From Abditibacteriaceae bacterium (lineage in GTDB: Bacteria > Armatimonadota > Abditibacteriia > Abditibacteriales > Abditibacteriaceae): a stretch of 64,000 nt of DNA. Below are positions 1 through 64,000 of the stretch, piece after piece. The stretch is from positions 1 through 64,000 of the forward strand of contig JANPJS010000143.1 of assembly GCA_031425655.1 (NCBI GenBank). The letters run 5' to 3'. A program made the translations under genes and the position numbers. The notes under the pieces were generated by a model. The model saw only the letters and a program-made list of their open reading frames with translations, searched no databases and had not been told where the DNA came from. Each line of letters opens with the position of its first letter. The stretch's first letter is position 1.

Positions 1-108
1 ATCCGAGATGAATTGAACACCGGGCGTTGGCGCGTCTTCTTGTTAACGAAGTCAAACCCAAACGACTTGCTTCTGGCGCTGCATCGCGCTGATTCCAACT
101 CCCGATGA
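1..108 (+). CDS. 3' end of an unidentified ORF running in from the left edge (possible cassette gene)
   Basis: Frame 1 is open from base 1 to TGA at 106-108 (..IRDELNTGRWRVFLLTKSNPNDLLLALHRADSNSR*) and ends just before an attC-like site. Confidence 0.3.
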   Translation: MRDELNTGRWRVFLLTKSNPNDLLLALHRADSNSR

Positions 109-121
109 CACACCACAACTT

Positions 122-209
122 AACCTATGAGGCGCTGCACCCGACCTCCTACAGCCTGCGCTCGTGCCTCGCTCCGGCTTCCGGCGGCGGGTAAGCTTGG
201 TCGTTCTGC
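122..209 (+). repeat. attC-like imperfect palindrome (degenerate)
   Basis: GAGGCGCTGCACCCGACC...CCGGCGGCGGGTAAGCTTGGTCGTTCTGC shares its arms with the copies at 4718-4797 (-) and 5148-5199 (+). The R'' and R' boxes are decayed. Confidence 0.55.
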
Positions 210-524
210 TGTGACGCGCGGCTTGGCTGCGTGCAATAAAATTAAGTTAATGAAAAACAGACAACAAAGAATGGAGCGAACTTGAAGCGCAAGCGATGTA
301 TTTGCTTGAGCATCCTCATTTGCTGCCTGAACAAAAGGGTTTAGGCAAGTTTCCTCTGGCGTTGCGTCTTTGGCATTATCCGGCGTTTGAGCGTTACACC
401 CTCATGTTACGCAGTGGGATGTGTTAGGCGGATCAACCACTGAGGCATTGAGTCAATCTGAGTCCTGCCCAGAGAGGGCACCTGGAAGAATCTATTTTGC
501 GATCCGCTTAGTTAGTGCAAGCGG

Positions 525-1508
525 TTAGCCATGAGCGATGCTCGTCTTCAATACTTGTGCTGAGTGGTGCAGGCCGGACATCTCGTCCGCGCTCAAATTC
601 AGGTGCAGAATGCGCTCAATGCCGCTACGCCCGACCACACTGGGCAAGCTCAGGCAAACATCGTCCAGCCCCTCGGCATCGTTCATCAGGCTCGAAACAC
701 AAAGCACCGTCTTTTGGTCGCGCAAAATGGCTTCCACGATGCAGGTGAGGCCCGCAGCGATGGCATAATACGTCGCGCCCTTGCGCGGGATAATGAAAGC
801 GGCGGCATCGCGCGCCCGCCCGAAAATCTCGTTTTTGGTCGCCTCGTCAAAATTAATATTCTGCGCCTTCGCCAAATCGCCCAGTTTTACACCGCCGATG
901 CTTGCGCCCGACCAGACCGGCTGGGAACTGTCGCCGTGTTCGCCGATGATGTCGGCGTGAACGCTGCGCGGGTCAACGCCAAAGTGGCGGCTGATTTCAT
1001 AGCGAAAGCGCGCCGTGTCTAAAACCGTGCCCGACCCGATGACGCGGTGCGCGGGCAAGCCGGACAGCTTCTGAGAAACGTAAGTGAGAACATCAACGGG
1101 ATTGGTGGCAATTAGCAGCACACCCTCGAAACCGGAGTTCGTGACGGTAGGAATAATTTGGCCGAATACATCGGTGTTGCGCCGCACCAAATCGAGGCGG
1201 CTTTCGCCCGGTTTTTGAGCCACTCCGGCGCAAATGACGACCACATCCGCCGCTCCGCAGTCGTCGTAACTGCCCGCCCAGATGCGCGTCGCGTGCGAAA
1301 ACGGCATGGCGTGATTCAAGTCCATCGCCTCGCCCTCGGCGCGGGCTTGATTGGCATCAATGAGAACGATTTCGCCGGCCAAACCGCTGAGGAGCAACGA
1401 ATACGCGAAAGTGCTGCCCACCAAACCCGCGCCAATGACAACCACGCGCGCGGGTTTGAAGCGCGATGAAAATGGTTGCTGCGCGAGCGTTGAATGTTGA
1501 GTGTTCAT
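525..1508 (-). CDS. ldh: L-lactate dehydrogenase
   Basis: Motifs GAGLVG (Rossmann), GVAQKPGESRLDL, ATNPVD, GTVLDTARFR, GEHGDS and KGATYY. ATG at 1508 preferred over the track start at 1523. Confidence 0.95.
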   Translation of the reverse strand: MNTQHSTLAQQPFSSRFKPARVVVIGAGLVGSTFAYSLLLSGLAGEIVLIDANQARAEGEAMDLNHAMPFSHATRIWAGSYDDCGAADVVVICAGVAQKPGESRLDLVRRNTDVFGQIIPTVTNSGFEGVLLIATNPVDVLTYVSQKLSGLPAHRVIGSGTVLDTARFRYEISRHFGVDPRSVHADIIGEHGDSSQPVWSGASIGGVKLGDLAKAQNINFDEATKNEIFGRARDAAAFIIPRKGATYYAIAAGLTCIVEAILRDQKTVLCVSSLMNDAEGLDDVCLSLPSVVGRSGIERILHLNLSADEMSGLHHSAQVLKTSIAHG

Positions 1509-1640
1509 AGGTTCTACAGTCAAGCACCTTTATCAGGCGGCTGCGCGCGGCTTGGATGAACGCACGAGATTGAAAGGGGAACCTGATACTATGGATATGC
1601 GTTGAGCCTCGCAATGAAATAAGTCGGGCCACAATCAGAA

Positions 1641-1737
1641 CCGAAGGGGAGTAGCATCTGCCGATGGGCAGAGGTAAACATCGTCAATTCGCTCATTCAT
1701 TTTGAGCCGGTGTTCACCATCAAAAGCGAGACCTTCA
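1641..1737 (+). ncRNA. yybP-ykoY (Mn2+-sensing) riboswitch aptamer
   Basis: AAGGGGAGTAGC...CGTCAAT...GCCGG...GCGAGACCTT pattern with a P1 pairing GAAGG/CCTTC. It lies upstream of a TerC gene, the classical context. Confidence 0.85.
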
Positions 1738-1764
1738 CCGCCACTTGGCGGTGAAGGTTTTTTT
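1731..1764 (+). terminator. Riboswitch expression-platform intrinsic terminator
   Basis: ACCTTCACCGCCA-CT-TGGCGGTGAAGGT followed by a T-run. It overlaps the 3' strand of aptamer P1. Confidence 0.85.
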
Positions 1765-1802
1765 GTGGCTGGCTTAAATCAACTTTTTAGAGGAGACCGC
1801 AA

Positions 1803-2129
1803 ATGAAATGTCCGGTGTGTTTGGAAATCAACCTTGTCATGACCGACCGGCAAGGAATCGAATTGGACTATTGTCCACAGTGTCGCGGCGTTTGGTTAGA
1901 TCGGGGCGAGTTGGACAAAATCATCGAACGCTCCGCCGCGCCAGTCGCACAGCCGCCAGCGGCGTGGCAGCAGCCGGAACCGCAGCAGCGCATTCCGCAA
2001 CAGCGCATTGCGCCGCAAAACCAGCCTTATCAGGAGCGCCGCGATTATGACGATGACGACGATGATTATCGTCATCATGGCAAGAAGAAAAAGCGGGGCG
2101 GCTTTTTAGGCGAGTTGTTCGATTTCTGA
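1803..2129 (+). CDS. zf-TFIIB-type zinc-ribbon protein
   Basis: MKCPVC...IELDYCPQCRGVWLDRGELDKI, low-complexity linker, and KKKKRGGFLGELFDF tail. RBS AGGAG. Confidence 0.85.
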   Translation: MKCPVCLEINLVMTDRQGIELDYCPQCRGVWLDRGELDKIIERSAAPVAQPPAAWQQPEPQQRIPQQRIAPQNQPYQERRDYDDDDDDYRHHGKKKKRGGFLGELFDF

Positions 2130-2232
2130 TGTTATTTGGCTTACGCTTTCTCACCGTGTTATTTGAACTGCAACTTGGACGGTGCGCCGAAATCTTCGGC
2201 GCACCGTCCACGCCTTGAACCAAAGGAAATTT

Positions 2233-3171
2233 ATGCCTGAAGGAAGTTGGTTGTGGATTGGTTTCAACCTGTTCGTGTTGGCAATGCTGGCGCTTGACTT
2301 AGGTGTTTTTCATCGCAAGGCGCACGAGGTCAAAGTCAAAGAAGCGCTGGCGTGGAGCGCGGTTTGGATTACGTTGGCCTTAGTATTCAATGCGATTATC
2401 TGGCGTTGGCGCGGCCCGGAAGTCGGGATGGAGTTTCTTACGGGCTATCTGATTGAGAAGGCGTTGAGTGTGGACAACATCTTCGTCTTCATCATGATTT
2501 TCGCTTACTTCAAAGTTCCCGCGTTGCTTCAACACAAAGTGCTTTTCTGGGGCATTATCAGCGCCCTGATAATGCGCGCCGCCTGCATCGCTGCCGGAAT
2601 CACTTTGCTCAAGCAATTTCACTGGTTGATTTATGTTTTCGGCGCGTTCCTCATCATCACCGGAATCAAGATGGCAGTGAGCAAAGGCAAGGAAATCGAC
2701 CCCGGCAAAAACCCGCTGCTCAAAGGACTTGGCCGCATAATGCCCATCACCGAAGAGTATCACGGCGATAAATTTTTTATCCGGCGCGATGCGCGCTTGT
2801 GGGCCACACCGCTTTTTGTGGCGCTGATTTTCGTCGAACTGACCGACCTCATTTTCGCCGTTGATTCGATTCCGGCCATCTTGTCTATCACGCAAGACCC
2901 GTTTATCGTTTATACCTCAAACGTGTTCGCCATTTTGGGCTTGCGTTCGCTGTATTTCGCTTTGTCCGGCATCATGGGATTGTTTCATTACCTGCACTTC
3001 GGCTTGTCGGCGGTGCTGGTTTTCGTGGGCACAAAGATGATGCTGGCCGATATTTACAAGATTCCGATTGGTGTTTCCCTTGCCGTTATCGCCGGCATTT
3101 TGCTGCTCTCCGTCCTCCTGTCGCTGGCCCGGCCACAGCCCTCAGACGGAGAAACCTCCAACGTGCATTGA
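2233..3171 (+). CDS. terC: TerC/Alx family membrane protein (Mn2+ homeostasis)
   Basis: Motifs GYLIEKALSVDNIFVF, DLIFAVDSIPA and SNVFAILGLRSLYF. ATG 2233 follows AAGGAA. Confidence 0.92.
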   Translation: MPEGSWLWIGFNLFVLAMLALDLGVFHRKAHEVKVKEALAWSAVWITLALVFNAIIWRWRGPEVGMEFLTGYLIEKALSVDNIFVFIMIFAYFKVPALLQHKVLFWGIISALIMRAACIAAGITLLKQFHWLIYVFGAFLIITGIKMAVSKGKEIDPGKNPLLKGLGRIMPITEEYHGDKFFIRRDARLWATPLFVALIFVELTDLIFAVDSIPAILSITQDPFIVYTSNVFAILGLRSLYFALSGIMGLFHYLHFGLSAVLVFVGTKMMLADIYKIPIGVSLAVIAGILLLSVLLSLARPQPSDGETSNVH

Positions 3172-3216
3172 AAACGGCGGCACGGCAGATGAAATAGAAT
3201 CAAGTCGAATACTTTT

Positions 3217-4194
3217 ATGAATTTAGACCTCGTTTTATCCAATCTGCTGAATCCGCCGGTCTTGTTCTTTTTTCTGGGAATGCTGGCGGTTTGGCTCCGT
3301 TCCGACTTGGACGTTCCGCAGCCTCTGCCCAAATTCTTCTCGCTTTACCTGTTGCTTTCCATTGGGTTCAAGGGCGGAGTCGAACTGCACAAAAGCGGCA
3401 TCAACAGTCAAATTGTGCTGACCCTTTTGGGCGCGATGTCAGCCGCATTGTTGGTGCCGTTTTACACCTTCTTCGTTTTGCGCCGCAAGCTGCCTGTCGG
3501 TGATGCGGCGGCGGTTGCAGCGACTTACGGGTCGGTGAGCGCCGTTACTTTCATCGCGGCCACATCGTTTCTGAGCGAGTTGAAAGTGCCCTTTGGCGGG
3601 CATATGGTCGCGGCAATGGCGTTGATGGAATCGCCGGCCATCATCGTTGGAGTCGTCTTGTTCCGGCTTTCCCCAAAAAGCGGCGAATCCCAAAGCGAGG
3701 CGCTGAACTGGCATCATTTGATGCGCGATGCTTTTTTCAACGGCTCGGTTTTGCTGCTGATTGGCAGTCTTGCCATCGGTTTGCTGACGGGAGAAAAAGG
3801 CGAAGCGGCTCTGCACCCGTTTACCGGCGACATCTTCAAAGGAATACTTTGTTTGTTCCTGCTCGACATGGGTTTGGTCAGCGCACGCCGCATATCCGGT
3901 TTGAAAAAACTGGGAACTTTTCCCATCGGCTTTGCAGTTCTGGTGCCTCTGGTTAATGCGGGATTTGGCATTCTCATCGCTCATTTTCTGGGTCTGGGCG
4001 CAGGCGACGCGCTTTTGTTTTGTGTTTTGTGTGGCAGCGCTTCCTACATTGCGGTTCCCGCCGCGATGCGACTGGCGATTCCCGAAGCGAACCCCGGCCT
4101 GTATGTCACAATGGCTTTGGCACTGACTTTTCCATTCAATATCATCGTTGGCCTTCCGCTTTACATGAGCGTGATTAACAGCCTGTGGAGGTAA
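3217..4194 (+). CDS. sbtA: Sodium-dependent bicarbonate transport family permease (SbtA-like)
   Basis: Motifs YLLLSIGFKGG, YGSVSAVTF, MESPAI, SASYIAVPAA and TFPFNI; about 10 TM segments. Confidence 0.88.
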   Translation: MNLDLVLSNLLNPPVLFFFLGMLAVWLRSDLDVPQPLPKFFSLYLLLSIGFKGGVELHKSGINSQIVLTLLGAMSAALLVPFYTFFVLRRKLPVGDAAAVAATYGSVSAVTFIAATSFLSELKVPFGGHMVAAMALMESPAIIVGVVLFRLSPKSGESQSEALNWHHLMRDAFFNGSVLLLIGSLAIGLLTGEKGEAALHPFTGDIFKGILCLFLLDMGLVSARRISGLKKLGTFPIGFAVLVPLVNAGFGILIAHFLGLGAGDALLFCVLCGSASYIAVPAAMRLAIPEANPGLYVTMALALTFPFNIIVGLPLYMSVINSLWR

Positions 4195-4196
4195 AA

Positions 4197-4490
4197 ATGC
4201 AAGTTGTCAAAAAAATTGAAATCATCACCGATACGCTGGAAATGAACGAAGTGAGCGCCGTTTTGGAAGCTCACGGCATTTCGGGCTACACCGTCATTAA
4301 AGATGTCACCGGCAAGGGCGAACGCGGCGTCCAGTCCGGCGACGACCTCACGGATGTCTTCAAAAACAGTTACTTATTAACGACTTGTGCGCCGGAACAA
4401 GTTGGGGAAATCGTTGAAGCGATTCGCCCCTTGCTCAAAAGGCGCGGTGGCGTGTGCCTGATTTCCGACGCCCACTGGGTTGTGCATTAA
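4197..4490 (+). CDS. sbtB: P-II family regulator (SbtB-like)
   Basis: KKIEIIT...GISGYTVIKDVTGKGERG...GGVCLISD, directly downstream of sbtA. Confidence 0.85.
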   Translation: MQVVKKIEIITDTLEMNEVSAVLEAHGISGYTVIKDVTGKGERGVQSGDDLTDVFKNSYLLTTCAPEQVGEIVEAIRPLLKRRGGVCLISDAHWVVH

Positions 4491-4569
4491 AAATCGAAAC
4501 GCTTTGACGCACCGCATCTTCTCCTGACCACCAAAGGAGCGGGCCTCCAAAATACTTTGGAGGCCCACC

Positions 4570-4689
4570 GCTTAAAAGCAGGGTGTAGGCGAATGTGCTG
4601 CCCACAAAACCCGCGCCAATAACAGCGACGCGCGCGGGTTTGAACTGCATTTGATGCGGTTGTTGAATTGTCGAAGGTTGGTGGTTCAT
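4570..4689 (-). pseudogene. Orphan 5' fragment of ldh
   Basis: Encodes MNHQPSTIQQPHQMQFKPARVAVIGAGFVGSTFAYTLLLSG, closely matching the ldh N-terminus, then homology stops at a hairpin (~4540-4571). Confidence 0.85.
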
Positions 4690-4717
4690 GGACGTGAAAT
4701 CAGATGATTATGTGCCA

Positions 4718-4797
4718 CCAAGCTTACCCGCCGCCGGAAACCGGAGTAAGGCACGAGCACAAGCTGCAAAAGGTCGGAGATAGCGCCTTGTTGTGCT
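4718..4797 (-). repeat. attC-like site, inverted and truncated at R'
   Basis: Minus strand reads GCACAACAAGGCGCTATCTCCGACC...CCGGCGGCGGGTAAGCTTGG, homologous to 122-209. Confidence 0.55.
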
Positions 4798-4904
4798 GCG
4801 CTTACTGCATCATGGCGCAAAGGGAGTGCGGTCGAAATAAGGCGTCCTTATTTCATTTGGCCCCGCTGTTTGCTTTGGCTCCGAATGGGCTTACACTCAT
4901 AGAT

Positions 4905-5132
4905 ATGGAAAATGAGGAGAAGAAGAACATTGTAAGAGGGGTTCACGCTTGTTGTATAGGTTCTTGTCTCGGCTCGGTCGCCACATTTGTCCTTTCAATG
5001 GCGCTTATGGTGTTCTTTCGGGGAAAGCCACCATTCAACGAAATTGATCTTGTCTTTTACTTATTCATCGGTTTTATATCTGGTGGAGTGTTGGGATTCA
5101 TACTTTACGCGGCCAAAAAGCGCAGACATTAA
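4905..5132 (+). CDS. Small two-TM hypothetical protein, AT-rich, cassette-like
   Basis: 75 aa (MENEEKKNIV...AAKKRRH) with two hydrophobic segments. TACACT lies 7 nt before the ATG, and an attC-like site follows. Confidence 0.55.
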   Translation: MENEEKKNIVRGVHACCIGSCLGSVATFVLSMALMVFFRGKPPFNEIDLVFYLFIGFISGGVLGFILYAAKKRRH

Positions 5133-5147
5133 AACGCCCCAACAGCA

Positions 5148-5199
5148 GCACAACAAGGCACTGCACCCGACCGGCGGCGGGCGAGCTTGGTCGTTAGGC
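5148..5199 (+). repeat. attC-like site (short form)
   Basis: GCACAAC...GTTAGGC ends (R''-like and R' GTTRRRY) with the internal arms CACCCGACC / GGCGGGCGAG. It sits inside a longer stem spanning ~5130-5218. Confidence 0.65.
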
Positions 5200-5214
5200 C
5201 GCTGTTGGGACGTT

Positions 5215-6441
5215 TTAGCTGTGTCCCGTTTCCTCGACGCCAACTAAAAGCGACGTGTCATCCTCACTTTCCGCGCTTTCGGGTTCGTCTGGTTCGCCCG
5301 ACAAAAGCATCCCTAAAACCGGCGGCGCGATAACGGAAGTTATCAGCGACATGGCGATAATAATCGCGTAGGTTTTGCCGGTGAAAACTCCGGCTTGTTG
5401 CCCCAGACTCGCCACGATAATGCCAACTTCGCCGCGCGGCACCATGCCTGTTCCAACGATGAGAGCGGACTTGCGGCCAAGCGACAAAGCCCCCAGACCG
5501 CAGCCGATAACTTTGCCCGCGATTGCCAACAAGGTAACGACAACCAAAGCGCCGAGCGTGGCGAAATTGCCCAACTCGCCCAAATCAACCTTGGTGCCTG
5601 TGACCACAAAGAAGAACGGAACCAGAAACGCCATAATCGGCTGCAACTGCGTTTCCAGCGTGTGGCGCTGCTGCGTTTCGGCGGCGACCATGCCCGCTAA
5701 AAAAGCGCCGATAATCGCCGCCAGACCCAAATAAGAAGCCGCGAACGCGAGCGCCAGACAAAGCGATAAGCAGATAGTGAGCGGCGAAAGCGGGCTAATC
5801 GGCGCTTCTAACAACGGCGAGGACTTGCGTGCGATGCGAGTGCCGACCAGCGCGACGAGAATCACAAAACCAACGGCCTGAACCAAAACCACCAGCAAAG
5901 CGGTGATATTGACGCTCCCTCCGCCCTGCAACGCCGTTACGACGCCCAAAAGCAGCATGGCGAGAATGTCGTCAATGACCGCCGCGCCCAAAATAACGCG
6001 GCTGACGGTGCGGCTCAGCACACCCATGTCCTGCAAAACCCGCGCGGTGATGCCGGCGGAAGTGGCGACAAAAGCGGCAGCGACAAATAACGACTTGGGA
6101 GTATCGAACCCGCTCAACTTCGCCCATACCGCGCCCAACACAAACGGCAGCACGACGCCGCCGACACCGACCAGAGTGGCGACGCGACCAACCTTTTTCA
6201 AGTCGCCAATGCGCGTTTCCAGACCAACCGCAAAAAGCAGCAGAACAGCGCCGATTTCGGCCAGCACTTCCAATGGCTCATTGACTTTGACCCAACCCAA
6301 AACCGATGAGCCGACAATGCAGCCCGCCGCGATTTCGCCCACGACGGCGGGCAATTTCAAGCGTTGCGCGATTTCGGCCCCGATTTGGGCCGCGACGAAA
6401 ACGATGAGAAGCCCTAAAAAGACTTCGGTGACGTGGTTCAA
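5215..6441 (-). CDS. Cation:proton antiporter (CPA2, NapA/Kef-like)
   Basis: Motifs LLLFAVGLET, ATSAGIT, AAVIDD, IGAFLAG and GMVPRGEV. TTG start follows GGAGAG. Confidence 0.92.
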   Translation of the reverse strand: MNHVTEVFLGLLIVFVAAQIGAEIAQRLKLPAVVGEIAAGCIVGSSVLGWVKVNEPLEVLAEIGAVLLLFAVGLETRIGDLKKVGRVATLVGVGGVVLPFVLGAVWAKLSGFDTPKSLFVAAAFVATSAGITARVLQDMGVLSRTVSRVILGAAVIDDILAMLLLGVVTALQGGGSVNITALLVVLVQAVGFVILVALVGTRIARKSSPLLEAPISPLSPLTICLSLCLALAFAASYLGLAAIIGAFLAGMVAAETQQRHTLETQLQPIMAFLVPFFFVVTGTKVDLGELGNFATLGALVVVTLLAIAGKVIGCGLGALSLGRKSALIVGTGMVPRGEVGIIVASLGQQAGVFTGKTYAIIIAMSLITSVIAPPVLGMLLSGEPDEPESAESEDDTSLLVGVEETGHS

Positions 6442-6563
6442 TTCACTCTCCGTTTGGAACTCTCACATCAGATTACTGCGTTTGCCTCTTGTTTCCCAAC
6501 GGCGACAACGACACGCCACAAGCCAAACCAATCGCTGAAAAACATGATTTATCCCTATTTCTG

Positions 6564-6932
6564 TCACCGGGCATTGAAATACCCGGCCAGTGCTACAGAT
6601 GTCCTTTGGGGAGCAATGCGTTTGCCCTGCCTTGCGGCTCGCTTCGGGCCAAAAGACGCAGCGTTTGCTGAAAGCAGCACGTCGCGCGGCGTAAACGGCG
6701 GCACCGCTCGCGGGCGCTCGACCAACTGCTGCAAGCGCCGGTTGATGCGCGCCGCCCGCTGCGTGGCCGTTGCCGTGCCGCTGGCCGTCACCTCGAAGAG
6801 CCGTCGCCCTTCGACGCGCACCGGCGCGGTGGCCGCCTCTTCCTTCGCTTCCTGCGCACGCAAGGGCGCAGAAGCGACGATGAAGGCGAACAGGCAGAAG
6901 AGCAGATTGCGTTGCGGAGTTTTTCTTTTCAT
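6564..6932 (-). pseudogene. Probable truncated N-terminus of a large MscS-type or periplasmic protein
   Basis: Signal peptide followed by APVRVEGRRLFEV...QRAARINRRL, then the frame runs into a MITE-like terminus at ~6612-6629. Confidence 0.4.
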
Positions 6933-7022
6933 AGCAGGCAAAATTGCGAACCCAGAGCCTTGCCCAGAGGGCACCCAGCGACGGGCTTTTGGCGGCATCT
7001 TAGCCCGTCGCTCTGGGTTCGC

Positions 7023-7187
7023 TTACACCTCGCGCTTGAATTTCGAGGCCAGAAAGCGAAGCGCAATCACCACAATGGCCGCGAACAGCAGCAGATGCAC
7101 CAGCGGGCTGATGATGTATTTAAAGATGAACCCAATCGCCCACAGCACCACTAAAACCGCCGCCACGACATAAAGCATTCTCGACAT
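7023..7187 (-). CDS. lmo0937/DUF5670-like small membrane protein (54 aa, not in ORF track)
   Basis: MSRMLYVVAAVLVVLWAIGFIFKYIISPLVHLLLFAAIVVIALRFLASKFKREV. Strong RBS AAGGAG. Confidence 0.75.
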   Translation of the reverse strand: MSRMLYVVAAVLVVLWAIGFIFKYIISPLVHLLLFAAIVVIALRFLASKFKREV

Positions 7188-7215
7188 GATGTTTCTCCTT
7201 TCGTCCGTCAGCGCA

Positions 7216-7288
7216 TCACTTGTGCTTCCACTTCAACGGAAACTCGGCTTCTTCCTCGTCGCCTTCGTGTTCGATGTTGATGACGGCG
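7216..7288 (-). pseudogene. C-terminal remnant of an amphi-Trp domain protein
   Basis: Minus strand reads [23 protein letters not shown], resembling the IEHE..DEEE.EFQ.KW ending of that family. No matching 5' part. Confidence 0.5.
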
Positions 7289-7420
7289 ACGGCGGGTTAC
7301 CGCGTGGGATACGATAATACTGCACACTTTAGCCGCGAATACAATCGCCTCTTTGGTGCCCTGCCGCTGCGCGATTTGGAACGTCTCCGCGAAGCCGTTG
7401 AAGTCGGCACAGATGTCTAA
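7285..7420 (+). pseudogene. C-terminal remnant of an AraC-family regulator
   Basis: [28 protein letters not shown] is the second HTH of AraC/YqhC-like proteins. The rest of the gene is missing. Confidence 0.7.
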
Positions 7421-7473
7421 TTCCTATCAAGCCGCGCGCCGCTTTATATTCCGATTCGTTTGATGCACTGTTT

Positions 7474-10338
7474 TCATCCAAGAGCAGCGCGCTTCAAAGT
7501 GACTTTTGAAGCACGCCCCTTCTCAGCCGCCGCTTTTTTTGTCGTAGCGCGCAGCACAATTTTGCTCGCTTCGCACAGCCACAACACCGAACTGGCGACG
7601 GCTCCGCAGCGCAGCCAATCGCCCGCGCTCAGGCCGACGGTTGAAAAGGCGTTTTGCAGAAATGGCAGATAAATCACCGCGACATGAAGCGCCAGCGACA
7701 GGCCGACGGCGCCCCAAAGCCAGCGATTTTGAAAAAGTCCGCGAAAGGCGCTTTGCTCGTCCGAGCGTGCGTTAAACACGTTGAACATTTGAAACAGCAT
7801 CAGCGTGGTGAAAGCCATCGTCTGGGCGTAGCGCATAGTGCCTGAACCTTCGACCAAGCCGCCGGGCAGCGAAGCATCCAGCACCAACAGAGTGCCCGTT
7901 GCCATAATCGCACCGATAAAAACGATACCCGCCCACATCCGCCGCGTGATGACGCCTTCACTTTGCGGGCGCGGCGGGCGATTCATCAGGCCCACTTCCG
8001 CCGGATCAACGCCGAGGGCAAGGGCGGGCGCGCCGTCCGTCACCAGATTAATCCACAAAATGTGCGTTGCCAAAAGCGGCAACGCGACCGCGTGGCCTTC
8101 AGCGTGCAGGCCGATGGTTTTCGCCAGCAGAACTCCGAAAAACATCGTCATCACTTCGCCAATGTTGGACGACAGCAGAAAGCGCAAAAACTTGCGGATA
8201 TTAGCGAAGATAGCGCGCCCTTCCTCGACTGCCGCCACGATGGTGGCGAAGTTGTCGTCAGTCAGCACGACGTCGGCGGCTTCTTTGGAAACGTCCGTGC
8301 CGGTGATGCCCATCGCCACGCCGATGTCGGCGGTTTTGAGAGCCGGAGCGTCATTCACGCCGTCGCCGGTCATGGCCACAATCGCGCCGCCACTTTGCAG
8401 CGCCTTCACGATACGCAGCTTGTGTTCGGGGTTAACGCGCGCATAAACCGAAACTTCACGCACCGTTTGCACAAGTTCCGGCTCCGACATCTTTTCCAAC
8501 TCGGCGCCCGTGATAGCACGGCCATCGCTGGTGATGCCCAATTCTCCGGCGATGGCCGCAGCGGTTTCGGGATGATCGCCGGTAATCATAATCGGGCGGA
8601 TTCCCGCCTCGCGCGCCCGCGCTACGGCCTGTTTCGCTTCCTCGCGCGGCGGGTCAATCATGCCGACGAGTCCGAGAAAAACAAGCTCGTTTTCAACGCT
8701 TGCGTTGACGACTTGGCCCGGCAATGCGCCCTCTGGCAATTTGCGCTCGGCGACAGCCAGCGTGCGCAACGCTTGTCCTGCGAGAACTCTGTTGAGCCGC
8801 AAAATCTCCGCGCGCCGCTCCTCGGTTAAAGGTCTGGGATGCGAACCCACCATCTCGAAAGCGCAACGCGCCAGCAAAACACCGGGCGCGCCTTTGGTAA
8901 AAACGAGGAGGCGCCCCGGCATTTCGGTGTCGGTGTGAACCGTTGTCATCAGCTTGCGCTCGGACGAAAAGGGCACTTCCGCGACACGTTTCAAGCGCGC
9001 TTCGAGAACTGCGGTTTCGAGTCCCGCTTTACGCGCCGCGACGATCAGGGCGCCTTCGGTCGGGTCGCCCTGCACAGCCCAGAGGCCGTCCTGCTCTTGC
9101 AGCGCAGCATTATTGGCGCGGTCGGCCACGGTCAGAGCGCGCTGCAATTCTTCGCGCAACGCACCGTCGGGCGCCGTGCCGTCTTCACCCAGCACTTCGC
9201 CGCTGGGCGCGTAGCCAATGCCTTCCACATGGACGCGCCCGCTTGCCGTGACGACGGCGCGCACCGTCATCTCGTTTTTGGTCAGCGTGCCGGTTTTATC
9301 CGAAGCGATGACCGTCGCCGAACCGAGCGTTTCAACTGCTGCGAGATGGCGCACGATGGCGTTGCGCTTTGCCATGCGCTGCACGCCCAGCGACAACACC
9401 GTCGTCACCACAGCAGGCAAGCCTTCGGGCACGGCGGCGACTGCCAAAGCCACGCCTAAAATCAGAACATCGAAGAGCGCCGAAACCCCGCGCACCTTTT
9501 CAACGAGAATGATGGTGGCGATCATCACGACAGCGATAATGACGACGATAACGCCGAGCAGCTTGCCCATTCGGTCAAGCTCTTTTTGCAGCGGCGTTTT
9601 TTCAGTCGGAGCTTCGTGGAGCATTCCCGCAATGCGTCCCATTTCGGTTTGCATTCCGGTCGCCGTCACGACGGCTTGGCCGCGCCCATAAGTCGCAGAT
9701 GTGCCGCTGAAAATCATGTTGAGGCGATCGCCAAGCCCGGCGTCTCCGTCAAGTGGAGCGATGTCTTTCGTCACCGGCAAACTCTCGCCCGTCAGAGATG
9801 CTTCGGCCATTTGCAGCGAGGTGGAATGAATCAGGCGCGCATCGGCGGGCACGGTATCGCCTTCCTCGATGAGAATAACGTCGCCGCACACCAGTTCTGC
9901 AGCGGGAACGCTGTGCCGCTCGCCGTCGCGCAGCACATTCGCGTGCGCCGCCACCATCTGGCGCAGGGCCGCTACCGCCGCTTCGGCGTGCGACTCCTGA
10001 ACGTAACCCATGACCGCGTTGACCAGCACGACGGCTAAAATTGCCATCGCCTCGTAAGGCAGCGCCGATTCGCGCTCAATGGCCCACAGCACACCCGAAA
10101 TCACGGAAGCGATGAGCAGCAGAATCACCAGCACGTCCTGAAATTGCGCGAGAAATTTGCGCCACGCCGGAACCGGCTCATGGGCCGTCAACTCGTTGCG
10201 GCCATCGCGTTCGAGCCGCGTTTTTGCTTCCGTTTGGCTTAAACCGCGTTGTGCATCGGTGTTCTGTGCGGCGAGAATTTCTTCACCCGATTGTTGATAA
10301 GGTTGTGTAGGATTGTCCTGCATGGGAGTAAGGTTCAT
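7474..10338 (-). CDS. P-type IIA cation (Ca2+/Mn2+)-transporting ATPase
   Basis: Motifs TGES, VPEGL, DKTGTLT, KGA, TGD, GDGVNDAP, SNIGE and INLVTD. The start may be 10323. Confidence 0.93.
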   Translation of the reverse strand: MNLTPMQDNPTQPYQQSGEEILAAQNTDAQRGLSQTEAKTRLERDGRNELTAHEPVPAWRKFLAQFQDVLVILLLIASVISGVLWAIERESALPYEAMAILAVVLVNAVMGYVQESHAEAAVAALRQMVAAHANVLRDGERHSVPAAELVCGDVILIEEGDTVPADARLIHSTSLQMAEASLTGESLPVTKDIAPLDGDAGLGDRLNMIFSGTSATYGRGQAVVTATGMQTEMGRIAGMLHEAPTEKTPLQKELDRMGKLLGVIVVIIAVVMIATIILVEKVRGVSALFDVLILGVALAVAAVPEGLPAVVTTVLSLGVQRMAKRNAIVRHLAAVETLGSATVIASDKTGTLTKNEMTVRAVVTASGRVHVEGIGYAPSGEVLGEDGTAPDGALREELQRALTVADRANNAALQEQDGLWAVQGDPTEGALIVAARKAGLETAVLEARLKRVAEVPFSSERKLMTTVHTDTEMPGRLLVFTKGAPGVLLARCAFEMVGSHPRPLTEERRAEILRLNRVLAGQALRTLAVAERKLPEGALPGQVVNASVENELVFLGLVGMIDPPREEAKQAVARAREAGIRPIMITGDHPETAAAIAGELGITSDGRAITGAELEKMSEPELVQTVREVSVYARVNPEHKLRIVKALQSGGAIVAMTGDGVNDAPALKTADIGVAMGITGTDVSKEAADVVLTDDNFATIVAAVEEGRAIFANIRKFLRFLLSSNIGEVMTMFFGVLLAKTIGLHAEGHAVALPLLATHILWINLVTDGAPALALGVDPAEVGLMNRPPRPQSEGVITRRMWAGIVFIGAIMATGTLLVLDASLPGGLVEGSGTMRYAQTMAFTTLMLFQMFNVFNARSDEQSAFRGLFQNRWLWGAVGLSLALHVAVIYLPFLQNAFSTVGLSAGDWLRCGAVASSVLWLCEASKIVLRATTKKAAAEKGRASKVTLKRAALG

Positions 10339-10586
10339 CGGTGCGTCCTCATCGCAGCCTCAAATGGAGAAGGATAAACGTCACCGCAAAAATCGTGATA
10401 CGGCTCGTTCGGTGTCGCCAAATCGAAGCGAGGACATCCTGAGACCACCCACCGTGCGGTTGATACCGCAGCTTCGGTGCGTTTTGTTTCGGTGCATCTG
10501 CAATCGAATACTCGATATGGGATTTCATGGTGAGTTTCTTGACACTTGATTTTCACTTAACGACAATTTGATGGCGCGGCACAACG

Positions 10587-11333
10587 TCAATCGTCGGGAA
10601 AAATGCTGGTGCGCGGCACGGCCTCTTCATCGTCGTCCGCACTGCTCTGGCGATGCATAATGGTAAAGAAAATCGCGCCCGCTCCCAAGCACGCCAGAGC
10701 GGCCAATAATAAGCAGATCGGGCCATAAATCATGTCGAGGAAGGCGCCCAATAAGCCTCCACAACCAAAAGAGAACAGCAGCGCGATCAGGAACTTGAGC
10801 TTCCACTTCACGATGCGACGATGACGCAGCCAGTGGCCAATCATCACGCCCAAGTCGGTCACGACGCCGCTGACGTGCGTGGTGCGAATCATTAGCCCGC
10901 AATAACTGCTGCTCATCGCGTTTTGCAAACCGCACGCTGCCGCCGCCAGCATAGGGCCGCCTGCTGACTTTCGGAGTAGCAGCAGAGTTGCAACCAAAAG
11001 CAGCGCGCCCTCAATCATCATCACCACGCCAAAGCGACGCGAGGGCACCAGTTTGGTCGCTCCAACGAAGATGCCGGCCATCATCGCGCCGAGCAAAAAG
11101 CCCAAAATGATAAGAACCGAACCGAGCGAATCTTCGACGTGACCTTCGGCGACGTTCAATCCCAGGCGCGATACTGCGCCCGACATATGGCTGACAGGCG
11201 TGTCGAAGAAGCCCAACATGACCGAGTTGACGTATCCAGCCGTGCCACTAAGAGCCATCATTCCGGGCAGGATATGCTTCCATTCCCGGTAAACCGTCGC
11301 TTTGTCGAGAGGTTGGGGGTAAGAATAAGGCAT
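10587..11333 (-). CDS. YoaK/DUF1275 family membrane protein
   Basis: Motifs AGYVN, VSHMSG, GLQNA and RTTHVSG..TDLG. Confidence 0.85.
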   Translation of the reverse strand: MPYSYPQPLDKATVYREWKHILPGMMALSGTAGYVNSVMLGFFDTPVSHMSGAVSRLGLNVAEGHVEDSLGSVLIILGFLLGAMMAGIFVGATKLVPSRRFGVVMMIEGALLLVATLLLLRKSAGGPMLAAAACGLQNAMSSSYCGLMIRTTHVSGVVTDLGVMIGHWLRHRRIVKWKLKFLIALLFSFGCGGLLGAFLDMIYGPICLLLAALACLGAGAIFFTIMHRQSSADDDEEAVPRTSIFPDD

Positions 11334-11364
11334 GGATCAAATTAAGCATCTTGGAAATTCTCAA

Positions 11365-11517
11365 TAGACCTCTTTCATAAATGCTTTTCCCATCAAGAAC
11401 AGGGTGTCATTCCGAGCGAAGTCGAGGAATCTTTGTGCCGTGACGAGTCAAAGATTCCTCGACTTCGCTCGGAATGACAGACCTAAGAGGCTCATGGCGA
11501 ATTATGAAAGAGGTCTA
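11365..11517. mobile_element. MITE-like element with an internal perfect palindrome
   Basis: 16-bp TIRs TAGACCTCTTTCATAA / TTATGAAAGAGGTCTA enclose the stem TGTCATTCCGAGCGAAGTCGAGGAATCTTTG...CAAAGATTCCTCGACTTCGCTCGGAATGACA (11405-11479). Confidence 0.75.
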
Positions 11518-11628
11518 ATCTTTCAAGTGATGATCGCCAGTAAAGGCTGAGGCGTCAGACCAACCGCCGGCGCGAGGGCAAATAGGAACAAATCCACTAT
11601 TGGGGGAACCGGTTTGCAACATCATATG

Positions 11629-11823
11629 CAAGGCAAACGCATTGCTTCTGGTGCCGGGCGACTGAAGTCGCGGCTCAGAGCCTACGGCTGATTGTCGGCC
11701 TGCGCCGACACAAGATTTAGCTCGAAATTCAGTCCGCGTAGGCGGACTGTCGGCGCCACAGGCGCCCTGAGCCGCGATTTCAATCGCCAGCGTGCAGGCT
11801 GGGGAAGCAATGCGTAGGCCCTG
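11629..11823. mobile_element. MITE with a 10-bp target-site duplication
   Basis: TIRs CAAGGCAAACGCATTGCTT / AAGCAATGCGTAGGCCCTG, flanked by ACATCATATG at 11619-11628 and 11824-11833. The interior is REP-like. Confidence 0.85.
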
Positions 11824-11859
11824 ACATCATATGACCAACTGGTCATTGCTGAATGGTTT

Positions 11860-14760
11860 TTAAATTACCGGCGCCTCAGCGAGAAATTTGTCCAAAGTGT
11901 GGAGGAACTGATCAACATTAAGGGGTTTGGTCAGGTAATCTTTGGCTCCGGCAGCCAACAACCGTTCTATCTGCTTGGTCGTGGCATCGGCGCTGACGAT
12001 AACAACCGGAATATCTCTGGTCAGGGCCGATTGTTGCAAACGCGCCAACACTTCAGTGCCGTGAATATCGGGTAAATCGAGATCGAGAAGGATAAGATCA
12101 GGCTCATGCTGGCGCGCCAAGTCCAGCCCCACGCTGCCCTGTATGGCGGCCAGCAACGTGATTTCCGGGCGGCTTCGCAAGATAGCCTCTATAAGCCGCA
12201 AATTGGAAGGGTTGTCTTCAATACAGAGTATGGAATACGAGCTTTCGTTTTCTTTGATTGTCTCTACTTGGAGAGTGCCTTCCGGTAAATTCTTTAACTG
12301 CTCCACTGGTGAAACGGCTTGCGGGAATGCGACAGTGAATGTCGTGCCCTCGCCCAACGTGCTTTCGACTTTTAGAGTTCCGCCCATCGCCGTCACCAGC
12401 CGTTGCGACAAAACCAGGCCCAATCCGGTGCCTTCGACGTTAGAGGTCGAGGCGCTCAACCGCTCGAACGGCGTGAAAAGCTTTGGCAAATCTTCGGGCG
12501 TGATGCCCGGCCCGGTGTCACGAATCGCAATGGAGATCCATTCGTCCGGCTGTTGTTCGCAAGAGACTTCGACCTCCCCACTCTCACGATTGTATTTAAT
12601 GGCATTGGACAGCAGATTTATCAGCACCTGCTTGAATCGCTGCAGGTCAGCCAGAACGTAGAGGCGTTCCGTCTTCGAGGTGTTTTCTGAGAAACGGATA
12701 TTGCGCCCGGCTGCCAGTGGCCGCACCAGAGCGCAGACTTCAGGCACAACATCAGCCAGAGCAATCGGTTCTATAGAAAGATCAACGTGTCCGGCTTCAA
12801 CGCGAGCGATGTCTAATATCTCGTTGATAAGGTCGAGAAGGTGCCGTCCGCCTTTGAGGATGAAACCCACGCTTTCGTGCGCAAGCGGGTCAAGGTTTTC
12901 CTTATCTAAGATTTGACCAAAACCAAGAATCGCATTGAGCGGAGTGCGAAGTTCGTGACTCATGCGCGAAAGAAATTCGCTTTTGGCCAGATTGGCCGCA
13001 TCCGCCTGCGCTTTGGCTTCATGCAGCGCGGCCTCAATGTTCTTGCGTTCTGTAATGTCCCGTGATACTTTGGCGAAGCCACGCAGATTGCCCGATTCAT
13101 CGCGCAGCGCTGTAAGGACAAGGGTGGCCCAAAAGCGCGAGCCGTCCTGCCGCACGCGCCAGCCTTCATCCTCCAGGTAGCCTTCGGCTTCTGCGGTGCG
13201 TAGCATTTGCATCGGCTTGCCGGCTTGTTGGTCTTCTTCGGTGTAAAAGCACGAAAAGTGTTGGCCGATGATGTCTTCGGCGCGATAGCCTTTCATGCGC
13301 TCGGCCCCGGCGTTCCACGTCATGATATGGCCGGTGGGAGACAGCATCAAGATCGCGTAGTCATGCGCGTTTTCCACCAGCAACCGAAATCGCTCTTCGC
13401 TCTGCGTCAGCGTGGCCATGATTTGCTGTTGCTCGGCCTCTTCTTCTCGCAACGCAACATTCGCCCGTTCCAATTCTGACGTGCGTTCTGCAACGCGCAG
13501 TTCCAAGTTTTCGTTGGCCTTGCGCAAGGCTGCTTCAGCCTCTTTGAGTTCTGTAATGTCCGTGCAGGTGCCAACCCATTCGCGGATGCTGGCGTCGCTT
13601 TCCAGAATTGGCACGCCGCGCACTGCGAAAAGACGGTATTCGCCGTCTGCAGCTCGAATGCGGTATTCAGTCTCATAGAGGCTTTTTGTCGCCACGCAGT
13701 TGACCCATATCTTTTCGGCCCGCTCGCGATCATCGGGATGCAAGGCTTGCCCCCAGCCCCAGCCCTGCACTTCTTCCACGCTCTGGCCGGTATAGTTCCG
13801 CCAGGCCGGCATATCTTCTACGGCCCCGTCAGGCGGTGTAGTCCACACGATCTGCGAGGTCGCCACCGCGAGTGAGCGATAGCGCTCCTCACCCTGGCGC
13901 AGCGCCGTCTCCGCCTGCTTGCGCTCGGTAATCTGCTGCAAAAGCTCCCCGTTAAGCGCCACGGCCTTTTCTCTGGACTCTGTGGCGTCTTCCATCATGT
14001 TGAGGGCAGCAATGCGGGCCGCTTCTGAATCCCCGGTGCGTTGTGCCACCTTCTGATCCAGAGTGGCATTCAACTCCGCCAGTGCATTGACCTTGCTTTC
14101 CAATTGCACTCTGAATTCCATAAGAGCGACCTGATCGCGCTGCATGGCCCGCAGGGCCAGTAGCCAACCGACGAAAAAGATTGCAATGCCACAAAACTCC
14201 AATACCAATTGCTGGAAATTTCGCTGGCGGTCTAATTGATGTTCGCGCTGGCTGATGCTCTGGAGTTGTTCGAGAAGTTGCTCCATTCCGTGAACATGGA
14301 TGCGCACCTGCCTGCGATACTCCTCACTCGCCAGAATGCCCTGCGCCTCGTTCAGGCGATTCAAGCCAGCGAGCTTGAAAACCCGATGTTCCATCAGCGC
14401 CAGCTTTTGACCAGATTCATCGGTTTGCGTGATGCTTGCCATGGCCTCAGGTGCGAGCTTTTTAAGTTCCTTTATCATGGAGAGATATTTTTTCTCAAAT
14501 ACCAAGTAACGCTTCTTCCAGTTGGGATCTCCTGTTTCGGCAGCCATGCGCGCCGACATGGTGAACGCCTCGTCAAAATGAATGACACGGCTTCCCAGCT
14601 TTTCCAGCCGCATGAACTTAGCCTGCATGGTGCTGGAGCCCTGAAAACTTTGGTAGTCACTGAAGGCAAACCACATTAAAGCGATGGCCGTGATAATTAC
14701 AGCGCCGGCCAGAAACCGCGAGGGGAGATGCCTTCGAGAAATTGACTTAATTGTCGCCAT
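11860..14760 (-). CDS. Hybrid sensor histidine kinase (TM-sensor-TM, 2x PAS, HisKA, HATPase, REC)
   Basis: SHELRTPL H-box, NLLSNAIKY, DTGPGI, GTGLGL, and a C-terminal receiver (IEDN, LLDLDLP, TKP). ATG 14760 follows AAGGAAG. Confidence 0.93.
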   Translation of the reverse strand: MATIKSISRRHLPSRFLAGAVIITAIALMWFAFSDYQSFQGSSTMQAKFMRLEKLGSRVIHFDEAFTMSARMAAETGDPNWKKRYLVFEKKYLSMIKELKKLAPEAMASITQTDESGQKLALMEHRVFKLAGLNRLNEAQGILASEEYRRQVRIHVHGMEQLLEQLQSISQREHQLDRQRNFQQLVLEFCGIAIFFVGWLLALRAMQRDQVALMEFRVQLESKVNALAELNATLDQKVAQRTGDSEAARIAALNMMEDATESREKAVALNGELLQQITERKQAETALRQGEERYRSLAVATSQIVWTTPPDGAVEDMPAWRNYTGQSVEEVQGWGWGQALHPDDRERAEKIWVNCVATKSLYETEYRIRAADGEYRLFAVRGVPILESDASIREWVGTCTDITELKEAEAALRKANENLELRVAERTSELERANVALREEEAEQQQIMATLTQSEERFRLLVENAHDYAILMLSPTGHIMTWNAGAERMKGYRAEDIIGQHFSCFYTEEDQQAGKPMQMLRTAEAEGYLEDEGWRVRQDGSRFWATLVLTALRDESGNLRGFAKVSRDITERKNIEAALHEAKAQADAANLAKSEFLSRMSHELRTPLNAILGFGQILDKENLDPLAHESVGFILKGGRHLLDLINEILDIARVEAGHVDLSIEPIALADVVPEVCALVRPLAAGRNIRFSENTSKTERLYVLADLQRFKQVLINLLSNAIKYNRESGEVEVSCEQQPDEWISIAIRDTGPGITPEDLPKLFTPFERLSASTSNVEGTGLGLVLSQRLVTAMGGTLKVESTLGEGTTFTVAFPQAVSPVEQLKNLPEGTLQVETIKENESSYSILCIEDNPSNLRLIEAILRSRPEITLLAAIQGSVGLDLARQHEPDLILLDLDLPDIHGTEVLARLQQSALTRDIPVVIVSADATTKQIERLLAAGAKDYLTKPLNVDQFLHTLDKFLAEAPVI

Positions 14761-16291
14761 TGTCGCCACTTCCTTTATCGGCACCATCGTATTCAGGAAG
14801 ACCTGATGCCGCGAGAAAAGCCAGCTTATAGGGTGGCGGCGTTCCTAATTGCTCGGACAAGCGGTTAATCTGTTGTTTAAGCTCGACCATGCGTAGCTCG
14901 CGCCCGACAGCGAGACGGTTAAAGCGAGCCAGTTCGTCGTTGGAATGTGTCGTTTCCTCCACCTGTCGTTGCAGATTGTCCTCAGCTTGCTTGCGTTCGC
15001 TGATGTCGCGCAGATAGCCGGTGAAGATGGTGCACTCGCCAAGATTAACTGGAGAAATAGATAATTCGGTGGGGAATTCTGAGCCGTCGGCGCGCATCGC
15101 CGTGACTTCGATTCTGTGGTTTATTAAGGGGCCTTTGCCCGTCTCCAGAAAGTGCGCCAGACCGCGCTGGTGCTGTTCGCGCAAGGCCGGAGGAATGATA
15201 AGATCGGCCAGCAGTTGACCGATGACTTCGTTGCGCGTATAGCCGAAGATTTTTTCGGCAGCCGGATTAAATTCGATGACGCACCCTGTGTCATCCATCG
15301 AGATGATGCCATCCAACGCAGTCTCAAAAATGGCGGCCTTGCGTGCCTCGCTTTCCCGCAGTGATTTCTCGGCCCGCTTGCGCTCGCTGATGTCGCGCTT
15401 GATTGAAGATGCCCCAATAATACGGCCCTCCGCATCCTTCAGCGGTGAAATCGAAAGCGAAATATCGAGATGGGAGCCATCTTTTCGCACCCGCACCGTC
15501 TCGTAGTGTTCGACCGGCTCGCCATGCCTGATTTTTTCCAGCAGTTGCTGCATTTCGTCGAGCAGATTCGCAGGCGCTAAAAAAGAAACCGGTCGGCCAA
15601 TCGCTTCCTCGGCTGTATAGCCATATAGCTTTTGCGCGCCCGCGTTCCAAGTTGTGATAATGCCATCCAAAGTCTTGCTGATGATCGCGTCTTCGGAGGA
15701 CTGCACAATCGCTGACAAGAGGGCAGAATCCGCTTCAGCCGATTTGCGCTGGCTGATGTCACGGATGTTGCATTGAATGACCTGCTTGTCTCCACTCACA
15801 TAAACGTTGCTTACAAACTCAACGGAAGCTTTTTGACCGTTTTTTGTTTCGAGCGGCAAATCGTCATAACGGACATATTCTTTTTCTTGTAACGTGCGAA
15901 AAGCGTCCTGATTGGCCGCGATGTCGCGGAAAGTGCCGATTTCCCAGAGCTGCTTACCCATGAAGTCGTCCGGCGCGTAACCCAACAACTGGCACAGATA
16001 GGGATTCACATCTTCGATTTTTCCGGTTTCCGCATCCAGAATCAGAATTCCGTCTTTGGCGGATTCAAAAAGCCGCTGGTAACGCACCTCGGAAACTCTT
16101 AAGTTTTCTGCATCCTGACGGGCCGACTCTGTGATGCCGGCTAACTCACGCTGGGTGTTCACCAACTCGTTGTTAATGCGGCTGATTTCATTCAACTGTG
16201 CGCCGTCGTGTCCCGCCTGCACCTGTGCCTCGGCGACTTCGCGCTCCAAAGCGGCGCGAAGTTCCAAGATAGTTTGTTCGTTGGCATTCAT
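14747..16291 (-). CDS. Triple-PAS protein with coiled-coil termini and no catalytic output domain
   Basis: Three PAS/PAC repeats each end in RDIS.RK. N-terminal EISRINNELVNTQREL and C-terminal RFNRLAVGRELRMVELK...PPPY. Confidence 0.88.
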   Translation of the reverse strand: MNANEQTILELRAALEREVAEAQVQAGHDGAQLNEISRINNELVNTQRELAGITESARQDAENLRVSEVRYQRLFESAKDGILILDAETGKIEDVNPYLCQLLGYAPDDFMGKQLWEIGTFRDIAANQDAFRTLQEKEYVRYDDLPLETKNGQKASVEFVSNVYVSGDKQVIQCNIRDISQRKSAEADSALLSAIVQSSEDAIISKTLDGIITTWNAGAQKLYGYTAEEAIGRPVSFLAPANLLDEMQQLLEKIRHGEPVEHYETVRVRKDGSHLDISLSISPLKDAEGRIIGASSIKRDISERKRAEKSLRESEARKAAIFETALDGIISMDDTGCVIEFNPAAEKIFGYTRNEVIGQLLADLIIPPALREQHQRGLAHFLETGKGPLINHRIEVTAMRADGSEFPTELSISPVNLGECTIFTGYLRDISERKQAEDNLQRQVEETTHSNDELARFNRLAVGRELRMVELKQQINRLSEQLGTPPPYKLAFLAASGLPEYDGADKGSGDNGDN

Positions 16292-16317
16292 GTCGGACGG
16301 GTCTCCCTTGACGGGCG

Positions 16318-17469
16318 TTACGGCTTTGACTGCGTCAACATCTCGCTTGGATTCTCATTCAAAGAATTCGCGTGCGTGACTTGGTTGCGGCCACTCTCTT
16401 TGGAAGCATAAAGCGCGCGATCCGCCGCGCCGATTAGCTCCGTTTCGGAGTTGATTAGCGAGGATAATGTGGCTGCGCCAAAACTGGCAGTTACCGCGCG
16501 CTCTGGCCAGGGCGCCGATTCAATGACCACGCGCAGACGCTCGGCCATAATAACTGCACCTTCAGCGTCGGTATTGGGCAACACGAGCGTGAATTCTTCG
16601 CCGCCGTAGCGCGCCACGAAATCAGTCGTCCGCGCTTGTTCCCGAAGCAGGCGCGCTACAGTTTTTAAAACTTCGTCGCCTCCCAAATGGCCGAATGTGT
16701 CGTTATATTGCTTGAACTTATCCACATCTAACAAAACCAGCGAAAGCGGTGTTTTGTAGCGCAGGCTACGGATAATTTCTTCTGTCAGCTTTTCCCCGAA
16801 GGCGCGGCGGTTTTTCACTCCGGTCAAGCCGTCCATTGTCGCCAGCGCGTCCAATCGAACATTGGCTTCTTCTAAGGCAACTTGCTTGGCTTCTAAAGCG
16901 GTTCGCGCTTCTTCTAAAGCCGCGTTGGTCTGACTCAAAACAGCGTTCTTTTTCGCCAGTTCACGCTGCGCCGTCATCACACCATTGTTGGCGCGGCTGA
17001 GTTCGGCGAGTAACTCGTTGTCGCGTTCGCTTCGAGCGTGCTCGGACAACGAAGCCTGTTTCACTGCTGCGCGCAAAGAATTCACGGTCTCATTGTTAAT
17101 CCGCATCAATTCTTCTACCAAGCGTGTAGCGTCTGAGTTCGCCGCTTCCCCTACGCTGTTCCCCACGATCAAGACACCGTCATTGGTGGCGCCCCCGGTC
17201 AAACTTAAACCGGTGAGTTTTCCCTTAATCGTCACCTGAATTTGCCAGCCGAAAGCGTAGCCGGAGTCACACAGCGTTTCCATGAACTCTTGGGCTAATC
17301 CCGCTTCGGGAGCGAGGTTTTCCCCTTGACAAATGCCAATCGCAGCAATGAATGGCTGCCCCACCTTTAATTGCGAAGACAACCCCAATCCGTCATGGAT
17401 GACTCTGGTAATCACGCCTTGCGAATTACATAAAACCACGATGCCGCTCGCCGAAGAATGAGGTTTCAT
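16318..17469 (-). CDS. Diguanylate cyclase (PAS-like, coiled coil, GGDEF)
   Basis: Motifs DGLTGVKNRR, DVDKFKQYNDTFGHLGGD and RYGGEEF, with an RTTD I-site. Confidence 0.93.
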   Translation of the reverse strand: MKPHSSASGIVVLCNSQGVITRVIHDGLGLSSQLKVGQPFIAAIGICQGENLAPEAGLAQEFMETLCDSGYAFGWQIQVTIKGKLTGLSLTGGATNDGVLIVGNSVGEAANSDATRLVEELMRINNETVNSLRAAVKQASLSEHARSERDNELLAELSRANNGVMTAQRELAKKNAVLSQTNAALEEARTALEAKQVALEEANVRLDALATMDGLTGVKNRRAFGEKLTEEIIRSLRYKTPLSLVLLDVDKFKQYNDTFGHLGGDEVLKTVARLLREQARTTDFVARYGGEEFTLVLPNTDAEGAVIMAERLRVVIESAPWPERAVTASFGAATLSSLINSETELIGAADRALYASKESGRNQVTHANSLNENPSEMLTQSKP

Positions 17470-18542
17470 GAGGAATTGCTTTCTGGGACAAGACGGTTCG
17501 CCAGATCAACGGCGCTGGCGGCGTCGCTGGCGCATCCATCGGCGCCCAACTGCCGCCACATTTCCGGCACAACCCGGAAGGGATAGCCACCGACCAAAAT
17601 CTTGACCTCGCCGCAACTTGCATCTGCGCGCACCAGATCAATCAATTCTTTCACCGATTTCAAGTGAGGAATAATAGTGGCTGAAATCGCCAATACGTCG
17701 GCTTTCTGCTCGCGCACCGTTTCCAAAATGCTGGACACCGGCGTGTTGGCACCCAGATAATGGGTATCCCAGCCATTGAGTTCAAACAGGTCGGACACCA
17801 TTCGCACGCCGATTTCATGGAGATCGCCCGCGATGCAGGTCGCTATCATCGTGCGCCCCGTCCGCTCGCCGCTAAAAAGATATGGATAAAGCTGCGACAT
17901 AACGAGTTGCGTGGCGGCAGTGCAGTAATGTTCCTGAGCCACGCTGATCTCATTCATTTGCCACAACCGCCCGATTTCATGTTGGCAGGGTTGAAAGACT
18001 TGAAGATAAACGTCTTGCACCGAAGCGCCACTTTCGACGGCGCCCAGCACCAGGCGACTGGCATTTTGGCGTTCCCCGGCCAGCAATGCCGCTAAATAGT
18101 CGCGCGCCAGTGGAGAAAGCGGCTGGTCTTCAGCAATGAAACTCGGCAGAGTTGCCGGCACAGTCGCCAGCCCGGTCACACCCGCCGCGACGTATTCCAC
18201 CGCGATGTCGGATGCGGGCGCGTCGAGCGATTGCCGGAGCGCATCGGACATGCATTGAAGATTGACTACCAAATCTTCAAGCGGAATATTGCGCCCGGCC
18301 AACATAACTCTGGCCCACGCCAAATAGTCGGCGAAAAGCCTCGGTTCCGCCACAGAGAGCGACTCCGCCAGATAATCCAAGTGATAATCGGCATCGCGCA
18401 GGCATTTGAGGCGGCCCCGTTCGCCGTAGCGCACGGCGAGTTCGGGGTGTCGCGCGTATTGCTGCGTTACCATCGCTTCTGCGATTTGGATACGGTGCAA
18501 ACCAATATCTCGGCTTGCGTCCTGATATATTTGCGTTGCCAT
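17466..18542 (-). CDS. Phycobiliprotein-like globin plus CarH-type cobalamin-binding protein (photocobilin-like)
   Basis: N-terminal HPEL..RYGE....KCLRDADYHL resembles the phycobiliprotein CLRD bilin site. It is followed by W-x9-EH (WQMNEISVAQEH) and D-x-H-x-x-G (GDLHEIG) in a B12 Rossmann domain. Confidence 0.8.
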   Translation of the reverse strand: MATQIYQDASRDIGLHRIQIAEAMVTQQYARHPELAVRYGERGRLKCLRDADYHLDYLAESLSVAEPRLFADYLAWARVMLAGRNIPLEDLVVNLQCMSDALRQSLDAPASDIAVEYVAAGVTGLATVPATLPSFIAEDQPLSPLARDYLAALLAGERQNASRLVLGAVESGASVQDVYLQVFQPCQHEIGRLWQMNEISVAQEHYCTAATQLVMSQLYPYLFSGERTGRTMIATCIAGDLHEIGVRMVSDLFELNGWDTHYLGANTPVSSILETVREQKADVLAISATIIPHLKSVKELIDLVRADASCGEVKILVGGYPFRVVPEMWRQLGADGCASDAASAVDLANRLVPESNSS

Positions 18543-18551
18543 AACGTCTCC

Positions 18552-18953
18552 TTAGCTACAAATGAATTCGAATAAACGGATTTCTGCGCTACGCGGCACG
18601 AGTTTCAGTCCCTTGGGAATGCCTTTGTGCGATTCGTGATATTCGTGGCTGCGATGCCAGACCCGATAGCTTTCTTCATCGGCCCAATAAGTCACCAGCC
18701 AAAGTTCGTCCGGGTTATCGAATGGCACCAGAACCTCCATCTTCACAAAGCCCGGCGCATCATCCACCAGATGCGGGCGATGGCGAAAAGCAGCCTTGAC
18801 CTCTTCCATCATCCCGTTGGCGACGACGAACTTGCTGAGCGCGACAAATTCCGCCGCGCCATGCGGGGAGATTGTTTCCTGTATCGCAGCAGGATTTGAA
18901 GCACTCTCAGCGAACGGACACAGGCTCTGTGCCTTTTTCTGGTTCTGTGTCAT
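18552..18953 (-). CDS. Antibiotic biosynthesis monooxygenase family protein, IsdG/HmoA-like (putative heme binding or degradation)
   Basis: F..R..LVD..PGF, TYW..EE.Y..W..S......H pattern typical of IsdG-like ABM proteins. Confidence 0.8.
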   Translation of the reverse strand: MTQNQKKAQSLCPFAESASNPAAIQETISPHGAAEFVALSKFVVANGMMEEVKAAFRHRPHLVDDAPGFVKMEVLVPFDNPDELWLVTYWADEESYRVWHRSHEYHESHKGIPKGLKLVPRSAEIRLFEFICS

Positions 18954-19057
18954 GCTTCTCCTTTGGAATCATGGCGATGCAGCCACGCTTTTTTCGAGAT
19001 GGACGGTAAGCAGCATCCGGCTCACTTTCTGTGCCATCACGCTGTGAAGCACGCCGG

Positions 19058-20107
19058 TTAGGTGTCGGCAATTACTTCGTTCACCGGGCGGCGCGGCGTG
19101 GCCGGTGCCGGCTCGGCTGTCGGCTCAGAGTAGCCCAAACGGAATATCAGTTGCGGGAAGTTGCGGATGCCGAGTGCATGGCGCAGTTGCACCCAGGCTT
19201 CGTCAACCTGAATCGGTTGGCTAAAGAAACTGGCCGAAACGCCTTCGGCGCGGGCGCGGAGCAAAACGCGGCTTAAAGCTTGTCCCGCCGCAAGCCAGGC
19301 TTCCGGGCCTTCGTTGTCGGTGCAAAGAACCACCAAAAGCGGCGCACTGCGGGCCAGTTTTCCTTCTTTGTCGGCTTGCGCTTCGCCGCTCTCACCGACG
19401 CGCAATGCAAACGGTGCGACGTGCGAGATTAAATCACTGAGGCCCAGAGCGCGGGCTGGAATCCCGTCGTGGCGACGGCTGTGAGCCGGCGCAATCCAGT
19501 CGGCTTTATCGCGCCGCACCGCCGGGTCATTACTTTGAACCAGAGCGCCGAACTCGATCAGGTTGATAATCGCATCGCGGTCAGTCTGGCTTTGTGCGAA
19601 GTGCAGCGATGCCTCTTCCTGCACCGCTTCTTGCTGTAAGGTTTGCAGCAATTCGGCAGCCAATTCACGCGCTTGGAACTGTTGCCGGTTGGTGTGGCGC
19701 TCGGCAATGTAACGAAACAGCAACTCATCGTCCGGCAGAGGTTGATGCGGTCGAGAAAGGTGAACGCGCGCCAGTAAATTGGGCCGCGCCGGGTCGGGCA
19801 GAATCGAGACGATGTTGGCGTAACCGAAGGCGTAAATCGTCAGGCGCAGATGCTGCAGCGCCGCGCCGCAGCTCATAATCAACTCGCGCCCACTGGCATC
19901 AAGGGCGGGCATTTCACGGCTGCGGTCAGCCCACAGTTCGATCTCACTGCCGTTGATTTCCCACAGCCACGGCTGCGTGTTGTGGCTCGAAGGCGCCAAA
20001 ACGGCATAGTTCAGCACGAAACGCAGCTTTTCCTCCGGCTCGCCGGAGTGCGGAAAATCCGCCGCATTGACTGTGCTTGCGTTCGGTTCTACGATAGGTT
20101 TCAACAT
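19058..20107 (-). CDS. Acg-family nitroreductase (FMN-binding)
   Basis: Motifs APSSHNTQPW, MSCGAAL, RHTNR, WLAAGQAL and PQLIFRLGY. Confidence 0.9.
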   Translation of the reverse strand: MLKPIVEPNASTVNAADFPHSGEPEEKLRFVLNYAVLAPSSHNTQPWLWEINGSEIELWADRSREMPALDASGRELIMSCGAALQHLRLTIYAFGYANIVSILPDPARPNLLARVHLSRPHQPLPDDELLFRYIAERHTNRQQFQARELAAELLQTLQQEAVQEEASLHFAQSQTDRDAIINLIEFGALVQSNDPAVRRDKADWIAPAHSRRHDGIPARALGLSDLISHVAPFALRVGESGEAQADKEGKLARSAPLLVVLCTDNEGPEAWLAAGQALSRVLLRARAEGVSASFFSQPIQVDEAWVQLRHALGIRNFPQLIFRLGYSEPTAEPAPATPRRPVNEVIADT

Positions 20108-20622
20108 GGCACGAAACTCCCTTGAGCCTTTTCCAGGTTCAGACCAGCAGGCGCGGCTTCGGCCACTGCCGGCGCCGCATGAACGGTGAGAACAGGGCAA
20201 CGCGACTGACGCACGATGGCTTCAGCTACGGAGCCAAAAACAAGGTGTCGCCAACCGCTCAGGCCGTGCGTGGCAATCACCAGCAGATCGAAATTTCCAT
20301 CGGTGGCGGCGCAGGCGATTTCTTTGTCGGCGTAGCCCATTTTGACTTCGCAGCGCACCTTGATGGCAGGTGGCACGCGCTCGGCGGCGACTTCGAGCAG
20401 CCGGCGCGTCGCGTCGTCCAATCGCTGGGCGTCGGACGGCCTATCAGCTACGACTAAGATTCCCAGACCAAGATCGGGCGGCGACGCGGGCAGAAACGGC
20501 ACGATGTGCAGCAGGCACAGCTCAGCCTCGAAATGCGCCGCCAGTTCAATCGCGTGATCCAACGCGGCATAAGACGGTTCGCTGAAATCCGTCGGGCACA
20601 AAATCTTCTTCAATGGTAACAT
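20101..20622 (-). CDS. Universal stress protein (single domain)
   Basis: Motifs ILCPTDFS, ATHGLSG and FGSVAE...CPVLTV. Confidence 0.92.
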   Translation of the reverse strand: MLPLKKILCPTDFSEPSYAALDHAIELAAHFEAELCLLHIVPFLPASPPDLGLGILVVADRPSDAQRLDDATRRLLEVAAERVPPAIKVRCEVKMGYADKEIACAATDGNFDLLVIATHGLSGWRHLVFGSVAEAIVRQSRCPVLTVHAAPAVAEAAPAGLNLEKAQGSFVPC

Positions 20623-20692
20623 GAGGGTTCACCTGTTGAGCGGTTTGAATCTTCCGTTCACCAAGCATTATCACAAGTCCAAGAGCGGCGAA

Positions 20693-20800
20693 CATCACCT
20701 AAATGGGTGATTGTCGGAAAAACAAGGTTTTCACGTTTTCGGATGTAATGGCCTGACCGCGTTTGACAATCACCCATGACAATCACCCATTTAGGTGATG
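20693..20800. mobile_element. Short MITE-like element in a divergent usp promoter region
   Basis: Perfect 23-bp inverted repeats CATCACCTAAATGGGTGATTGTC at 20693-20715 and 20778-20800, plus a tandem GACAATCACCCAT. Confidence 0.6.
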
Positions 20801-20857
20801 CCGGAGGCTGGCCGCGCCGCGATAATGAAAGGTAATGTCGCCGTCGAGGAACCACTC

Positions 20858-21799
20858 ATGCCGAAATTAAAAACAATTCTGTGTCCCACCGATTGGAGCG
20901 AGCCGTCGCGCGTCGCTTTGCGGGCCGCCGTGAAGATGGCGCGCCACGAGGGAGCCGAACTGCTATTGCTCCATGTCCTGCCGCCTCTTGGGTCGGTGCG
21001 CGGCCTCGCTTCGGTCGTTCCATTGGAGCAGGTCATTCAAGACGAGGCGCGCCAAAAACTTGATGCGCTGATTAAAGAGTGCGTGCCGCCGGGCGTGCGA
21101 GTGCAGCCCCTGATTCGCATCGGCGAAGAGGCTGAGGAAATCCACAGCGCCGCTTTGCAAGCCGATGTCGTGGTGATGAGCACGCATGGCCGCTCCGGTT
21201 TGGCGCGCTGGGCTTTCGGCTCGGTCGCCGAAACTGTGCTGCGCGAATCAACGTGCCCGATATTTGTCGTCGGCCCGGCGGGTGCAACCGGTGCTAAAAG
21301 CGAGGCGGGGCAGAATGGACGAAGTTCCTGCTTCGATTTTCCCTACAAGCAAGTGCTGTGGCCGACCGACTGGAGCGAATCCTCCGAGCAGGCGCTCGAT
21401 GAAGCGATTGCCATTGCCGCGCATCACGGCGCGCAGTTGCTGTTGTTGCACGTCACCGAGCCGCTGGATTTAGAACCAAAGGAGTGGTGGCGTGAGCAGC
21501 ACGCCGAGGCTCAGAAGCATTTCCACGCATTGTGCGAGCGCAAGCCGGGAGCGCAGGGCGCGCGCCACCTGATTTGTCACGGTGTCCCGGCGACGGAAAT
21601 CCTTCGCGCTGCCGTCGCGGAAGGCGCCGATTTAATCGTCATGAGTAGTCATGGGCGCACGGGTTGGCAGCGTTGGGATCTCGGCCCGGTGGCGCAAAAA
21701 GTGCTGCGTGGGGTGCCCTGCCCGGTTTTTCTTGTGCCTCCTCACGCCGTCATGTCGTCGCTCGCGGCATCGCACGAGGAAACCGTTGTCACAATCTGA
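20858..21799 (+). CDS. Tandem-domain universal stress protein
   Basis: Two Usp domains (PTDWS...STHGRSG and PTDWS...SSHGRTG). RBS GAGGA. Confidence 0.92.
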   Translation: MPKLKTILCPTDWSEPSRVALRAAVKMARHEGAELLLLHVLPPLGSVRGLASVVPLEQVIQDEARQKLDALIKECVPPGVRVQPLIRIGEEAEEIHSAALQADVVVMSTHGRSGLARWAFGSVAETVLRESTCPIFVVGPAGATGAKSEAGQNGRSSCFDFPYKQVLWPTDWSESSEQALDEAIAIAAHHGAQLLLLHVTEPLDLEPKEWWREQHAEAQKHFHALCERKPGAQGARHLICHGVPATEILRAAVAEGADLIVMSSHGRTGWQRWDLGPVAQKVLRGVPCPVFLVPPHAVMSSLAASHEETVVTI

Positions 21800-21830
21800 A
21801 GTCGGCCCATTTCACGCGAGGAGTATGGTT

Positions 21831-22877
21831 ATGAAAGACAAACTTATAAAACTGCTGGTTGCCTACGACGGCTCGACAGGTGCGGACGCCGCGTTGGACG
21901 ATCTTCGGCACGCCGGATTGCCCCATGAAGCGCAGGTTGAAGTTCTGGTTATCTCGGTTGCCGATGTGCTGGTGCCGCCGTCCGGTGGGTTGGCCTCTGC
22001 TCCGATTCCTGAATCCGCCGATTATGCGTATTCGCCGCAGGTTGCAGGTGTAGCGGCACTTGCCCGGCACCATCGTGACAGCGCAATGCAGGCTGTGAAG
22101 GCAATGCAAGAGGTAGCCGAAAAAGGACGCCGGCGATTGAGCGCGCTATTTCCCAATTGGGAAGTGCGCGGCGAATCCTGCGCCGATTCTCCGGCGTGGG
22201 GCGTGCTGAAAAAAGCCGACGAATGGCAGCCCAATTTGATTGTCGTGGGCGCCAACAGCCATTCCATGCCGGAAAAGCTGATATTCGGCAGCATCGCCCA
22301 AAAGGTTGTCACCAAAGCGAAGGGCAGCGTGCGCGTTGGGCGCGCTGGTGACAAAGAAGCGGGCGCTCCACTGCGCCTCATCATGGGCATGGACGGTTCG
22401 CCGGACGCGCAGGCAGCCCTCGATGCCCTGTGCGCGCGTTCCTTCCCGCTGGGCAGTGAAGTGCGTGTAGTGACGGTTCTCGACTCGCGCATGGCCAGGA
22501 GCATCGCCACGATGCTGCCGGCTTTGTCCCGCTGGGTCGGCGAAGGCGGTCAGAACGGAGAAGCCAATAGCGAAGATGAGTTCGCCTGGGTTTCCAACAT
22601 GGTCGAAGAGGCTGTCGAACAATTGCGCGCTTCGGGGTTGGCTGCGACCGGAATAGTGCGCGAAGGCGACTCAAAACACGTTCTTCTCGATAAGGCGGAA
22701 CAATGGAAGGCCGATTGCATTTTTATCGGCGCCAAAGGCTTGGTCGGTTCGAGCGGATTGCAGAATCTCGAACGCTTTTTCTTAGGCACGACGGCAACCG
22801 TCGTCGCGTCGCGCGCTGCTTGCTCGGTCGAGGTCATTCGCACGCTATTTCTCGCGCCGCAAGCCGACAACTCGTGA
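21831..22877 (+). CDS. Tandem-domain universal stress protein
   Basis: VAYDGS...FGSIA and MDGSPDA...LGTTA...CSVEVIR. RBS GAGGAG. Confidence 0.9.
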   Translation: MKDKLIKLLVAYDGSTGADAALDDLRHAGLPHEAQVEVLVISVADVLVPPSGGLASAPIPESADYAYSPQVAGVAALARHHRDSAMQAVKAMQEVAEKGRRRLSALFPNWEVRGESCADSPAWGVLKKADEWQPNLIVVGANSHSMPEKLIFGSIAQKVVTKAKGSVRVGRAGDKEAGAPLRLIMGMDGSPDAQAALDALCARSFPLGSEVRVVTVLDSRMARSIATMLPALSRWVGEGGQNGEANSEDEFAWVSNMVEEAVEQLRASGLAATGIVREGDSKHVLLDKAEQWKADCIFIGAKGLVGSSGLQNLERFFLGTTATVVASRAACSVEVIRTLFLAPQADNS

Positions 22878-22891
22878 AAAGTGGGACAGCA

Positions 22892-23500
22892 ATGAAGCGT
22901 CTGGAGCAATTGTTCGAGAATGCAATGTGGAACAGCCGGCGCATGGTGCTGTTGGCGGTGGTGTCGAGTCTGCTGCTGGCGTTCGGCGCCTTCTGCATGG
23001 CCACCATAGATGTAATCCAAGTATTGGGGCAAGTCTTCTCTTACCTTAACCTCAATTTGGTTGGCGACGCACGTCTTACCATGCGCGAGGAAATCATTAC
23101 GGTCATCGTCAAGGCCATAGACACCTATCTTATTGCCTCGATTCTGCTGATTTTCGGACTGGGTTTCTATGAATTGTTTATCAAGCGCATCGAAAAAGCG
23201 CACGAAACCGATGCCGCGCCGAGCCTGCTGTCGGTGCACTCCTTCGACGATCTCAAAGACCGCATGGCGAAGCTGATTTTGCTGGTGCTCATCACCGAAT
23301 ACTTTCAGTATGCAATTAAGCTGAAGTTCACTAAAGCGCTGGATTTGCTGTATCTGGCGCTGGGCATTTTGCTCATCGGCGGCGCGCTCTATCTCAGCAG
23401 CTACACCAAAATCAAAGACGACACGACGAAGGGCGACACCAACGATGATAGCCCTGATTCGCGCGAGGTCGCCGCGCAGAAATTAAAAGGAAGTGCTTGA
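22892..23500 (+). CDS. YqhA/UPF0114 family membrane protein
   Basis: Motifs WNSR, D.YLIA..LLIFG.G.YELFI and SFDDLK. Confidence 0.85.
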   Translation: MKRLEQLFENAMWNSRRMVLLAVVSSLLLAFGAFCMATIDVIQVLGQVFSYLNLNLVGDARLTMREEIITVIVKAIDTYLIASILLIFGLGFYELFIKRIEKAHETDAAPSLLSVHSFDDLKDRMAKLILLVLITEYFQYAIKLKFTKALDLLYLALGILLIGGALYLSSYTKIKDDTTKGDTNDDSPDSREVAAQKLKGSA

Positions 23501-23501
23501 A

Positions 23502-24461
23502 ATGTTACCTTTGCAACGAATTTTGTGTCCGACTGACTTCAGCGACTTTTCGTATGGAGCGATAGAAAAAGGCGCCGAGTTGGCCAAGCATTTTGGAGCC
23601 GAACTTTGCGTGCTGCACGTCACGCCGACGCTACAACACACGCCCGGATTGACGCCCTTCCCGGAATTCGCCGGCGTTGACCCTTCGCAATGGGAAACCG
23701 CCACACAAGAGGGCGCAGAGCGTGAACTGGGCGAACTCGTCGAGCGACATCACTTGAATGGCGTCCGAGTGCGCGCTCTGGTCAGGCGCGGCGATCCTGC
23801 CGATGAAATCGTGAGTGCCGCCGATGAAGAAAAGTGTGACCTCATCATTCTTCCCACGCACGGCTTGACCGGTTGGCGCCACAATATCTTCGGTTCGGTC
23901 GCCGAAAAAGTCCTGCGTGTGGCCCATTGCCCGGTTCTGGTCAGGCGCGTCCAGGCGGCGGAAGCAGTGGGAGCCGTAACTCCGCCGCGCAAGATTTTAT
24001 GCTCGACCGATTTCAGCGAGCCGTCCTTTGCGGCGTTGCAAGTCGCGGGCGAATGGGCAACCCACTTCGGCGCCGAGCTTTGCCTGATTCATGTCGTAGA
24101 GCCGCAGGGCAGTCCCGGTTTGTTTTTGTGGAAAGAAGACATCGAAGCAGCGATGCGAATCGAGGCGGTGCAGCAGCTTGACACCATTCTGCGCGAACGC
24201 CTGCCGCAACTCGCTTCGGCGCGCTCGATTGTGAGAATGGGCAGCGCCGCCGATGAAATCGCCGCTGCCGTCGCCGAGGAAAACGCCGATCTTCTCATCA
24301 TCGCCACGCACGGCGCGAGCGGTTGGCGGGGTGCTCTATCCGGCACCCCAATTGAGCATTTGCTGTTCGGCTCCGTGACGACCAATGCGCTGCGCCTGAC
24401 ATCGTGCCCCATTCTCACGGTGCGGCTGCCACCCGAATCCGGCGTTTTCGAGGTAGCATAA
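23502..24461 (+). CDS. Tandem-domain universal stress protein
   Basis: ILCPTDFS...THGLTGW...FGSVAE and ILCSTDFS...FGSVT...CPILTV. Similar to the Usp at 20101-20622. Confidence 0.92.
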   Translation: MLPLQRILCPTDFSDFSYGAIEKGAELAKHFGAELCVLHVTPTLQHTPGLTPFPEFAGVDPSQWETATQEGAERELGELVERHHLNGVRVRALVRRGDPADEIVSAADEEKCDLIILPTHGLTGWRHNIFGSVAEKVLRVAHCPVLVRRVQAAEAVGAVTPPRKILCSTDFSEPSFAALQVAGEWATHFGAELCLIHVVEPQGSPGLFLWKEDIEAAMRIEAVQQLDTILRERLPQLASARSIVRMGSAADEIAAAVAEENADLLIIATHGASGWRGALSGTPIEHLLFGSVTTNALRLTSCPILTVRLPPESGVFEVA

Positions 24462-24599
24462 ATGCCATCGGGGCGTCGGATTGCCCCGGCGCATGGAATC
24501 AAGTTACGGAACCCAAGTTGCCACCGACTCGGTATTTTTGGAGTGGCCTTTTTGGAGTGCGCGAACTGGTTCGCGCTTTTCAAGCCGACTTGTCGGCGT

Positions 24600-24955
24600 T
24601 ATAGCGGTTACGAATGAAGTGTTCCAAGCGGGGCTAACGCCCTCTTCCAATCGAGGCTTGGGTATTCCCGATTGGAAGAGGGCGTCAGCCCAATGGCATT
24701 AAGTTAAGCAATTGCGAAACGTAGCTTCCCTCCCTCCGGGAGGGATTGAGGGAGGGCAAGACGGCGGCTTTGCCGCCGTCAACCCCCACCTAACCTCCCC
24801 CAAAGGGGGAGGAATTATGCTTCGGAACGCCTTAACTTAATGCCATTGGGCTGACGCCCTCTTCCAATCGGGTTTGATTATCAAGATTGGAAGAGGGCGT
24901 CAGCCCCGCTAAAACAGTAACTGTCAAGTGGAACACCTCAATCGGAATCGCTATA
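24600..24955. mobile_element. Nested composite MITE/REP element
   Basis: Outer imperfect TIRs TATAGCGGTTACGAATGAAGTGTTCCA / TGGAACACCTCAATCGGAATCGCTATA; four alternating GGCT(A/G)ACGCCCTCTTCCAATC arms; inner 18-bp TIR CAATGGCATTAAGTTAAG element at 24691-24848. Confidence 0.8.
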
Positions 24956-25019
24956 AGTCCGGCGCGGATTTTACCTGTTATAGTCGCCTGCTACCGCACA
25001 TCGCCCGGCGAATTGATCC

Positions 25020-25970
25020 ATGAACGAAGACATGAACACGTCGTGCGTGACCGTCATTCTCAATCCCGCTGCTGGGCGCGGACAAGGAAAACAGCGCCGC
25101 GCCGCATTGGAATCGCTGCTGGCGGCTTCGGGCGTGCTGTGCGAACTTCTCGAAACGCGCGCCGCAGGCGACGCCACGCGATTGGCGGCCCAAGCGGCGG
25201 CTGAAGGCGCCAATATCGTCGCTGCGGCGGGCGGCGACGGCACGCTCAGCGAAGTGCTAAACGGCTTGGCTGCCGGCGGATTTACGGCCCGATTGGGCAT
25301 TTTGCCGCTGGGAACGGGCAACGATTTCGCGCGCTGCATCGGCGTTGGCACCGATCTCAAAGCGGCGGTTGACACGCTGTTTCACGGCACGCCGCGCGCG
25401 ATAGATGTCGGGCAGGTGCGCTTTGGCGACCACGCGCCGCGCTATTTTCTCAACGTGTCGGGATGCGGCTTCGATGCTCTGGCGGCGCAGCGCGTCAATG
25501 AGAACCGCGACCGTCGCGGCTGGCGCCACATTCGCGGAATGCCGGCTTATTTGTGCGCGGTCTTGCAAGAATTGGCCACGCTGCGCGCCGCGTCGTTGCG
25601 CCTCGAAGCCGACGGACAGGTTTTCGAGCAGCGTGCCATGTTATGCGCCATCGCCAACGCGACCAGTTACGGCGGCGGAATGCGCGTTGCGCCGGACGCG
25701 CTGCTTGACGATGGACTTTTCGACATTTGCACCATCGCCGAGGCCGGACGCTGGGAATTTCTGCGCGCATTCCCCGGCGTTTTCAAAGGCACGCACGTTT
25801 CTCATCCGAAAGTGACGATGCGCCGCGCGCGAGAAATTTATCTATCAAGCGAGCCGCCGCTGCCGGTTTTAGTGGACGGCGATGTGCTTGGCACCACGCC
25901 GGTGCGTTTCAGCATTTTGCCGTGCGCTCTTGAGATTATGGCGCCGCGCAAGTCTTCGGTGAGAAATTGA
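25020..25970 (+). CDS. Diacylglycerol/lipid kinase family protein (YegS/BmrU-like)
   Basis: Motifs NPAAG, GGDGT, PLGTGNDF, GFDA, YGGG and VDGD. Confidence 0.92.
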   Translation: MNEDMNTSCVTVILNPAAGRGQGKQRRAALESLLAASGVLCELLETRAAGDATRLAAQAAAEGANIVAAAGGDGTLSEVLNGLAAGGFTARLGILPLGTGNDFARCIGVGTDLKAAVDTLFHGTPRAIDVGQVRFGDHAPRYFLNVSGCGFDALAAQRVNENRDRRGWRHIRGMPAYLCAVLQELATLRAASLRLEADGQVFEQRAMLCAIANATSYGGGMRVAPDALLDDGLFDICTIAEAGRWEFLRAFPGVFKGTHVSHPKVTMRRAREIYLSSEPPLPVLVDGDVLGTTPVRFSILPCALEIMAPRKSSVRN

Positions 25971-27220
25971 ACGACGCGCTTTTCATAGCGCGCACCTTCC
26001 ACGGCAAAACCGGCGCAATGTTCGGCGTTCGGCACCCAATAAAGCTGTTTCGGAGGCCGCGCGGCGGCGAAATTCCAGCGCGCCTGAATGGGCGGAATCA
26101 GAGTGTCGGCAGTGCCGTGAATCAAAAGAAGCGGGCGCGGCGCGATGCGATGAATAAAGCGGCGCGGCGCGATTTCACGCAGATTCATGCCGATTTCCAA
26201 GCGCGTGTAAAACGAAATCATGGCCAGTAGCGGGCGCGCGATGCCGTTCGGCAAAAAGGCCATTTGTTCGCGCGCCAGCGGCTCAAATTCGGCGAAAGTG
26301 CTGTCCAAAACGAAGGCTTCCACGCCCGGCAAACCGTTCTCCTCGATGCCGTGTAGCGCGGCTGAGCCTCCCATCGAAAACGCATAAATCGCCATGCGAC
26401 GCACTTCCGGGCGCGTTTGCAAATAATGCGTCGCCGCTACGACATCGCGCGCTTCGTAGACGCCGAACGAGGTTGTATGCCCGTCGCTGTCGCCGTGTCC
26501 GCGCAAATCGAAGGCGAGCACATGAAAGCCTGCGCGATGCAAAAACGGCACGATGCCAAGCGTATCGCCGCGATTTGAGCCGACTCCATGCACCAAAAGC
26601 ACGGCTTTGTCGCTGCGCGGCGCCGGGATAAACCAACCTTGCAATTTCACGCCGTCGCGCGCCTGAAAAGTCACGTTCTCGAAATCGAGACGGCAAACGC
26701 GGCGCGGGTCGGTCGCATTCGCATATTTGAAGCGGTGAATGTTAAAGGTGGTGTAAAGATAAGGCGCGAAAATGAGCAGTGCCACGCCCATTCGCAGCAA
26801 ACGCAGCCACCAGCCGCGCGGCGCGAGCATAAGTGACGCACTGACCGGATGCCAATGAAGCGGCGCGGCGACCAATGTGCAAAGCGCGTTGTAAATCACA
26901 AACACGCCGAGCATGAAATAAAGGCTGCCTATCGCTTCCCAAAACGTAAAGCGAGCGCCAATTTGGTGCGCCTGCACGCTTCCCAGTAGATAAAACAGCG
27001 CGCCGATGCCAACTCCGATAGCCGAAGCCGTCGCGCGTTTATCAAGGCGACGGCCACCGAACCAGAAGTTCGCGGCCCACAAAAGCGGCAGCATCGCGTG
27101 AAAACGCTCGCTATAAGCGGGAAACGGAGCCAAAATCATCCAGAGCAGTGCGGCTATGGTCAGCAACGCCGCGCGCTGCCAGAGCGAGCTAATGTCATCC
27201 TGCGCTGCGTTTTGGGCCAT
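25838..27220 (-). CDS. Membrane-anchored alpha/beta hydrolase
   Basis: N-terminal TMs, then DGVKLQGW, HG, DLRGHGDS, FSMGG (nucleophile), HGTAD and EH. ATG 27220 has TAAAAT 7 nt upstream. Confidence 0.85.
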   Translation of the reverse strand: MAQNAAQDDISSLWQRAALLTIAALLWMILAPFPAYSERFHAMLPLLWAANFWFGGRRLDKRATASAIGVGIGALFYLLGSVQAHQIGARFTFWEAIGSLYFMLGVFVIYNALCTLVAAPLHWHPVSASLMLAPRGWWLRLLRMGVALLIFAPYLYTTFNIHRFKYANATDPRRVCRLDFENVTFQARDGVKLQGWFIPAPRSDKAVLLVHGVGSNRGDTLGIVPFLHRAGFHVLAFDLRGHGDSDGHTTSFGVYEARDVVAATHYLQTRPEVRRMAIYAFSMGGSAALHGIEENGLPGVEAFVLDSTFAEFEPLAREQMAFLPNGIARPLLAMISFYTRLEIGMNLREIAPRRFIHRIAPRPLLLIHGTADTLIPPIQARWNFAAARPPKQLYWVPNAEHCAGFAVEGARYEKRVVQFLTEDLRGAIISRAHGKMLKRTGVVPSTSPSTKTGSGGSLDR

Positions 27221-27333
27221 GAAAAGCATTTTACCCTGCGACTTGAATCGCCGGTTCCGCATCGAAAACTTTGTTCAATCGGAAAAATGGCCGCAATGAT
27301 TCGTATTCGGCGACATGGTTTATAATAGGGCGC

Positions 27334-27720
27334 ATGAACGACTTTTTCCCATCGCGGCGCTGGCCGTCATCGGGTGCGCGATTCTTGCAAAAATGCGCAT
27401 TGGTGCTGTTCATGGCCGTCGTTGTGCTGTTCGTGCCGCTCTACTTAGCTGCCGCCGGTCAGCGAGAGGTATTCGGCGTGCCGTTGTCTGGCTTCGTCGC
27501 GGTGCTGCTACTTGCAATTGTCGAAGCCGCGCTGCTGTTAGCGTTGTGGCGCGCTTTCGCTTTGCATCGCTGGGGCTGCGTGGTTCTTGGCCTCATCGCG
27601 TGGCTATGCGCCGGGTTGGCGATGCTGACCGTCGCGCTGATTCCCATCGGCGCCGTAACGGGAATCGCTTTTATGATGATTCTCGTCGAAGAATGGCCCA
27701 AACTCAAACCCGGTTTCTGA
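27334..27720 (+). CDS. Small 4-TM protein, array paralogue 1
   Basis: MNDFFPSRRWP...LWRAFALHRWGC...EEWPKLKPGF. Confidence 0.75.
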   Translation: MNDFFPSRRWPSSGARFLQKCALVLFMAVVVLFVPLYLAAAGQREVFGVPLSGFVAVLLLAIVEAALLLALWRAFALHRWGCVVLGLIAWLCAGLAMLTVALIPIGAVTGIAFMMILVEEWPKLKPGF

Positions 27721-27733
27721 TGCAGCCCACTCC

Positions 27734-28150
27734 ATGAAAGCCGATGATCTCTTTGTGCCGCGCCCGAAACTGTCGTGGCGGATGCGCGTGATTCAAGGCG
27801 GCGCGTTCTTGGCAGCACTCAGCATTTCGCTGTGCTTTTTCGCTTGGGATATGCTCGTTATTGGCAGACGACCTTCTGGCGGCGGGCCAGCCTTTTGGCA
27901 GCAGATAATTGCGGTCTTGCCGGATTTGCTAACGACGGCTGCCTTGCAAATCCTATTTCTCGTGCCATGTTGGCGCTGCTATTTACTGCGACGGTGGGCG
28001 TGTGGAGCCGTTACTTGCGTTGCCTTGCCGCTCAGCTCTTTTTCAAGTGCTTTAACTCATTCGCCGCTCGTTGCCGGTTTGCTCATCCCCATTGGAATTG
28101 TCGGTTACTGCATTGCCGAGGAATGGCCGCGCTTAAAATCCGGCTTTTGA
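27734..28150 (+). CDS. Small 4-TM protein, array paralogue 2
   Basis: MKADDLFVPRPKLSWRMR...PCWRCYLLRRWAC...EEWPRLKSGF. Confidence 0.8.
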   Translation: MKADDLFVPRPKLSWRMRVIQGGAFLAALSISLCFFAWDMLVIGRRPSGGGPAFWQQIIAVLPDLLTTAALQILFLVPCWRCYLLRRWACGAVTCVALPLSSFSSALTHSPLVAGLLIPIGIVGYCIAEEWPRLKSGF

Positions 28151-28172
28151 CGCCGTGTTAAAATGCGCTGCG

Positions 28173-28449
28173 ATGAAAGAGGACGATTTCTTGGCTCACC
28201 TGACGCAGCGGGGCGTGAGAAGCGTAAAGAGCGACTTTGTCGCTCGTGGAAACCCCCAACCCCCTTGGTAAGGGGGCTATACCCTTACACTTCTGCTTAA
28301 GAATTACGCCTCGATTCGGCAGAAGCCTGCTAATTTGGCCCCCTTACCAAGGGGGTTGGGGGTTTCCACGAGCGACAAAGTCGCTCTTTACGCGATCTAT
28401 CACAGTCTCACCACGTTAGGGAAAACCTAACCTCAAATCCGGCTTCTAA
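28173..28449 (+). pseudogene. Array paralogue 3, with its interior replaced by a palindromic element
   Basis: Keeps the ATGAAAGAGGACGATTTCTT start and the AACCTCAAATCCGGCTTCTAA end. The middle is non-coding. Confidence 0.8.
28222..28393. repeat. 56-bp perfect inverted repeat element
   Basis: Arms at 28222-28277 and 28338-28393 contain CCCCCTT..AAGGGGG hairpins. Confidence 0.85.
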
Positions 28450-28470
28450 CGCCGTGTTAAAATGCGCGCC

Positions 28471-28884
28471 ATGAAAGAGGACGATTTCTTCGCGCCGCGC
28501 CCAAAACTGTCGTGGCGAATGCGCCTGATTCGAGCCAGCGCATTATTGGCAGCGATAGCAATTTCTGTTGTCTTCTTGATTGTAGAATGGCTGGTAGTAA
28601 CTGGCCCCCAAACAATGGCATTGACGACAATTGGGCCAGCTTCCAATCCTGAAAAGCTGCTGTGGGTTGTGTTATTAACGCTTGCCCAAATTGTGTCACT
28701 CTTGCCGTGTTGGCGAGCATGGTTGTTACGGCAATGGGCGTGTTTTTTCGTTTTGATTGTGTGGCTCGGTATTTTCCTTCTTTGCCTTACAGGCTTAGCA
28801 GTTATGTTTTTGCTTCTGCCTTTAATTCTCTTTTACTCCTTCGTTGTCGCAGACGAATGGCATAACCTCGAATCCGGCTTCTAA
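28471..28884 (+). CDS. Small 4-TM protein, array paralogue 4
   Basis: MKEDDFFAPRPKLSWRMR...PCWRAWLLRQWAC...DEWHNLESGF. Confidence 0.8.
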   Translation: MKEDDFFAPRPKLSWRMRLIRASALLAAIAISVVFLIVEWLVVTGPQTMALTTIGPASNPEKLLWVVLLTLAQIVSLLPCWRAWLLRQWACFFVLIVWLGIFLLCLTGLAVMFLLLPLILFYSFVVADEWHNLESGF

Positions 28885-28905
28885 CGCCGTGTTAAAATGC
28901 GCGCC

Positions 28906-29307
28906 ATGAACGAGGACGATTTCTCCGCGCCACTCCCAGAACCATCATGGCAAATGCGGGTGATTCAAGTCATTGCATTGCTAACGGCAGTCAGTATCTC
29001 AGTTTGCTTTTTAGCTGTGATATTGATCGTTTTAATCGATGACGAGAAGCAATATACGGACTCCGATCAGAGTCTTGCTTTGTTGCTTTTCAAACTAACT
29101 TCCCTGTTAATCTTAATTCTCGTGCCATGTTGGCGTTGCTGGCTTTTACGCCGCTGGGCTTGCTTCTCTGTTATCGCGTTGCTGTTAGGCTTCGCAATTG
29201 TCACCGCAGATGTAGGCCTTGTAACCGGACTGCCTTGCCTCTTCGCTACGACTTTGATGATTGGCAGCATCATGTTTGATTGGCATAACCTCAAATCCGG
29301 CTTTTAA
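28906..29307 (+). CDS. Small 4-TM protein, array paralogue 5
   Basis: MNEDDFSAPLPEPSWQMR...PCWRCWLLRRWAC...DWHNLKSGF. Confidence 0.8.
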   Translation: MNEDDFSAPLPEPSWQMRVIQVIALLTAVSISVCFLAVILIVLIDDEKQYTDSDQSLALLLFKLTSLLILILVPCWRCWLLRRWACFSVIALLLGFAIVTADVGLVTGLPCLFATTLMIGSIMFDWHNLKSGF

Positions 29308-29310
29308 CTT

Positions 29311-30633
29311 ATGGAAAATTCATCTCCCGCGCCGATGCAGGAACTGGCGGCGCCGACGCACGCACCGACGGTGAAAACTTATCTCGGCATCAGTTTGTTC
29401 TGGTTTGCGATTTCGTTTTTCTGGGGCGCGATGCTTATCATCGTGATGCCGGCGCGCATCGAGGATATTGTCGGGCCGGCCAACAAAGACGGCGCGTGGG
29501 CCTTAGTTGCCAGCGTCGGCGCGCTCTTATCGGGCCTGACGCAAATCGTTTTCGGAGCGCTTTCCGATAACACCACGCATCGCATGGGACGGCGCCAACC
29601 GTATCTCATCGGCGGCGTGCTGGCGACGAGCGTGGTGCTGCTGTTTTTCCCCGGCGCGCAAACACTGGGCGCGCTTTTGGGCGTTTACATCGGCGTTCAG
29701 CTTTTTCTTAACATCGCCAACGGGCCGTATCAAGCCTTGATGCCGGACATGATTCCGCCAGCTTATCACGGGCGCGCTTCGGCTTACATGGGCGTGTGCC
29801 TGCTGCTGGGACGCATCGGCGGCGCGGCCATCGCCGGGGCCATGATGCAATCGGAGCAGGGCGTGCGGAATCTGACGTGGATATTCATCGTCATTCTCAA
29901 CGCGCTGATGATCGTCAATGTGCTGTGCCTCAAAGAAACGCCGATTACGCATAGCGTCGGCGTGCGCGAAGCGCTGAAAAGCATCCTGACTGTTCCGCTG
30001 CGCCCATATCCCAGTTTTGTGTGGCTGATGGTGAGCCGTTTCGGCATCAACTTGGGCCTGACGACGGTCACGTTTTGCCTGCTTTATTACGTCGGCGACA
30101 CGCTGGGACAAGGCGAACAAGCGGCCAAAGGCATCGTGTCGCGGTTTTTAGTGCTGGCGACGGTCGCCGCTTTGGTCGGAACGCTGCCGGCGGGCTACGC
30201 GAGCGACCGTTTTTCCAAAAAGACCGTGCTTTTTGTGTCGAATGGTGTCGGTATCGTGGCCGGGACTTTGTTTGCCTTCGCGCCCAACGTCGCGGTGGCG
30301 CAGATTGCGGTCATTATTTTTGGCGTCGGGTTCGGTATGTTCGCGGCGGTGGATTGGGCGCTCGCCTGTAATTTGCTGCCGCCGGGCGCGCCCGCGAAAT
30401 ATCTCGGCGTGTGGGGCTTTTCCGATAACATCGCGCAAATGATAGCGCCGATTATCGCCGGGCCGTTGGCTTATTCGCTCAATCAAAGCTCGCCGGGCGC
30501 CGGCTATCGCTTGCTGATGGGCCTCGCGGTGGTTTATTTCGCTTTGGGCACGGTAGCCATTGCTTTCATCAAGGAAAATCCGGTTGAACCGGTTCTCGAA
30601 ACCGCGATTGGGCCAACCACAAAGATATACTAA
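29311..30633 (+). CDS. MFS transporter (sugar/GPH-like)
   Basis: 12 TM segments; GALSD..T.RMGRRQPY, PYQALMPD and GYASDRFSKK. Confidence 0.9.
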   Translation: MENSSPAPMQELAAPTHAPTVKTYLGISLFWFAISFFWGAMLIIVMPARIEDIVGPANKDGAWALVASVGALLSGLTQIVFGALSDNTTHRMGRRQPYLIGGVLATSVVLLFFPGAQTLGALLGVYIGVQLFLNIANGPYQALMPDMIPPAYHGRASAYMGVCLLLGRIGGAAIAGAMMQSEQGVRNLTWIFIVILNALMIVNVLCLKETPITHSVGVREALKSILTVPLRPYPSFVWLMVSRFGINLGLTTVTFCLLYYVGDTLGQGEQAAKGIVSRFLVLATVAALVGTLPAGYASDRFSKKTVLFVSNGVGIVAGTLFAFAPNVAVAQIAVIIFGVGFGMFAAVDWALACNLLPPGAPAKYLGVWGFSDNIAQMIAPIIAGPLAYSLNQSSPGAGYRLLMGLAVVYFALGTVAIAFIKENPVEPVLETAIGPTTKIY

Positions 30634-30658
30634 TTTCAGCAAATCACAGGAGATTTTC

Positions 30659-31474
30659 ATGCAAAACAAGCTGGCCGTGCAAATGTATACCATCCGCGAT
30701 TTCACCAAAACGGCGAAGGATTTGGCGGAAAGTCTCGAAAAAATCGCCGCAATGGGCTATCCCGCCGTGCAATTGTCCGCCGTCGGCGCGATGGGCGGCG
30801 AAAGTCCCGAAGTTTCGCCCGAACAAGCGCGCAAAATGCTCGATGACAACAATTTGAAGTGCATCGCCACGCATCGCGGCTGGAACGATTTGGCGAACGA
30901 CACGCAAAAAGAAATTGATTTTCACCAAACGCTCGGCTGCGATTACACCGCGATTGGCGGCATTCCCGGCGAATACGGAAAAGATGGCGCCGACGGCTAT
31001 CGCCGCTTCGTGCAGGAATCGGCGCCGGTTCTGGAAAAACTGAAAGCCGGTGGGCTGCGCTGGGGTTATCACAACCACGCTTACGAGTTCGCGCGCACGT
31101 CGGAAATCGGCGCCAACCACGCCAAAGGCATCGCGCCCAAAACGCTTTACGACATTTTCATCGAAGAAGGCGGCCCGAATTTTCTGCTGGAAATGGACGT
31201 TTACTGGGTGGAGCATTGCGGCGCCAACCCGGAGCGCGTTATCGAACGCTGCAAAGGCCGCTTGCCCGTCATTCACATCAAAGACAAGGAAATGAACGGC
31301 AACGAGCCGGTCATGGCGCCGATTGGCGAAGGCAATCTCGATTGGGCGAACCTGATTCCCGCGCTCGAAGCGGCGGGCGTCGAATGGTATGCCGTCGAGC
31401 AGGATGTCTGTCGCCGCGACCCGTTCGATTGCCTGAAATCGAGCTTCGAGTTTTTGAAGGTGCAAGGTGGTTAG
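30659..31474 (+). CDS. Sugar phosphate isomerase/epimerase (TIM barrel, IolE-like)
   Basis: Motifs QMYTIR, YHNHAYEF, EMDVYW, HIKD, GEGNLDW and VEQD. Confidence 0.9.
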   Translation: MQNKLAVQMYTIRDFTKTAKDLAESLEKIAAMGYPAVQLSAVGAMGGESPEVSPEQARKMLDDNNLKCIATHRGWNDLANDTQKEIDFHQTLGCDYTAIGGIPGEYGKDGADGYRRFVQESAPVLEKLKAGGLRWGYHNHAYEFARTSEIGANHAKGIAPKTLYDIFIEEGGPNFLLEMDVYWVEHCGANPERVIERCKGRLPVIHIKDKEMNGNEPVMAPIGEGNLDWANLIPALEAAGVEWYAVEQDVCRRDPFDCLKSSFEFLKVQGG

Positions 31475-31542
31475 GTGGTCGGGTAGTTTGGTGGTTGGGT
31501 AGTTAGCGGCGCGACAAACCACCAAACCACCCAACCACCTAA
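31469..31542. repeat. GGTGGTT-rich inverted short tandem repeat
   Basis: GGTTAGGTGGTCGGGTAGTTTGGTGGTT...AACCACCAAACCACCCAACCACCTAA. Related copies at 45289-45365 and ~38993-39020. Confidence 0.7.
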
Positions 31543-31552
31543 GAGGAGTTTT

Positions 31553-32710
31553 ATGAAACGTATATTGGTTTTGAGCGCGTTGCTGTGCGGCAGCGGAATG
31601 GCGTTGGCGCAACCGGCTTTGAATCCCGGCATCGAAACGCGCTTGAATTTTGAAGACGGCAAAGTGGTTTTTCAGCCGTTTGGTGATACTTCACAGATTT
31701 CCATCACGCGCGATGCGGCCAATGTCAAAGAAGGACGCGCGGCGATGCGTTTCGATTATCAAATCGGCGCGGGACAGATCAACGCGGCGCTGGCCGTCGG
31801 TAATGCGGGCGCAATTACCAGCATCAAATCGTTTCGTTTTTGGATAAAAGCCGATTACGCCACCACGCTCGTTATGGTTTTGCAGGAGCAGGGCAGCGGG
31901 CGTTACATCGCGATGTTTCATGCGCCGAAAAATCAGTGGCAGCACGTCGAATTGGCACTAAGCGACTTCGTGCTTTCGCAGGAAGGCGACGATCCGGCAG
32001 ACCCCAACGGCAAGTTGGACATGGATTTAGTCGAAGCCGCTGCTTTAGCCGATTTTAGTCAGCTTTTCGCGCAATCCAAAAACGAGGAACTGAAAAAGCT
32101 GCTTGGCGTGAAAACGGGGCCGCACACCTTCTATTTAGACGATTTCTGGGCCAGTGATCGGATTTTGGCGCCCACGCCGGGCGTTGACGCCAAAGATACG
32201 ACGATTATTGACGCCTTTACCCAACCGCAACTCCCGTGGCTGGCTTTCGGTGCAGTGCAGCTTGGGCGTGTGACAGCCAAAGAACTCGAAGCCAAAGGCG
32301 CGCCGGCTTCGGTGCGCGAACGCGGCATGGTGGCGCAATATCGTCAGCGGGCCGGGCTGCCGATTGGACTCGTGCGGCGCATCGCGGTGGGAAGCCTGCG
32401 CGGCATGACGGCGCTCAAATTAACCGCCGCGACGGAAAAACCGCTGACTTTACTGGTGCAATTCGAGGAAAAGAGCGGCGGCAAATATCACACGACCGTT
32501 GACCTGCCCGGCGACGGCAAAGCGATGGATATTCGTTTGGCGACAGCTCTCTTTGAAAAGTCCGACGATTCCAACGATAACAATACGCGCCTTGATCTCG
32601 ATCAAGTCAAGCAGATCGTTATCATTGACCCGACGGGCCTGCTGGCGGCGGGCGAAGGCGATAATCAGCTCTGGCTGAGCGATTTACGCATCGAAAAAGC
32701 GGCGCCGTAA
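31553..32710 (+). CDS. Secreted protein with two CBM11/CIA30-like beta-sandwich domains
   Basis: Signal peptide and an internal duplication (LQEQGSGRY...DPNGKLDMD / FEEKSGGKY...DNNTRLDLD). Confidence 0.65.
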   Translation: MKRILVLSALLCGSGMALAQPALNPGIETRLNFEDGKVVFQPFGDTSQISITRDAANVKEGRAAMRFDYQIGAGQINAALAVGNAGAITSIKSFRFWIKADYATTLVMVLQEQGSGRYIAMFHAPKNQWQHVELALSDFVLSQEGDDPADPNGKLDMDLVEAAALADFSQLFAQSKNEELKKLLGVKTGPHTFYLDDFWASDRILAPTPGVDAKDTTIIDAFTQPQLPWLAFGAVQLGRVTAKELEAKGAPASVRERGMVAQYRQRAGLPIGLVRRIAVGSLRGMTALKLTAATEKPLTLLVQFEEKSGGKYHTTVDLPGDGKAMDIRLATALFEKSDDSNDNNTRLDLDQVKQIVIIDPTGLLAAGEGDNQLWLSDLRIEKAAP

Positions 32711-32714
32711 GTGC

Positions 32715-32824
32715 CACCCCGATTAAAATGGGGCGCTACCGTTACAAAGTCCGCCTTCTCGGACTCGAAATTAAGTCCGCGAAGGCGGACTTCGTAGCGG
32801 TAGACCCCGATTTTAATCGGGGTG
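32715..32824. repeat. REP/REPIN-like palindrome
   Basis: CACCCCGATTAAAAT...ATTTTAATCGGGGTG outer arms with inner AAGTCCGC..GCGGACTT hairpins, similar to the interior of 11629-11823. Confidence 0.7.
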
Positions 32825-32845
32825 CGATAAGCCATCGCCCTACGA

Positions 32846-32888
32846 ACAGCAACAGCCCATGCGAATTTCGCGTGGGCTGTTGCTGTTA
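32846..32888. terminator. Hairpin between convergent genes (probable terminator)
   Basis: AACAGCAACAGCCCATGCG-AATTT-CGCGTGGGCTGTTGCTGTT. Confidence 0.6.
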
Positions 32889-32902
32889 TGGCCGGGTTGT
32901 TA

Positions 32903-35900
32903 CTACTTCGACGGCGCTGAGTTTCCTATCGCCGATGCGCTGGCGGGCAGGCGGGTCGTGCCGGTGGTGAACGTCACTTCAGGCACGGTGCTGGTGTTGC
33001 CGGCACTATCGCGCGCCGAGGCGCGGAGCGTGTAAGTATTCGAGGGCAGGTCGGGCAGCCAGGCTTCCCAGTTGGTCGTGCCCATAGCGAGAATCTCGTT
33101 GGCGGCACCGGCGTTGGCCGTCCAGGTCGTCCCGCCGGCCCAGTAGCCAGCCGGAGTGGTGTCGGTGGCGAAACGGAAGAGGCGAATCGTGACACGAGCC
33201 ACATCCGATTCGTCGTCTTGCGTGGTTCCTTCGGCTCTGGCCGGAGGCACAACGTCGTAATCGGTGTTGATCGGCGCTGTGACCACAATTTGCGGCCCCG
33301 TCGAATCCGTGGTGAAGGTAACCGGCGTGTCGGAGGTGCGATTGCCGGCGTTGTCCGTCGCTGTTGCGCGGAAGGTGTAAGTGTTGGTGGGCAGCGCCGG
33401 CAGATTGAGAACCCAGTTGGTGGTGCCGGTGGCTACGATTTCGTTCGCGGCGCTCTCACCCGTTGTCCAGGAGTCGCCGCCGGCCCAGTAACCGGCGGGA
33501 ACGGCGCCGTTAGCAAAGCGGAAAAGACGCCCTGTGACTCTGGCCACGCCCGACGAGCTGTCGCTGGCCGTGCCCGACGCCACGCTCAGCGCGCTATAAA
33601 GGCGCGCCGTGGGCTGCGTTGTTTTCACCGTCGGCGGCACGGTGTCCACGCTTCCCAGAAAATTCTGGTTGGCGATGGCCGTCGAACTCACCGAAACAGC
33701 GCGTTCGCGCGGCGAGAAGGCATAGCCGCCGCCGGTCGCGCGCAAAATGTAATTGCCAGGCGTCACCGAATCGAAGGAGTAAAATCCTTGAGCATTGGTC
33801 GTGGCGCTCACCAGAATGCCGACGCCTTGAAGCTCGATACGCGCGCCGGCGATGGCCGCACTGCTGGAGTTAGTCGCGCGACCGGAGATGGTAACGCCTT
33901 GCGCGGCCTCGAAATCTACGCCGAACACGCTGGCGCCATTGACGGTGACCAACCGCGTCGTCGGCTGGAAGATAAAGCCGGAGCGCGACGGCGTGACGTT
34001 AAAGTTGCCGTTGGGCACGGCGTTAAGCGTGTATTCGCCGTTAAGGTTGGTCGTCGTGAAGATGCTGCTGCTGCGCGCGACCGTCACGTTGGCGATGGGC
34101 GCGCCCGAACTGGTCGTGATGCGCCCTTTGATAACGAAGCCCGATGTGGCTGAGAAGTTCACGTCGTTCACAGCCACCGTGCCCACGCTTACGGTGCGGG
34201 TTTGCGGCGTGAAGGCGAAGCCTTCCTGCGCGGGCGTAATCGTAAAGGTTCCCGACGCCAGACCGACGAATTGATACCCGCCATCCGCGTTGGTCACCTG
34301 TGCCAGAGAGCTTCCGCTCCGCTTGACGGCGATGCCGGCCAGCCCGTTGCCGGCGGAATCCGTAATTCTGCCGTTGATTGCAGCGCCGGCAACCGCCGCG
34401 AAATTCACGTTGATCACGTCGCCGTTTTCGAGATGCACCCTTTGGTTGAACGGCACAAAAGAATGGCCGGAAAGCGTAGGCGTCACCACGAAGTCGCCGT
34501 TGGGCGCTGCCGGAAGCGTGTAAACGCCGCTGGAATTGGTGACGGCAGTCGCGTTCGAGACGCCGCCTCCGCTGCGCGTTATCGTCACGCCTGCCAGAAG
34601 CGCGCTGCCCTTTTTAACCACGCCGCTGATGGTATAAGTCGGCAGCGTGCTGGAAATCACGGTGACGTTGGTATGCACGTCTTCAATGGCGCCGCGTGTG
34701 GTCGTCGCCACGGCGCGGAAATCGTAAATTCCGCCCGGAAGCGATTGGGTGTTGAAATCGAAAGTGTAAATTCCCGCAGCGCTGGGAGCCGTATCGCTGC
34801 CGATGGGCACCCACGGCGCGCTGAATGTCAGGCCATACGACAGCAGAGTTCCGACGTCGGGCGTGGCGGTGTCTTCGATTTTTAGCGTATATTGGCCGGA
34901 AATCGCTTTGCCCACCAACGTCGGCAGATCGAAGCTTTTGCGCAGGCGTGTGCCGCTGTTGGCCGGGTTGTTGAAAACCACAATGCTCTGGCCGTCGGGC
35001 GTGATCAACGAAATTTTCAAATCGCCAACGAAGTCATGCAAAATATCCACGTTCAGCGAGGCGGTTTGGGCCACGCCGCCGCCCGGTATGGTGATGGTAT
35101 CGGTTATCGTGGCCATATCGGGAATCGGGATGTTCAGCGGTGCGGCGGTGCTGCCTTTGGAGAAAGTTGAGGCAGCGCGGCGCTGTGAGAATTCCACGTC
35201 TTGAATCGTGACGAAATTGGTGCCTTTGGCGCGCAGCGTATAAAGACCGGTGATCGTCGAATCCGTCGGCGGCGATTGAAGCAGAATCGAGGGTTCCGGG
35301 ATGACAATCGAGTTGTGAATGTCTTCAAAAACCCTTCCGTCCACGGTCGTGACGGCGCGCACCAGATAATCGCCCGGCGGCGTTGCTGTGATGTCCCAGG
35401 TCGCCGTGAACTGGCTCAACGCGTTCGGCGTGGCATCCGTGCCGATATTGACCCACGGCGTGATGATCAAACTCCACGAAACCAGAGTTCCGTCCTGGCC
35501 GGAGCCGAAGAAATCGGGCGCGGTGTCCACGAGTTCGAGCTGATAAACCCCCGCGATTTTCGATGGCCCAATCGGCACCGATTCAAAGGTTGTGACCAGG
35601 CTGACGCCCGATCCGTTGTTGGCGGAAAGTAAAATGCGGCGCTTATCCGGCGTGATGAGGGTGATAACCAAGTCCTGCACGCGCGGATGCGAAATGTTCA
35701 CGCTCACCGAAATCGAAGCGATGTCTCCGCTCTGGCTGACGGCGAGGGAATCGGTTGCGATGCCCGGCTGCGTGTTGCCGAAGCCTGTGGCGTCGGGAAT
35801 GGGCAGGCTTGGCGAGCGATTGAAGCGCACCGGATCGCCGCTGCGCTCAAAATCCACACTGCTGGTCAGCGTGTTGTTGGCGGTCGTGGCGCTCAGGAGA

Positions 35901-37804
35901 TAGGTCGGAGTGGTGACGATTGTATTGGACGGCGGCGAAATCAGGTTGACTCTGGGCAGCACTTGCGCCGTGAAATTGACGCCGATTCGGCTGGGGCCGA
36001 GGAAAACTTCGCGCTGATTCGGCACGAAGATATAACTTGTATGCTCCGCAAACACTTTGGTGACGCCCGCGGGCAGGCCGCTCAAAGTGTAATCGCCGTT
36101 GGCGTCCGTATAAGTTGAAACACCGAAAGTTTCCGCCGTGATCAGCACACGCCGCACGCCGGTTACCCTGTCGGCGAGAACCACGCGGCCCTTGATGGTA
36201 AAATTGCCCGCCGGCGTGGCCTGCAAGGCGCGCAGCGCGTTAATGCGCCCGGCGCCGTAGAGATCGCTGTGCCCGGTGACGGGATCGTATTTCGCATTGG
36301 CTCTATCAATTTTATCGGCGGTTTGCTGCAATCGCTGCTGCACCGCAATGTAGGTCAGGCTGGGATCGCGCGACAACACGAGGGCCGCAACGCCCGATAC
36401 GATGGCGCAGGCCGCACTGGTGCCGGCAAAATCCTGTGTGCCATCGAAATTGGTCACATATTCGCCGGAGGTGTAGCCGCGCGGGCCGGAAACGTCGGTT
36501 GTGGTCAGGCCGCCGAAAAAGGTATTTTCTCCGCCGGGTGCGACCAGATCGAGAGCGGCGCCAAAGTTCGAGAAAGCCGACTTCACATCCTGATTAGTGG
36601 ACGAGCCGACCGCGAGGACTCGGCTGTTAGCCGCGTAAACGTTGGTGCTGACATTAACGTTGCCGTTGCCCGCTGCGAATACCACCACGCAGCCTTTGCC
36701 GCCGCGCCCTGTCGTCGTGGCGTAATTAATGGCATCGCGCGTGACATCGGGCAGTGTGGTCAGCGGAGTTTCCGGCTCCCAACTGTTATTGATGACATCG
36801 GCGCCGCGATTGGCGGCCCAACGAAAGGCTTCGGCTTCATCGGCGAAGGTTCGGCCCGGCGCGATCAAGCGAATCGGCATGATCTTGCAATAAGGCGCCA
36901 CGCCGACGCCGCCCAAACGATTGTTGGCCGTCGCCGCGATGAGACCGGCGATAGCAGTGCCGTGATTTTCGGTCGTAAGATTATCGGGCCGGGGATCGCC
37001 GTCGTTGCCGATGACATCGCGCGGCGACACAATTCTGCCGCGCAGGTCTTCGTGATCAATATCAATTCCCGTATCAATGACCGCAATCGTGATGGCGGAG
37101 CTGCCCAGCGTAAGATTCCACGCCGGCACCGCTTTGATGTCGGCGCCCGGCGTGCCGCCGTTTTGTCCTGAGTTCCTCAAGTGCCATTGCTGGGCGTAAA
37201 GCGGGTCGCTCGGCACGAACGCTTTTTTCACCGGCCAGATGAAGTTCGGTTGCGACCATTGCACTTCGCTTTTTTGGTGCAGCGCGTTAGCCGCGTCCAT
37301 CGCCGTAGTGCTGGTATGAACGTAAGCGTGAAAGCCGTTCGGCGAACTCGCGCCGATAGCTTCGCCCAGTTTGGCGCCCACATTGAGCGCTAATTGCCGC
37401 GCGCGTTCAAGGGAAACGCCGCTTTTGAAGCGCACTAAAATCTCGTCGGTTTCGACAATCGGCGGCAGCGAGCCATTTTTGAAAGCGCGAATGGCGCGTT
37501 TCACATTTTTGGCCGAGGCCGCGCGGGCGCCTTTGGGGAAAAGCACGATGTTGCGGCGCGCGTAAATTTGCGCGGAGCCGTCTGACGGCAGGGCAGCGCC
37601 CGCTGACAATTGCACGCCGCTCCAATTGGAAGCGGGTTGCAGCGACACTTTTTGCCCACCTGAGTAGAAAAACGTGGCTTTCTGCACCCCGGCGTGCGCC
37701 GAAGGCAAACTACAAAGCACGCCCGCAAAGAGCGCGACAAACCAGAGGCCGGCACAATTTTGCCCGAAGGCCAAGCGCCGAAGAGGCAGCGACCACAATT
37801 TCAT
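32903..37804 (-). CDS. Secreted S8 subtilisin/kexin-like protease with two P-domains, carboxypeptidase-regulatory-like repeats and Ig-like domains
   Basis: Catalytic motifs VIDTG, NHGTAIAG and FAGTSAA; ISHPRVQDL / ILHDFVGDL P-domains; repeated T..NG.Y....L..G.Y.VTP units; signal peptide. Confidence 0.9.
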   Translation of the reverse strand: MKLWSLPLRRLAFGQNCAGLWFVALFAGVLCSLPSAHAGVQKATFFYSGGQKVSLQPASNWSGVQLSAGAALPSDGSAQIYARRNIVLFPKGARAASAKNVKRAIRAFKNGSLPPIVETDEILVRFKSGVSLERARQLALNVGAKLGEAIGASSPNGFHAYVHTSTTAMDAANALHQKSEVQWSQPNFIWPVKKAFVPSDPLYAQQWHLRNSGQNGGTPGADIKAVPAWNLTLGSSAITIAVIDTGIDIDHEDLRGRIVSPRDVIGNDGDPRPDNLTTENHGTAIAGLIAATANNRLGGVGVAPYCKIMPIRLIAPGRTFADEAEAFRWAANRGADVINNSWEPETPLTTLPDVTRDAINYATTTGRGGKGCVVVFAAGNGNVNVSTNVYAANSRVLAVGSSTNQDVKSAFSNFGAALDLVAPGGENTFFGGLTTTDVSGPRGYTSGEYVTNFDGTQDFAGTSAACAIVSGVAALVLSRDPSLTYIAVQQRLQQTADKIDRANAKYDPVTGHSDLYGAGRINALRALQATPAGNFTIKGRVVLADRVTGVRRVLITAETFGVSTYTDANGDYTLSGLPAGVTKVFAEHTSYIFVPNQREVFLGPSRIGVNFTAQVLPRVNLISPPSNTIVTTPTYLLSATTANNTLTSSVDFERSGDPVRFNRSPSLPIPDATGFGNTQPGIATDSLAVSQSGDIASISVSVNISHPRVQDLVITLITPDKRRILLSANNGSGVSLVTTFESVPIGPSKIAGVYQLELVDTAPDFFGSGQDGTLVSWSLIITPWVNIGTDATPNALSQFTATWDITATPPGDYLVRAVTTVDGRVFEDIHNSIVIPEPSILLQSPPTDSTITGLYTLRAKGTNFVTIQDVEFSQRRAASTFSKGSTAAPLNIPIPDMATITDTITIPGGGVAQTASLNVDILHDFVGDLKISLITPDGQSIVVFNNPANSGTRLRKSFDLPTLVGKAISGQYTLKIEDTATPDVGTLLSYGLTFSAPWVPIGSDTAPSAAGIYTFDFNTQSLPGGIYDFRAVATTTRGAIEDVHTNVTVISSTLPTYTISGVVKKGSALLAGVTITRSGGGVSNATAVTNSSGVYTLPAAPNGDFVVTPTLSGHSFVPFNQRVHLENGDVINVNFAAVAGAAINGRITDSAGNGLAGIAVKRSGSSLAQVTNADGGYQFVGLASGTFTITPAQEGFAFTPQTRTVSVGTVAVNDVNFSATSGFVIKGRITTSSGAPIANVTVARSSSIFTTTNLNGEYTLNAVPNGNFNVTPSRSGFIFQPTTRLVTVNGASVFGVDFEAAQGVTISGRATNSSSAAIAGARIELQGVGILVSATTNAQGFYSFDSVTPGNYILRATGGGYAFSPRERAVSVSSTAIANQNFLGSVDTVPPTVKTTQPTARLYSALSVASGTASDSSSGVARVTGRLFRFANGAVPAGYWAGGDSWTTGESAANEIVATGTTNWVLNLPALPTNTYTFRATATDNAGNRTSDTPVTFTTDSTGPQIVVTAPINTDYDVVPPARAEGTTQDDESDVARVTIRLFRFATDTTPAGYWAGGTTWTANAGAANEILAMGTTNWEAWLPDLPSNTYTLRASARDSAGNTSTVPEVTFTTGTTRLPASASAIGNSAPSK

Positions 37805-38035
37805 ACGATTCCTTTGCGCGGGTGCGACTTAAATTGACAGAAGTGTCGTTTAGAGAATGAAACACTCGGAACGGTTCCGAATCACTAAGATTTTACCGTG
37901 CCGATGAAACTTTCACCATAAATCATTGCGAAGGACAGCGGCAGGCAAAGCGTTAGCTCGGCAAAGTCACAAATCGCAATTTGCGATGAGCAATTCAAAA
38001 CTCAAAACTCAAAACTCTCAAAGTGTCTGGCGTTT

Positions 38036-39001
38036 TTGGCATTCTTCGCAATCGTGACGGCTTTGGCCTGCGTGTGGAGCGCGGACGTGCCTTTCGCTGA
38101 TTTATGGTCGTCAAACGAGGCCTCGCGCGCTGTCGCCGAGCAGATTTACCGCGAAAATCGCTTTCCGCGCGTTTTGGCGGCGATTTTAGTCGGCGCGGCT
38201 TTGGCGTCGTCGGGTGCAGCGTTGCAGGCCGTGTTTCGCAACCCTCTGGCCGAACCGTATTTGCTGGGAATTTCGGCGGGTGGCGCGTTGGGCGCGACAC
38301 TGGCGACGGCGCTGGATTTTCCGTCGTGGGGCGGTTTTCAAGCGGCGGTATTATTGGCGTTCGTCGGCGCTTTAATGGCCTCGCTCATCGTTTACAAACT
38401 CGGACAACCGCGCGAAGGCAGCTACGTTTTAGGTTTCGACCGCTCCGGTTTGCTGCTGTGCGGCGTGGCGTTATCGTCGTTTTTCGCGGCGCTGATGGCG
38501 CTTGTCATCACGTTGTCCTCGAAGCCGCAATTAGCGCAGCAGGCGACATTCTGGCTTTTGGGCGGCCTAACGCGCGCTTATTGGCCGGAAATTGCAGTTT
38601 TAGGCGTTTCGATGGCGCTCGGACTGGCGATTTTATTGATGAGCGCCCGCGACGTGGACGCTTTGCAAGTCGGCGACGAAGAAGCCGCCGGTTTGGGCGT
38701 GGACGTGGCGCGCATTCATCGTCGCTTGCTTTTAGCCGCTTCGCTGATGAGCGCCGCCGCCGTCGCCGCCGCCGGTTTAATCGGATTCGTCGGACTTTTG
38801 GCGCCGCATATTATGCGGTTGAGTTTTGGCAACGGCGCGCGGCGTTTATTTCCGGCTGCGGCCCTCGGCGGTGCAACGCTGCTTGTGGCTTGCGATGCCG
38901 TCGCGCATTTGGTTTTGCCGCCGATTGAGATTCCCGTCGGCATCATCACCTCGCTGCTCGGTGTGCCGCTGTTTTTGTGGCTGACGAAGAAGGGTGGTTA
39001 G
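38036..39001 (+). CDS. FecCD/BtuC-family ABC permease (cobalamin or iron chelate)
   Basis: Motifs RFPRV, FRNPLAEPYLLG, WLLGGL, EAAGLGV, IGFVGL and EIPVG. The start is uncertain. Confidence 0.9.
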   Translation: MAFFAIVTALACVWSADVPFADLWSSNEASRAVAEQIYRENRFPRVLAAILVGAALASSGAALQAVFRNPLAEPYLLGISAGGALGATLATALDFPSWGGFQAAVLLAFVGALMASLIVYKLGQPREGSYVLGFDRSGLLLCGVALSSFFAALMALVITLSSKPQLAQQATFWLLGGLTRAYWPEIAVLGVSMALGLAILLMSARDVDALQVGDEEAAGLGVDVARIHRRLLLAASLMSAAAVAAAGLIGFVGLLAPHIMRLSFGNGARRLFPAAALGGATLLVACDAVAHLVLPPIEIPVGIITSLLGVPLFLWLTKKGG

Positions 39002-39051
39002 GTGGATGGGTGGATGGGTTGTTGAGTCGCGGAACCCACTGCATGGCACTC

Positions 39052-39240
39052 TAAAAGTCTGTGCTCAAAAAGAGTTATTCAGTCCGTTGCCATTGAGTGG
39101 CAAAAAATTGAGTGGCAAAAAATGGTGAAAAAGTGGGATTTCTCATCCGAAATGCCATGGATGCCCTTATTTTTTGCCACTCAATTTTTTGCCGTTGGGC
39201 CGTTTTTACCCAAATAACTTTATTCGAGCACAGACTCTAA
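39052..39240. mobile_element. MITE-like element between the ABC permease and ATPase genes
   Basis: TIRs TAAAAGTCTGTGCTCAAAAGAGTTATT / AATAACTTTATTCGAGCACAGACTCTAA, with internal GGCAAAAAATTGAGT inverted repeats. Confidence 0.7.
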
Positions 39241-39251
39241 CCACCAGCATC

Positions 39252-40040
39252 ATGCTTGAAATCGAAAATATTAGCGCCGGATACGGCGCCAAACTCGTGC
39301 TGCACGAGGTTTCGCTGCGCGTCGCGCCGGGCGAAGTGACGGCGGTCATCGGGCCGAACGGCTGCGGCAAATCCACGCTTTTGCGTTGCGCGGCGGGATT
39401 GCTGCGGCTGCATTCAGGCGCGGTGCGATTGGGCGGCGACGAAATTTCATCGCTGGATGCGCGCGAACGGGCGCGGCGCGTGGCGCTGCTTCCCCAAAGT
39501 TTCGAGGGCGGCGGCGAATTGACGGTCGAAGAAATGACGGCGCTGGGTCGCACGCCGCATTTGCCGCCTTATGGCGCGTTGTCCACTCACGACCGTGACA
39601 TCGTGCGGCGCTCGCTCGAATCTGTCGGCGCGATGGAGTTCGCCGGGCGGCGCGTCGGTCAGCTTTCGGGCGGCGAGCGTCAGCGCGTTTTGCTGGCGCG
39701 AGCTTTAGCGCAGGAGCCGAAAATTCTTTTGCTCGACGAGCCGATTTCCAGCCTTGATATTCGCTATCAATGCGAGATTCTCGACCTTGTCCGTAAATTG
39801 GCGCGGCGCGAAAATTTAGCGGTCGTCGCGGTTTTGCACCAGATTAATCTCGCCGCTGCCGTTGCCGATTCGATGCTTTTGCTCGATGCGGGCCGCGTTC
39901 GCGCGCACGGCACGCCGGGCCAAGTGATGACGCAGGAGTTGCTGCAAAGCGTCTTCGCCGCGCCGTTGCGCGTGCAGTTGCATCCGCTCAGCGGCAAACC
40001 GCAGGCGCAGATGATGTGGGATTTTGGGAATATCGAATGA
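39252..40040 (+). CDS. ABC ATPase (FepC/BtuD-like)
   Basis: Motifs GPNGCGKST, LSGGERQRV, LLDEP and LH. Confidence 0.92.
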   Translation: MLEIENISAGYGAKLVLHEVSLRVAPGEVTAVIGPNGCGKSTLLRCAAGLLRLHSGAVRLGGDEISSLDARERARRVALLPQSFEGGGELTVEEMTALGRTPHLPPYGALSTHDRDIVRRSLESVGAMEFAGRRVGQLSGGERQRVLLARALAQEPKILLLDEPISSLDIRYQCEILDLVRKLARRENLAVVAVLHQINLAAAVADSMLLLDAGRVRAHGTPGQVMTQELLQSVFAAPLRVQLHPLSGKPQAQMMWDFGNIE

Positions 40041-40073
40041 TGAACAAGGAATGTCGAATGGATTGTGCCTTCG

Positions 40074-40625
40074 TCATTCAACGTTCCTTGTTCGATATTC
40101 GATATTTCTCAGCCGTTCCAGCGCCAGCGCATCGCGGCGGCACAGCCAGAGCGGAACCATGCCCACGACGCCGAACGAGCAGTCAATCAGGCGCCAGTAA
40201 AAGGGAATATCGCGCAACGGGCCGCAAATTAAAGCGAGTGGCAAAATACCGACGCAGGCGATCATCGCCCACTCAAAAATCCAGACATTTTTCACCGGAT
40301 CGCGCCACGGCCCGATGAACGCGGTCGCAATCACCAGATGCGCGAAAGCCAGCCAATCGGTGCCGTAGGCCATGAATGGATAACGCGCGTAAGTTTCGCG
40401 CAGGCCATCGCGCACGGTGGCAATCCAGAAGCGCAAGCCGCTGTAATCGCCGGGCACGCTGCCTTCAGCGATGCCCAGCCAGCGCGCCAAAAGATTCAAT
40501 TCCCATTCGAGGGGAAACGCCGTCAGCCCGCTTAGCACCAGCCCGATAATAAAAGCGGCGAGAACTACGCGCAAGCGGCGCAAAATGCGTTGCTCGGCGG
40601 CCAAATTCGAGATTTGTGTGTTCAT
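40074..40625 (-). CDS. Conserved hypothetical membrane protein
   Basis: LSGLTAFPL...YGTDWLAFAH...GPWRDPVKN...LIDCSFG; about 4 TM segments. Confidence 0.75.
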   Translation of the reverse strand: MNTQISNLAAEQRILRRLRVVLAAFIIGLVLSGLTAFPLEWELNLLARWLGIAEGSVPGDYSGLRFWIATVRDGLRETYARYPFMAYGTDWLAFAHLVIATAFIGPWRDPVKNVWIFEWAMIACVGILPLALICGPLRDIPFYWRLIDCSFGVVGMVPLWLCRRDALALERLRNIEYRTRNVE

Positions 40626-40732
40626 AAAAGGCATTTTGGCAGCCTCGCGCGGCACTTTCGGGCACTCAAGTGCGCTAAACAACGGCTTTATCAATATCTG
40701 TTACAATGAAGTCAACCTTTTTGGAGTTAATT

Positions 40733-43700
40733 ATGAAAAATCATTGTGTTGGTCGGGCCGGCGCTGCGTTGGCGCTTTTAACCGGGTTGCTGGGTTTTGG
40801 CGGAGACGCGAAGGCAAAGCCAGCCCAAAGCGGGCCTGCTTCCGCGTCGTTCGCGGCGGCGGGAGCCACTTCTACGCCGATTCCCCTTGTCGCTTATTGG
40901 GATCCGTGGGGCTTGTCGCAAAACCGTTGGTGGGACATCGCTTCTTACCGCAGCGGTTCGACCGATTTCTACAATCAATACAACGCCTTCGCGCCGTATA
41001 ACTACAACGCGACGACCGGCGAATACGACACAGCTTCGTTCAAATACGGCACGAATGGCTCGGTCACGGTGAGCTACGATACGGCGCCCAGCGTGCCATA
41101 TTTTGTGGCGCACATCTCGGCGACGGGGCTGAAACCCAACTTCGCTTATCAGATGAAACTGATCGGCAAGCCGGTTTCCGGCTCACCGGAGGACGCGGCC
41201 AAAAAAGGCCGGGGCTTCGGGCCATACACCAAACGCAGCGCCACCAAAGGCATTATCAGCGTGATGGACGGCAACGGCGAAGACTGGGCCAACGAAACCA
41301 TCGGCAAAATCGGGCGCTGGTGGAACGATTCGCTGCAAGGCTCTTCGACCAACGCCGTCACCGACAGCGTTTTCAACTCAACCTATCCCAACGAAACCAT
41401 CTACGGCTACATTTTCATGGGCGACTTCGTAACCGATGCCAGCGGCAACGCCGAAGTGGACATCACCGGGCAAAACAATTATCACATTACCTTCCAGAAT
41501 TGGCAGACGGGCGGCGATGTGCGCATGGTGCAAAACGGCACTCCGGCGCAGCTTACCGATGGCAGCGGCAACAAATATTTCAGCATTACCGGTTCGCCGT
41601 CGGCGGCTCCGTATTACGGTTATGGCTCAGCCGCGCCTTCAACGAACGTCGCGCAGGCCAACGGCTTGGCCAATGTTTACCTGTGGTATCAATACGAATC
41701 GAGCATGACGGCGGGACGGCCTCAGCAAGTCAATCTGCCGCCGGGCCAGTATCGCTGCCGCCTGATGCTGACCGAAGAAAGTTTTCACAATAATTACGGC
41801 GCCACAAGCAGCAATTACGGCGGTCGCTGGAAATGCGTGTTGGCGACTGAAGACTTCGCCAAAGACGGCTTTGGCCAGCCTGTTTGGGATGTCAACGGCA
41901 ACGGCCAGCCGGACACCAACCCGAATAACGACATCGTTTTCAACATCCGCGATGCGCAAGGCAATCTGGTGGCGCCGCCCGCGGCTCCCACAGCACTAAG
42001 CGCCACCACCGGCGCCGACAGCGGAGCCAATCCGACCATCAATTTGTCGTGGACGGCTCCCGCCGGTTTAGGCGTGAAGGACTATTACAAGATCAAGCGC
42101 ACGCAGACGAGCGGCAGCTTGTATACGACTATCGCCGGAGGCGTCAACACGCGCAGCACCAGCTTTAGCGATGCCACCGTTATCGGCGGAAACACTTATT
42201 ACTACGTCGTTTCCGCCGTGAAATCGGGTGTCGAAGGCCCAAATTCCGCTGAGATCAGCACGGTTGCGCCCGCAACGCCCATTACTTTGGTCGCAACGGC
42301 TGGCAACGCCAGCGTCGGATTATCGTGGACGGCGCGTGCCGGCGCCACGAGTTACATCGTCAAGCGCGGCGCCGTAACGGGCGGCCCTTACGCCACCGTC
42401 GGCACTACCACTTCGAGCGTGACGACTTACAACAACACGGGCTTGCTCAACGGCACGCCTTACTATTACGTGATTTTGGCGGTCAATCCGACCGGGCCGC
42501 ACACCGGCTCCAACGAAGCGAGTGCCACGCCCAACCTTCCGGCTCCTGCGGCGCCCAGCATTCTGACGGCAACGGCGGTTTCGTTTTGCCAGATTGACGT
42601 GGCCTGGCAGGACACTCCGAGCAACGCAACCAGTTACGAAGTCGAGCGAGCGACCAACGTCGCCGACCCCTTTGCCTTTGCCTTGCTGGCCACGGTCGGC
42701 GCCAACGTCAGGACGTATTCCGATACCAACGTGCCGGACAACACCGCCACTTATTACTACCGCGTCCGCGCTGTTCGCGATTTGGGCGGCGGCACCGTGC
42801 TCCTGTCGAATTACAGCAACACGGATGGCGATTCGACCGGCAACGGCAGCGTGCAATTGGCTGCGCCGGCGAATTTGAATGCCACTGCCGGCGATGCTCA
42901 AGTTTCCTTGTCGTGGACGGCCAGCGGTTGCGCCACAGGTTACAACGTCAAGAGATACGACCCGACAACCGGACTCGTCACGGTCTTTTACGTCGAGGCT
43001 CCGTCCACTGCCTTCGTGGACACCGGTTTGACGAACGGCGTGACTTACGACTACGTGGTTTCTGCGGTTGATGCTGCGACTAATCCCGCAGTTGAAAGCG
43101 CCGATTCAAATGTAGCCAGCGCCACGCCGGGAACTCCGGCGGCACCGAGCAATCTGACGGCGACACCGGCGGTGAGCAATCAGATTTATCGCATTGATCT
43201 GGCCTGGGTGGACAACGCCACCAATGAAACCGGCTTTAAGATCGAGCGCGCCGCCAGCGCAACCGGCCCTTTCACGCTGTTGGCTACGCTCGGCGCCAAT
43301 GCGGCGGCCTATTCAGACCTTAATGGTGGCGGCGGTTTGGCGCCTGCGACGACCTACTATTACCGGGTCTCTGCCGTCAATGACCTTGGCGCTTCGGCTT
43401 ACAGCGCTGCAAATGCCACCACAGCGCCGCCGGTCGCTGCGGCTCCGACGAATCTGGCTGCCTCCGCCAATAACGTGGGCGCTACCGATGTCACTTTGAC
43501 CTGGACTCTCAGCGCGGGCGCGGCCAGTTACAACGTGAAGCGCAGCACGACCAGCGGCAGCGGCTACGTAACCGTCGGCACGGCGACGACGGGCAGCTAT
43601 GCGGACACAGCCGCGAAGTCGGTTGACACCGTTTACTACTACGTCGTTACGGCTGTCAATGCCGCAGGCGAAAGCGGTGTTTCCGCCAAGGCCAGCGTCG

Positions 43701-44209
43701 TCTTTTTGAAGCCGAGCGACGATGCCCACGTGCGCGCCGGCAGTTACGCGAATACCATTTTCGGCAGCGCGACGACTCTGGAAGTAAAAACCAGCACCTC
43801 GGCCAAGGAGAATCGCGATGCTTATTTCAAGTTCAGTCTTAACGGCATCAGCAGCGTGAGCAGCGCCAAACTGTGGATTTATGCCGGCTTGTCGGCCAGT
43901 GGGAGCTTCACGACCACGCTGTATCAAACGTCGAATGCCTACCTCGGCACAACCACGCCGTGGGTGCAGAGCGGTATTAAGTGGAGCAACAAGCCGGCTC
44001 TCGGCAGTGTCCTCACGACCAGCGCCGCTGTGAACACGACGACTCTCAAATGGTATTCCCTGCCTGTAACGGGAAGCTACGTCTCCGGGAAAGTAAGCGA
44101 AGGCGCAGTCAGCATGGCGCTTCACAACGGAAGCAACACCAGCCCGTATACCAAGGTGAACTCCAGGGAAAACACCAGCTTCCCCCTGTTAGTCATCACC
44201 GGCAACTAA
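40733..44209 (+). CDS. Secreted protein: unknown N-terminal domain, about six fibronectin type III repeats, C-terminal DNRLRE/CBM96-like domain
   Basis: Signal peptide; repeated P..L.A....L.W....A.SY.VKR...TYYY.V.AVN units; DAHVRAG...RDAYFKF...NSRE. Confidence 0.85.
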   Translation: MKNHCVGRAGAALALLTGLLGFGGDAKAKPAQSGPASASFAAAGATSTPIPLVAYWDPWGLSQNRWWDIASYRSGSTDFYNQYNAFAPYNYNATTGEYDTASFKYGTNGSVTVSYDTAPSVPYFVAHISATGLKPNFAYQMKLIGKPVSGSPEDAAKKGRGFGPYTKRSATKGIISVMDGNGEDWANETIGKIGRWWNDSLQGSSTNAVTDSVFNSTYPNETIYGYIFMGDFVTDASGNAEVDITGQNNYHITFQNWQTGGDVRMVQNGTPAQLTDGSGNKYFSITGSPSAAPYYGYGSAAPSTNVAQANGLANVYLWYQYESSMTAGRPQQVNLPPGQYRCRLMLTEESFHNNYGATSSNYGGRWKCVLATEDFAKDGFGQPVWDVNGNGQPDTNPNNDIVFNIRDAQGNLVAPPAAPTALSATTGADSGANPTINLSWTAPAGLGVKDYYKIKRTQTSGSLYTTIAGGVNTRSTSFSDATVIGGNTYYYVVSAVKSGVEGPNSAEISTVAPATPITLVATAGNASVGLSWTARAGATSYIVKRGAVTGGPYATVGTTTSSVTTYNNTGLLNGTPYYYVILAVNPTGPHTGSNEASATPNLPAPAAPSILTATAVSFCQIDVAWQDTPSNATSYEVERATNVADPFAFALLATVGANVRTYSDTNVPDNTATYYYRVRAVRDLGGGTVLLSNYSNTDGDSTGNGSVQLAAPANLNATAGDAQVSLSWTASGCATGYNVKRYDPTTGLVTVFYVEAPSTAFVDTGLTNGVTYDYVVSAVDAATNPAVESADSNVASATPGTPAAPSNLTATPAVSNQIYRIDLAWVDNATNETGFKIERAASATGPFTLLATLGANAAAYSDLNGGGGLAPATTYYYRVSAVNDLGASAYSAANATTAPPVAAAPTNLAASANNVGATDVTLTWTLSAGAASYNVKRSTTSGSGYVTVGTATTGSYADTAAKSVDTVYYYVVTAVNAAGESGVSAKASVVFLKPSDDAHVRAGSYANTIFGSATTLEVKTSTSAKENRDAYFKFSLNGISSVSSAKLWIYAGLSASGSFTTTLYQTSNAYLGTTTPWVQSGIKWSNKPALGSVLTTSAAVNTTTLKWYSLPVTGSYVSGKVSEGAVSMALHNGSNTSPYTKVNSRENTSFPLLVITGN

Positions 44210-44244
44210 GGTCTGTGATCTCACGGACAGTCTGAACGGAGCGC

Positions 44245-44280
44245 AAAAAGAACCGGCGACACCTGTCGCCGGTTCTTTTT
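44245..44280 (+). terminator. Intrinsic terminator
   Basis: AAAAAGAACCGGCGACA-CC-TGTCGCCGGTTCTTTTT. Confidence 0.85.
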
Positions 44281-44339
44281 GTTCTTTTTCAACCGCCGCA
44301 TTCAAGACTAAAAACGGAGACTACGCTATAATTCTCGCC

Positions 44340-45290
44340 GTGTCTGGATGGAAGATTTGTGGCTTTTGCGCGTTGACTTTAACCTTGTTGGCCGGCTGTT
44401 CACGCGACTCGTCACAGGTGCCTGCCACGACTTCGGCGCCCGCTTCGGCGCTGCCGCGCGACGATTTGGGCCGCGAAATCAAAGTTTCGTCGCCGCGCCG
44501 CATCATTTCGCTGGCGCCCGGCGTGACGGAAACGATTTTCGCGCTCGGTGCCGGCGACCGTTTGGTGGGGCGCGATCAAATGTCGGATTTCCCCGCAGCC
44601 GCCGCGAAAATCCCACAATCCGCCGATTTCAACGGGCCGTTTTTCGAGAAAGTCGTGGCCTTACGGCCCGATTTCATCATCGCGCAGGGTGAAACGCTCG
44701 ACCGCGCCCGCATCGAACTCTGGCAGCGCAAATGCGGCGCGCCGGTCGCGCTTCTCAACGCCAATACCGTTGACGGCGTGGAAAAAGGCATTGAGAAAAT
44801 CGCGGCATGGCTGGGCATGGCCGAAAAAAGCAAAAGCGTCACGCGTGATTTCCAGCTTGTCGGACGCCAAACGCAGCGCCGTCAAGCGTTTGTGCGCTGG
44901 CCTGCTTTCATCGAAGTTGGCCGTTCGCCGTTATGGAGCGCCGGAGAAGACACGCTCGTGGGCGATGTGCTGAAGCGCGCCGGCTTGGGCAACGTCGCAA
45001 AAATTAACGGTTATAAGCCGTTTAGCGCCGAAAGTCTGGCCAAAGCCTCTCCCGATTTCTACATCGTGACCAGCGCGAAGCCGGACATCGCGCGCACGCT
45101 GCGCGAACTTCGCGCCGTTCCCGCGCTGCGTGGCTTAAAATGTATTCGGAAAGGCCGCGTGATCGAGGTGCCCGCCGATTGGGTGCTGCGTCCCGGCCCG
45201 CGTCTGGCTCAAGGCATTGCGGAAATCACGCGACAACTAAGCGCCCTCGAAGCGCGCGATAGCAGCGAGCCGGGCGTGCTGAAGAAGTAG
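44340..45290 (+). CDS. BtuF-like periplasmic binding lipoprotein
   Basis: Lipobox LAGC; DDLGR, RIISLAPGVTE and RPGPRL. Confidence 0.88.
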   Translation: MSGWKICGFCALTLTLLAGCSRDSSQVPATTSAPASALPRDDLGREIKVSSPRRIISLAPGVTETIFALGAGDRLVGRDQMSDFPAAAAKIPQSADFNGPFFEKVVALRPDFIIAQGETLDRARIELWQRKCGAPVALLNANTVDGVEKGIEKIAAWLGMAEKSKSVTRDFQLVGRQTQRRQAFVRWPAFIEVGRSPLWSAGEDTLVGDVLKRAGLGNVAKINGYKPFSAESLAKASPDFYIVTSAKPDIARTLRELRAVPALRGLKCIRKGRVIEVPADWVLRPGPRLAQGIAEITRQLSALEARDSSEPGVLKK

Positions 45291-45377
45291 CTGGGTGGTT
45301 GGGTTGTTAGGTGGTAATTGGCAATGCGGTTAACCACCTAACAACCCAACCACCCAACAACCAAAACGGAGTTTCTC

Positions 45378-47276
45378 ATGTGTGGAATTGTTGGATATAT
45401 CGGAGATCAACCGGCCACGCCAGTTTTGATGGTGGGCCTGACCAAGCTGGAATATCGCGGCTACGATTCGGCGGGTGTGGCGGTTATCAACGGACACGGC
45501 GTTGAATTGCGCCGCACCGTCGGCAAATTGAAGGCGCTCGAAGATTCGCTGCACGAAACGCCGATTGACGGCCATATCGGCATCGCGCACACGCGTTGGG
45601 CCACGCACGGCGTGCCCAACGAAACCAATTCGCACCCGCACCGCGACGCGACGGACACGGTTTTCGTGTGCCACAACGGCATCATTGAAAACTACGCCGA
45701 AGTGCGCCGCGAAATGGAAGCGCAAGGCGTGGTTTTTCGCTCGCAAACCGATACCGAAGTGCTGCCGAATCTCATCAAGCGCGCTTACGACGGCTGCGGT
45801 AATTTGCCGGATGCCGAACGCTTGCCCGCCGCTGTCCGCAAAGCTCTGGCGAAAGTGCGCGGCGCTTACGCCATCGCGGTGATGCACAAAGACGTGCCCG
45901 AAATGTTAGTCGCTGCCAAGCAAGCTTCGCCGCTTGTCATCGGCTTGGGACAGGGCGAAAATTTTTGCGCTTCAGACGTGCCGGCGATTCTGCATAAAAC
46001 GCGGCGCGTGATTTTTTTAGACGACGGCGAAATGGCGATTCTGCGCGCCGACGCTGTGCAAGTCTGCGATATTGACGACGGAAAAATGCGTCACAAAGCC
46101 GTCGCGCACATCGAATGGTCGCCCGAACAAGCCGCCAAAGGCGATTGGCCGCACTTCATGCTCAAGGAAATCCACGAGCAGCCGAACGTAATTAAGCACC
46201 TCATTGACCGCTATTCCAACACCGAACGGACTGAAGTTGTGCTTCCCGAAATCGGCCTGAGCGACGAAGAACTGCGCGGCGTCAAGCGCATTTTTATTCA
46301 AGCCTGCGGCACCAGTTGGCACTCCGGTTTAATTGGAAAGTTGCTGCTGGAGCGTTTGGGCATGGTTGCCGTAGACGTGGACACCAGCAGCGAATTTCGC
46401 TATCGCAACGTCGCCGAACACGCGCGCGGCGCCATTTTGCACAACGACACGCTGGTTATCGGCATCTCGCAAAGCGGCGAAACCGCTGACACCAAAGCCG
46501 GCCTTGAAGAAGCCAAATCGCGCGGCCTGAAAGTCATTTCGATTGTCAACTCCGTCGGCAGCGCCATTGCGCGCTTGTCCGATGGCGTGATTTATACGCA
46601 CGCCGGGCCGGAAATCTCCGTCGCTTCGACCAAAGCTTTTACCGCGCAAATCGGCGCGCTGTATTTGCTTTCGCTCAAACTCGGACAAGCGCACGGTTTG
46701 GTGGACGCGGATCGTATGAAGCGCCGATTGGAACGCTTGGAACAACTGCCCGCTTTGATGGAGCGGATTTTGGCCGACGACAGCGCGATTCGACAGGTCG
46801 CGCAAGAATTTCATCAATCGGAGCACGCTTTGTTCATCGGGCGCGGCTACGGTTATCCCAGCGCGCTCGAAGGCGCTTTGAAGTTGAAAGAGATTTCGTA
46901 TATCCATGCCGAAGGCTATTCGGCGGGCGAACTGAAACATGGGCCGTTGGCCTTAGTGGACGAAAAAATGCCGGTCGTGGCGATTGCCAACGCGCGGCGA
47001 GGCAGCATTGTTTACGAGAAAATTCTCTCGAATATGCAGGAAGTCAAGGCGCGCAGCGGGAAAATCATCGCTATCGTAGACGAAAATGACGACGAGATTT
47101 TCAATAAGCCCGATTTTAAGCCCGACTACGTCATTCGCGTCCCTGAAGTGACCGAAAGCCTGTCGCCTTTCATCACCGCGATTCCCTTGCAATTGCTCGC
47201 TTATCACATCGCGGTTTTGCGCGGTTACGACGTTGACCAGCCACGCAACTTAGCTAAAAGCGTCACGGTGGAGTAA
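45378..47276 (+). CDS. glmS: Glutamine--fructose-6-phosphate aminotransferase
   Basis: Motifs MCGIVG, LEYRGYDSAG, HTRWATHG, SQSGETADT, EGALKLKE and PRNLAKSVTVE. Confidence 0.98.
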   Translation: MCGIVGYIGDQPATPVLMVGLTKLEYRGYDSAGVAVINGHGVELRRTVGKLKALEDSLHETPIDGHIGIAHTRWATHGVPNETNSHPHRDATDTVFVCHNGIIENYAEVRREMEAQGVVFRSQTDTEVLPNLIKRAYDGCGNLPDAERLPAAVRKALAKVRGAYAIAVMHKDVPEMLVAAKQASPLVIGLGQGENFCASDVPAILHKTRRVIFLDDGEMAILRADAVQVCDIDDGKMRHKAVAHIEWSPEQAAKGDWPHFMLKEIHEQPNVIKHLIDRYSNTERTEVVLPEIGLSDEELRGVKRIFIQACGTSWHSGLIGKLLLERLGMVAVDVDTSSEFRYRNVAEHARGAILHNDTLVIGISQSGETADTKAGLEEAKSRGLKVISIVNSVGSAIARLSDGVIYTHAGPEISVASTKAFTAQIGALYLLSLKLGQAHGLVDADRMKRRLERLEQLPALMERILADDSAIRQVAQEFHQSEHALFIGRGYGYPSALEGALKLKEISYIHAEGYSAGELKHGPLALVDEKMPVVAIANARRGSIVYEKILSNMQEVKARSGKIIAIVDENDDEIFNKPDFKPDYVIRVPEVTESLSPFITAIPLQLLAYHIAVLRGYDVDQPRNLAKSVTVE

Positions 47277-47291
47277 GGAAACTCGAAATTC

Positions 47292-47327
47292 AAAAAGCCA
47301 CAGTCCAATTTGGTCTGTGGCTTTTTT
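47292..47327 (+). terminator. glmS terminator
   Basis: AAAAAGCCACAG...CTGTGGCTTTTTT. Confidence 0.75.
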
Positions 47328-47348
47328 GTTTTAGACTGCGAGGCATTT

Positions 47349-49082
47349 ATGGCGCAGAATTACCAAGAATTAAAAAAGGCGTTGCACTTTGATTTGCTGG
47401 ACGAAGTGGCTCGTTTAAAAGAAGGGCTTTTATTGCCTGATGAAGCGGAAGATTTGATTGCGCGGCTGGCATCTGCCATTCAAGAATTTCCTTGTCCTCC
47501 TTTAACTACAGTTTTTGTCGAAGCCGTGCGCGCTGTGCCGAATTTGCGTCCTCGACCGGATACCGTTCTAAAGTTAGCGCCTTTGCCGCAGCGTGTTGGA
47601 TTGAGTAGCGACATGGTGAGGGCGGAAGCGTTACGGCTGTTAAGCAATGTTGCTCCTGAAAATTTCGAAGCGCGGCGGATTTGCCAAGAAAACCTAAGCC
47701 ATTATGACCAAGCGATATATGGTTTTGCCGCGTTGGGATTGGCTCGCAGCGGAGATTTACGAGAAGAAGTCTGGATAAAACTTAGCGCATCGAGATGGAC
47801 ACCGGACTTTATTCGTGCTGCAACGCGCGAGTTTGTGCAAAGCGCGTCGCCCGCCGCTGTAGAACTCATGTTCGATTGGCTGTCAGGAAAGGCAACCGAC
47901 TGGGAAAACGATGAAAAATACGAGTTGCCTTATGTAGCTGCTGATTTGTTGTTGGAGATGGGGAAAGAAAAGGAAGTTGTTGAGTTTTTACTTCCGCGAT
48001 TAAGGGCGGAAAACGATTTCCCCGGCAGTTATTGGAGCCAGTTAGCCAGAGAAAAATTATTGAATACCTCTCTCGGCGCGCCTCAAGCCGTAGAAGCGTT
48101 TATTCCTATCGTCAGTAGTTACTGTAGCTCAGCAATGATATTACATGAAGCAGGAAAAGCCGATGAAAGGGTTATTCAAATATTGCTGTCATGGCTCCAA
48201 GACGAAAACCGCGAAGCGCTTTGGCACGCTACGGATGCGCTAATGATGATGGGGCGCAACGACCCGGAAATTGCTGACGCCTTGCGGCGAATGATTGATG
48301 TTCGACTAAATAGAGACAACAAACTTCATCGCGCTTATGCTGTTCAATCGCTCATAAAATTGGGCCAAGTAGATGACCAACTCGTCGAAGTCATCATTTC
48401 CATGTTGCCAGAATCAATTGCGGGGTGGGGTTGTAGCAACTTCGATCTCCTCCACCTCGATCTCGGTTCCCTTCGTGGTTTGCATGATGCTGATGAGCGA
48501 ATTGTCCACGCCCTACTGCCTTATTTAAGTGGAGAATATGATAATGACCAAGTTTACGTGTCTTATGAAGTTGCCCGGTTATTACTTGACATCGGCAAAG
48601 CGGAAAATGAAGCTATTACCGCCTTAACCAAATTGTTAGAACACGAGGACATCGCTTTTAATGTAGCCGCCTTGTTAGTCAAAAAAGGGCAAGCCACTGA
48701 GATTGTCGAAGCAAAATTAAGGTTGTGGCTGAATAACGAGCATAGTCAAGACCGGTTTGAATCTGCCCAATCATTGCACCAAATGGGCAAAATGGATGAA
48801 TCGGTTTTAAAGTGCCTGTTAAGCTTCATGGGAGCCAGTGCCGAGCAAATATTTCCTGTATTTTCAAAAATTATGCAGGAACAACCACTTTCAGCTAATG
48901 AAATTCTTTCCCTGCGGAACTCATTGCAAGATACCGAAACTCCCGACCAGTATTCCGCTTTCCAAGCGCGAGAATTGATTTTTGAGTGGCTTTTCAAGAC
49001 GTTAGAGTCTCAAGATATGGAATCGCGCGGCTACAACGTTCATCAGCCGCGCAATTTAGCCAAAAGCGTCACGGTGGAGTAA
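47349..49082 (+). CDS. AT-rich HEAT/ARM-like repeat protein ending in a copy of the GlmS C-terminus
   Basis: Repeated A..LL.MG..DE.VI..L..WL helices. The last 18 aa are RGYNVHQPRNLAKSVTVE. Confidence 0.75.
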   Translation: MAQNYQELKKALHFDLLDEVARLKEGLLLPDEAEDLIARLASAIQEFPCPPLTTVFVEAVRAVPNLRPRPDTVLKLAPLPQRVGLSSDMVRAEALRLLSNVAPENFEARRICQENLSHYDQAIYGFAALGLARSGDLREEVWIKLSASRWTPDFIRAATREFVQSASPAAVELMFDWLSGKATDWENDEKYELPYVAADLLLEMGKEKEVVEFLLPRLRAENDFPGSYWSQLAREKLLNTSLGAPQAVEAFIPIVSSYCSSAMILHEAGKADERVIQILLSWLQDENREALWHATDALMMMGRNDPEIADALRRMIDVRLNRDNKLHRAYAVQSLIKLGQVDDQLVEVIISMLPESIAGWGCSNFDLLHLDLGSLRGLHDADERIVHALLPYLSGEYDNDQVYVSYEVARLLLDIGKAENEAITALTKLLEHEDIAFNVAALLVKKGQATEIVEAKLRLWLNNEHSQDRFESAQSLHQMGKMDESVLKCLLSFMGASAEQIFPVFSKIMQEQPLSANEILSLRNSLQDTETPDQYSAFQARELIFEWLFKTLESQDMESRGYNVHQPRNLAKSVTVE

Positions 49083-49109
49083 GGAAACATCTGTTAACGT
49101 TACGCTCGC

Positions 49110-49144
49110 AAAAAGCCTTCGCCCGAAACGGCGAAGGCTTTTTT
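49110..49144 (+). terminator. Intrinsic terminator
   Basis: AAAAAGCCTTCGCC-CGAAAC-GGCGAAGGCTTTTTT. Confidence 0.8.
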
Positions 49145-49245
49145 GTGCCCGAAAATAGCGAATGTCATTTATTGAGAACAAAATCGCTTAATGGTCGTTT
49201 AAACGGACAATTAGCCGCCAAAAGCGCGGTTAAAGGAGAACGATC

Positions 49246-49761
49246 ATGTTGAAACAGAAAAATCGCTGGATTGCACTGGGAACTTTGGGAACTGTCGTCG
49301 CCGGCACTTTGCTGGGCGGAGCAACCGCTGCCCAAGCCAAATCGAGCACCTGGAAAAAAGTCGCCATCGGCGCCGGCATCGTGACCGGCTACGGCCTGAT
49401 CAAGAAGAAAAAGAATCTGGCCATTGGCGGCGGCGTAGTGACGGCGCTGTCTTATCTGAAGTATCGCAGCGACAAAAAGAAGGAAACCAGAGCGCGTCAA
49501 GCTGCGATTTATCGCCAGTCGCGCTACAGCGACGTTGGCGCGTATCGCTACAATAACAACGGTTATCGCAGCAGCAACTATCGCAGCACCGGCTATCGCA
49601 ATAGCGGCTACAATAGCTCCAATGGCTATCGCAACGCGGCTTACTCTGGCCGCAGCAACGGATTCAACGGACAGCGTCGCGGCTGGTCGAAAAGCAAGCG
49701 CAAAGGCGCCGCGAAAAAGCGTTATTCGCGCACGCATCGCAACTGCAAGTGCCGCCGCTAA
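49246..49761 (+). CDS. Basic secreted or membrane protein with GYRN-like low-complexity repeats
   Basis: RBS AAGGAG, signal peptide, glycine-zipper-like helices, and an N/Y/R/S-rich tail. Confidence 0.7.
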   Translation: MLKQKNRWIALGTLGTVVAGTLLGGATAAQAKSSTWKKVAIGAGIVTGYGLIKKKKNLAIGGGVVTALSYLKYRSDKKKETRARQAAIYRQSRYSDVGAYRYNNNGYRSSNYRSTGYRNSGYNSSNGYRNAAYSGRSNGFNGQRRGWSKSKRKGAAKKRYSRTHRNCKCRR

Positions 49762-49772
49762 GCACTAAATCG

Positions 49773-49810
49773 AAAAAGCGCCGCGTCCCAATCGGGACGC
49801 GGCGCTTTTT
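49773..49810. terminator. Bidirectional terminator
   Basis: AAAAAGCGCCGCGTCCC-AATC-GGGACGCGGCGCTTTTT between convergent genes. Confidence 0.85.
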
Positions 49811-49825
49811 GCTTGCGAGACGCGG

Positions 49826-51394
49826 TTACTCGGCGCCGACGCCGATATAAGTGCGTAACTTCTCTGATTCAAACATCGCTTCGGCTTCGGGTTCGCGCGT
49901 CATCAGCGACACGACGATGCCGACGACGAAAGCCGCCGTCATGGAAAGCAGAGCGGGGTTTTTCATCGGACACGGCGGCGCGCTTTCAAATTTGAAAACG
50001 TCCGTCCATACCGTCGGGCTAAGCACGATGAGAACTACGGCGGTGATAAGGCCGGTAGCCATGCTGGCCACAGCGCCTTTGGTAGTGCAGCGTCGCCACA
50101 CAATCGAAAGCAAAAGCGCCGGAAAGTTGGCGCTGGCTGCCACAGCGAAAGCAAGTCCGACCATGAACGCCACGTTGACATCTTTGAAGAGCAAGCCAAA
50201 CAGCACCGCCAACACGCCCAGTCCGATTGTCGCGCCTCTGGCGACTTTGACTTCATCTTCCGGTTTTGAGCGGCCCTGCCGAAGGACTCCGGCATAAAGA
50301 TCGTGCGAAAGCGCCGAAGCGCCGGCCAGCGTCAAACCGGCTACGACCGCTAAAATCGTGGCGAACGCAACGGCGCACAAGAAACCAAGAAACGGCGCAC
50401 CGCCTAAAATTTCCGCGAGCAACGGCGCGGCCATGTTGTTTCCGAAACCGCCGTCGGTCGGTTTTTTCAGCAAACTGGCGCTGACTAAAGCTGCCGCGCC
50501 GTAGCCGATGGTAAACGTGAGAATGTAAAAATAGCCGATCAATCCGGTGGCCACGAAGACGGATTTACGAGCCTCGCGGGCATCGGGAACGGTATAAAAA
50601 CGCATCAAAATGTGCGGCAGTCCGGCGGTGCCGAACATCAGGCCAATCGAAAGAGAAACGAGGTCAAGAGGCGAAGTGGCGACTTTGCTTGAAAAGCCGG
50701 GTGTGAGCAGACTTTCGCCGTTCGGCAATTGCGCGACGGCCTGAAAAAGATTGCCGTAGCTCCATCCGTAATGCGCCAGAACCATCGCCGCCAAAAGCGT
50801 GGCGCCGCCAATCAGCAGCACGGCTTTGATGATTTGCACCCACGTCGTCGCCAGCATTCCTCCGAACAAAACGTAAGCGATCATCAGTGCGCCGACCGCG
50901 AAAAGCGCCTGATTATAGCTAAAAATCGGAAAAATCAGCTTGACCAGCGTGCCGGCACCGACCATTTGCGCGATGAGATAGAAAATCACGGTCGTAATCG
51001 TGCTGATAGCGGCCATCGTGCGAACCGGGCGCGCCTGCAAACGATAAGCGACCACGTCGGCGAAGGTATATTTCCCTAAGTTACGCAGCGGCTCGGCGAT
51101 GAGAAACATCACAATCGGCCAGCCGACGAGGTAACCGACCGAATAAATCAGGCCGTCGTAGCCGCCCGTCGCCACCAATCCGGCGATGCCGAGAAAACTG
51201 GCGGCGCTCATGTAATCGCCGGCTAAAGCCAGGCCGTTTTGATAGCCGGTGACGCTGCGTCCGGCAGCGTAAAATTCACTGGTGGTTTTGGTCTTGCGCG
51301 CCGCCCAGTAAGTGATGGCTAAGGTAACGACAACAAACGCAAAAAAGAAAGTGATGGCAACGGCGTTGGGCTTGCCAAGAGCGGAAATGGGCAT
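49826..51394 (-). CDS. actP: Cation/acetate symporter (SSS family)
   Basis: Motifs NGLALAGDYMSAASFLG, GGMLATTWVQ, GTAGLPHILMRF and AASANFP; DUF485 partner upstream. Confidence 0.93.
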   Translation of the reverse strand: MPISALGKPNAVAITFFFAFVVVTLAITYWAARKTKTTSEFYAAGRSVTGYQNGLALAGDYMSAASFLGIAGLVATGGYDGLIYSVGYLVGWPIVMFLIAEPLRNLGKYTFADVVAYRLQARPVRTMAAISTITTVIFYLIAQMVGAGTLVKLIFPIFSYNQALFAVGALMIAYVLFGGMLATTWVQIIKAVLLIGGATLLAAMVLAHYGWSYGNLFQAVAQLPNGESLLTPGFSSKVATSPLDLVSLSIGLMFGTAGLPHILMRFYTVPDAREARKSVFVATGLIGYFYILTFTIGYGAAALVSASLLKKPTDGGFGNNMAAPLLAEILGGAPFLGFLCAVAFATILAVVAGLTLAGASALSHDLYAGVLRQGRSKPEDEVKVARGATIGLGVLAVLFGLLFKDVNVAFMVGLAFAVAASANFPALLLSIVWRRCTTKGAVASMATGLITAVVLIVLSPTVWTDVFKFESAPPCPMKNPALLSMTAAFVVGIVVSLMTREPEAEAMFESEKLRTYIGVGAE

Positions 51395-51428
51395 GAAATC
51401 CTTTCGGGTGCGGCCAAACGGAGCCGGA

Positions 51429-51594
51429 ATCAGGACATTTTAATGGGACACGGAGCTTCGCTACGCGGAAACGACACGGATTTTCACGGTTACAAAAGAT
51501 AGAAAATGCGCTTGAGGAATGAACTTCCAAAACCCGTGTCAATCTGGGTCGTTTCCGTGAAGCGAAGCTCCGTGTCCCATTAAAATGTCCTGAT
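51429..51594. repeat. Long inverted-repeat element between the DUF485 gene and actP
   Basis: ATCAGGACATTTTAATGGGACACGGAGCTTCGCT... and its reverse complement. Similar GCGG(G)CCAAAC sequence on both sides. Confidence 0.75.
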
Positions 51595-51612
51595 GCGGGC
51601 CAAACAGAGGTT

Positions 51613-51930
51613 TTACAGCCGTTCTTTGACGCGCGCGACGCGCTGGTCGTATTCGGTGTTGGCCCAGCGCACATAAATGCCGGTCAGCAGCCAACAGATG
51701 ATAATCACGCCGATGCCCAGCGGAATGCCAAGCGTGGCGCCGCCGGCCACTCGGCCCGATAATGCATCCGGCGCGAAGGCCAACGCCAAAATGAAGCCGA
51801 AATAAACGAACATCGTGATAAGGGTCAGCACGAGGGAAATTCCATCTTTGCGCTTGGCCAAAGCCTGAAATTCGGGGTCTTGCAGCATTTCGTGCGCGGT
51901 GTGATGCGGATGATTTTCTTCTGCGCTCAT
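51613..51930 (-). CDS. DUF485 (YjcH-like) membrane protein
   Basis: PEFQAL..R...YFGFI...TGIYVRWAN.EYD. RBS AAGGAG. Confidence 0.9.
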   Translation of the reverse strand: MSAEENHPHHTAHEMLQDPEFQALAKRKDGISLVLTLITMFVYFGFILALAFAPDALSGRVAGGATLGIPLGIGVIIICWLLTGIYVRWANTEYDQRVARVKERL

Positions 51931-52128
51931 TGTGCGCTCCTTGCCTGTGAGTTGCAATCAGGATAGCAAAACGTCACGTCCTTATAAACTCTTGCCGTGC
52001 GAAATTCTGTGCGGAATTGAATTTCTCTCGCAAAGACGCCAAGCCGCAAAACAGACAGAAGAATAGACACAAGATAGTTTTTCTCTTGGCGACTTGGCGT
52101 CTTTGCGAGAGACAAAAAACGAAAAATA

Positions 52129-53565
52129 ATGATAAACGACATTGAATTGCTGCTCGCCCCGATTCGCCGTTTGCACGAGGAAATCCGCGCCGCCGTAGTC
52201 GCAGCGTGCGAAGGCGCTGCCGTCGAAGAAATGTCCGGCATCGCGCAGGAAGCCGAGGGCGACACGATATATGTTGTGGATCGCGTTAGCGAAGAGATTC
52301 TTATCGAGTTTTTCGCGCGCGAAATCGCGCCGCACGCGCCGATTGTTCTCATCGCCGAAGGCTTAGAAGGCGGGCAAATGGTTTTGCCCGCAGGCACGCG
52401 CGAAGCCGACGCCATTTGGCGCATCATCATGGATCCGATTGATGGCACGCGCGGCCTGATGTATCAAAAGCGCAGCGCGTGGATTCTGACGGGCGTGGCG
52501 CGCAATCGCGGCCCCGAAACCAATTTGCAAGACATCGAACTCGCGGTTCAAACCGAAATCCCGCTGGTAAAGCAGCATTTGTGCGACAGCGCGTGGGCGA
52601 TAAAAGGGCAGGGCGCGCTCGCCGAGCGCTTCAATCGCTTGACCGGCGAGCGCACGCCACTGACTTTGCGCCCGTCGCGCGCCGATACGGTCGCGCACGG
52701 GTTTGCGATGATCGCGCGCTTTTTCCCCGGCGCGCGTGAAGAATTAGCGGCCATTGACGAAGAAATCATGCTCCGCGCGCTTGGCCCGGTGCAGCGTGGC
52801 AAGGCGCATTGCTTTGAAGACCAATATATTTCCAGCGGTGGGCAGTTGTGGGAATTAATGAGTGGCCACGACCGCTTCGTGGCCGACCTACGCCCGCTGT
52901 TAGAAAAAACATTGGCCGACCGTGGCCAGTCGCTTGGCATCTGCTGTCATCCCTATGATTTATGCACCGAACTCATCGCACGCGAACTTGGCGTAAAAGT
53001 GACCAGCGACAGTGGAGACCGTTTAAAGGCGCCTCTGAATGTAGAGGCTGAAGTCGCGTGGTGCGGATATGCCAATCCCAGAATCTACTTCCAAATCGAA
53101 CCTTTGCTGCAAACAGCTTTAAAGAAACGTGGCTTGTTCCGGGACGGAGCCAGCGAATTTGGCAATATCAAAATGCTCTGGCGAGGCAAAAAATCGGGTC
53201 TTTCCAATGTAGTGACCACGTTTTTTGTCAGTATCCCTTTCGGCGAATTTCCACAATATGTTGATTTGATGTTGCAACGAAAGGATGTTGGTGCGGGAGA
53301 GGGAGCCGTTCACTGTTGCTTTAAAGAGAATTTTGATCCCTTAGAGGCTGAGATTAGCCCGCAAACCCCGTTCTACTGTGCTTTTCCCGGTGTCAGGATT
53401 GACTTTCAGGTGAGTAGCTCGGATGAGTTTGAGTCATCCGTGATGACTTTTGAAAAATTCGTGAAATTTCTGCTTGTGGCGTGCCAAGCGTTTGTAATTG
53501 AGGCTCCAGAAAGGCGCGCAGAATTGGTGTCTGTATTGGAAAAACACAATCTGAATTTAGAGTGA
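52129..53565 (+). CDS. Inositol-monophosphatase-like protein fused to an AT-rich C-terminal CdiI-like domain
   Basis: DPIDGTRG motif, AEG and HPYD. After about aa 336 the composition shifts to FPGV.IDF...[13 protein letters not shown]...PE, which resembles CDI immunity proteins. Confidence 0.8.
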
Positions 53566-53690
53566 GCCGACATAACGCGCCGCTTAACGTCGAGGCCGAA
53601 GTCGCGTGGTGCGGCTACGCGAATGCCAAAATCCGCGGCCAAATCGAGCCACTTTTACAAAACGCGCTGCGCTCACGAGACTTGCACTGA
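53562..53690 (+). pseudogene. Displaced second C-terminus of the IMPase-like gene
   Basis: Encodes [37 protein letters not shown], duplicating 53029-53136. An in-frame GTG overlaps the upstream stop (GTGA). Confidence 0.85.
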
Positions 53691-53762
53691 CATCAACCGC
53701 CAAGACGCCAAGAACGCCAAGAAATTTGAATTGCTTGGCGTTCTTGGTGTCTTGGCGGTTGA

Positions 53763-54458
53763 TCATTTTTTCTGGCCGTAATAAGCGCCGGAGCCGTGTT
53801 TTCGCAAAAAATGCTTGTCGAGCAACTCGCTTTGCATGGCGGTCGCGGCGGCTTCGATGCGGAGCGTTTCGCTGGCCAAACGGGCCAGATATTCGAGCAC
53901 AACTGCATTCTCGACCGCTTTTTCGACGCTTTTGCCCCACGCGAACGGCGCATGGCTGGCCACCAGCACGCCGGGATAATTCAACGCTTGTAATTCGGTA
54001 AAACGCTCTACGATGACATCGCCGGTGCGCGCTTCGTATTCGCCCCCAATTTCGTCGGGCGTCATCAAGCGCGTGCAGGGAACCGGGCCGTAAAAATAAT
54101 CGGCGTGCGTCGTTCCAAGCGCCGGAATGTCGCGCAGAGCTTGCGCCCATGCCGTCGCGTAAAGGCTATGCGTATGCACCACGCCGCCGATTTCGGGGAA
54201 GGCGCGATACAAAATAACGTGCGTCGGCGTGTCGGAACTGGGTCGCAAATCGCCTTCGACCACTTCGCCGCTTTCCAGCGAAACCACGACCATGTGTTCG
54301 GCCTTCATGTCGTCGTAAGGCACGCCCGACGGCTTAATCACCGCGTTGCCCGTTGCGCGATCCACGCCGCTGACGTTGCCCCACGTCTGGATAACCAAGC
54401 CTTCGTCCACCAATTTCAAATTCGCGTCGCAAACGCGCTGTTTCAGTTCTTCAAGCAT
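53763..54458 (-). CDS. araD: L-ribulose-5-phosphate 4-epimerase
   Basis: Motifs [32 protein letters not shown] and KHG..AYYGQ. Confidence 0.96.
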
Positions 54459-54573
54459 AATTTCGTTTTTGTCTCTCGCAAAGACGCCAAGAGGTTAAGC
54501 ATTTCCAGAGAGGTTTGGTTGCAAATATCTTTGTTCGCTCCGCGCCTTTTCTTTGCGCCTTTGCGAGAGATAT

Positions 54574-56235
54574 TTATTTTCGCGCCGTTTCGCGGAGTTC
54601 GAGCAGGTTTTTCATCACGTCGAACAAATTGCCGTTCCAATCGGGCGTGCCGAAAGCGTCGTGCAATTTGCGGTAAATAGCGTAAAGCTGCTGATAAACG
54701 GCGTGCGCTTCGGCGTTCGGGGTGTAAACCACGTCTTTGAGGCCGGTCATGGCGGCTTGCGCGTCGGCGTAGTTTTGGAAGCGACCGGCGGCGACGGCTC
54801 CGGCGATGGCGGCGCCCAAAGCGCAGGTTTGCGCCGAGCGCGAAATCTTCATCGGACGACCGATTACATCGGCGTAAATTTGCATCACGACCGCGTTTTT
54901 CTCCGCAATGCCGCCGCAGTTGATGACTTCTTTGACCGGCACGCCGTATTCTTCTAAGCGATTAATAATCGTGAGAGCGCCGAATGCCGTCGCTTCAATC
55001 AGCGCGCGATAAATCTCGCCGGGCGTGGTGTAAAGCGTTTGGCCGATGAGCAAACCCGTTAAGCGTTGATCCACCAAAATCGTGCGATTGCCGTTGTTCC
55101 AATCCAGCGCCACGAGGCCCGATTCGCCCGGCTTGAGTTCGCCTGCCGCTTGCGTAAGCTCGTCGTGCGTGCCGGCTTTGAGATAATTCACGAACCAGTT
55201 GAAAATGTCGCCGACTGCCGATTGCCCGGCTTCCAGACCGTAATAACCGGGCAAAATGCTGCCGTTGACGATGCCGCACAAACCGGGAATATCGGCCAAT
55301 TCTTCGCCGACGGGCACGACCATCAAATCGCAAGTGCTGGTGCCGATGGTTTTGACCAGCGTGCCCGGTTTGATGCCCGCTCCAACGCCGCCCAAATGCG
55401 CGTCGAAGGCGCCGACCGCGACCGGCGTGCCCGCTGTAAGGCCGGTGCGCGCGGCCCATTCTGTCGTCAGACCGCCGACGGGCCGGTCAATGGCGTGCGC
55501 TTGTGGGCATAACCTTTCACGCAAAGCAGCGAGTTTCGGGTCGAGCGCACCCAAAAATTCGGCGTCGGGATAGCCGCCCCAACTGTCGCTATACATCGCT
55601 TTGTGGCCCGCCGCGCAAACGCCAACAGTTAGCGCGCCGGGCGCCTCGGTGCCGGTCAGAAAAGCGGGAATCCAATCGGCGCATTCGACCCAACTGTGCG
55701 CGGCATCGAAAACAACTTCGTCCACTTTCAGGCAATGCCAGATTTTGCTGAAAAACCATTCGCTCGAATAAGTGCCGCCGCATTTGGCCAGATATTGAGG
55801 CCGCATCTCGGTGGCGCGGCGCGTGATTTCCTCGGCTTCGGCAACGCCGGTGTGGTCTTTCCACAGCCACGCGAGGGCGTTCGGATTGTCGGCGAAACGC
55901 GCATCGAAAGCCAGCGGCACGCCTTTTTCATCAACCGGAAGCGGCGTGCTGCCTGTCGTGTCCACGCCGATGCCGATGACTTGCGCGGGCGCGAAATCCG
56001 GCGCGTTCTCTTGCGCTTGTGCGAGCGCGGCTTTGATGGTTTCTTCGGCGCCCTGCACATAATCGGCGGGATGCTGGCGCGCGAGATTCGGGTCGCGCGC
56101 TAAAATGACGCCCTGCGTGCCGTGCGCGTAATTCCAGACAGCAGTGCCGACTTCCTCGCCGGTCGCGGCGTTTACCACGAGGGCGCGCACCGAGTTGGTG
56201 CCGTAATCCAAACCGATAACGTATTCGTTGCTCAT
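54574..56235 (-). CDS. araB: Ribulokinase
   Basis: Motifs GLDYGTNSVR, DTTGSTP, LWKDHT, YSSEWF, AAGHKA, EAGQSAVGD and DWNNGNRT. Confidence 0.96.
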   Translation of the reverse strand: MSNEYVIGLDYGTNSVRALVVNAATGEEVGTAVWNYAHGTQGVILARDPNLARQHPADYVQGAEETIKAALAQAQENAPDFAPAQVIGIGVDTTGSTPLPVDEKGVPLAFDARFADNPNALAWLWKDHTGVAEAEEITRRATEMRPQYLAKCGGTYSSEWFFSKIWHCLKVDEVVFDAAHSWVECADWIPAFLTGTEAPGALTVGVCAAGHKAMYSDSWGGYPDAEFLGALDPKLAALRERLCPQAHAIDRPVGGLTTEWAARTGLTAGTPVAVGAFDAHLGGVGAGIKPGTLVKTIGTSTCDLMVVPVGEELADIPGLCGIVNGSILPGYYGLEAGQSAVGDIFNWFVNYLKAGTHDELTQAAGELKPGESGLVALDWNNGNRTILVDQRLTGLLIGQTLYTTPGEIYRALIEATAFGALTIINRLEEYGVPVKEVINCGGIAEKNAVVMQIYADVIGRPMKISRSAQTCALGAAIAGAVAAGRFQNYADAQAAMTGLKDVVYTPNAEAHAVYQQLYAIYRKLHDAFGTPDWNGNLFDVMKNLLELRETARK

Positions 56236-56298
56236 GTTTTCCTTGTCTTTTGTCTCTCGTCCTGCCCAGAGGGCACCCGACGCAAAGGCGCAAAGAGA

Positions 56299-56682
56299 TC
56301 ACTCCGAGAGGTTGTTGGCTACCTGGACAATGCCGTCTTTGATTAAAGGCGCATTAAAGTTAATCAGCAAGCCCAGTCTCTTGTCGGTTAATCGCAGATA
56401 AGTCAGAAGTTGCTTTCTGTGGACAGGCGCAATTTGCTCTACTGATTTGAGTTCAACAATGATCAGGTTCTCCACGACCAAATCGGCGCGAAAGCCTTCG
56501 TCGAAAACCAAATTTTCGTAGGTGATAGTGATGGGTTGCTGCCTGACCACCAATAAACCGCGTTGCTGAAGCTCGCGCGCCAAAATCACCTCATAAACCG
56601 TTTCGAGCAAGCCGGGGCCGAGCGCGCAATGAATTTTATAGGCCGCGTCCACGATGATTTTCGCTACTTCATTCTCGGTCAT
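56299..56682 (-). CDS. GxxExxY protein (PD-(D/E)xK nuclease-like)
   Basis: Motifs LGPGLLETVY, FRADLVVE, VELKS, QLLTYL and GLLINF. Confidence 0.93.
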   Translation of the reverse strand: MTENEVAKIIVDAAYKIHCALGPGLLETVYEVILARELQQRGLLVVRQQPITITYENLVFDEGFRADLVVENLIIVELKSVEQIAPVHRKQLLTYLRLTDKRLGLLINFNAPLIKDGIVQVANNLSE

Positions 56683-56692
56683 GGTTTCCTTT

Positions 56693-56833
56693 GTTTCTCG
56701 TTTTTGTCTCTCGCAAAGACGCAAAGTCGCAAAGAAGAAATTGAGAGTTAAAAAGTCCAACTCAGACTACCACACCTATTTCTCATGTTCTCTTTGCGAC
56801 TTTGCGTCTTTGCGAGAGACAAAAACGAGAAAC
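56693..56833. repeat. 43-bp perfect inverted repeat immediately upstream of GxxExxY
   Basis: GTTTCTCGTTTTTGTCTCTCGCAAAGACGCAAAGTCGCAAAGA at 56693-56735 and its reverse complement at 56791-56833. Related copies at 52024-52112, 54461-54570 and 56246-56296. Confidence 0.9.
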
Positions 56834-57828
56834 TAAAAAATCATCACTTTGACGACATTGTCTTGATAAGCCGCGTTCATGGCGAAGGCTTCGGCGGCTT
56901 GCGACAGCGGAAAACGATGCGTAATCATGCTTTTTACGTCCACGCGGCCCGATTCGACAAGGGCCAGCGTGCGCGGATAAACGTGCTTCATACGACGACA
57001 CATCAACAGTGTTAAACCTTTGCGGCGCAACGCTGAATGCTTTAATTCCAGCTTGTCTTCGAGAGGAATGCCGACTAAAACCACTGTCCCGCCGGGCCGC
57101 GTAATGTCAACGGCCTGCTGCGCGCTTTCGTCAACCCACGCGGCTTCGATGGCGACATCCACTTCCACTCCGTCGGGCAGTGGAATAGCGCCGAATTGCT
57201 GCGCCAATTTCAAGCGCCACTCTAAAGGCTCCGAAACGTAAACCGTGCCCGCGCCCGCCAATTTTGCCAGTTGAACGAGGCATAATCCAATCGGCCCGGC
57301 GCCCAAAATGGCGACCGAAGCGCCGATGCGAATGCGCGCCAAATCCGTCGCGTGTAACGCCACGCCCAACGGTTCGAGGAGGGCCGCTTCTTCGTCACTG
57401 AGCGAATCCGGCATCGCATGGCAAAAGCGCGCCGGAACGCGCATCCACTGGCACAAACTGCCGTGATTCGGATACAACCCGCAAAAACGCTGCTTGCGGC
57501 ACAAATTTGGGTTCCCATTCACGCATTCGGTGCAAACGCCGCACGTCCACGCCGGATCAACCGCCACGCGCGTGCCGATTTGCAACGCCACGCCGGCACC
57601 GATTTCTTCGATAACGCCGGAAAATTCGTGGCCTAAAATCAGCGGCGAACCGAGCAGCGTGTCGCCGATGGCACCGCTTTCATACGGGTGCAAATCGCTG
57701 CCGCACACGCCGGTCGTTTTCACGCGCAGCAGCACTTCGCCTGCTTCGGGCGCGCCCGGATGCGGCACATTTTCGATACGAATATCGGCGGGGCCGTAAA
57801 GGCGTGCGGAAAGCATTGTTTTTGTCAT
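56833..57828 (-). CDS. Zinc-dependent polyol dehydrogenase (sorbitol/arabitol DH-like)
   Basis: Motifs GVCGSD, GHE, C..C..C.......C, EPL and GAGPIG. Confidence 0.9.
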   Translation of the reverse strand: MTKTMLSARLYGPADIRIENVPHPGAPEAGEVLLRVKTTGVCGSDLHPYESGAIGDTLLGSPLILGHEFSGVIEEIGAGVALQIGTRVAVDPAWTCGVCTECVNGNPNLCRKQRFCGLYPNHGSLCQWMRVPARFCHAMPDSLSDEEAALLEPLGVALHATDLARIRIGASVAILGAGPIGLCLVQLAKLAGAGTVYVSEPLEWRLKLAQQFGAIPLPDGVEVDVAIEAAWVDESAQQAVDITRPGGTVVLVGIPLEDKLELKHSALRRKGLTLLMCRRMKHVYPRTLALVESGRVDVKSMITHRFPLSQAAEAFAMNAAYQDNVVKVMIF

Positions 57829-57943
57829 GAAAAATCAGAATTAGCCACAAAAAGCGCAAAATTCACAAAAGTAGGGCGCAAAAACCAATAAATTAATTTT
57901 CTTGGGCTAATTTTGTGAATTTTGTGCTTTTTGTGGCTATAAA

Positions 57944-59458
57944 TTACATTCGTCCCAAGCCCTGCGCCAGATGAAAATACATCTCGTTCGTCCGCAAATC
58001 CTGCTTGAAATTGCGGATTGTGGTGTCGCCGTCAATTGGTGTGAATTCGATGCCGGCGATTTCGGCGAAGTCTTCCATGTGTTCGGAAGTGAGAGCCTGA
58101 CTGAAGCCGGTATGATGGGCGCCGCCGGCTAAAATCCACGCGGCGCAGGCGGTTTTGAAATCGGGTTTGCATTCCCATACGGCGCGGGCGACGGGCAGAT
58201 TCGGCAGCGCTTCGTCGGGCGCGACAACGTCCACTTCGTTGACCAAAAGTCGGAAACGGTTGCCCAAATCCACGATGGAAGCGTTGATGGCCGGGCCGGG
58301 CGGCGTATCGAAAACCAATCGCACCGGGTCTTCTTTGCCGCCGATGCCCAACGGGTGAATTTGCAGCGAAGGCTTGCCGGATGCGATGCTTTCGCAGATT
58401 TCCAGCATATGCGCGCCCAAAACTTTGTGCCCGGACGGGTGCAAATGATAGGTGTAATCTTCCATGAACGATGTGCCGCCGGACATTCCATCGGCCATCA
58501 CTTTCATGGCGCGCAGCAGCGCGCAGGTTTTCCAATCGCCCTCGCCGCCGAAGCCGTAACCGTCGGCCATTAAACGCTGCACCGCAAGGCCGGGAAGCTG
58601 TTTCAATCCGTGCAAATCTTCAAATGTGTCGGTGAAACCTTTGAAATTGCCCGCTTCCAAAATTGCGCGCAAGCCCAATTCGATGCGGGCGCCGTCGCGC
58701 AGCGATTCGTGACGTTCGCTGCCCTTGCGAAGCGGCGCGGCCACGCTGTAACGCTCTTCGTATTCGCCGCAGAGCGTATTCACATCGGCATCGCTGACGG
58801 AGTTGACTTGCTCAACTAAATCGCCGATGCCGTAATAATTGACGCTGTAGCCAAAGCGCATTTCCGCCGCGACTTTATCGCCGTCGGTCACGGCCACGAA
58901 GCGCATATTGTCGCCAAAGCGCGCGAAACGAGCGCCCTGCCAATCGTGCCAGCCGCGCGCGGCGCGAATCCACGCCGCGACACGCTCCAGCACTTCGTCG
59001 TCCTGCCAATGCCCAACCACGACTTTGCGCGCCAAACGCATTCGCGCGCCGATGAAGCCGAATTCGCGGTCGCCGTGCGCGGCCTGATTCAGATTCATAA
59101 AGTCCATGTCAATCGTGGCCCACGGCAAATCGCGGTTGAACTGCGTGTGCAAATGCAGAATCGGCTTGGAAAGGACGCTGAGGCCGCCAATCCACATTTT
59201 GGAAGGCGAAAAAGTGTGCATCCAGCAAATTAAACCGGCGCAATTCGCGGCGTTGTTGGCTTCGAGACACAGCGCGCGAATTTCATCGGGCGTGGTCAGA
59301 ATCGGCTTGAAAACGACGTTGCCGGGAATGCGCTCGGATGCGCCCAATGCCGTTGCGATTTGCTGCGAGTTGGCCGCGACTTGCTTAAGCACTTCGGGGC
59401 CGTAAAGGTGCTGGCTGCCGGTCACGAGCCAGATTTCGGGAGGAGTGTTTTGGATCAT
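57944..59458 (-). CDS. araA: L-arabinose isomerase
   Basis: Motifs [36 protein letters not shown] and GGAHHT. Confidence 0.97.
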
Positions 59459-59502
59459 AAGGTTTCTCGTGTGAGTGCGAGTTTAAGCGCATCCGGCGCA
59501 GC

Positions 59503-59517
59503 TGCAAACCGGTTTTA
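59503..59517. promoter_or_regulatory. Candidate LacI-family operator upstream of araA
   Basis: TGCAAACCGGTTTTA, with a palindromic AAACCGGTTT core and central CG. Confidence 0.35.
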
Positions 59518-60666
59518 TTAAAAAGCCTTTTCGAGAATCAAGCGTAGTTCTTCGCCGCTGAGTTTGAGCGGATTGGCCTGCATCGAACTGGCGACAGCCG
59601 CTTTTTCGATGAGATTTGGAAAGTCGCTCTGGGAAATTCCGTAAGCCGACAGCGCAGAAGTTTTCAAATCGCGGCATAGATTTTCAACCCACGCGGCGCC
59701 ATCAATCGCCGCCGCGTTTGGGTCGCCGCTGAGAATTTGCGCGATTTCATCGTAGCGCGGCAGGGCTGGATTTTGCGATTCGCGTTCGCGCAAAGCGCAG
59801 ATATTCGCGTGCATAACGTGCGGCAAAAGCGCGGCGCAAACTGCGCCGTGAGGAGCCGGAAACGCGCCGCCAATCGGCGCCGCGAAGCCGTGAACCGCAC
59901 CTAATCCGGCGTTGGCTAAAGCCAAACCTCCGAAAAGACTCGCCATCGCCATGTCTTCGCGCGCAAGGGCATCGGTTCCGTTTTCGTAAGCGCGGCGCAA
60001 ACTGCGTGCAACGCGGCTGATTCCGTCGCGGCAGAGCGCGTCCGTGATTGGATTGGCGCGGTGCGAAACGAACGGCTCGATGAGTTGCGTAAGCGCATCT
60101 AATCCGGTGCTGGTCGTAAGTGCGGGCGGCAAATCATAAGTCAGTTCCGGGTCAACTAACGCCACGCGCGGCAGCATAAACGGGCTGCGTAAGCTGACTT
60201 TAACGCCGTGTTTGGGCGAACTGAGAACGGCGTTGCGCGTGACTTCGGCGCCAGTTCCGGCGGTTGTGGGAATAGCGATGAATGGCAGCGGAGCATTAAT
60301 TAAAGGCTTGCCGCGTCCGATGACTTCGAGATAATCGAAAATATCGTCATCGTTCGTGAGCAGGGCGGCAATGGCTTTTCCGGCGTCAATGACACTGCCG
60401 CCGCCGATGGCAATCACGAAATCAAAATGCTCGTGGACAGAATGTGTAATGCGCGCTACGGCTTCTACAGTCGGTTCGCCCTCGATAGCGAAAGTGTCAT
60501 ATTCGACACCGGCTACGCGCAGCAATTCCAGAAGTCGCGCCGCGCGCAAAGTGTCGCGTCCTGTGATGACGGCAACGCGCTCGGCCCCTGCCGCGATGGC
60601 GCCGATTTCCGCGAGCTTGCCGGCGCCGAAGATGATGCGCTGCGCTGTGGCGAATTCAAAGTTCAT
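59518..60666 (-). CDS. Iron-containing alcohol dehydrogenase
   Basis: Motifs GEPT, GGGSVIDAGK, PTTAGTG, DALTQ, H and PHG. Confidence 0.93.
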   Translation of the reverse strand: MNFEFATAQRIIFGAGKLAEIGAIAAGAERVAVITGRDTLRAARLLELLRVAGVEYDTFAIEGEPTVEAVARITHSVHEHFDFVIAIGGGSVIDAGKAIAALLTNDDDIFDYLEVIGRGKPLINAPLPFIAIPTTAGTGAEVTRNAVLSSPKHGVKVSLRSPFMLPRVALVDPELTYDLPPALTTSTGLDALTQLIEPFVSHRANPITDALCRDGISRVARSLRRAYENGTDALAREDMAMASLFGGLALANAGLGAVHGFAAPIGGAFPAPHGAVCAALLPHVMHANICALRERESQNPALPRYDEIAQILSGDPNAAAIDGAAWVENLCRDLKTSALSAYGISQSDFPNLIEKAAVASSMQANPLKLSGEELRLILEKAF

Positions 60667-60673
60667 AGCTTAT

Positions 60674-60832
60674 GCCCTCACCCCCGGCCCGTCTCCCAAT
60701 TCGCGCTACGCGCGGGAGAGGGGAGGTCAATCTTGAACTTGGCTGCATTCTGAATAACGCGACCAACTTCTAATTTCGACCTCCCCTCTCCCGCGCGTAG
60801 CGCGAATTGGGAGACGGGCCGGGGGTGAGGGC
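60674..60832. repeat. 55-bp perfect inverted repeat element
   Basis: GCCCTCACCCCCGGCCCGTCTCCC...GGGAGAGGGGAGGTC at 60674-60728 and its reverse complement at 60778-60832. Confidence 0.88.
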
Positions 60833-60837
60833 GATTC

Positions 60838-61143
60838 TCACCATCCCTCGTCGCCCGGAAACGCATTCGCATATTTCACGCTGCTGCGCGGCGCGGCCAT
60901 CATTTCGGCGACGGCATCGCGCCATTGGGCATAATGTGCGGTTTCTTTGTGCGCGGCGTTGGCCTCAGCGCTGCGATAAACCTCGACTAAAACGAAGCGT
61001 GTCGGGTCGTCGAGTTGCTGCACAACATCGAAGCGGGCAACGCCCGGTTCCTGCACGCTGTTTCGTGAATTATCCAATGTCGCCGCGAGAAAATCTGCGA
61101 CGCACTCCGGCTTGACCTGAACGTGAACGTGGACAATGAACAT
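60838..61143 (-). CDS. ABM-family putative quinol monooxygenase / LsrG-like protein
   Basis: MFIVHV...EPGVARFDV...FVLVEVY...[19 protein letters not shown]. Confidence 0.88.
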
Positions 61144-61229
61144 GAATTCCTTTGTCTTGTGATTATTGAACGCGGCGCGGCAAAGTGCAAATTCGCGCCC
61201 GCGCCGCGCCTTTGCGAAAATGAAAAGAC

Positions 61230-64000
61230 ATGGCTTCGGTTCAACGCGCGCCGGCGCAGCGGCGCACCAAGCGAGTTTTGGCGGTGCGCCATTTGGCGGT
61301 GCAGACGGCGTGGCTCGACACGTCTCCGCGTTGGCACGAAGGCCGGGCGCGCTGGCCATTCGCGGAGGGCGCACAAACCCATTGGCTCACGCCCGGCGCC
61401 GCCGAATTATCCGCCGCCGAGCGGGCGCTAAACAAAATTGAAAGCCATCCGCGCGCCCTCGAAACGGCGATTGGCAGTGCTGGGAAAAGCGGCGCCGATT
61501 GGCTGGCGCGCCGTCGCGCGCAATTGGAAGTCGTGAAGAGGCTGGCCCGTCTTGAAGCCGCCGATTTGCCGCTGCTGGCGCGCTCCTCACGCGCCCGCAA
61601 TCCCGACACAGCGCGGCGTCTGGTGGAACTGCTGCTCGCTGAGGCATTGTGCCGCAACGATTTGCCGGTTTCTCCCGCCACCGTTTTGATGCGGCGGCCC
61701 GAACTCGAAGCCGATACGTTGCTCATCGCGCTTTGTCACGACGAAAATCAGCCTTGCGAAGCTCGCGCGTTGGCCGCGTTGGTGGCCGGGACACGCGAAG
61801 CCGCCGGGCCGCCACAGGGTAAACAACTGCGCGCAGTTTTTCTGTGGGCGCGTAAGAACGGCTTTTCGGACACGCCGGCTCTGACTGCGCGCTTGTTGCT
61901 CGAAGACAACGGCGCGGCGTTAGTCGCACGGTTGGCTATGGCACTGCCCAGAGCAACGCGGTTGGACATGGACGCCGGTTTCTGGCGCGAATTGCTGTCC
62001 GAAGGCCGCGCGCCGGATGAAGTCGTCGGGGTGCTGGAATCCGTCGCGTCGTGCGAATTTGTGGCGTTGCGATTGGCGCAAAACGATCTGCCGGAGTGGC
62101 CGCTGCCGCTGTCGAAATTGAGCGCGAAGATGCAAGCGGCTATCGCTGTCTGCGCCGACGAGCGGCGCGCGTGGCGAGAAGAATTGGCTATGCTGCTGCG
62201 TGATTTTGTGCGCGAAAACGACGCGACGCTCATTCATGCGATGCGCGTTTTGGCGACGGCGCTGCTGGATTTGGAAGGTGCCTTAGCGCACTGGGTCGCA
62301 TCGGCGAGCTTGGCGCCGGAGCGCAATCCTTTGCTGTGGGCGCATCTGCGCGGCCATCTTTGCGGGCACGTTTTGCAGGTGCTGCGCGAAGTGCATCAAT
62401 TAAAGCCGTCCCTGCGCGCCGGGGCGTTGCGCTTGCTCAATGAAAATTTCGCGCAAGTATGGAAGGTGGACACCTTTCCGAAACTGCGCCGGGCGCGCAG
62501 CGCGCCGGGCCAGGTCGCACAATGGCTGCAAAATTCCTTCAACGGGCAAGGCCGCCTGATTTTGCGATTGCTGCGGCGCGTCGGCGAAAGCACGGCGCGC
62601 GAAGCATTGATGTTGAACCTCGCCGACACATTGGCCGGCGTGCGCTGGCGCGGTTCTGAACTGGCCGCTTGGTCACTGCAACTGGCGCGAGAGTTTTCGA
62701 CCGGCGCGGACGATTTACCTGTCAAATTGCGCCGCATCTGCGAGTTGTTGGAAGAGTTTCAATCCATCGCACCGGCCCGCGCTGCGCTGAGGCCAGTGCT
62801 GGAAGCGTTACGCGGCATCAATGCAGCGCAGCGCAACGCCGCTTTTTTAGCTATTTTGAATCGCCTGTCGTGGGATGGTGCCATCACGAAACAGGCCGCG
62901 CAACTGCCGCCTTATGTGCCGGCCATCGCGCGCTTTGCTGCCGTCTCGGACGACTGGGATACCGCTTGTTTCGCAGGCGCCGCGCTGGTCTTAGCCGACG
63001 AAGCGAAGCGCGCCGCCAATTTGCGCATCGCGCCGTGCAACACAGAAAATTCAGAAGAAGACGATGTCGAGGGCGTAGAAATCGAAGAATTCGAGGCCGA
63101 AAACGCTCCGGACACGGTGTTATGGCTGGAATGGGTAGCTTCCGATTTACTGCGCACCCGTCCGGCGGACGAAGACGGCGCCGAGCCGGTGCGTTACTGG
63201 TATCTGGACGACGTTACGCGACTGGCGTGGACATTGAGTGGCGGCGATTTCGCGTGCTTTCAGCAGGTGTTCAGAGTAGCGGCGCGCCATTCGTTCGCTA
63301 ATCTGGAATATCTGCGGCGCGCTTTGCCGGCGCTGTGGCATTTTCCGGCGGTGCAACCGGCACTGGGGCATTGGTTTCCTCGCCAACCGGCGCTCTGTGT
63401 GGCACTTTTGCAGCGATGGGGATTGGCACACCGTTTGGGCGATGTATTGGAGCCGTTGGAAGTGCTTCGCCAAGCGCCGTCGGCGATTCCCGTCGCTTGG
63501 CGCGGCCTTTTGGAACTGGCGCCCGATGTGTGGGATAACGCCGCTCAACTGGCGTTGGCGCAAGGCGTTTTGGGCCGCGCCGTGGCACTGCCGCCGGGCG
63601 TGCGTCATGTGCTGGAAACGCCGCGCAAACTGGAAAACGAGCGCGCTCATCTGGCGGCGCGTCACGCGCAAACGCCAAACAATTCTTGGGCGGCGCGTTT
63701 GGCGAATCTGGAAAAGCGCCTGCGCGATATGGAAAGCCTGCGCCGCGCGATGGCCGATGAAGCGCGCGAAAAAATGCGCGACATCGCGGCAGAGGCCATG
63801 CTCGAAGCGATTAAGCAGCAGGTTGTGCTGTGCTATCGCGCGCGGCTTGACGAAGTGGCCGGGCCGCTGCCCAATAATTTGACGCTCGACGACGACTGGC
63901 TCAATGCCGTGTTGCTTACAGCGGACGTAGATTACAATCGCAAACTGCTGTGGGCGCTGCTACGAGCCGGCGTGCGCAGCGAGGACGACTGGCGCGAAAC
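61230..64000 (+). CDS. Large Ala/Leu/Arg-rich hypothetical protein (>920 aa), truncated by the window edge
   Basis: I translated the start (MASVQRAP...) and the end (...[15 protein letters not shown]...WRE) and both are in the same frame. The middle was not checked codon by codon. It is likely missing from the ORF track because it has no stop in the window. Confidence 0.7.

Follow-up and report, generated by a model that had tools for sequence, protein, structure and literature searches.

Photocobilins have been demonstrated experimentally, and in vitro the stand-alone members act in trans to modulate a diguanylate cyclase (PMC10979010). That work poses two questions: where the host obtains the bilin, and what the target of a stand-alone photocobilin is. 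The peer-review file of the same paper leaves the native bilin source open, and the sole enzyme of the genome that it mentions there is a mycobilin-type oxygenase. The locus analysed here, part of a 64,000-nucleotide stretch of an Abditibacteriaceae bacterium (the window), encodes a module that offers a candidate for each.

Organisation of the locus

A sequence-only reading of the window described five packed minus-strand genes as one photosensory operon. All five open reading frames were recovered with each domain backed by Pfam (Table 1), and the gaps between successive genes, from ABM to kinase, are +9, -4, +26 and -41 nt. A scan for promoters and terminators gave matches at chance level (7 against 5.0 expected, and 15 against 13.1 expected).

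Table 1. Genes and domains of the locus, with coordinates in the window.
Feature	Coordinates	Strand	Size or extent	Assignment
ABM gene	18552-18953	minus	133 aa	IsdG/MhuD-fold ABM protein, distinct subfamily, Pfam PF03992
Globin-B12 sensor gene	17466-18542	minus	358 aa	PF00502 + PF02607 + PF02310
Sensor photoglobin domain (phycobiliprotein-type)	18165-18542	minus	aa 1-126	Cys47 (18402-18404), Asp50, Trp76, Leu81
Sensor CarH-type cobalamin-binding half	17466-18125	minus	four-helix cap + Rossmann fold	PF02607 + PF02310
GGDEF protein gene	16318-17469	minus	383 aa	Pfam PF00990
Cyclase input module	16915-17457	minus	PAS fold aa ~5-110 + long helix	
Diguanylate cyclase domain	16318-16842	minus		PF00990 + motifs
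Three-PAS protein gene	14747-16291	minus	514 aa	Pfam; no catalytic domain
Hybrid histidine kinase gene	11860-14787	minus	975 aa	Pfam, hydropathy, motifs

The five-gene wiring is not conserved in other loci. What is conserved is a unit of only three: a Ser-type ABM, the sensor, and an effector led by a PAS/coiled-coil module. The surroundings in the window form a USP/nitroreductase stress cluster. The upstream nitroreductase was considered as an electron donor and was rejected as a member of the unit, as tblastn gave no match to it in the 37 loci tested.

The globin domain of the sensor

The Pfam Phycobilisome family (PF00502) matches the sensor at residues 20-117, barely above the cut-off (23.1 bits against 22.2). 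In the structure model (pLDDT 93), residues 1-126 superimpose on allophycocyanin 8OR7 (residues 32-159) with Z 15.8 and rmsd 2.2 over 125 residues. The N-terminus is a phycobiliprotein-type globin. The N-terminal X/Y helices of phycobiliproteins are absent from the model, the alignment beginning at allophycocyanin residue 32.

In the alignment, Cys47 pairs without gaps with the Cys of the ACLRD motif of allophycocyanin beta, the bilin-linking position, and among 70 aligned homologues Cys47 is kept in 63, Asp50 in 69 and Trp76 in all 70. The sequence-only reading had taken CLRD as a bilin-attachment motif. Its Cys and Asp stand up to this comparison, but the exactness of the match owes something to chance: at position 49, 62 of the 70 have Gln and only 7 have Arg, making the family motif CxQD rather than CxRD. 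The BBAG-2 globins and phycobiliproteins (PMC10151467), whose bilin-type clade is generally accompanied by heme oxygenase and B12-binding proteins, have CxRD at the bilin Cys, and differ from the present sensor in this, in the X/Y helices and in that its genome has no bilin reductase.

The sensor agrees with the published definition of a photoglobin, being a phycocyanin-like 3-over-3 globin without the N-terminal helix pair, fused to a B12-binding_2 domain plus a B12-binding domain in a signalling operon, with C47, D50 (helix 3) and L81 (helix 4); the definition allows Cys, Ser or Thr at the distal position, and B12 domains that are adjacent instead of fused. The corresponding residues in the type model of the family, WP_077839650.1, are C46/D49/L80 (Schneider et al., PMC8717448). 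The 358-aa sensor belongs to the globin-first photoglobins/photocobilins. Globin-first photoglobins with Cys, in operons with GGDEF, PAS, kinase and ABM monooxygenase genes, were described in silico in 2021-22 (PMC8717448), and neither the architecture nor operons of this kind are new. The family shares with our sensor the domain order, the Cys/Asp/Leu triad at 47/50/81, the B12-binding_2 + B12-binding fusion and the GGDEF/PAS/kinase operons. That computational study lists both ABM monooxygenase and heme oxygenase among the neighbours and, in the portion of its main text covered, mentions ABM once, as an oxygenase that may sense or degrade chemicals; within the same bounds, neither a subfamily of Ser type nor a role in bilin supply nor a PAS-NNE docking module is described.

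The experimentally characterised photocobilins SasPcob (8J2W/8J2X) and AbDPcob (8J2Y) have the same three domains, the W/EH and E/DxH motifs, and the bilin Asp and Trp (PMC10979010). Sensor D50 and W76 align with Asp270 and Trp296 of SasPcob, while its cross-dimer His137 corresponds to Ser271 in the sensor. In those two proteins, however, the globin is C-terminal and lacks the Cys, and biliverdin is bound non-covalently and flipped; here the globin is N-terminal and has Cys47. Groups with either domain order are noted in PMC10979010, the globin-first Cys kind not being among those characterised in its main text. From these alignments we consider that a bilin is probably held by Asp50 and Trp76. 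Whether it is also linked covalently to Cys47 is more finely balanced, and we would put such a linkage at slightly less than an even chance.

The B12 half

All four motifs of the AdoCbl-photoreceptor signature (GxxW, EH, GxxH and GxxxP, as defined in PMC11796333) are present, as GRLW at 191-194, EH at 204-205, GDLH at 239-242 and GANTP at 264-268. These include the CarH-type W-x9-EH and DxHxxG motifs that had been noted earlier, read here as W194-x9-E204H205 and G-D240-L-H242. The top structural matches of the sensor are the photocobilins 8J2Y/8J2W (Z 26). There is no MerR-type DNA-binding domain as in CarH/LitR, the globin standing in its place, and the sensor scores 59.7 bits against a cut-off of 400 in the CarH/LitR test NF052513. 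With a phycobiliprotein-type globin, a B12 half of photoreceptor signature and no fused output, the description of the protein as a stand-alone, photocobilin-like sensor is upheld. Also present in the genome are an adenosyltransferase of the PduO type and, separately, a CarH-like gene.

Homologues of the sensor carry JGI names such as MtbC1, and it could be asked whether the protein senses cobalamin status or redox state rather than light, or is a methyltransferase-type corrinoid protein. It resembles 3EZX (Z 23), it gives weak NCBIfam matches to MtgC/MtbC, and a stress cluster surrounds the locus. However, it misses every corrinoid-protein cut-off by a wide margin (65-81 bits against 215-370), the W/EH adenosyl-pocket signature is found in all 108 sensors, and the scan of downstream neighbours turned up kinases and cyclases. 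We regard a role other than light sensing as very improbable.

The ABM protein

The best PDB sequence matches of the ABM protein are TT1380, MhuD, HmoB and IsdI/G. It has the ferredoxin-like domain of the IsdG family (the shared fold being judged by sequence), the ruffling Trp (Trp99, 18657-18659, at the Trp67 position), the proximal His (His109, 18627-18629, at the His77 position) and an Arg matching MhuD Arg26. It lacks the catalytic Asn. The position of Asn7 in IsdG/MhuD aligns with Ser40 (18834-18836), as had been suspected, and Ser40, Trp99 and His109 are invariant in all 72 aligned homologues. A further difference from IsdG, MhuD and HmoB is that characterised members serve heme-iron use, whereas these genes adjoin photoreceptors. 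The N-terminus carries a Cys12-Pro13 motif, presumably of heme-regulatory type, and a CP motif occurs in 25 of the 72 homologue rows.

Published accounts treat the catalytic Asn as a requirement of every characterised IsdG enzyme (PMC5557675; PMC6018153), and its replacement throughout the subfamily, together with the failure of the ABM to reach the NCBIfam HmuQ/IsdG heme-oxygenase cut-offs and the Cys-Pro motif, would suit a protein that is not a heme oxygenase. It might instead be a heme or bilin chaperone, an attachment helper, or a heme-based O2/redox co-sensor, with the sensor and its trans partner unchanged. MhuD binds biliverdin with nanomolar affinity (10.1101/731950), and in locus L212 an ABM is fused ahead of a PAS-helix signalling module, an arrangement that fits a sensing role as well. 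Against this, neither the proximal His nor the ruffling Trp varies; the slot of the ABM before the B12 gene is taken in loci L029 and L152 by a fusion of canonical heme oxygenase and photoglobin; and a chaperone needs a bilin source, of which none was found in the host genome. A non-oxygenase role is unlikely, although well short of negligible.

We consider the ABM protein, from its residues, to be a candidate bilin-making or heme-binding partner of the sensor. That it both cleaves heme and supplies the bilin may be the case, but we place this stricter proposition just under the halfway mark. The product would most plausibly be biliverdin rather than mycobilin or staphylobilin. The single substitution R26S causes MhuD to yield biliverdin (10.1101/731950), and biliverdin has been reported as the product of an IsdG-like enzyme of B. 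japonicum (PMC6449446).

Co-occurrence of ABM, sensor and heme oxygenase

The neighbourhood survey identified ABM in 56 of 108 sensor loci, or 60 if weak matches are counted, the metagenome loci being the best 80 of 498 by similarity and therefore enriched in the ABM clade. In genome searches led by the ABM, all eight strong matches precede a sensor, five of them previously unrecognised, compared with none of the 29 weaker Asn- or Phe-type ABMs. Three divergent sensor-adjacent ABMs likewise carry Ser. The proposed co-occurrence of ABM and sensor therefore holds, and the Ser-type IsdG-fold subfamily is almost confined to sensor loci. A search of 251 genomes of the phylum of genome G062 at 1e-15 gave no ABM match, and at that threshold also missed the divergent ABM of G062 itself (43 bits), so that this negative carries little weight. 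A second pairing of B12 and ABM genes, on contig C250, was rejected as a paralogous system: its B12 protein is a CarH-like regulator and its ABM is unrelated, not being matched by the subfamily profile.

No match to PF01126, HemS, a bilin reductase or the phytochrome PHY domain was found in the 97%-complete host genome, in keeping with the suggestion that it has no canonical heme oxygenase. PF01126 is present in one of 13 genomes with both ABM and sensor. Strict mutual exclusion of ABM and heme oxygenase was not borne out: genome G013 has both, and 14 of 26 ABM-less sensor genomes (completeness mostly not given) have no PF01126 match. Since, in addition, nine of the 12 that do match are Paenibacillus, the exclusion is weak.

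Cys47 is present in 40 of 58 dereplicated rows with ABM against 4 of 27 without (Fisher p 4.5e-6 on raw counts), but independent pairs on a quick tree show no association (7 pairs, p 1), and co-evolution of ABM with Cys47 was not accepted. Indeed 16 of the 56 ABM loci have a sensor without the Cys.

The effector and its input module

The N-terminus of the GGDEF protein, overlooked by the sequence-only reading, is a PAS and coiled-coil module, with a PAS fold recognised by structure comparison (Z 11.3) and a helix containing the repeats ELMRINNE / ELSRANN..QRELAKKN. No Pfam family covers it in any of 59 proteins, and a PDB sequence search matches only a HisKA tail. In 90 of the 101 loci that could be evaluated, the gene next downstream of the sensor encodes an effector with the module. 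A search led by the module in 602 genomes gave 18 loci, 17 of which adjoin a GxxW-x9-EH B12 protein, and all nine full-module matches are directly behind a globin-B12 gene. In three loci (L100, L210 and L211) sensor and helix are one polypeptide; with L212, natural fusions link all three parts, namely ABM, sensor and effector module. The module is likely to be a docking site for the sensor.

The output is variable: 50 of 59 effectors are kinases and 8 are GGDEF proteins. Wiring to c-di-GMP, noted earlier for this operon, is a minority arrangement in the family. In the present locus the cyclase has the sequence of an active enzyme, of the pattern GG(D/E)EF, DxDxFKxxND..GH..GD and RxxD, its intact GGEEF lying at aa 289, the metal/GTP motif at aa 248 and the RxxD I-site at aa 280.

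Control of a co-encoded cyclase or kinase in trans by a free tetrapyrrole sensor is also known for H-NOX/NosP (PMC8846402), where the sensor fold and stimulus differ. Among Atlas feature matches of the input module, HNOBA clusters are best (0.91, 169 shared features), which serves as a lead only; HNOBA (PF07701) gives no Pfam match to the module and is not among the top fold matches listed, and the PAS fold is generic.

Weak and helix-only matches to the module also adjoin B12 proteins that have no globin, which indicates that bilin is not needed for the wiring. This tracking of the B12 half would suit a green-light sensor using B12 alone, with a structural or vestigial globin, devoid of bilin in the cell, and with the ABM a passenger. 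Many sensors of the Ser/Thr type come from genomes lacking ABM and heme oxygenase alike, the biliverdin occupancy of AbPcob is only ~20%, and the bilin-pocket residues are degraded in two close relatives, L074 and L104. However, these two are also ABM-less, although as sister lineages their joint pocket decay and ABM absence count as one event. The retention of Cys47, Asp50 and Trp76 in nearly all homologues and the near-confinement of the ABM subfamily to sensor loci make a B12-only sensor improbable.

Proposed mechanism

Our preferred model combines an AdoCbl light switch, a bilin antenna, a docked cyclase and a bilin-supplying ABM, and as a whole it has somewhat better than an even chance. 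Imported cobalamin would be adenosylated by the PduO-type enzyme. By analogy with SasPcob, the sensor very probably binds AdoCbl, and light would cleave the Co-C bond and change the oligomeric state. The bilin is likely to act as a red-light antenna on the sensor, and the Ser-type, IsdG-like ABM would likely make it from heme. Control of the neighbouring diguanylate cyclase is predicted to come about through docking of the sensor on the PAS-coiled-coil input of that enzyme, and there is a good chance that the signal travels in trans through the NNE helix, reaching the cyclase as well as a second effector with the same helix.

In a fuller version, the Asn-to-Ser IsdG-fold subfamily makes a chromophore (biliverdin or an unusual bilin) held covalently on Cys47 beside coenzyme B12, and the PAS-NNE-helix module serves as the connector between the sensor and a set of interchangeable kinases and cyclases. 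This conjunction is doubtful. Were it true, an IsdG-type enzyme would for the first time have a part in making a photoreceptor chromophore, and the sensor would be the first covalent photocobilin. Among the papers listed by searches of the open-access literature, the main supplements of PMC10979010 and PMC8717448 excepted, none deals with a Ser-type IsdG protein beside photoglobins, with a covalent photocobilin or with such a docking module. Should the ABM prove to be the maker of the pigment, the chemistry of the IsdG fold would gain a role outside iron scavenging, and an enzyme of ~100 residues could provide bilin for optogenetic tools. If the helix is a docking site, about 670 protein clusters gain an input, the relatives of the module forming 670 clusters at E<=1e-30. 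If bilin supply and docking both fail, the locus is no more than a typical representative of a family already published. The three genes, of 133, 358 and 383 codons, also lend themselves to co-expression in E. coli, c-di-GMP serving as the readout.

The last two genes are different in character. The three-PAS protein, earlier called PAS-only, does consist of three PAS domains with no catalytic domain, but it also opens with a copy of the docking-type helix (aa ~1-62; helix match 35.7 bits), and it has a GRELRMVELK helix at its C-terminus (14816-14986). DNA similarity to locus L001 stops at 15744, within its gene, and the conserved cassette takes in no more than its initial ~180 codons. The protein is a possible adaptor. 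The kinase comprises two predicted TM segments, an ALNMMED helix, two PAS domains, HisKA, HATPase and REC, and is unlikely to receive the signal, the PAS adaptor being the route if it does. The membrane hybrid kinase and the greater part of the three-PAS protein were added locally and lie outside the conserved unit; the cassettes of L001 and L069 have soluble helix-led kinases instead.

Conserved gene unit

The five minus-strand ORFs described in the sequence-only reading have the order and tight packing claimed for them (gaps +9, -4, +26 and -41; see the table). The conserved unit, however, consists of three genes: a Ser-type IsdG-like protein (ABM), a globin-first B12 sensor, and an effector whose input domain is unnamed. 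Neighbourhoods were compared at 108 loci whose globin-B12 gene is complete: 27 of 37 genome loci, two related genomes, and 79 of the best 80 of 498 metagenome loci. Three duplicates and one incomplete metagenome match were set aside, as were ten matches that were partial or covered B12 alone. The gene following the sensor starts with a shared module at 90 loci, lacks it at 11 (three borderline) and is cut off at 7, as counted with a profile trained on those same loci.

In the structural model, aa 5-110 of the module adopt a PAS fold (Z 11.3 to 5HWT), and a single long helix carrying two NNE repeats comes next. All 66 sequences have N161 and R169. No Pfam family covers the module in any of the 59 proteins scanned; the full non-redundant set numbers 65, from which five truncated sequences and one near-duplicate were excluded. 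The outputs of these 59 effectors are kinases in 50, GGDEF in 8 and none in one. The expected recurrence of ABM and sensor genes was found, but GGDEF, proposed as part of the same association, is a minority output.

A reverse search of 602 genomes from two phyla gave 18 module loci, 17 of them beside a B12 protein with GxxW-x9-EH. All nine full-length matches lie directly behind a globin-B12 gene, two of these nine coming from the training alignment, both centre genomes being known positives and two loci sharing one neighbourhood. Weaker and helix-only matches also flank globin-less B12 proteins, so that the module tracks the B12 half. Genes bearing parts of the module, one or two per locus, adjoin B12 proteins that have the light signature but no globin in L246/L251, L247, L248 and L258. 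Sensor and helix form a single fused protein in three loci (L100, L210, L211), and the number of clusters matched by the module profile is 670 at E 1e-30, rising to 1400 at E 1e-10. The NNE helix is the predicted docking site for the sensor, a logic resembling that described for H-NOX sensors with partner cyclases or kinases (PMC8846402). No description of the dedicated ABM subfamily or of the docking module was found in the literature searched.

Features of the cluster and of compared loci (window coordinates unless a locus is named)
Feature	Location	Domains or remarks
ABM	18552-18953 (-)	ABM
Sensor, 358 aa	17466-18542 (-)	Phycobilisome, B12-binding_2, B12-binding
GGDEF protein	16318-17469 (-)	GGDEF
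Input module	16915-17457 (-)	PAS and NNE helix
Three-PAS protein, 514 aa	14747-16291 (-)	three PAS
GREL helix, C-terminal	14816-14986 (-)	ELxRFNxxxVGRELRMxELK; no Pfam match
Membrane hybrid kinase, 975 aa	11860-14787 (-)	PAS-PAS-HisKA-HATPase-REC
ALNxxED helix	~13990-14010 (-)	no Pfam match
Stress cluster	19058-24461
DUF1275	10587-11333
P-type cation ATPase	7474-10338
Third ABM-domain match	60916-61143 (-)
Heme oxygenase-photoglobin fusion, then stand-alone B12 protein	L029:6582-9987; L152:170-2142	L029: helix-bearing kinase next
ABM-PAS-helix fusion	L212:4742-5704
Lower-GC cassette	L001:7000-17074
MerR-B12 regulator and small ABM	G000:C250:16086-17388 (L068:8087-9389)

The sensor

An AlphaFold2 model (pLDDT 93.4, pTM 0.89) was built with 70 of the 120 homologues listed. 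As proposed, residues 1-126 are modelled as an allophycocyanin-like globin (8OR7, Z 15.8, rmsd 2.2), without X/Y helices, the alignment beginning at residue 32 of 8OR7; for residues 140-355 of the model the best structural matches are the photocobilins 8J2Y (Z 26.4) and 8J2W (Z 26.2). The proposed B12 photoreceptor signature is confirmed, all four light-sensing motifs published for AdoCbl proteins (PMC11796333) being present. Cys47 aligns with the bilin Cys of allophycocyanin beta and is kept in 63 of 70 homologues, Asp50 in 69 and Trp76 in all 70. The literal match to the suggested CLRD motif is partly chance, since position 49 is Gln in 62 of 70. When the alignment is read with published numbering (offset 5), Asp270 and Trp296, bilin residues of the characterised photocobilin SasPcob, correspond to Asp50 and Trp76, whereas SasPcob has Thr in place of Cys47, and its His137 corresponds to Ser271.

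Photoglobins are defined in PMC8717448, where a globin-first member carrying C46/D49/L80 was modelled and covalent bilin predicted; the neighbours reported there include GGDEF, PAS, kinases, heme oxygenase and ABM monooxygenase. Photocobilins are described in PMC10979010 as holding AdoCbl and non-covalent biliverdin, optically coupled, and as affecting a cyclase in trans; the paper also mentions groups having one domain order or the other. Given these descriptions, the sensor belongs to a known family, and to a type for which no characterisation was found in the literature searched (see also PMC10151467, on BBAG-2 globins and phycobiliproteins, and PMC13446030). This is a large family, with 3653 of the 7999 candidates scored (B12-only matches included) passing E 0.001.

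The ABM protein and possible bilin supply

The 120 best ABM homologues form a tight subfamily. Ser40, Trp99 and His109 align to Asn7, Trp67 and His77 of IsdG (PMC6018153) and are invariant in all 72 aligned homologues, which bears out the earlier observation of Ser at the catalytic Asn position. An ABM gene is present at 56 of the 108 sensor loci, mostly within 50 nt upstream of the sensor; four more have a divergent ABM, 34 none, and 14 too little upstream DNA. In an ABM-led search of 853 genomes, all eight strong matches precede a sensor (three known beforehand, the window's own included), and no sensor lies within 1.5 kb of any of the 29 weaker ABMs, which are of Asn or Phe type. Ser is also present in three divergent ABMs adjoining sensors. 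Eleven of the 29 weak matches (L164, L168-L172, L176, L179-L181, L186) form a same-phylum group with Phe at the Asn position and Trp and His kept.

Because characterised IsdG enzymes are reported to need the Asn (PMC5557675), the ABM is not classed as an IsdG member. By analogy it may still function in an IsdG-like way, given that MhuD R26S (10.1101/731950) and a B. japonicum enzyme (PMC6449446) yield biliverdin. Instead it may be a chaperone or co-sensor, a role with which the ABM-PAS-helix fusion of L212 and a Cys-Pro motif (25 of the 72 aligned rows) are compatible. The L212 gene lies upstream of a Cys-type sensor and encodes a Ser-type ABM, a PAS-like region and an NNE helix, with CxxC...HxxCxxC in its Cys-rich tail. 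The same type of fusion may be represented by an Atlas cluster of 75 proteins (~330 aa; ABM 95%, PAS_4 20%).

In L029 and L152, the ABM's slot before the B12 gene is occupied by a fusion of canonical heme oxygenase and photoglobin. This genome (97.15% complete) gave no match for PF01126, HemS, bilin reductase or PHY. PF01126 occurs in one of 13 genomes with ABM and sensor, versus 12 of 26 sensor genomes without ABM, nine of these twelve being Paenibacillus; the other 14 have neither. Cys47 associates with ABM by raw counts, but not across independent pairs.

The fourth and fifth genes

The proposed five-gene wiring to a hybrid kinase is not conserved, the L001 and L069 cassettes having soluble helix-led kinases as fourth gene. 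L001 is 83% identical in DNA to window 15744-18963, and its fourth gene encodes one 1157-aa kinase with the NNE helix at its start; that of L069 encodes a 319-aa kinase. This implies two helix-bearing effectors behind one sensor in this clade. In the window, the second effector (the three-PAS protein) has no kinase and ends in a GRELRMVELK helix, and the membrane kinase that follows carries an ALNMMED helix. Elsewhere, 7 of 28 GREL-bearing ORFs have an ALNxxED helix within 1.5 kb in a neighbouring or the same PAS/kinase protein (L206, L208, L223, L224, L237, L238, L240), L206 with the same two-gene arrangement. The two helices are possibly a separate helix-helix coupling pair, and our guess is that the three-PAS protein is an adaptor.

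Cofactor supply and distribution

This genome has no match for CobS or CobA/BtuR, and encodes an adenosyltransferase of PduO type as well as a separate CarH-like protein, gene content that fits B12 salvage and B12 light sensing. On contig C250, a CarH/LitR-like MerR-B12 regulator, with a small unrelated ABM after it, lies divergent from a short-chain dehydrogenase-like gene.

The three-gene module is real and mobile. It is patchy: a sensor of full length occurs in 3 of the 61 related genomes, and a strong ABM in 2 of 301 genomes of the phylum; the closest homologues carry the source labels Abditibacteriaceae or Armatimonadota. The L001 cassette is a stretch of 53-56% GC within a 61-72% GC contig labelled Chloroflexia, and is therefore either a horizontal transfer or a chimeric assembly. 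The stress cluster immediately upstream in the window (a nitroreductase and several universal stress proteins) and the ATPase and DUF1275 genes downstream are not conserved with the cassette. A third ABM-domain match of this genome lies on the same contig.
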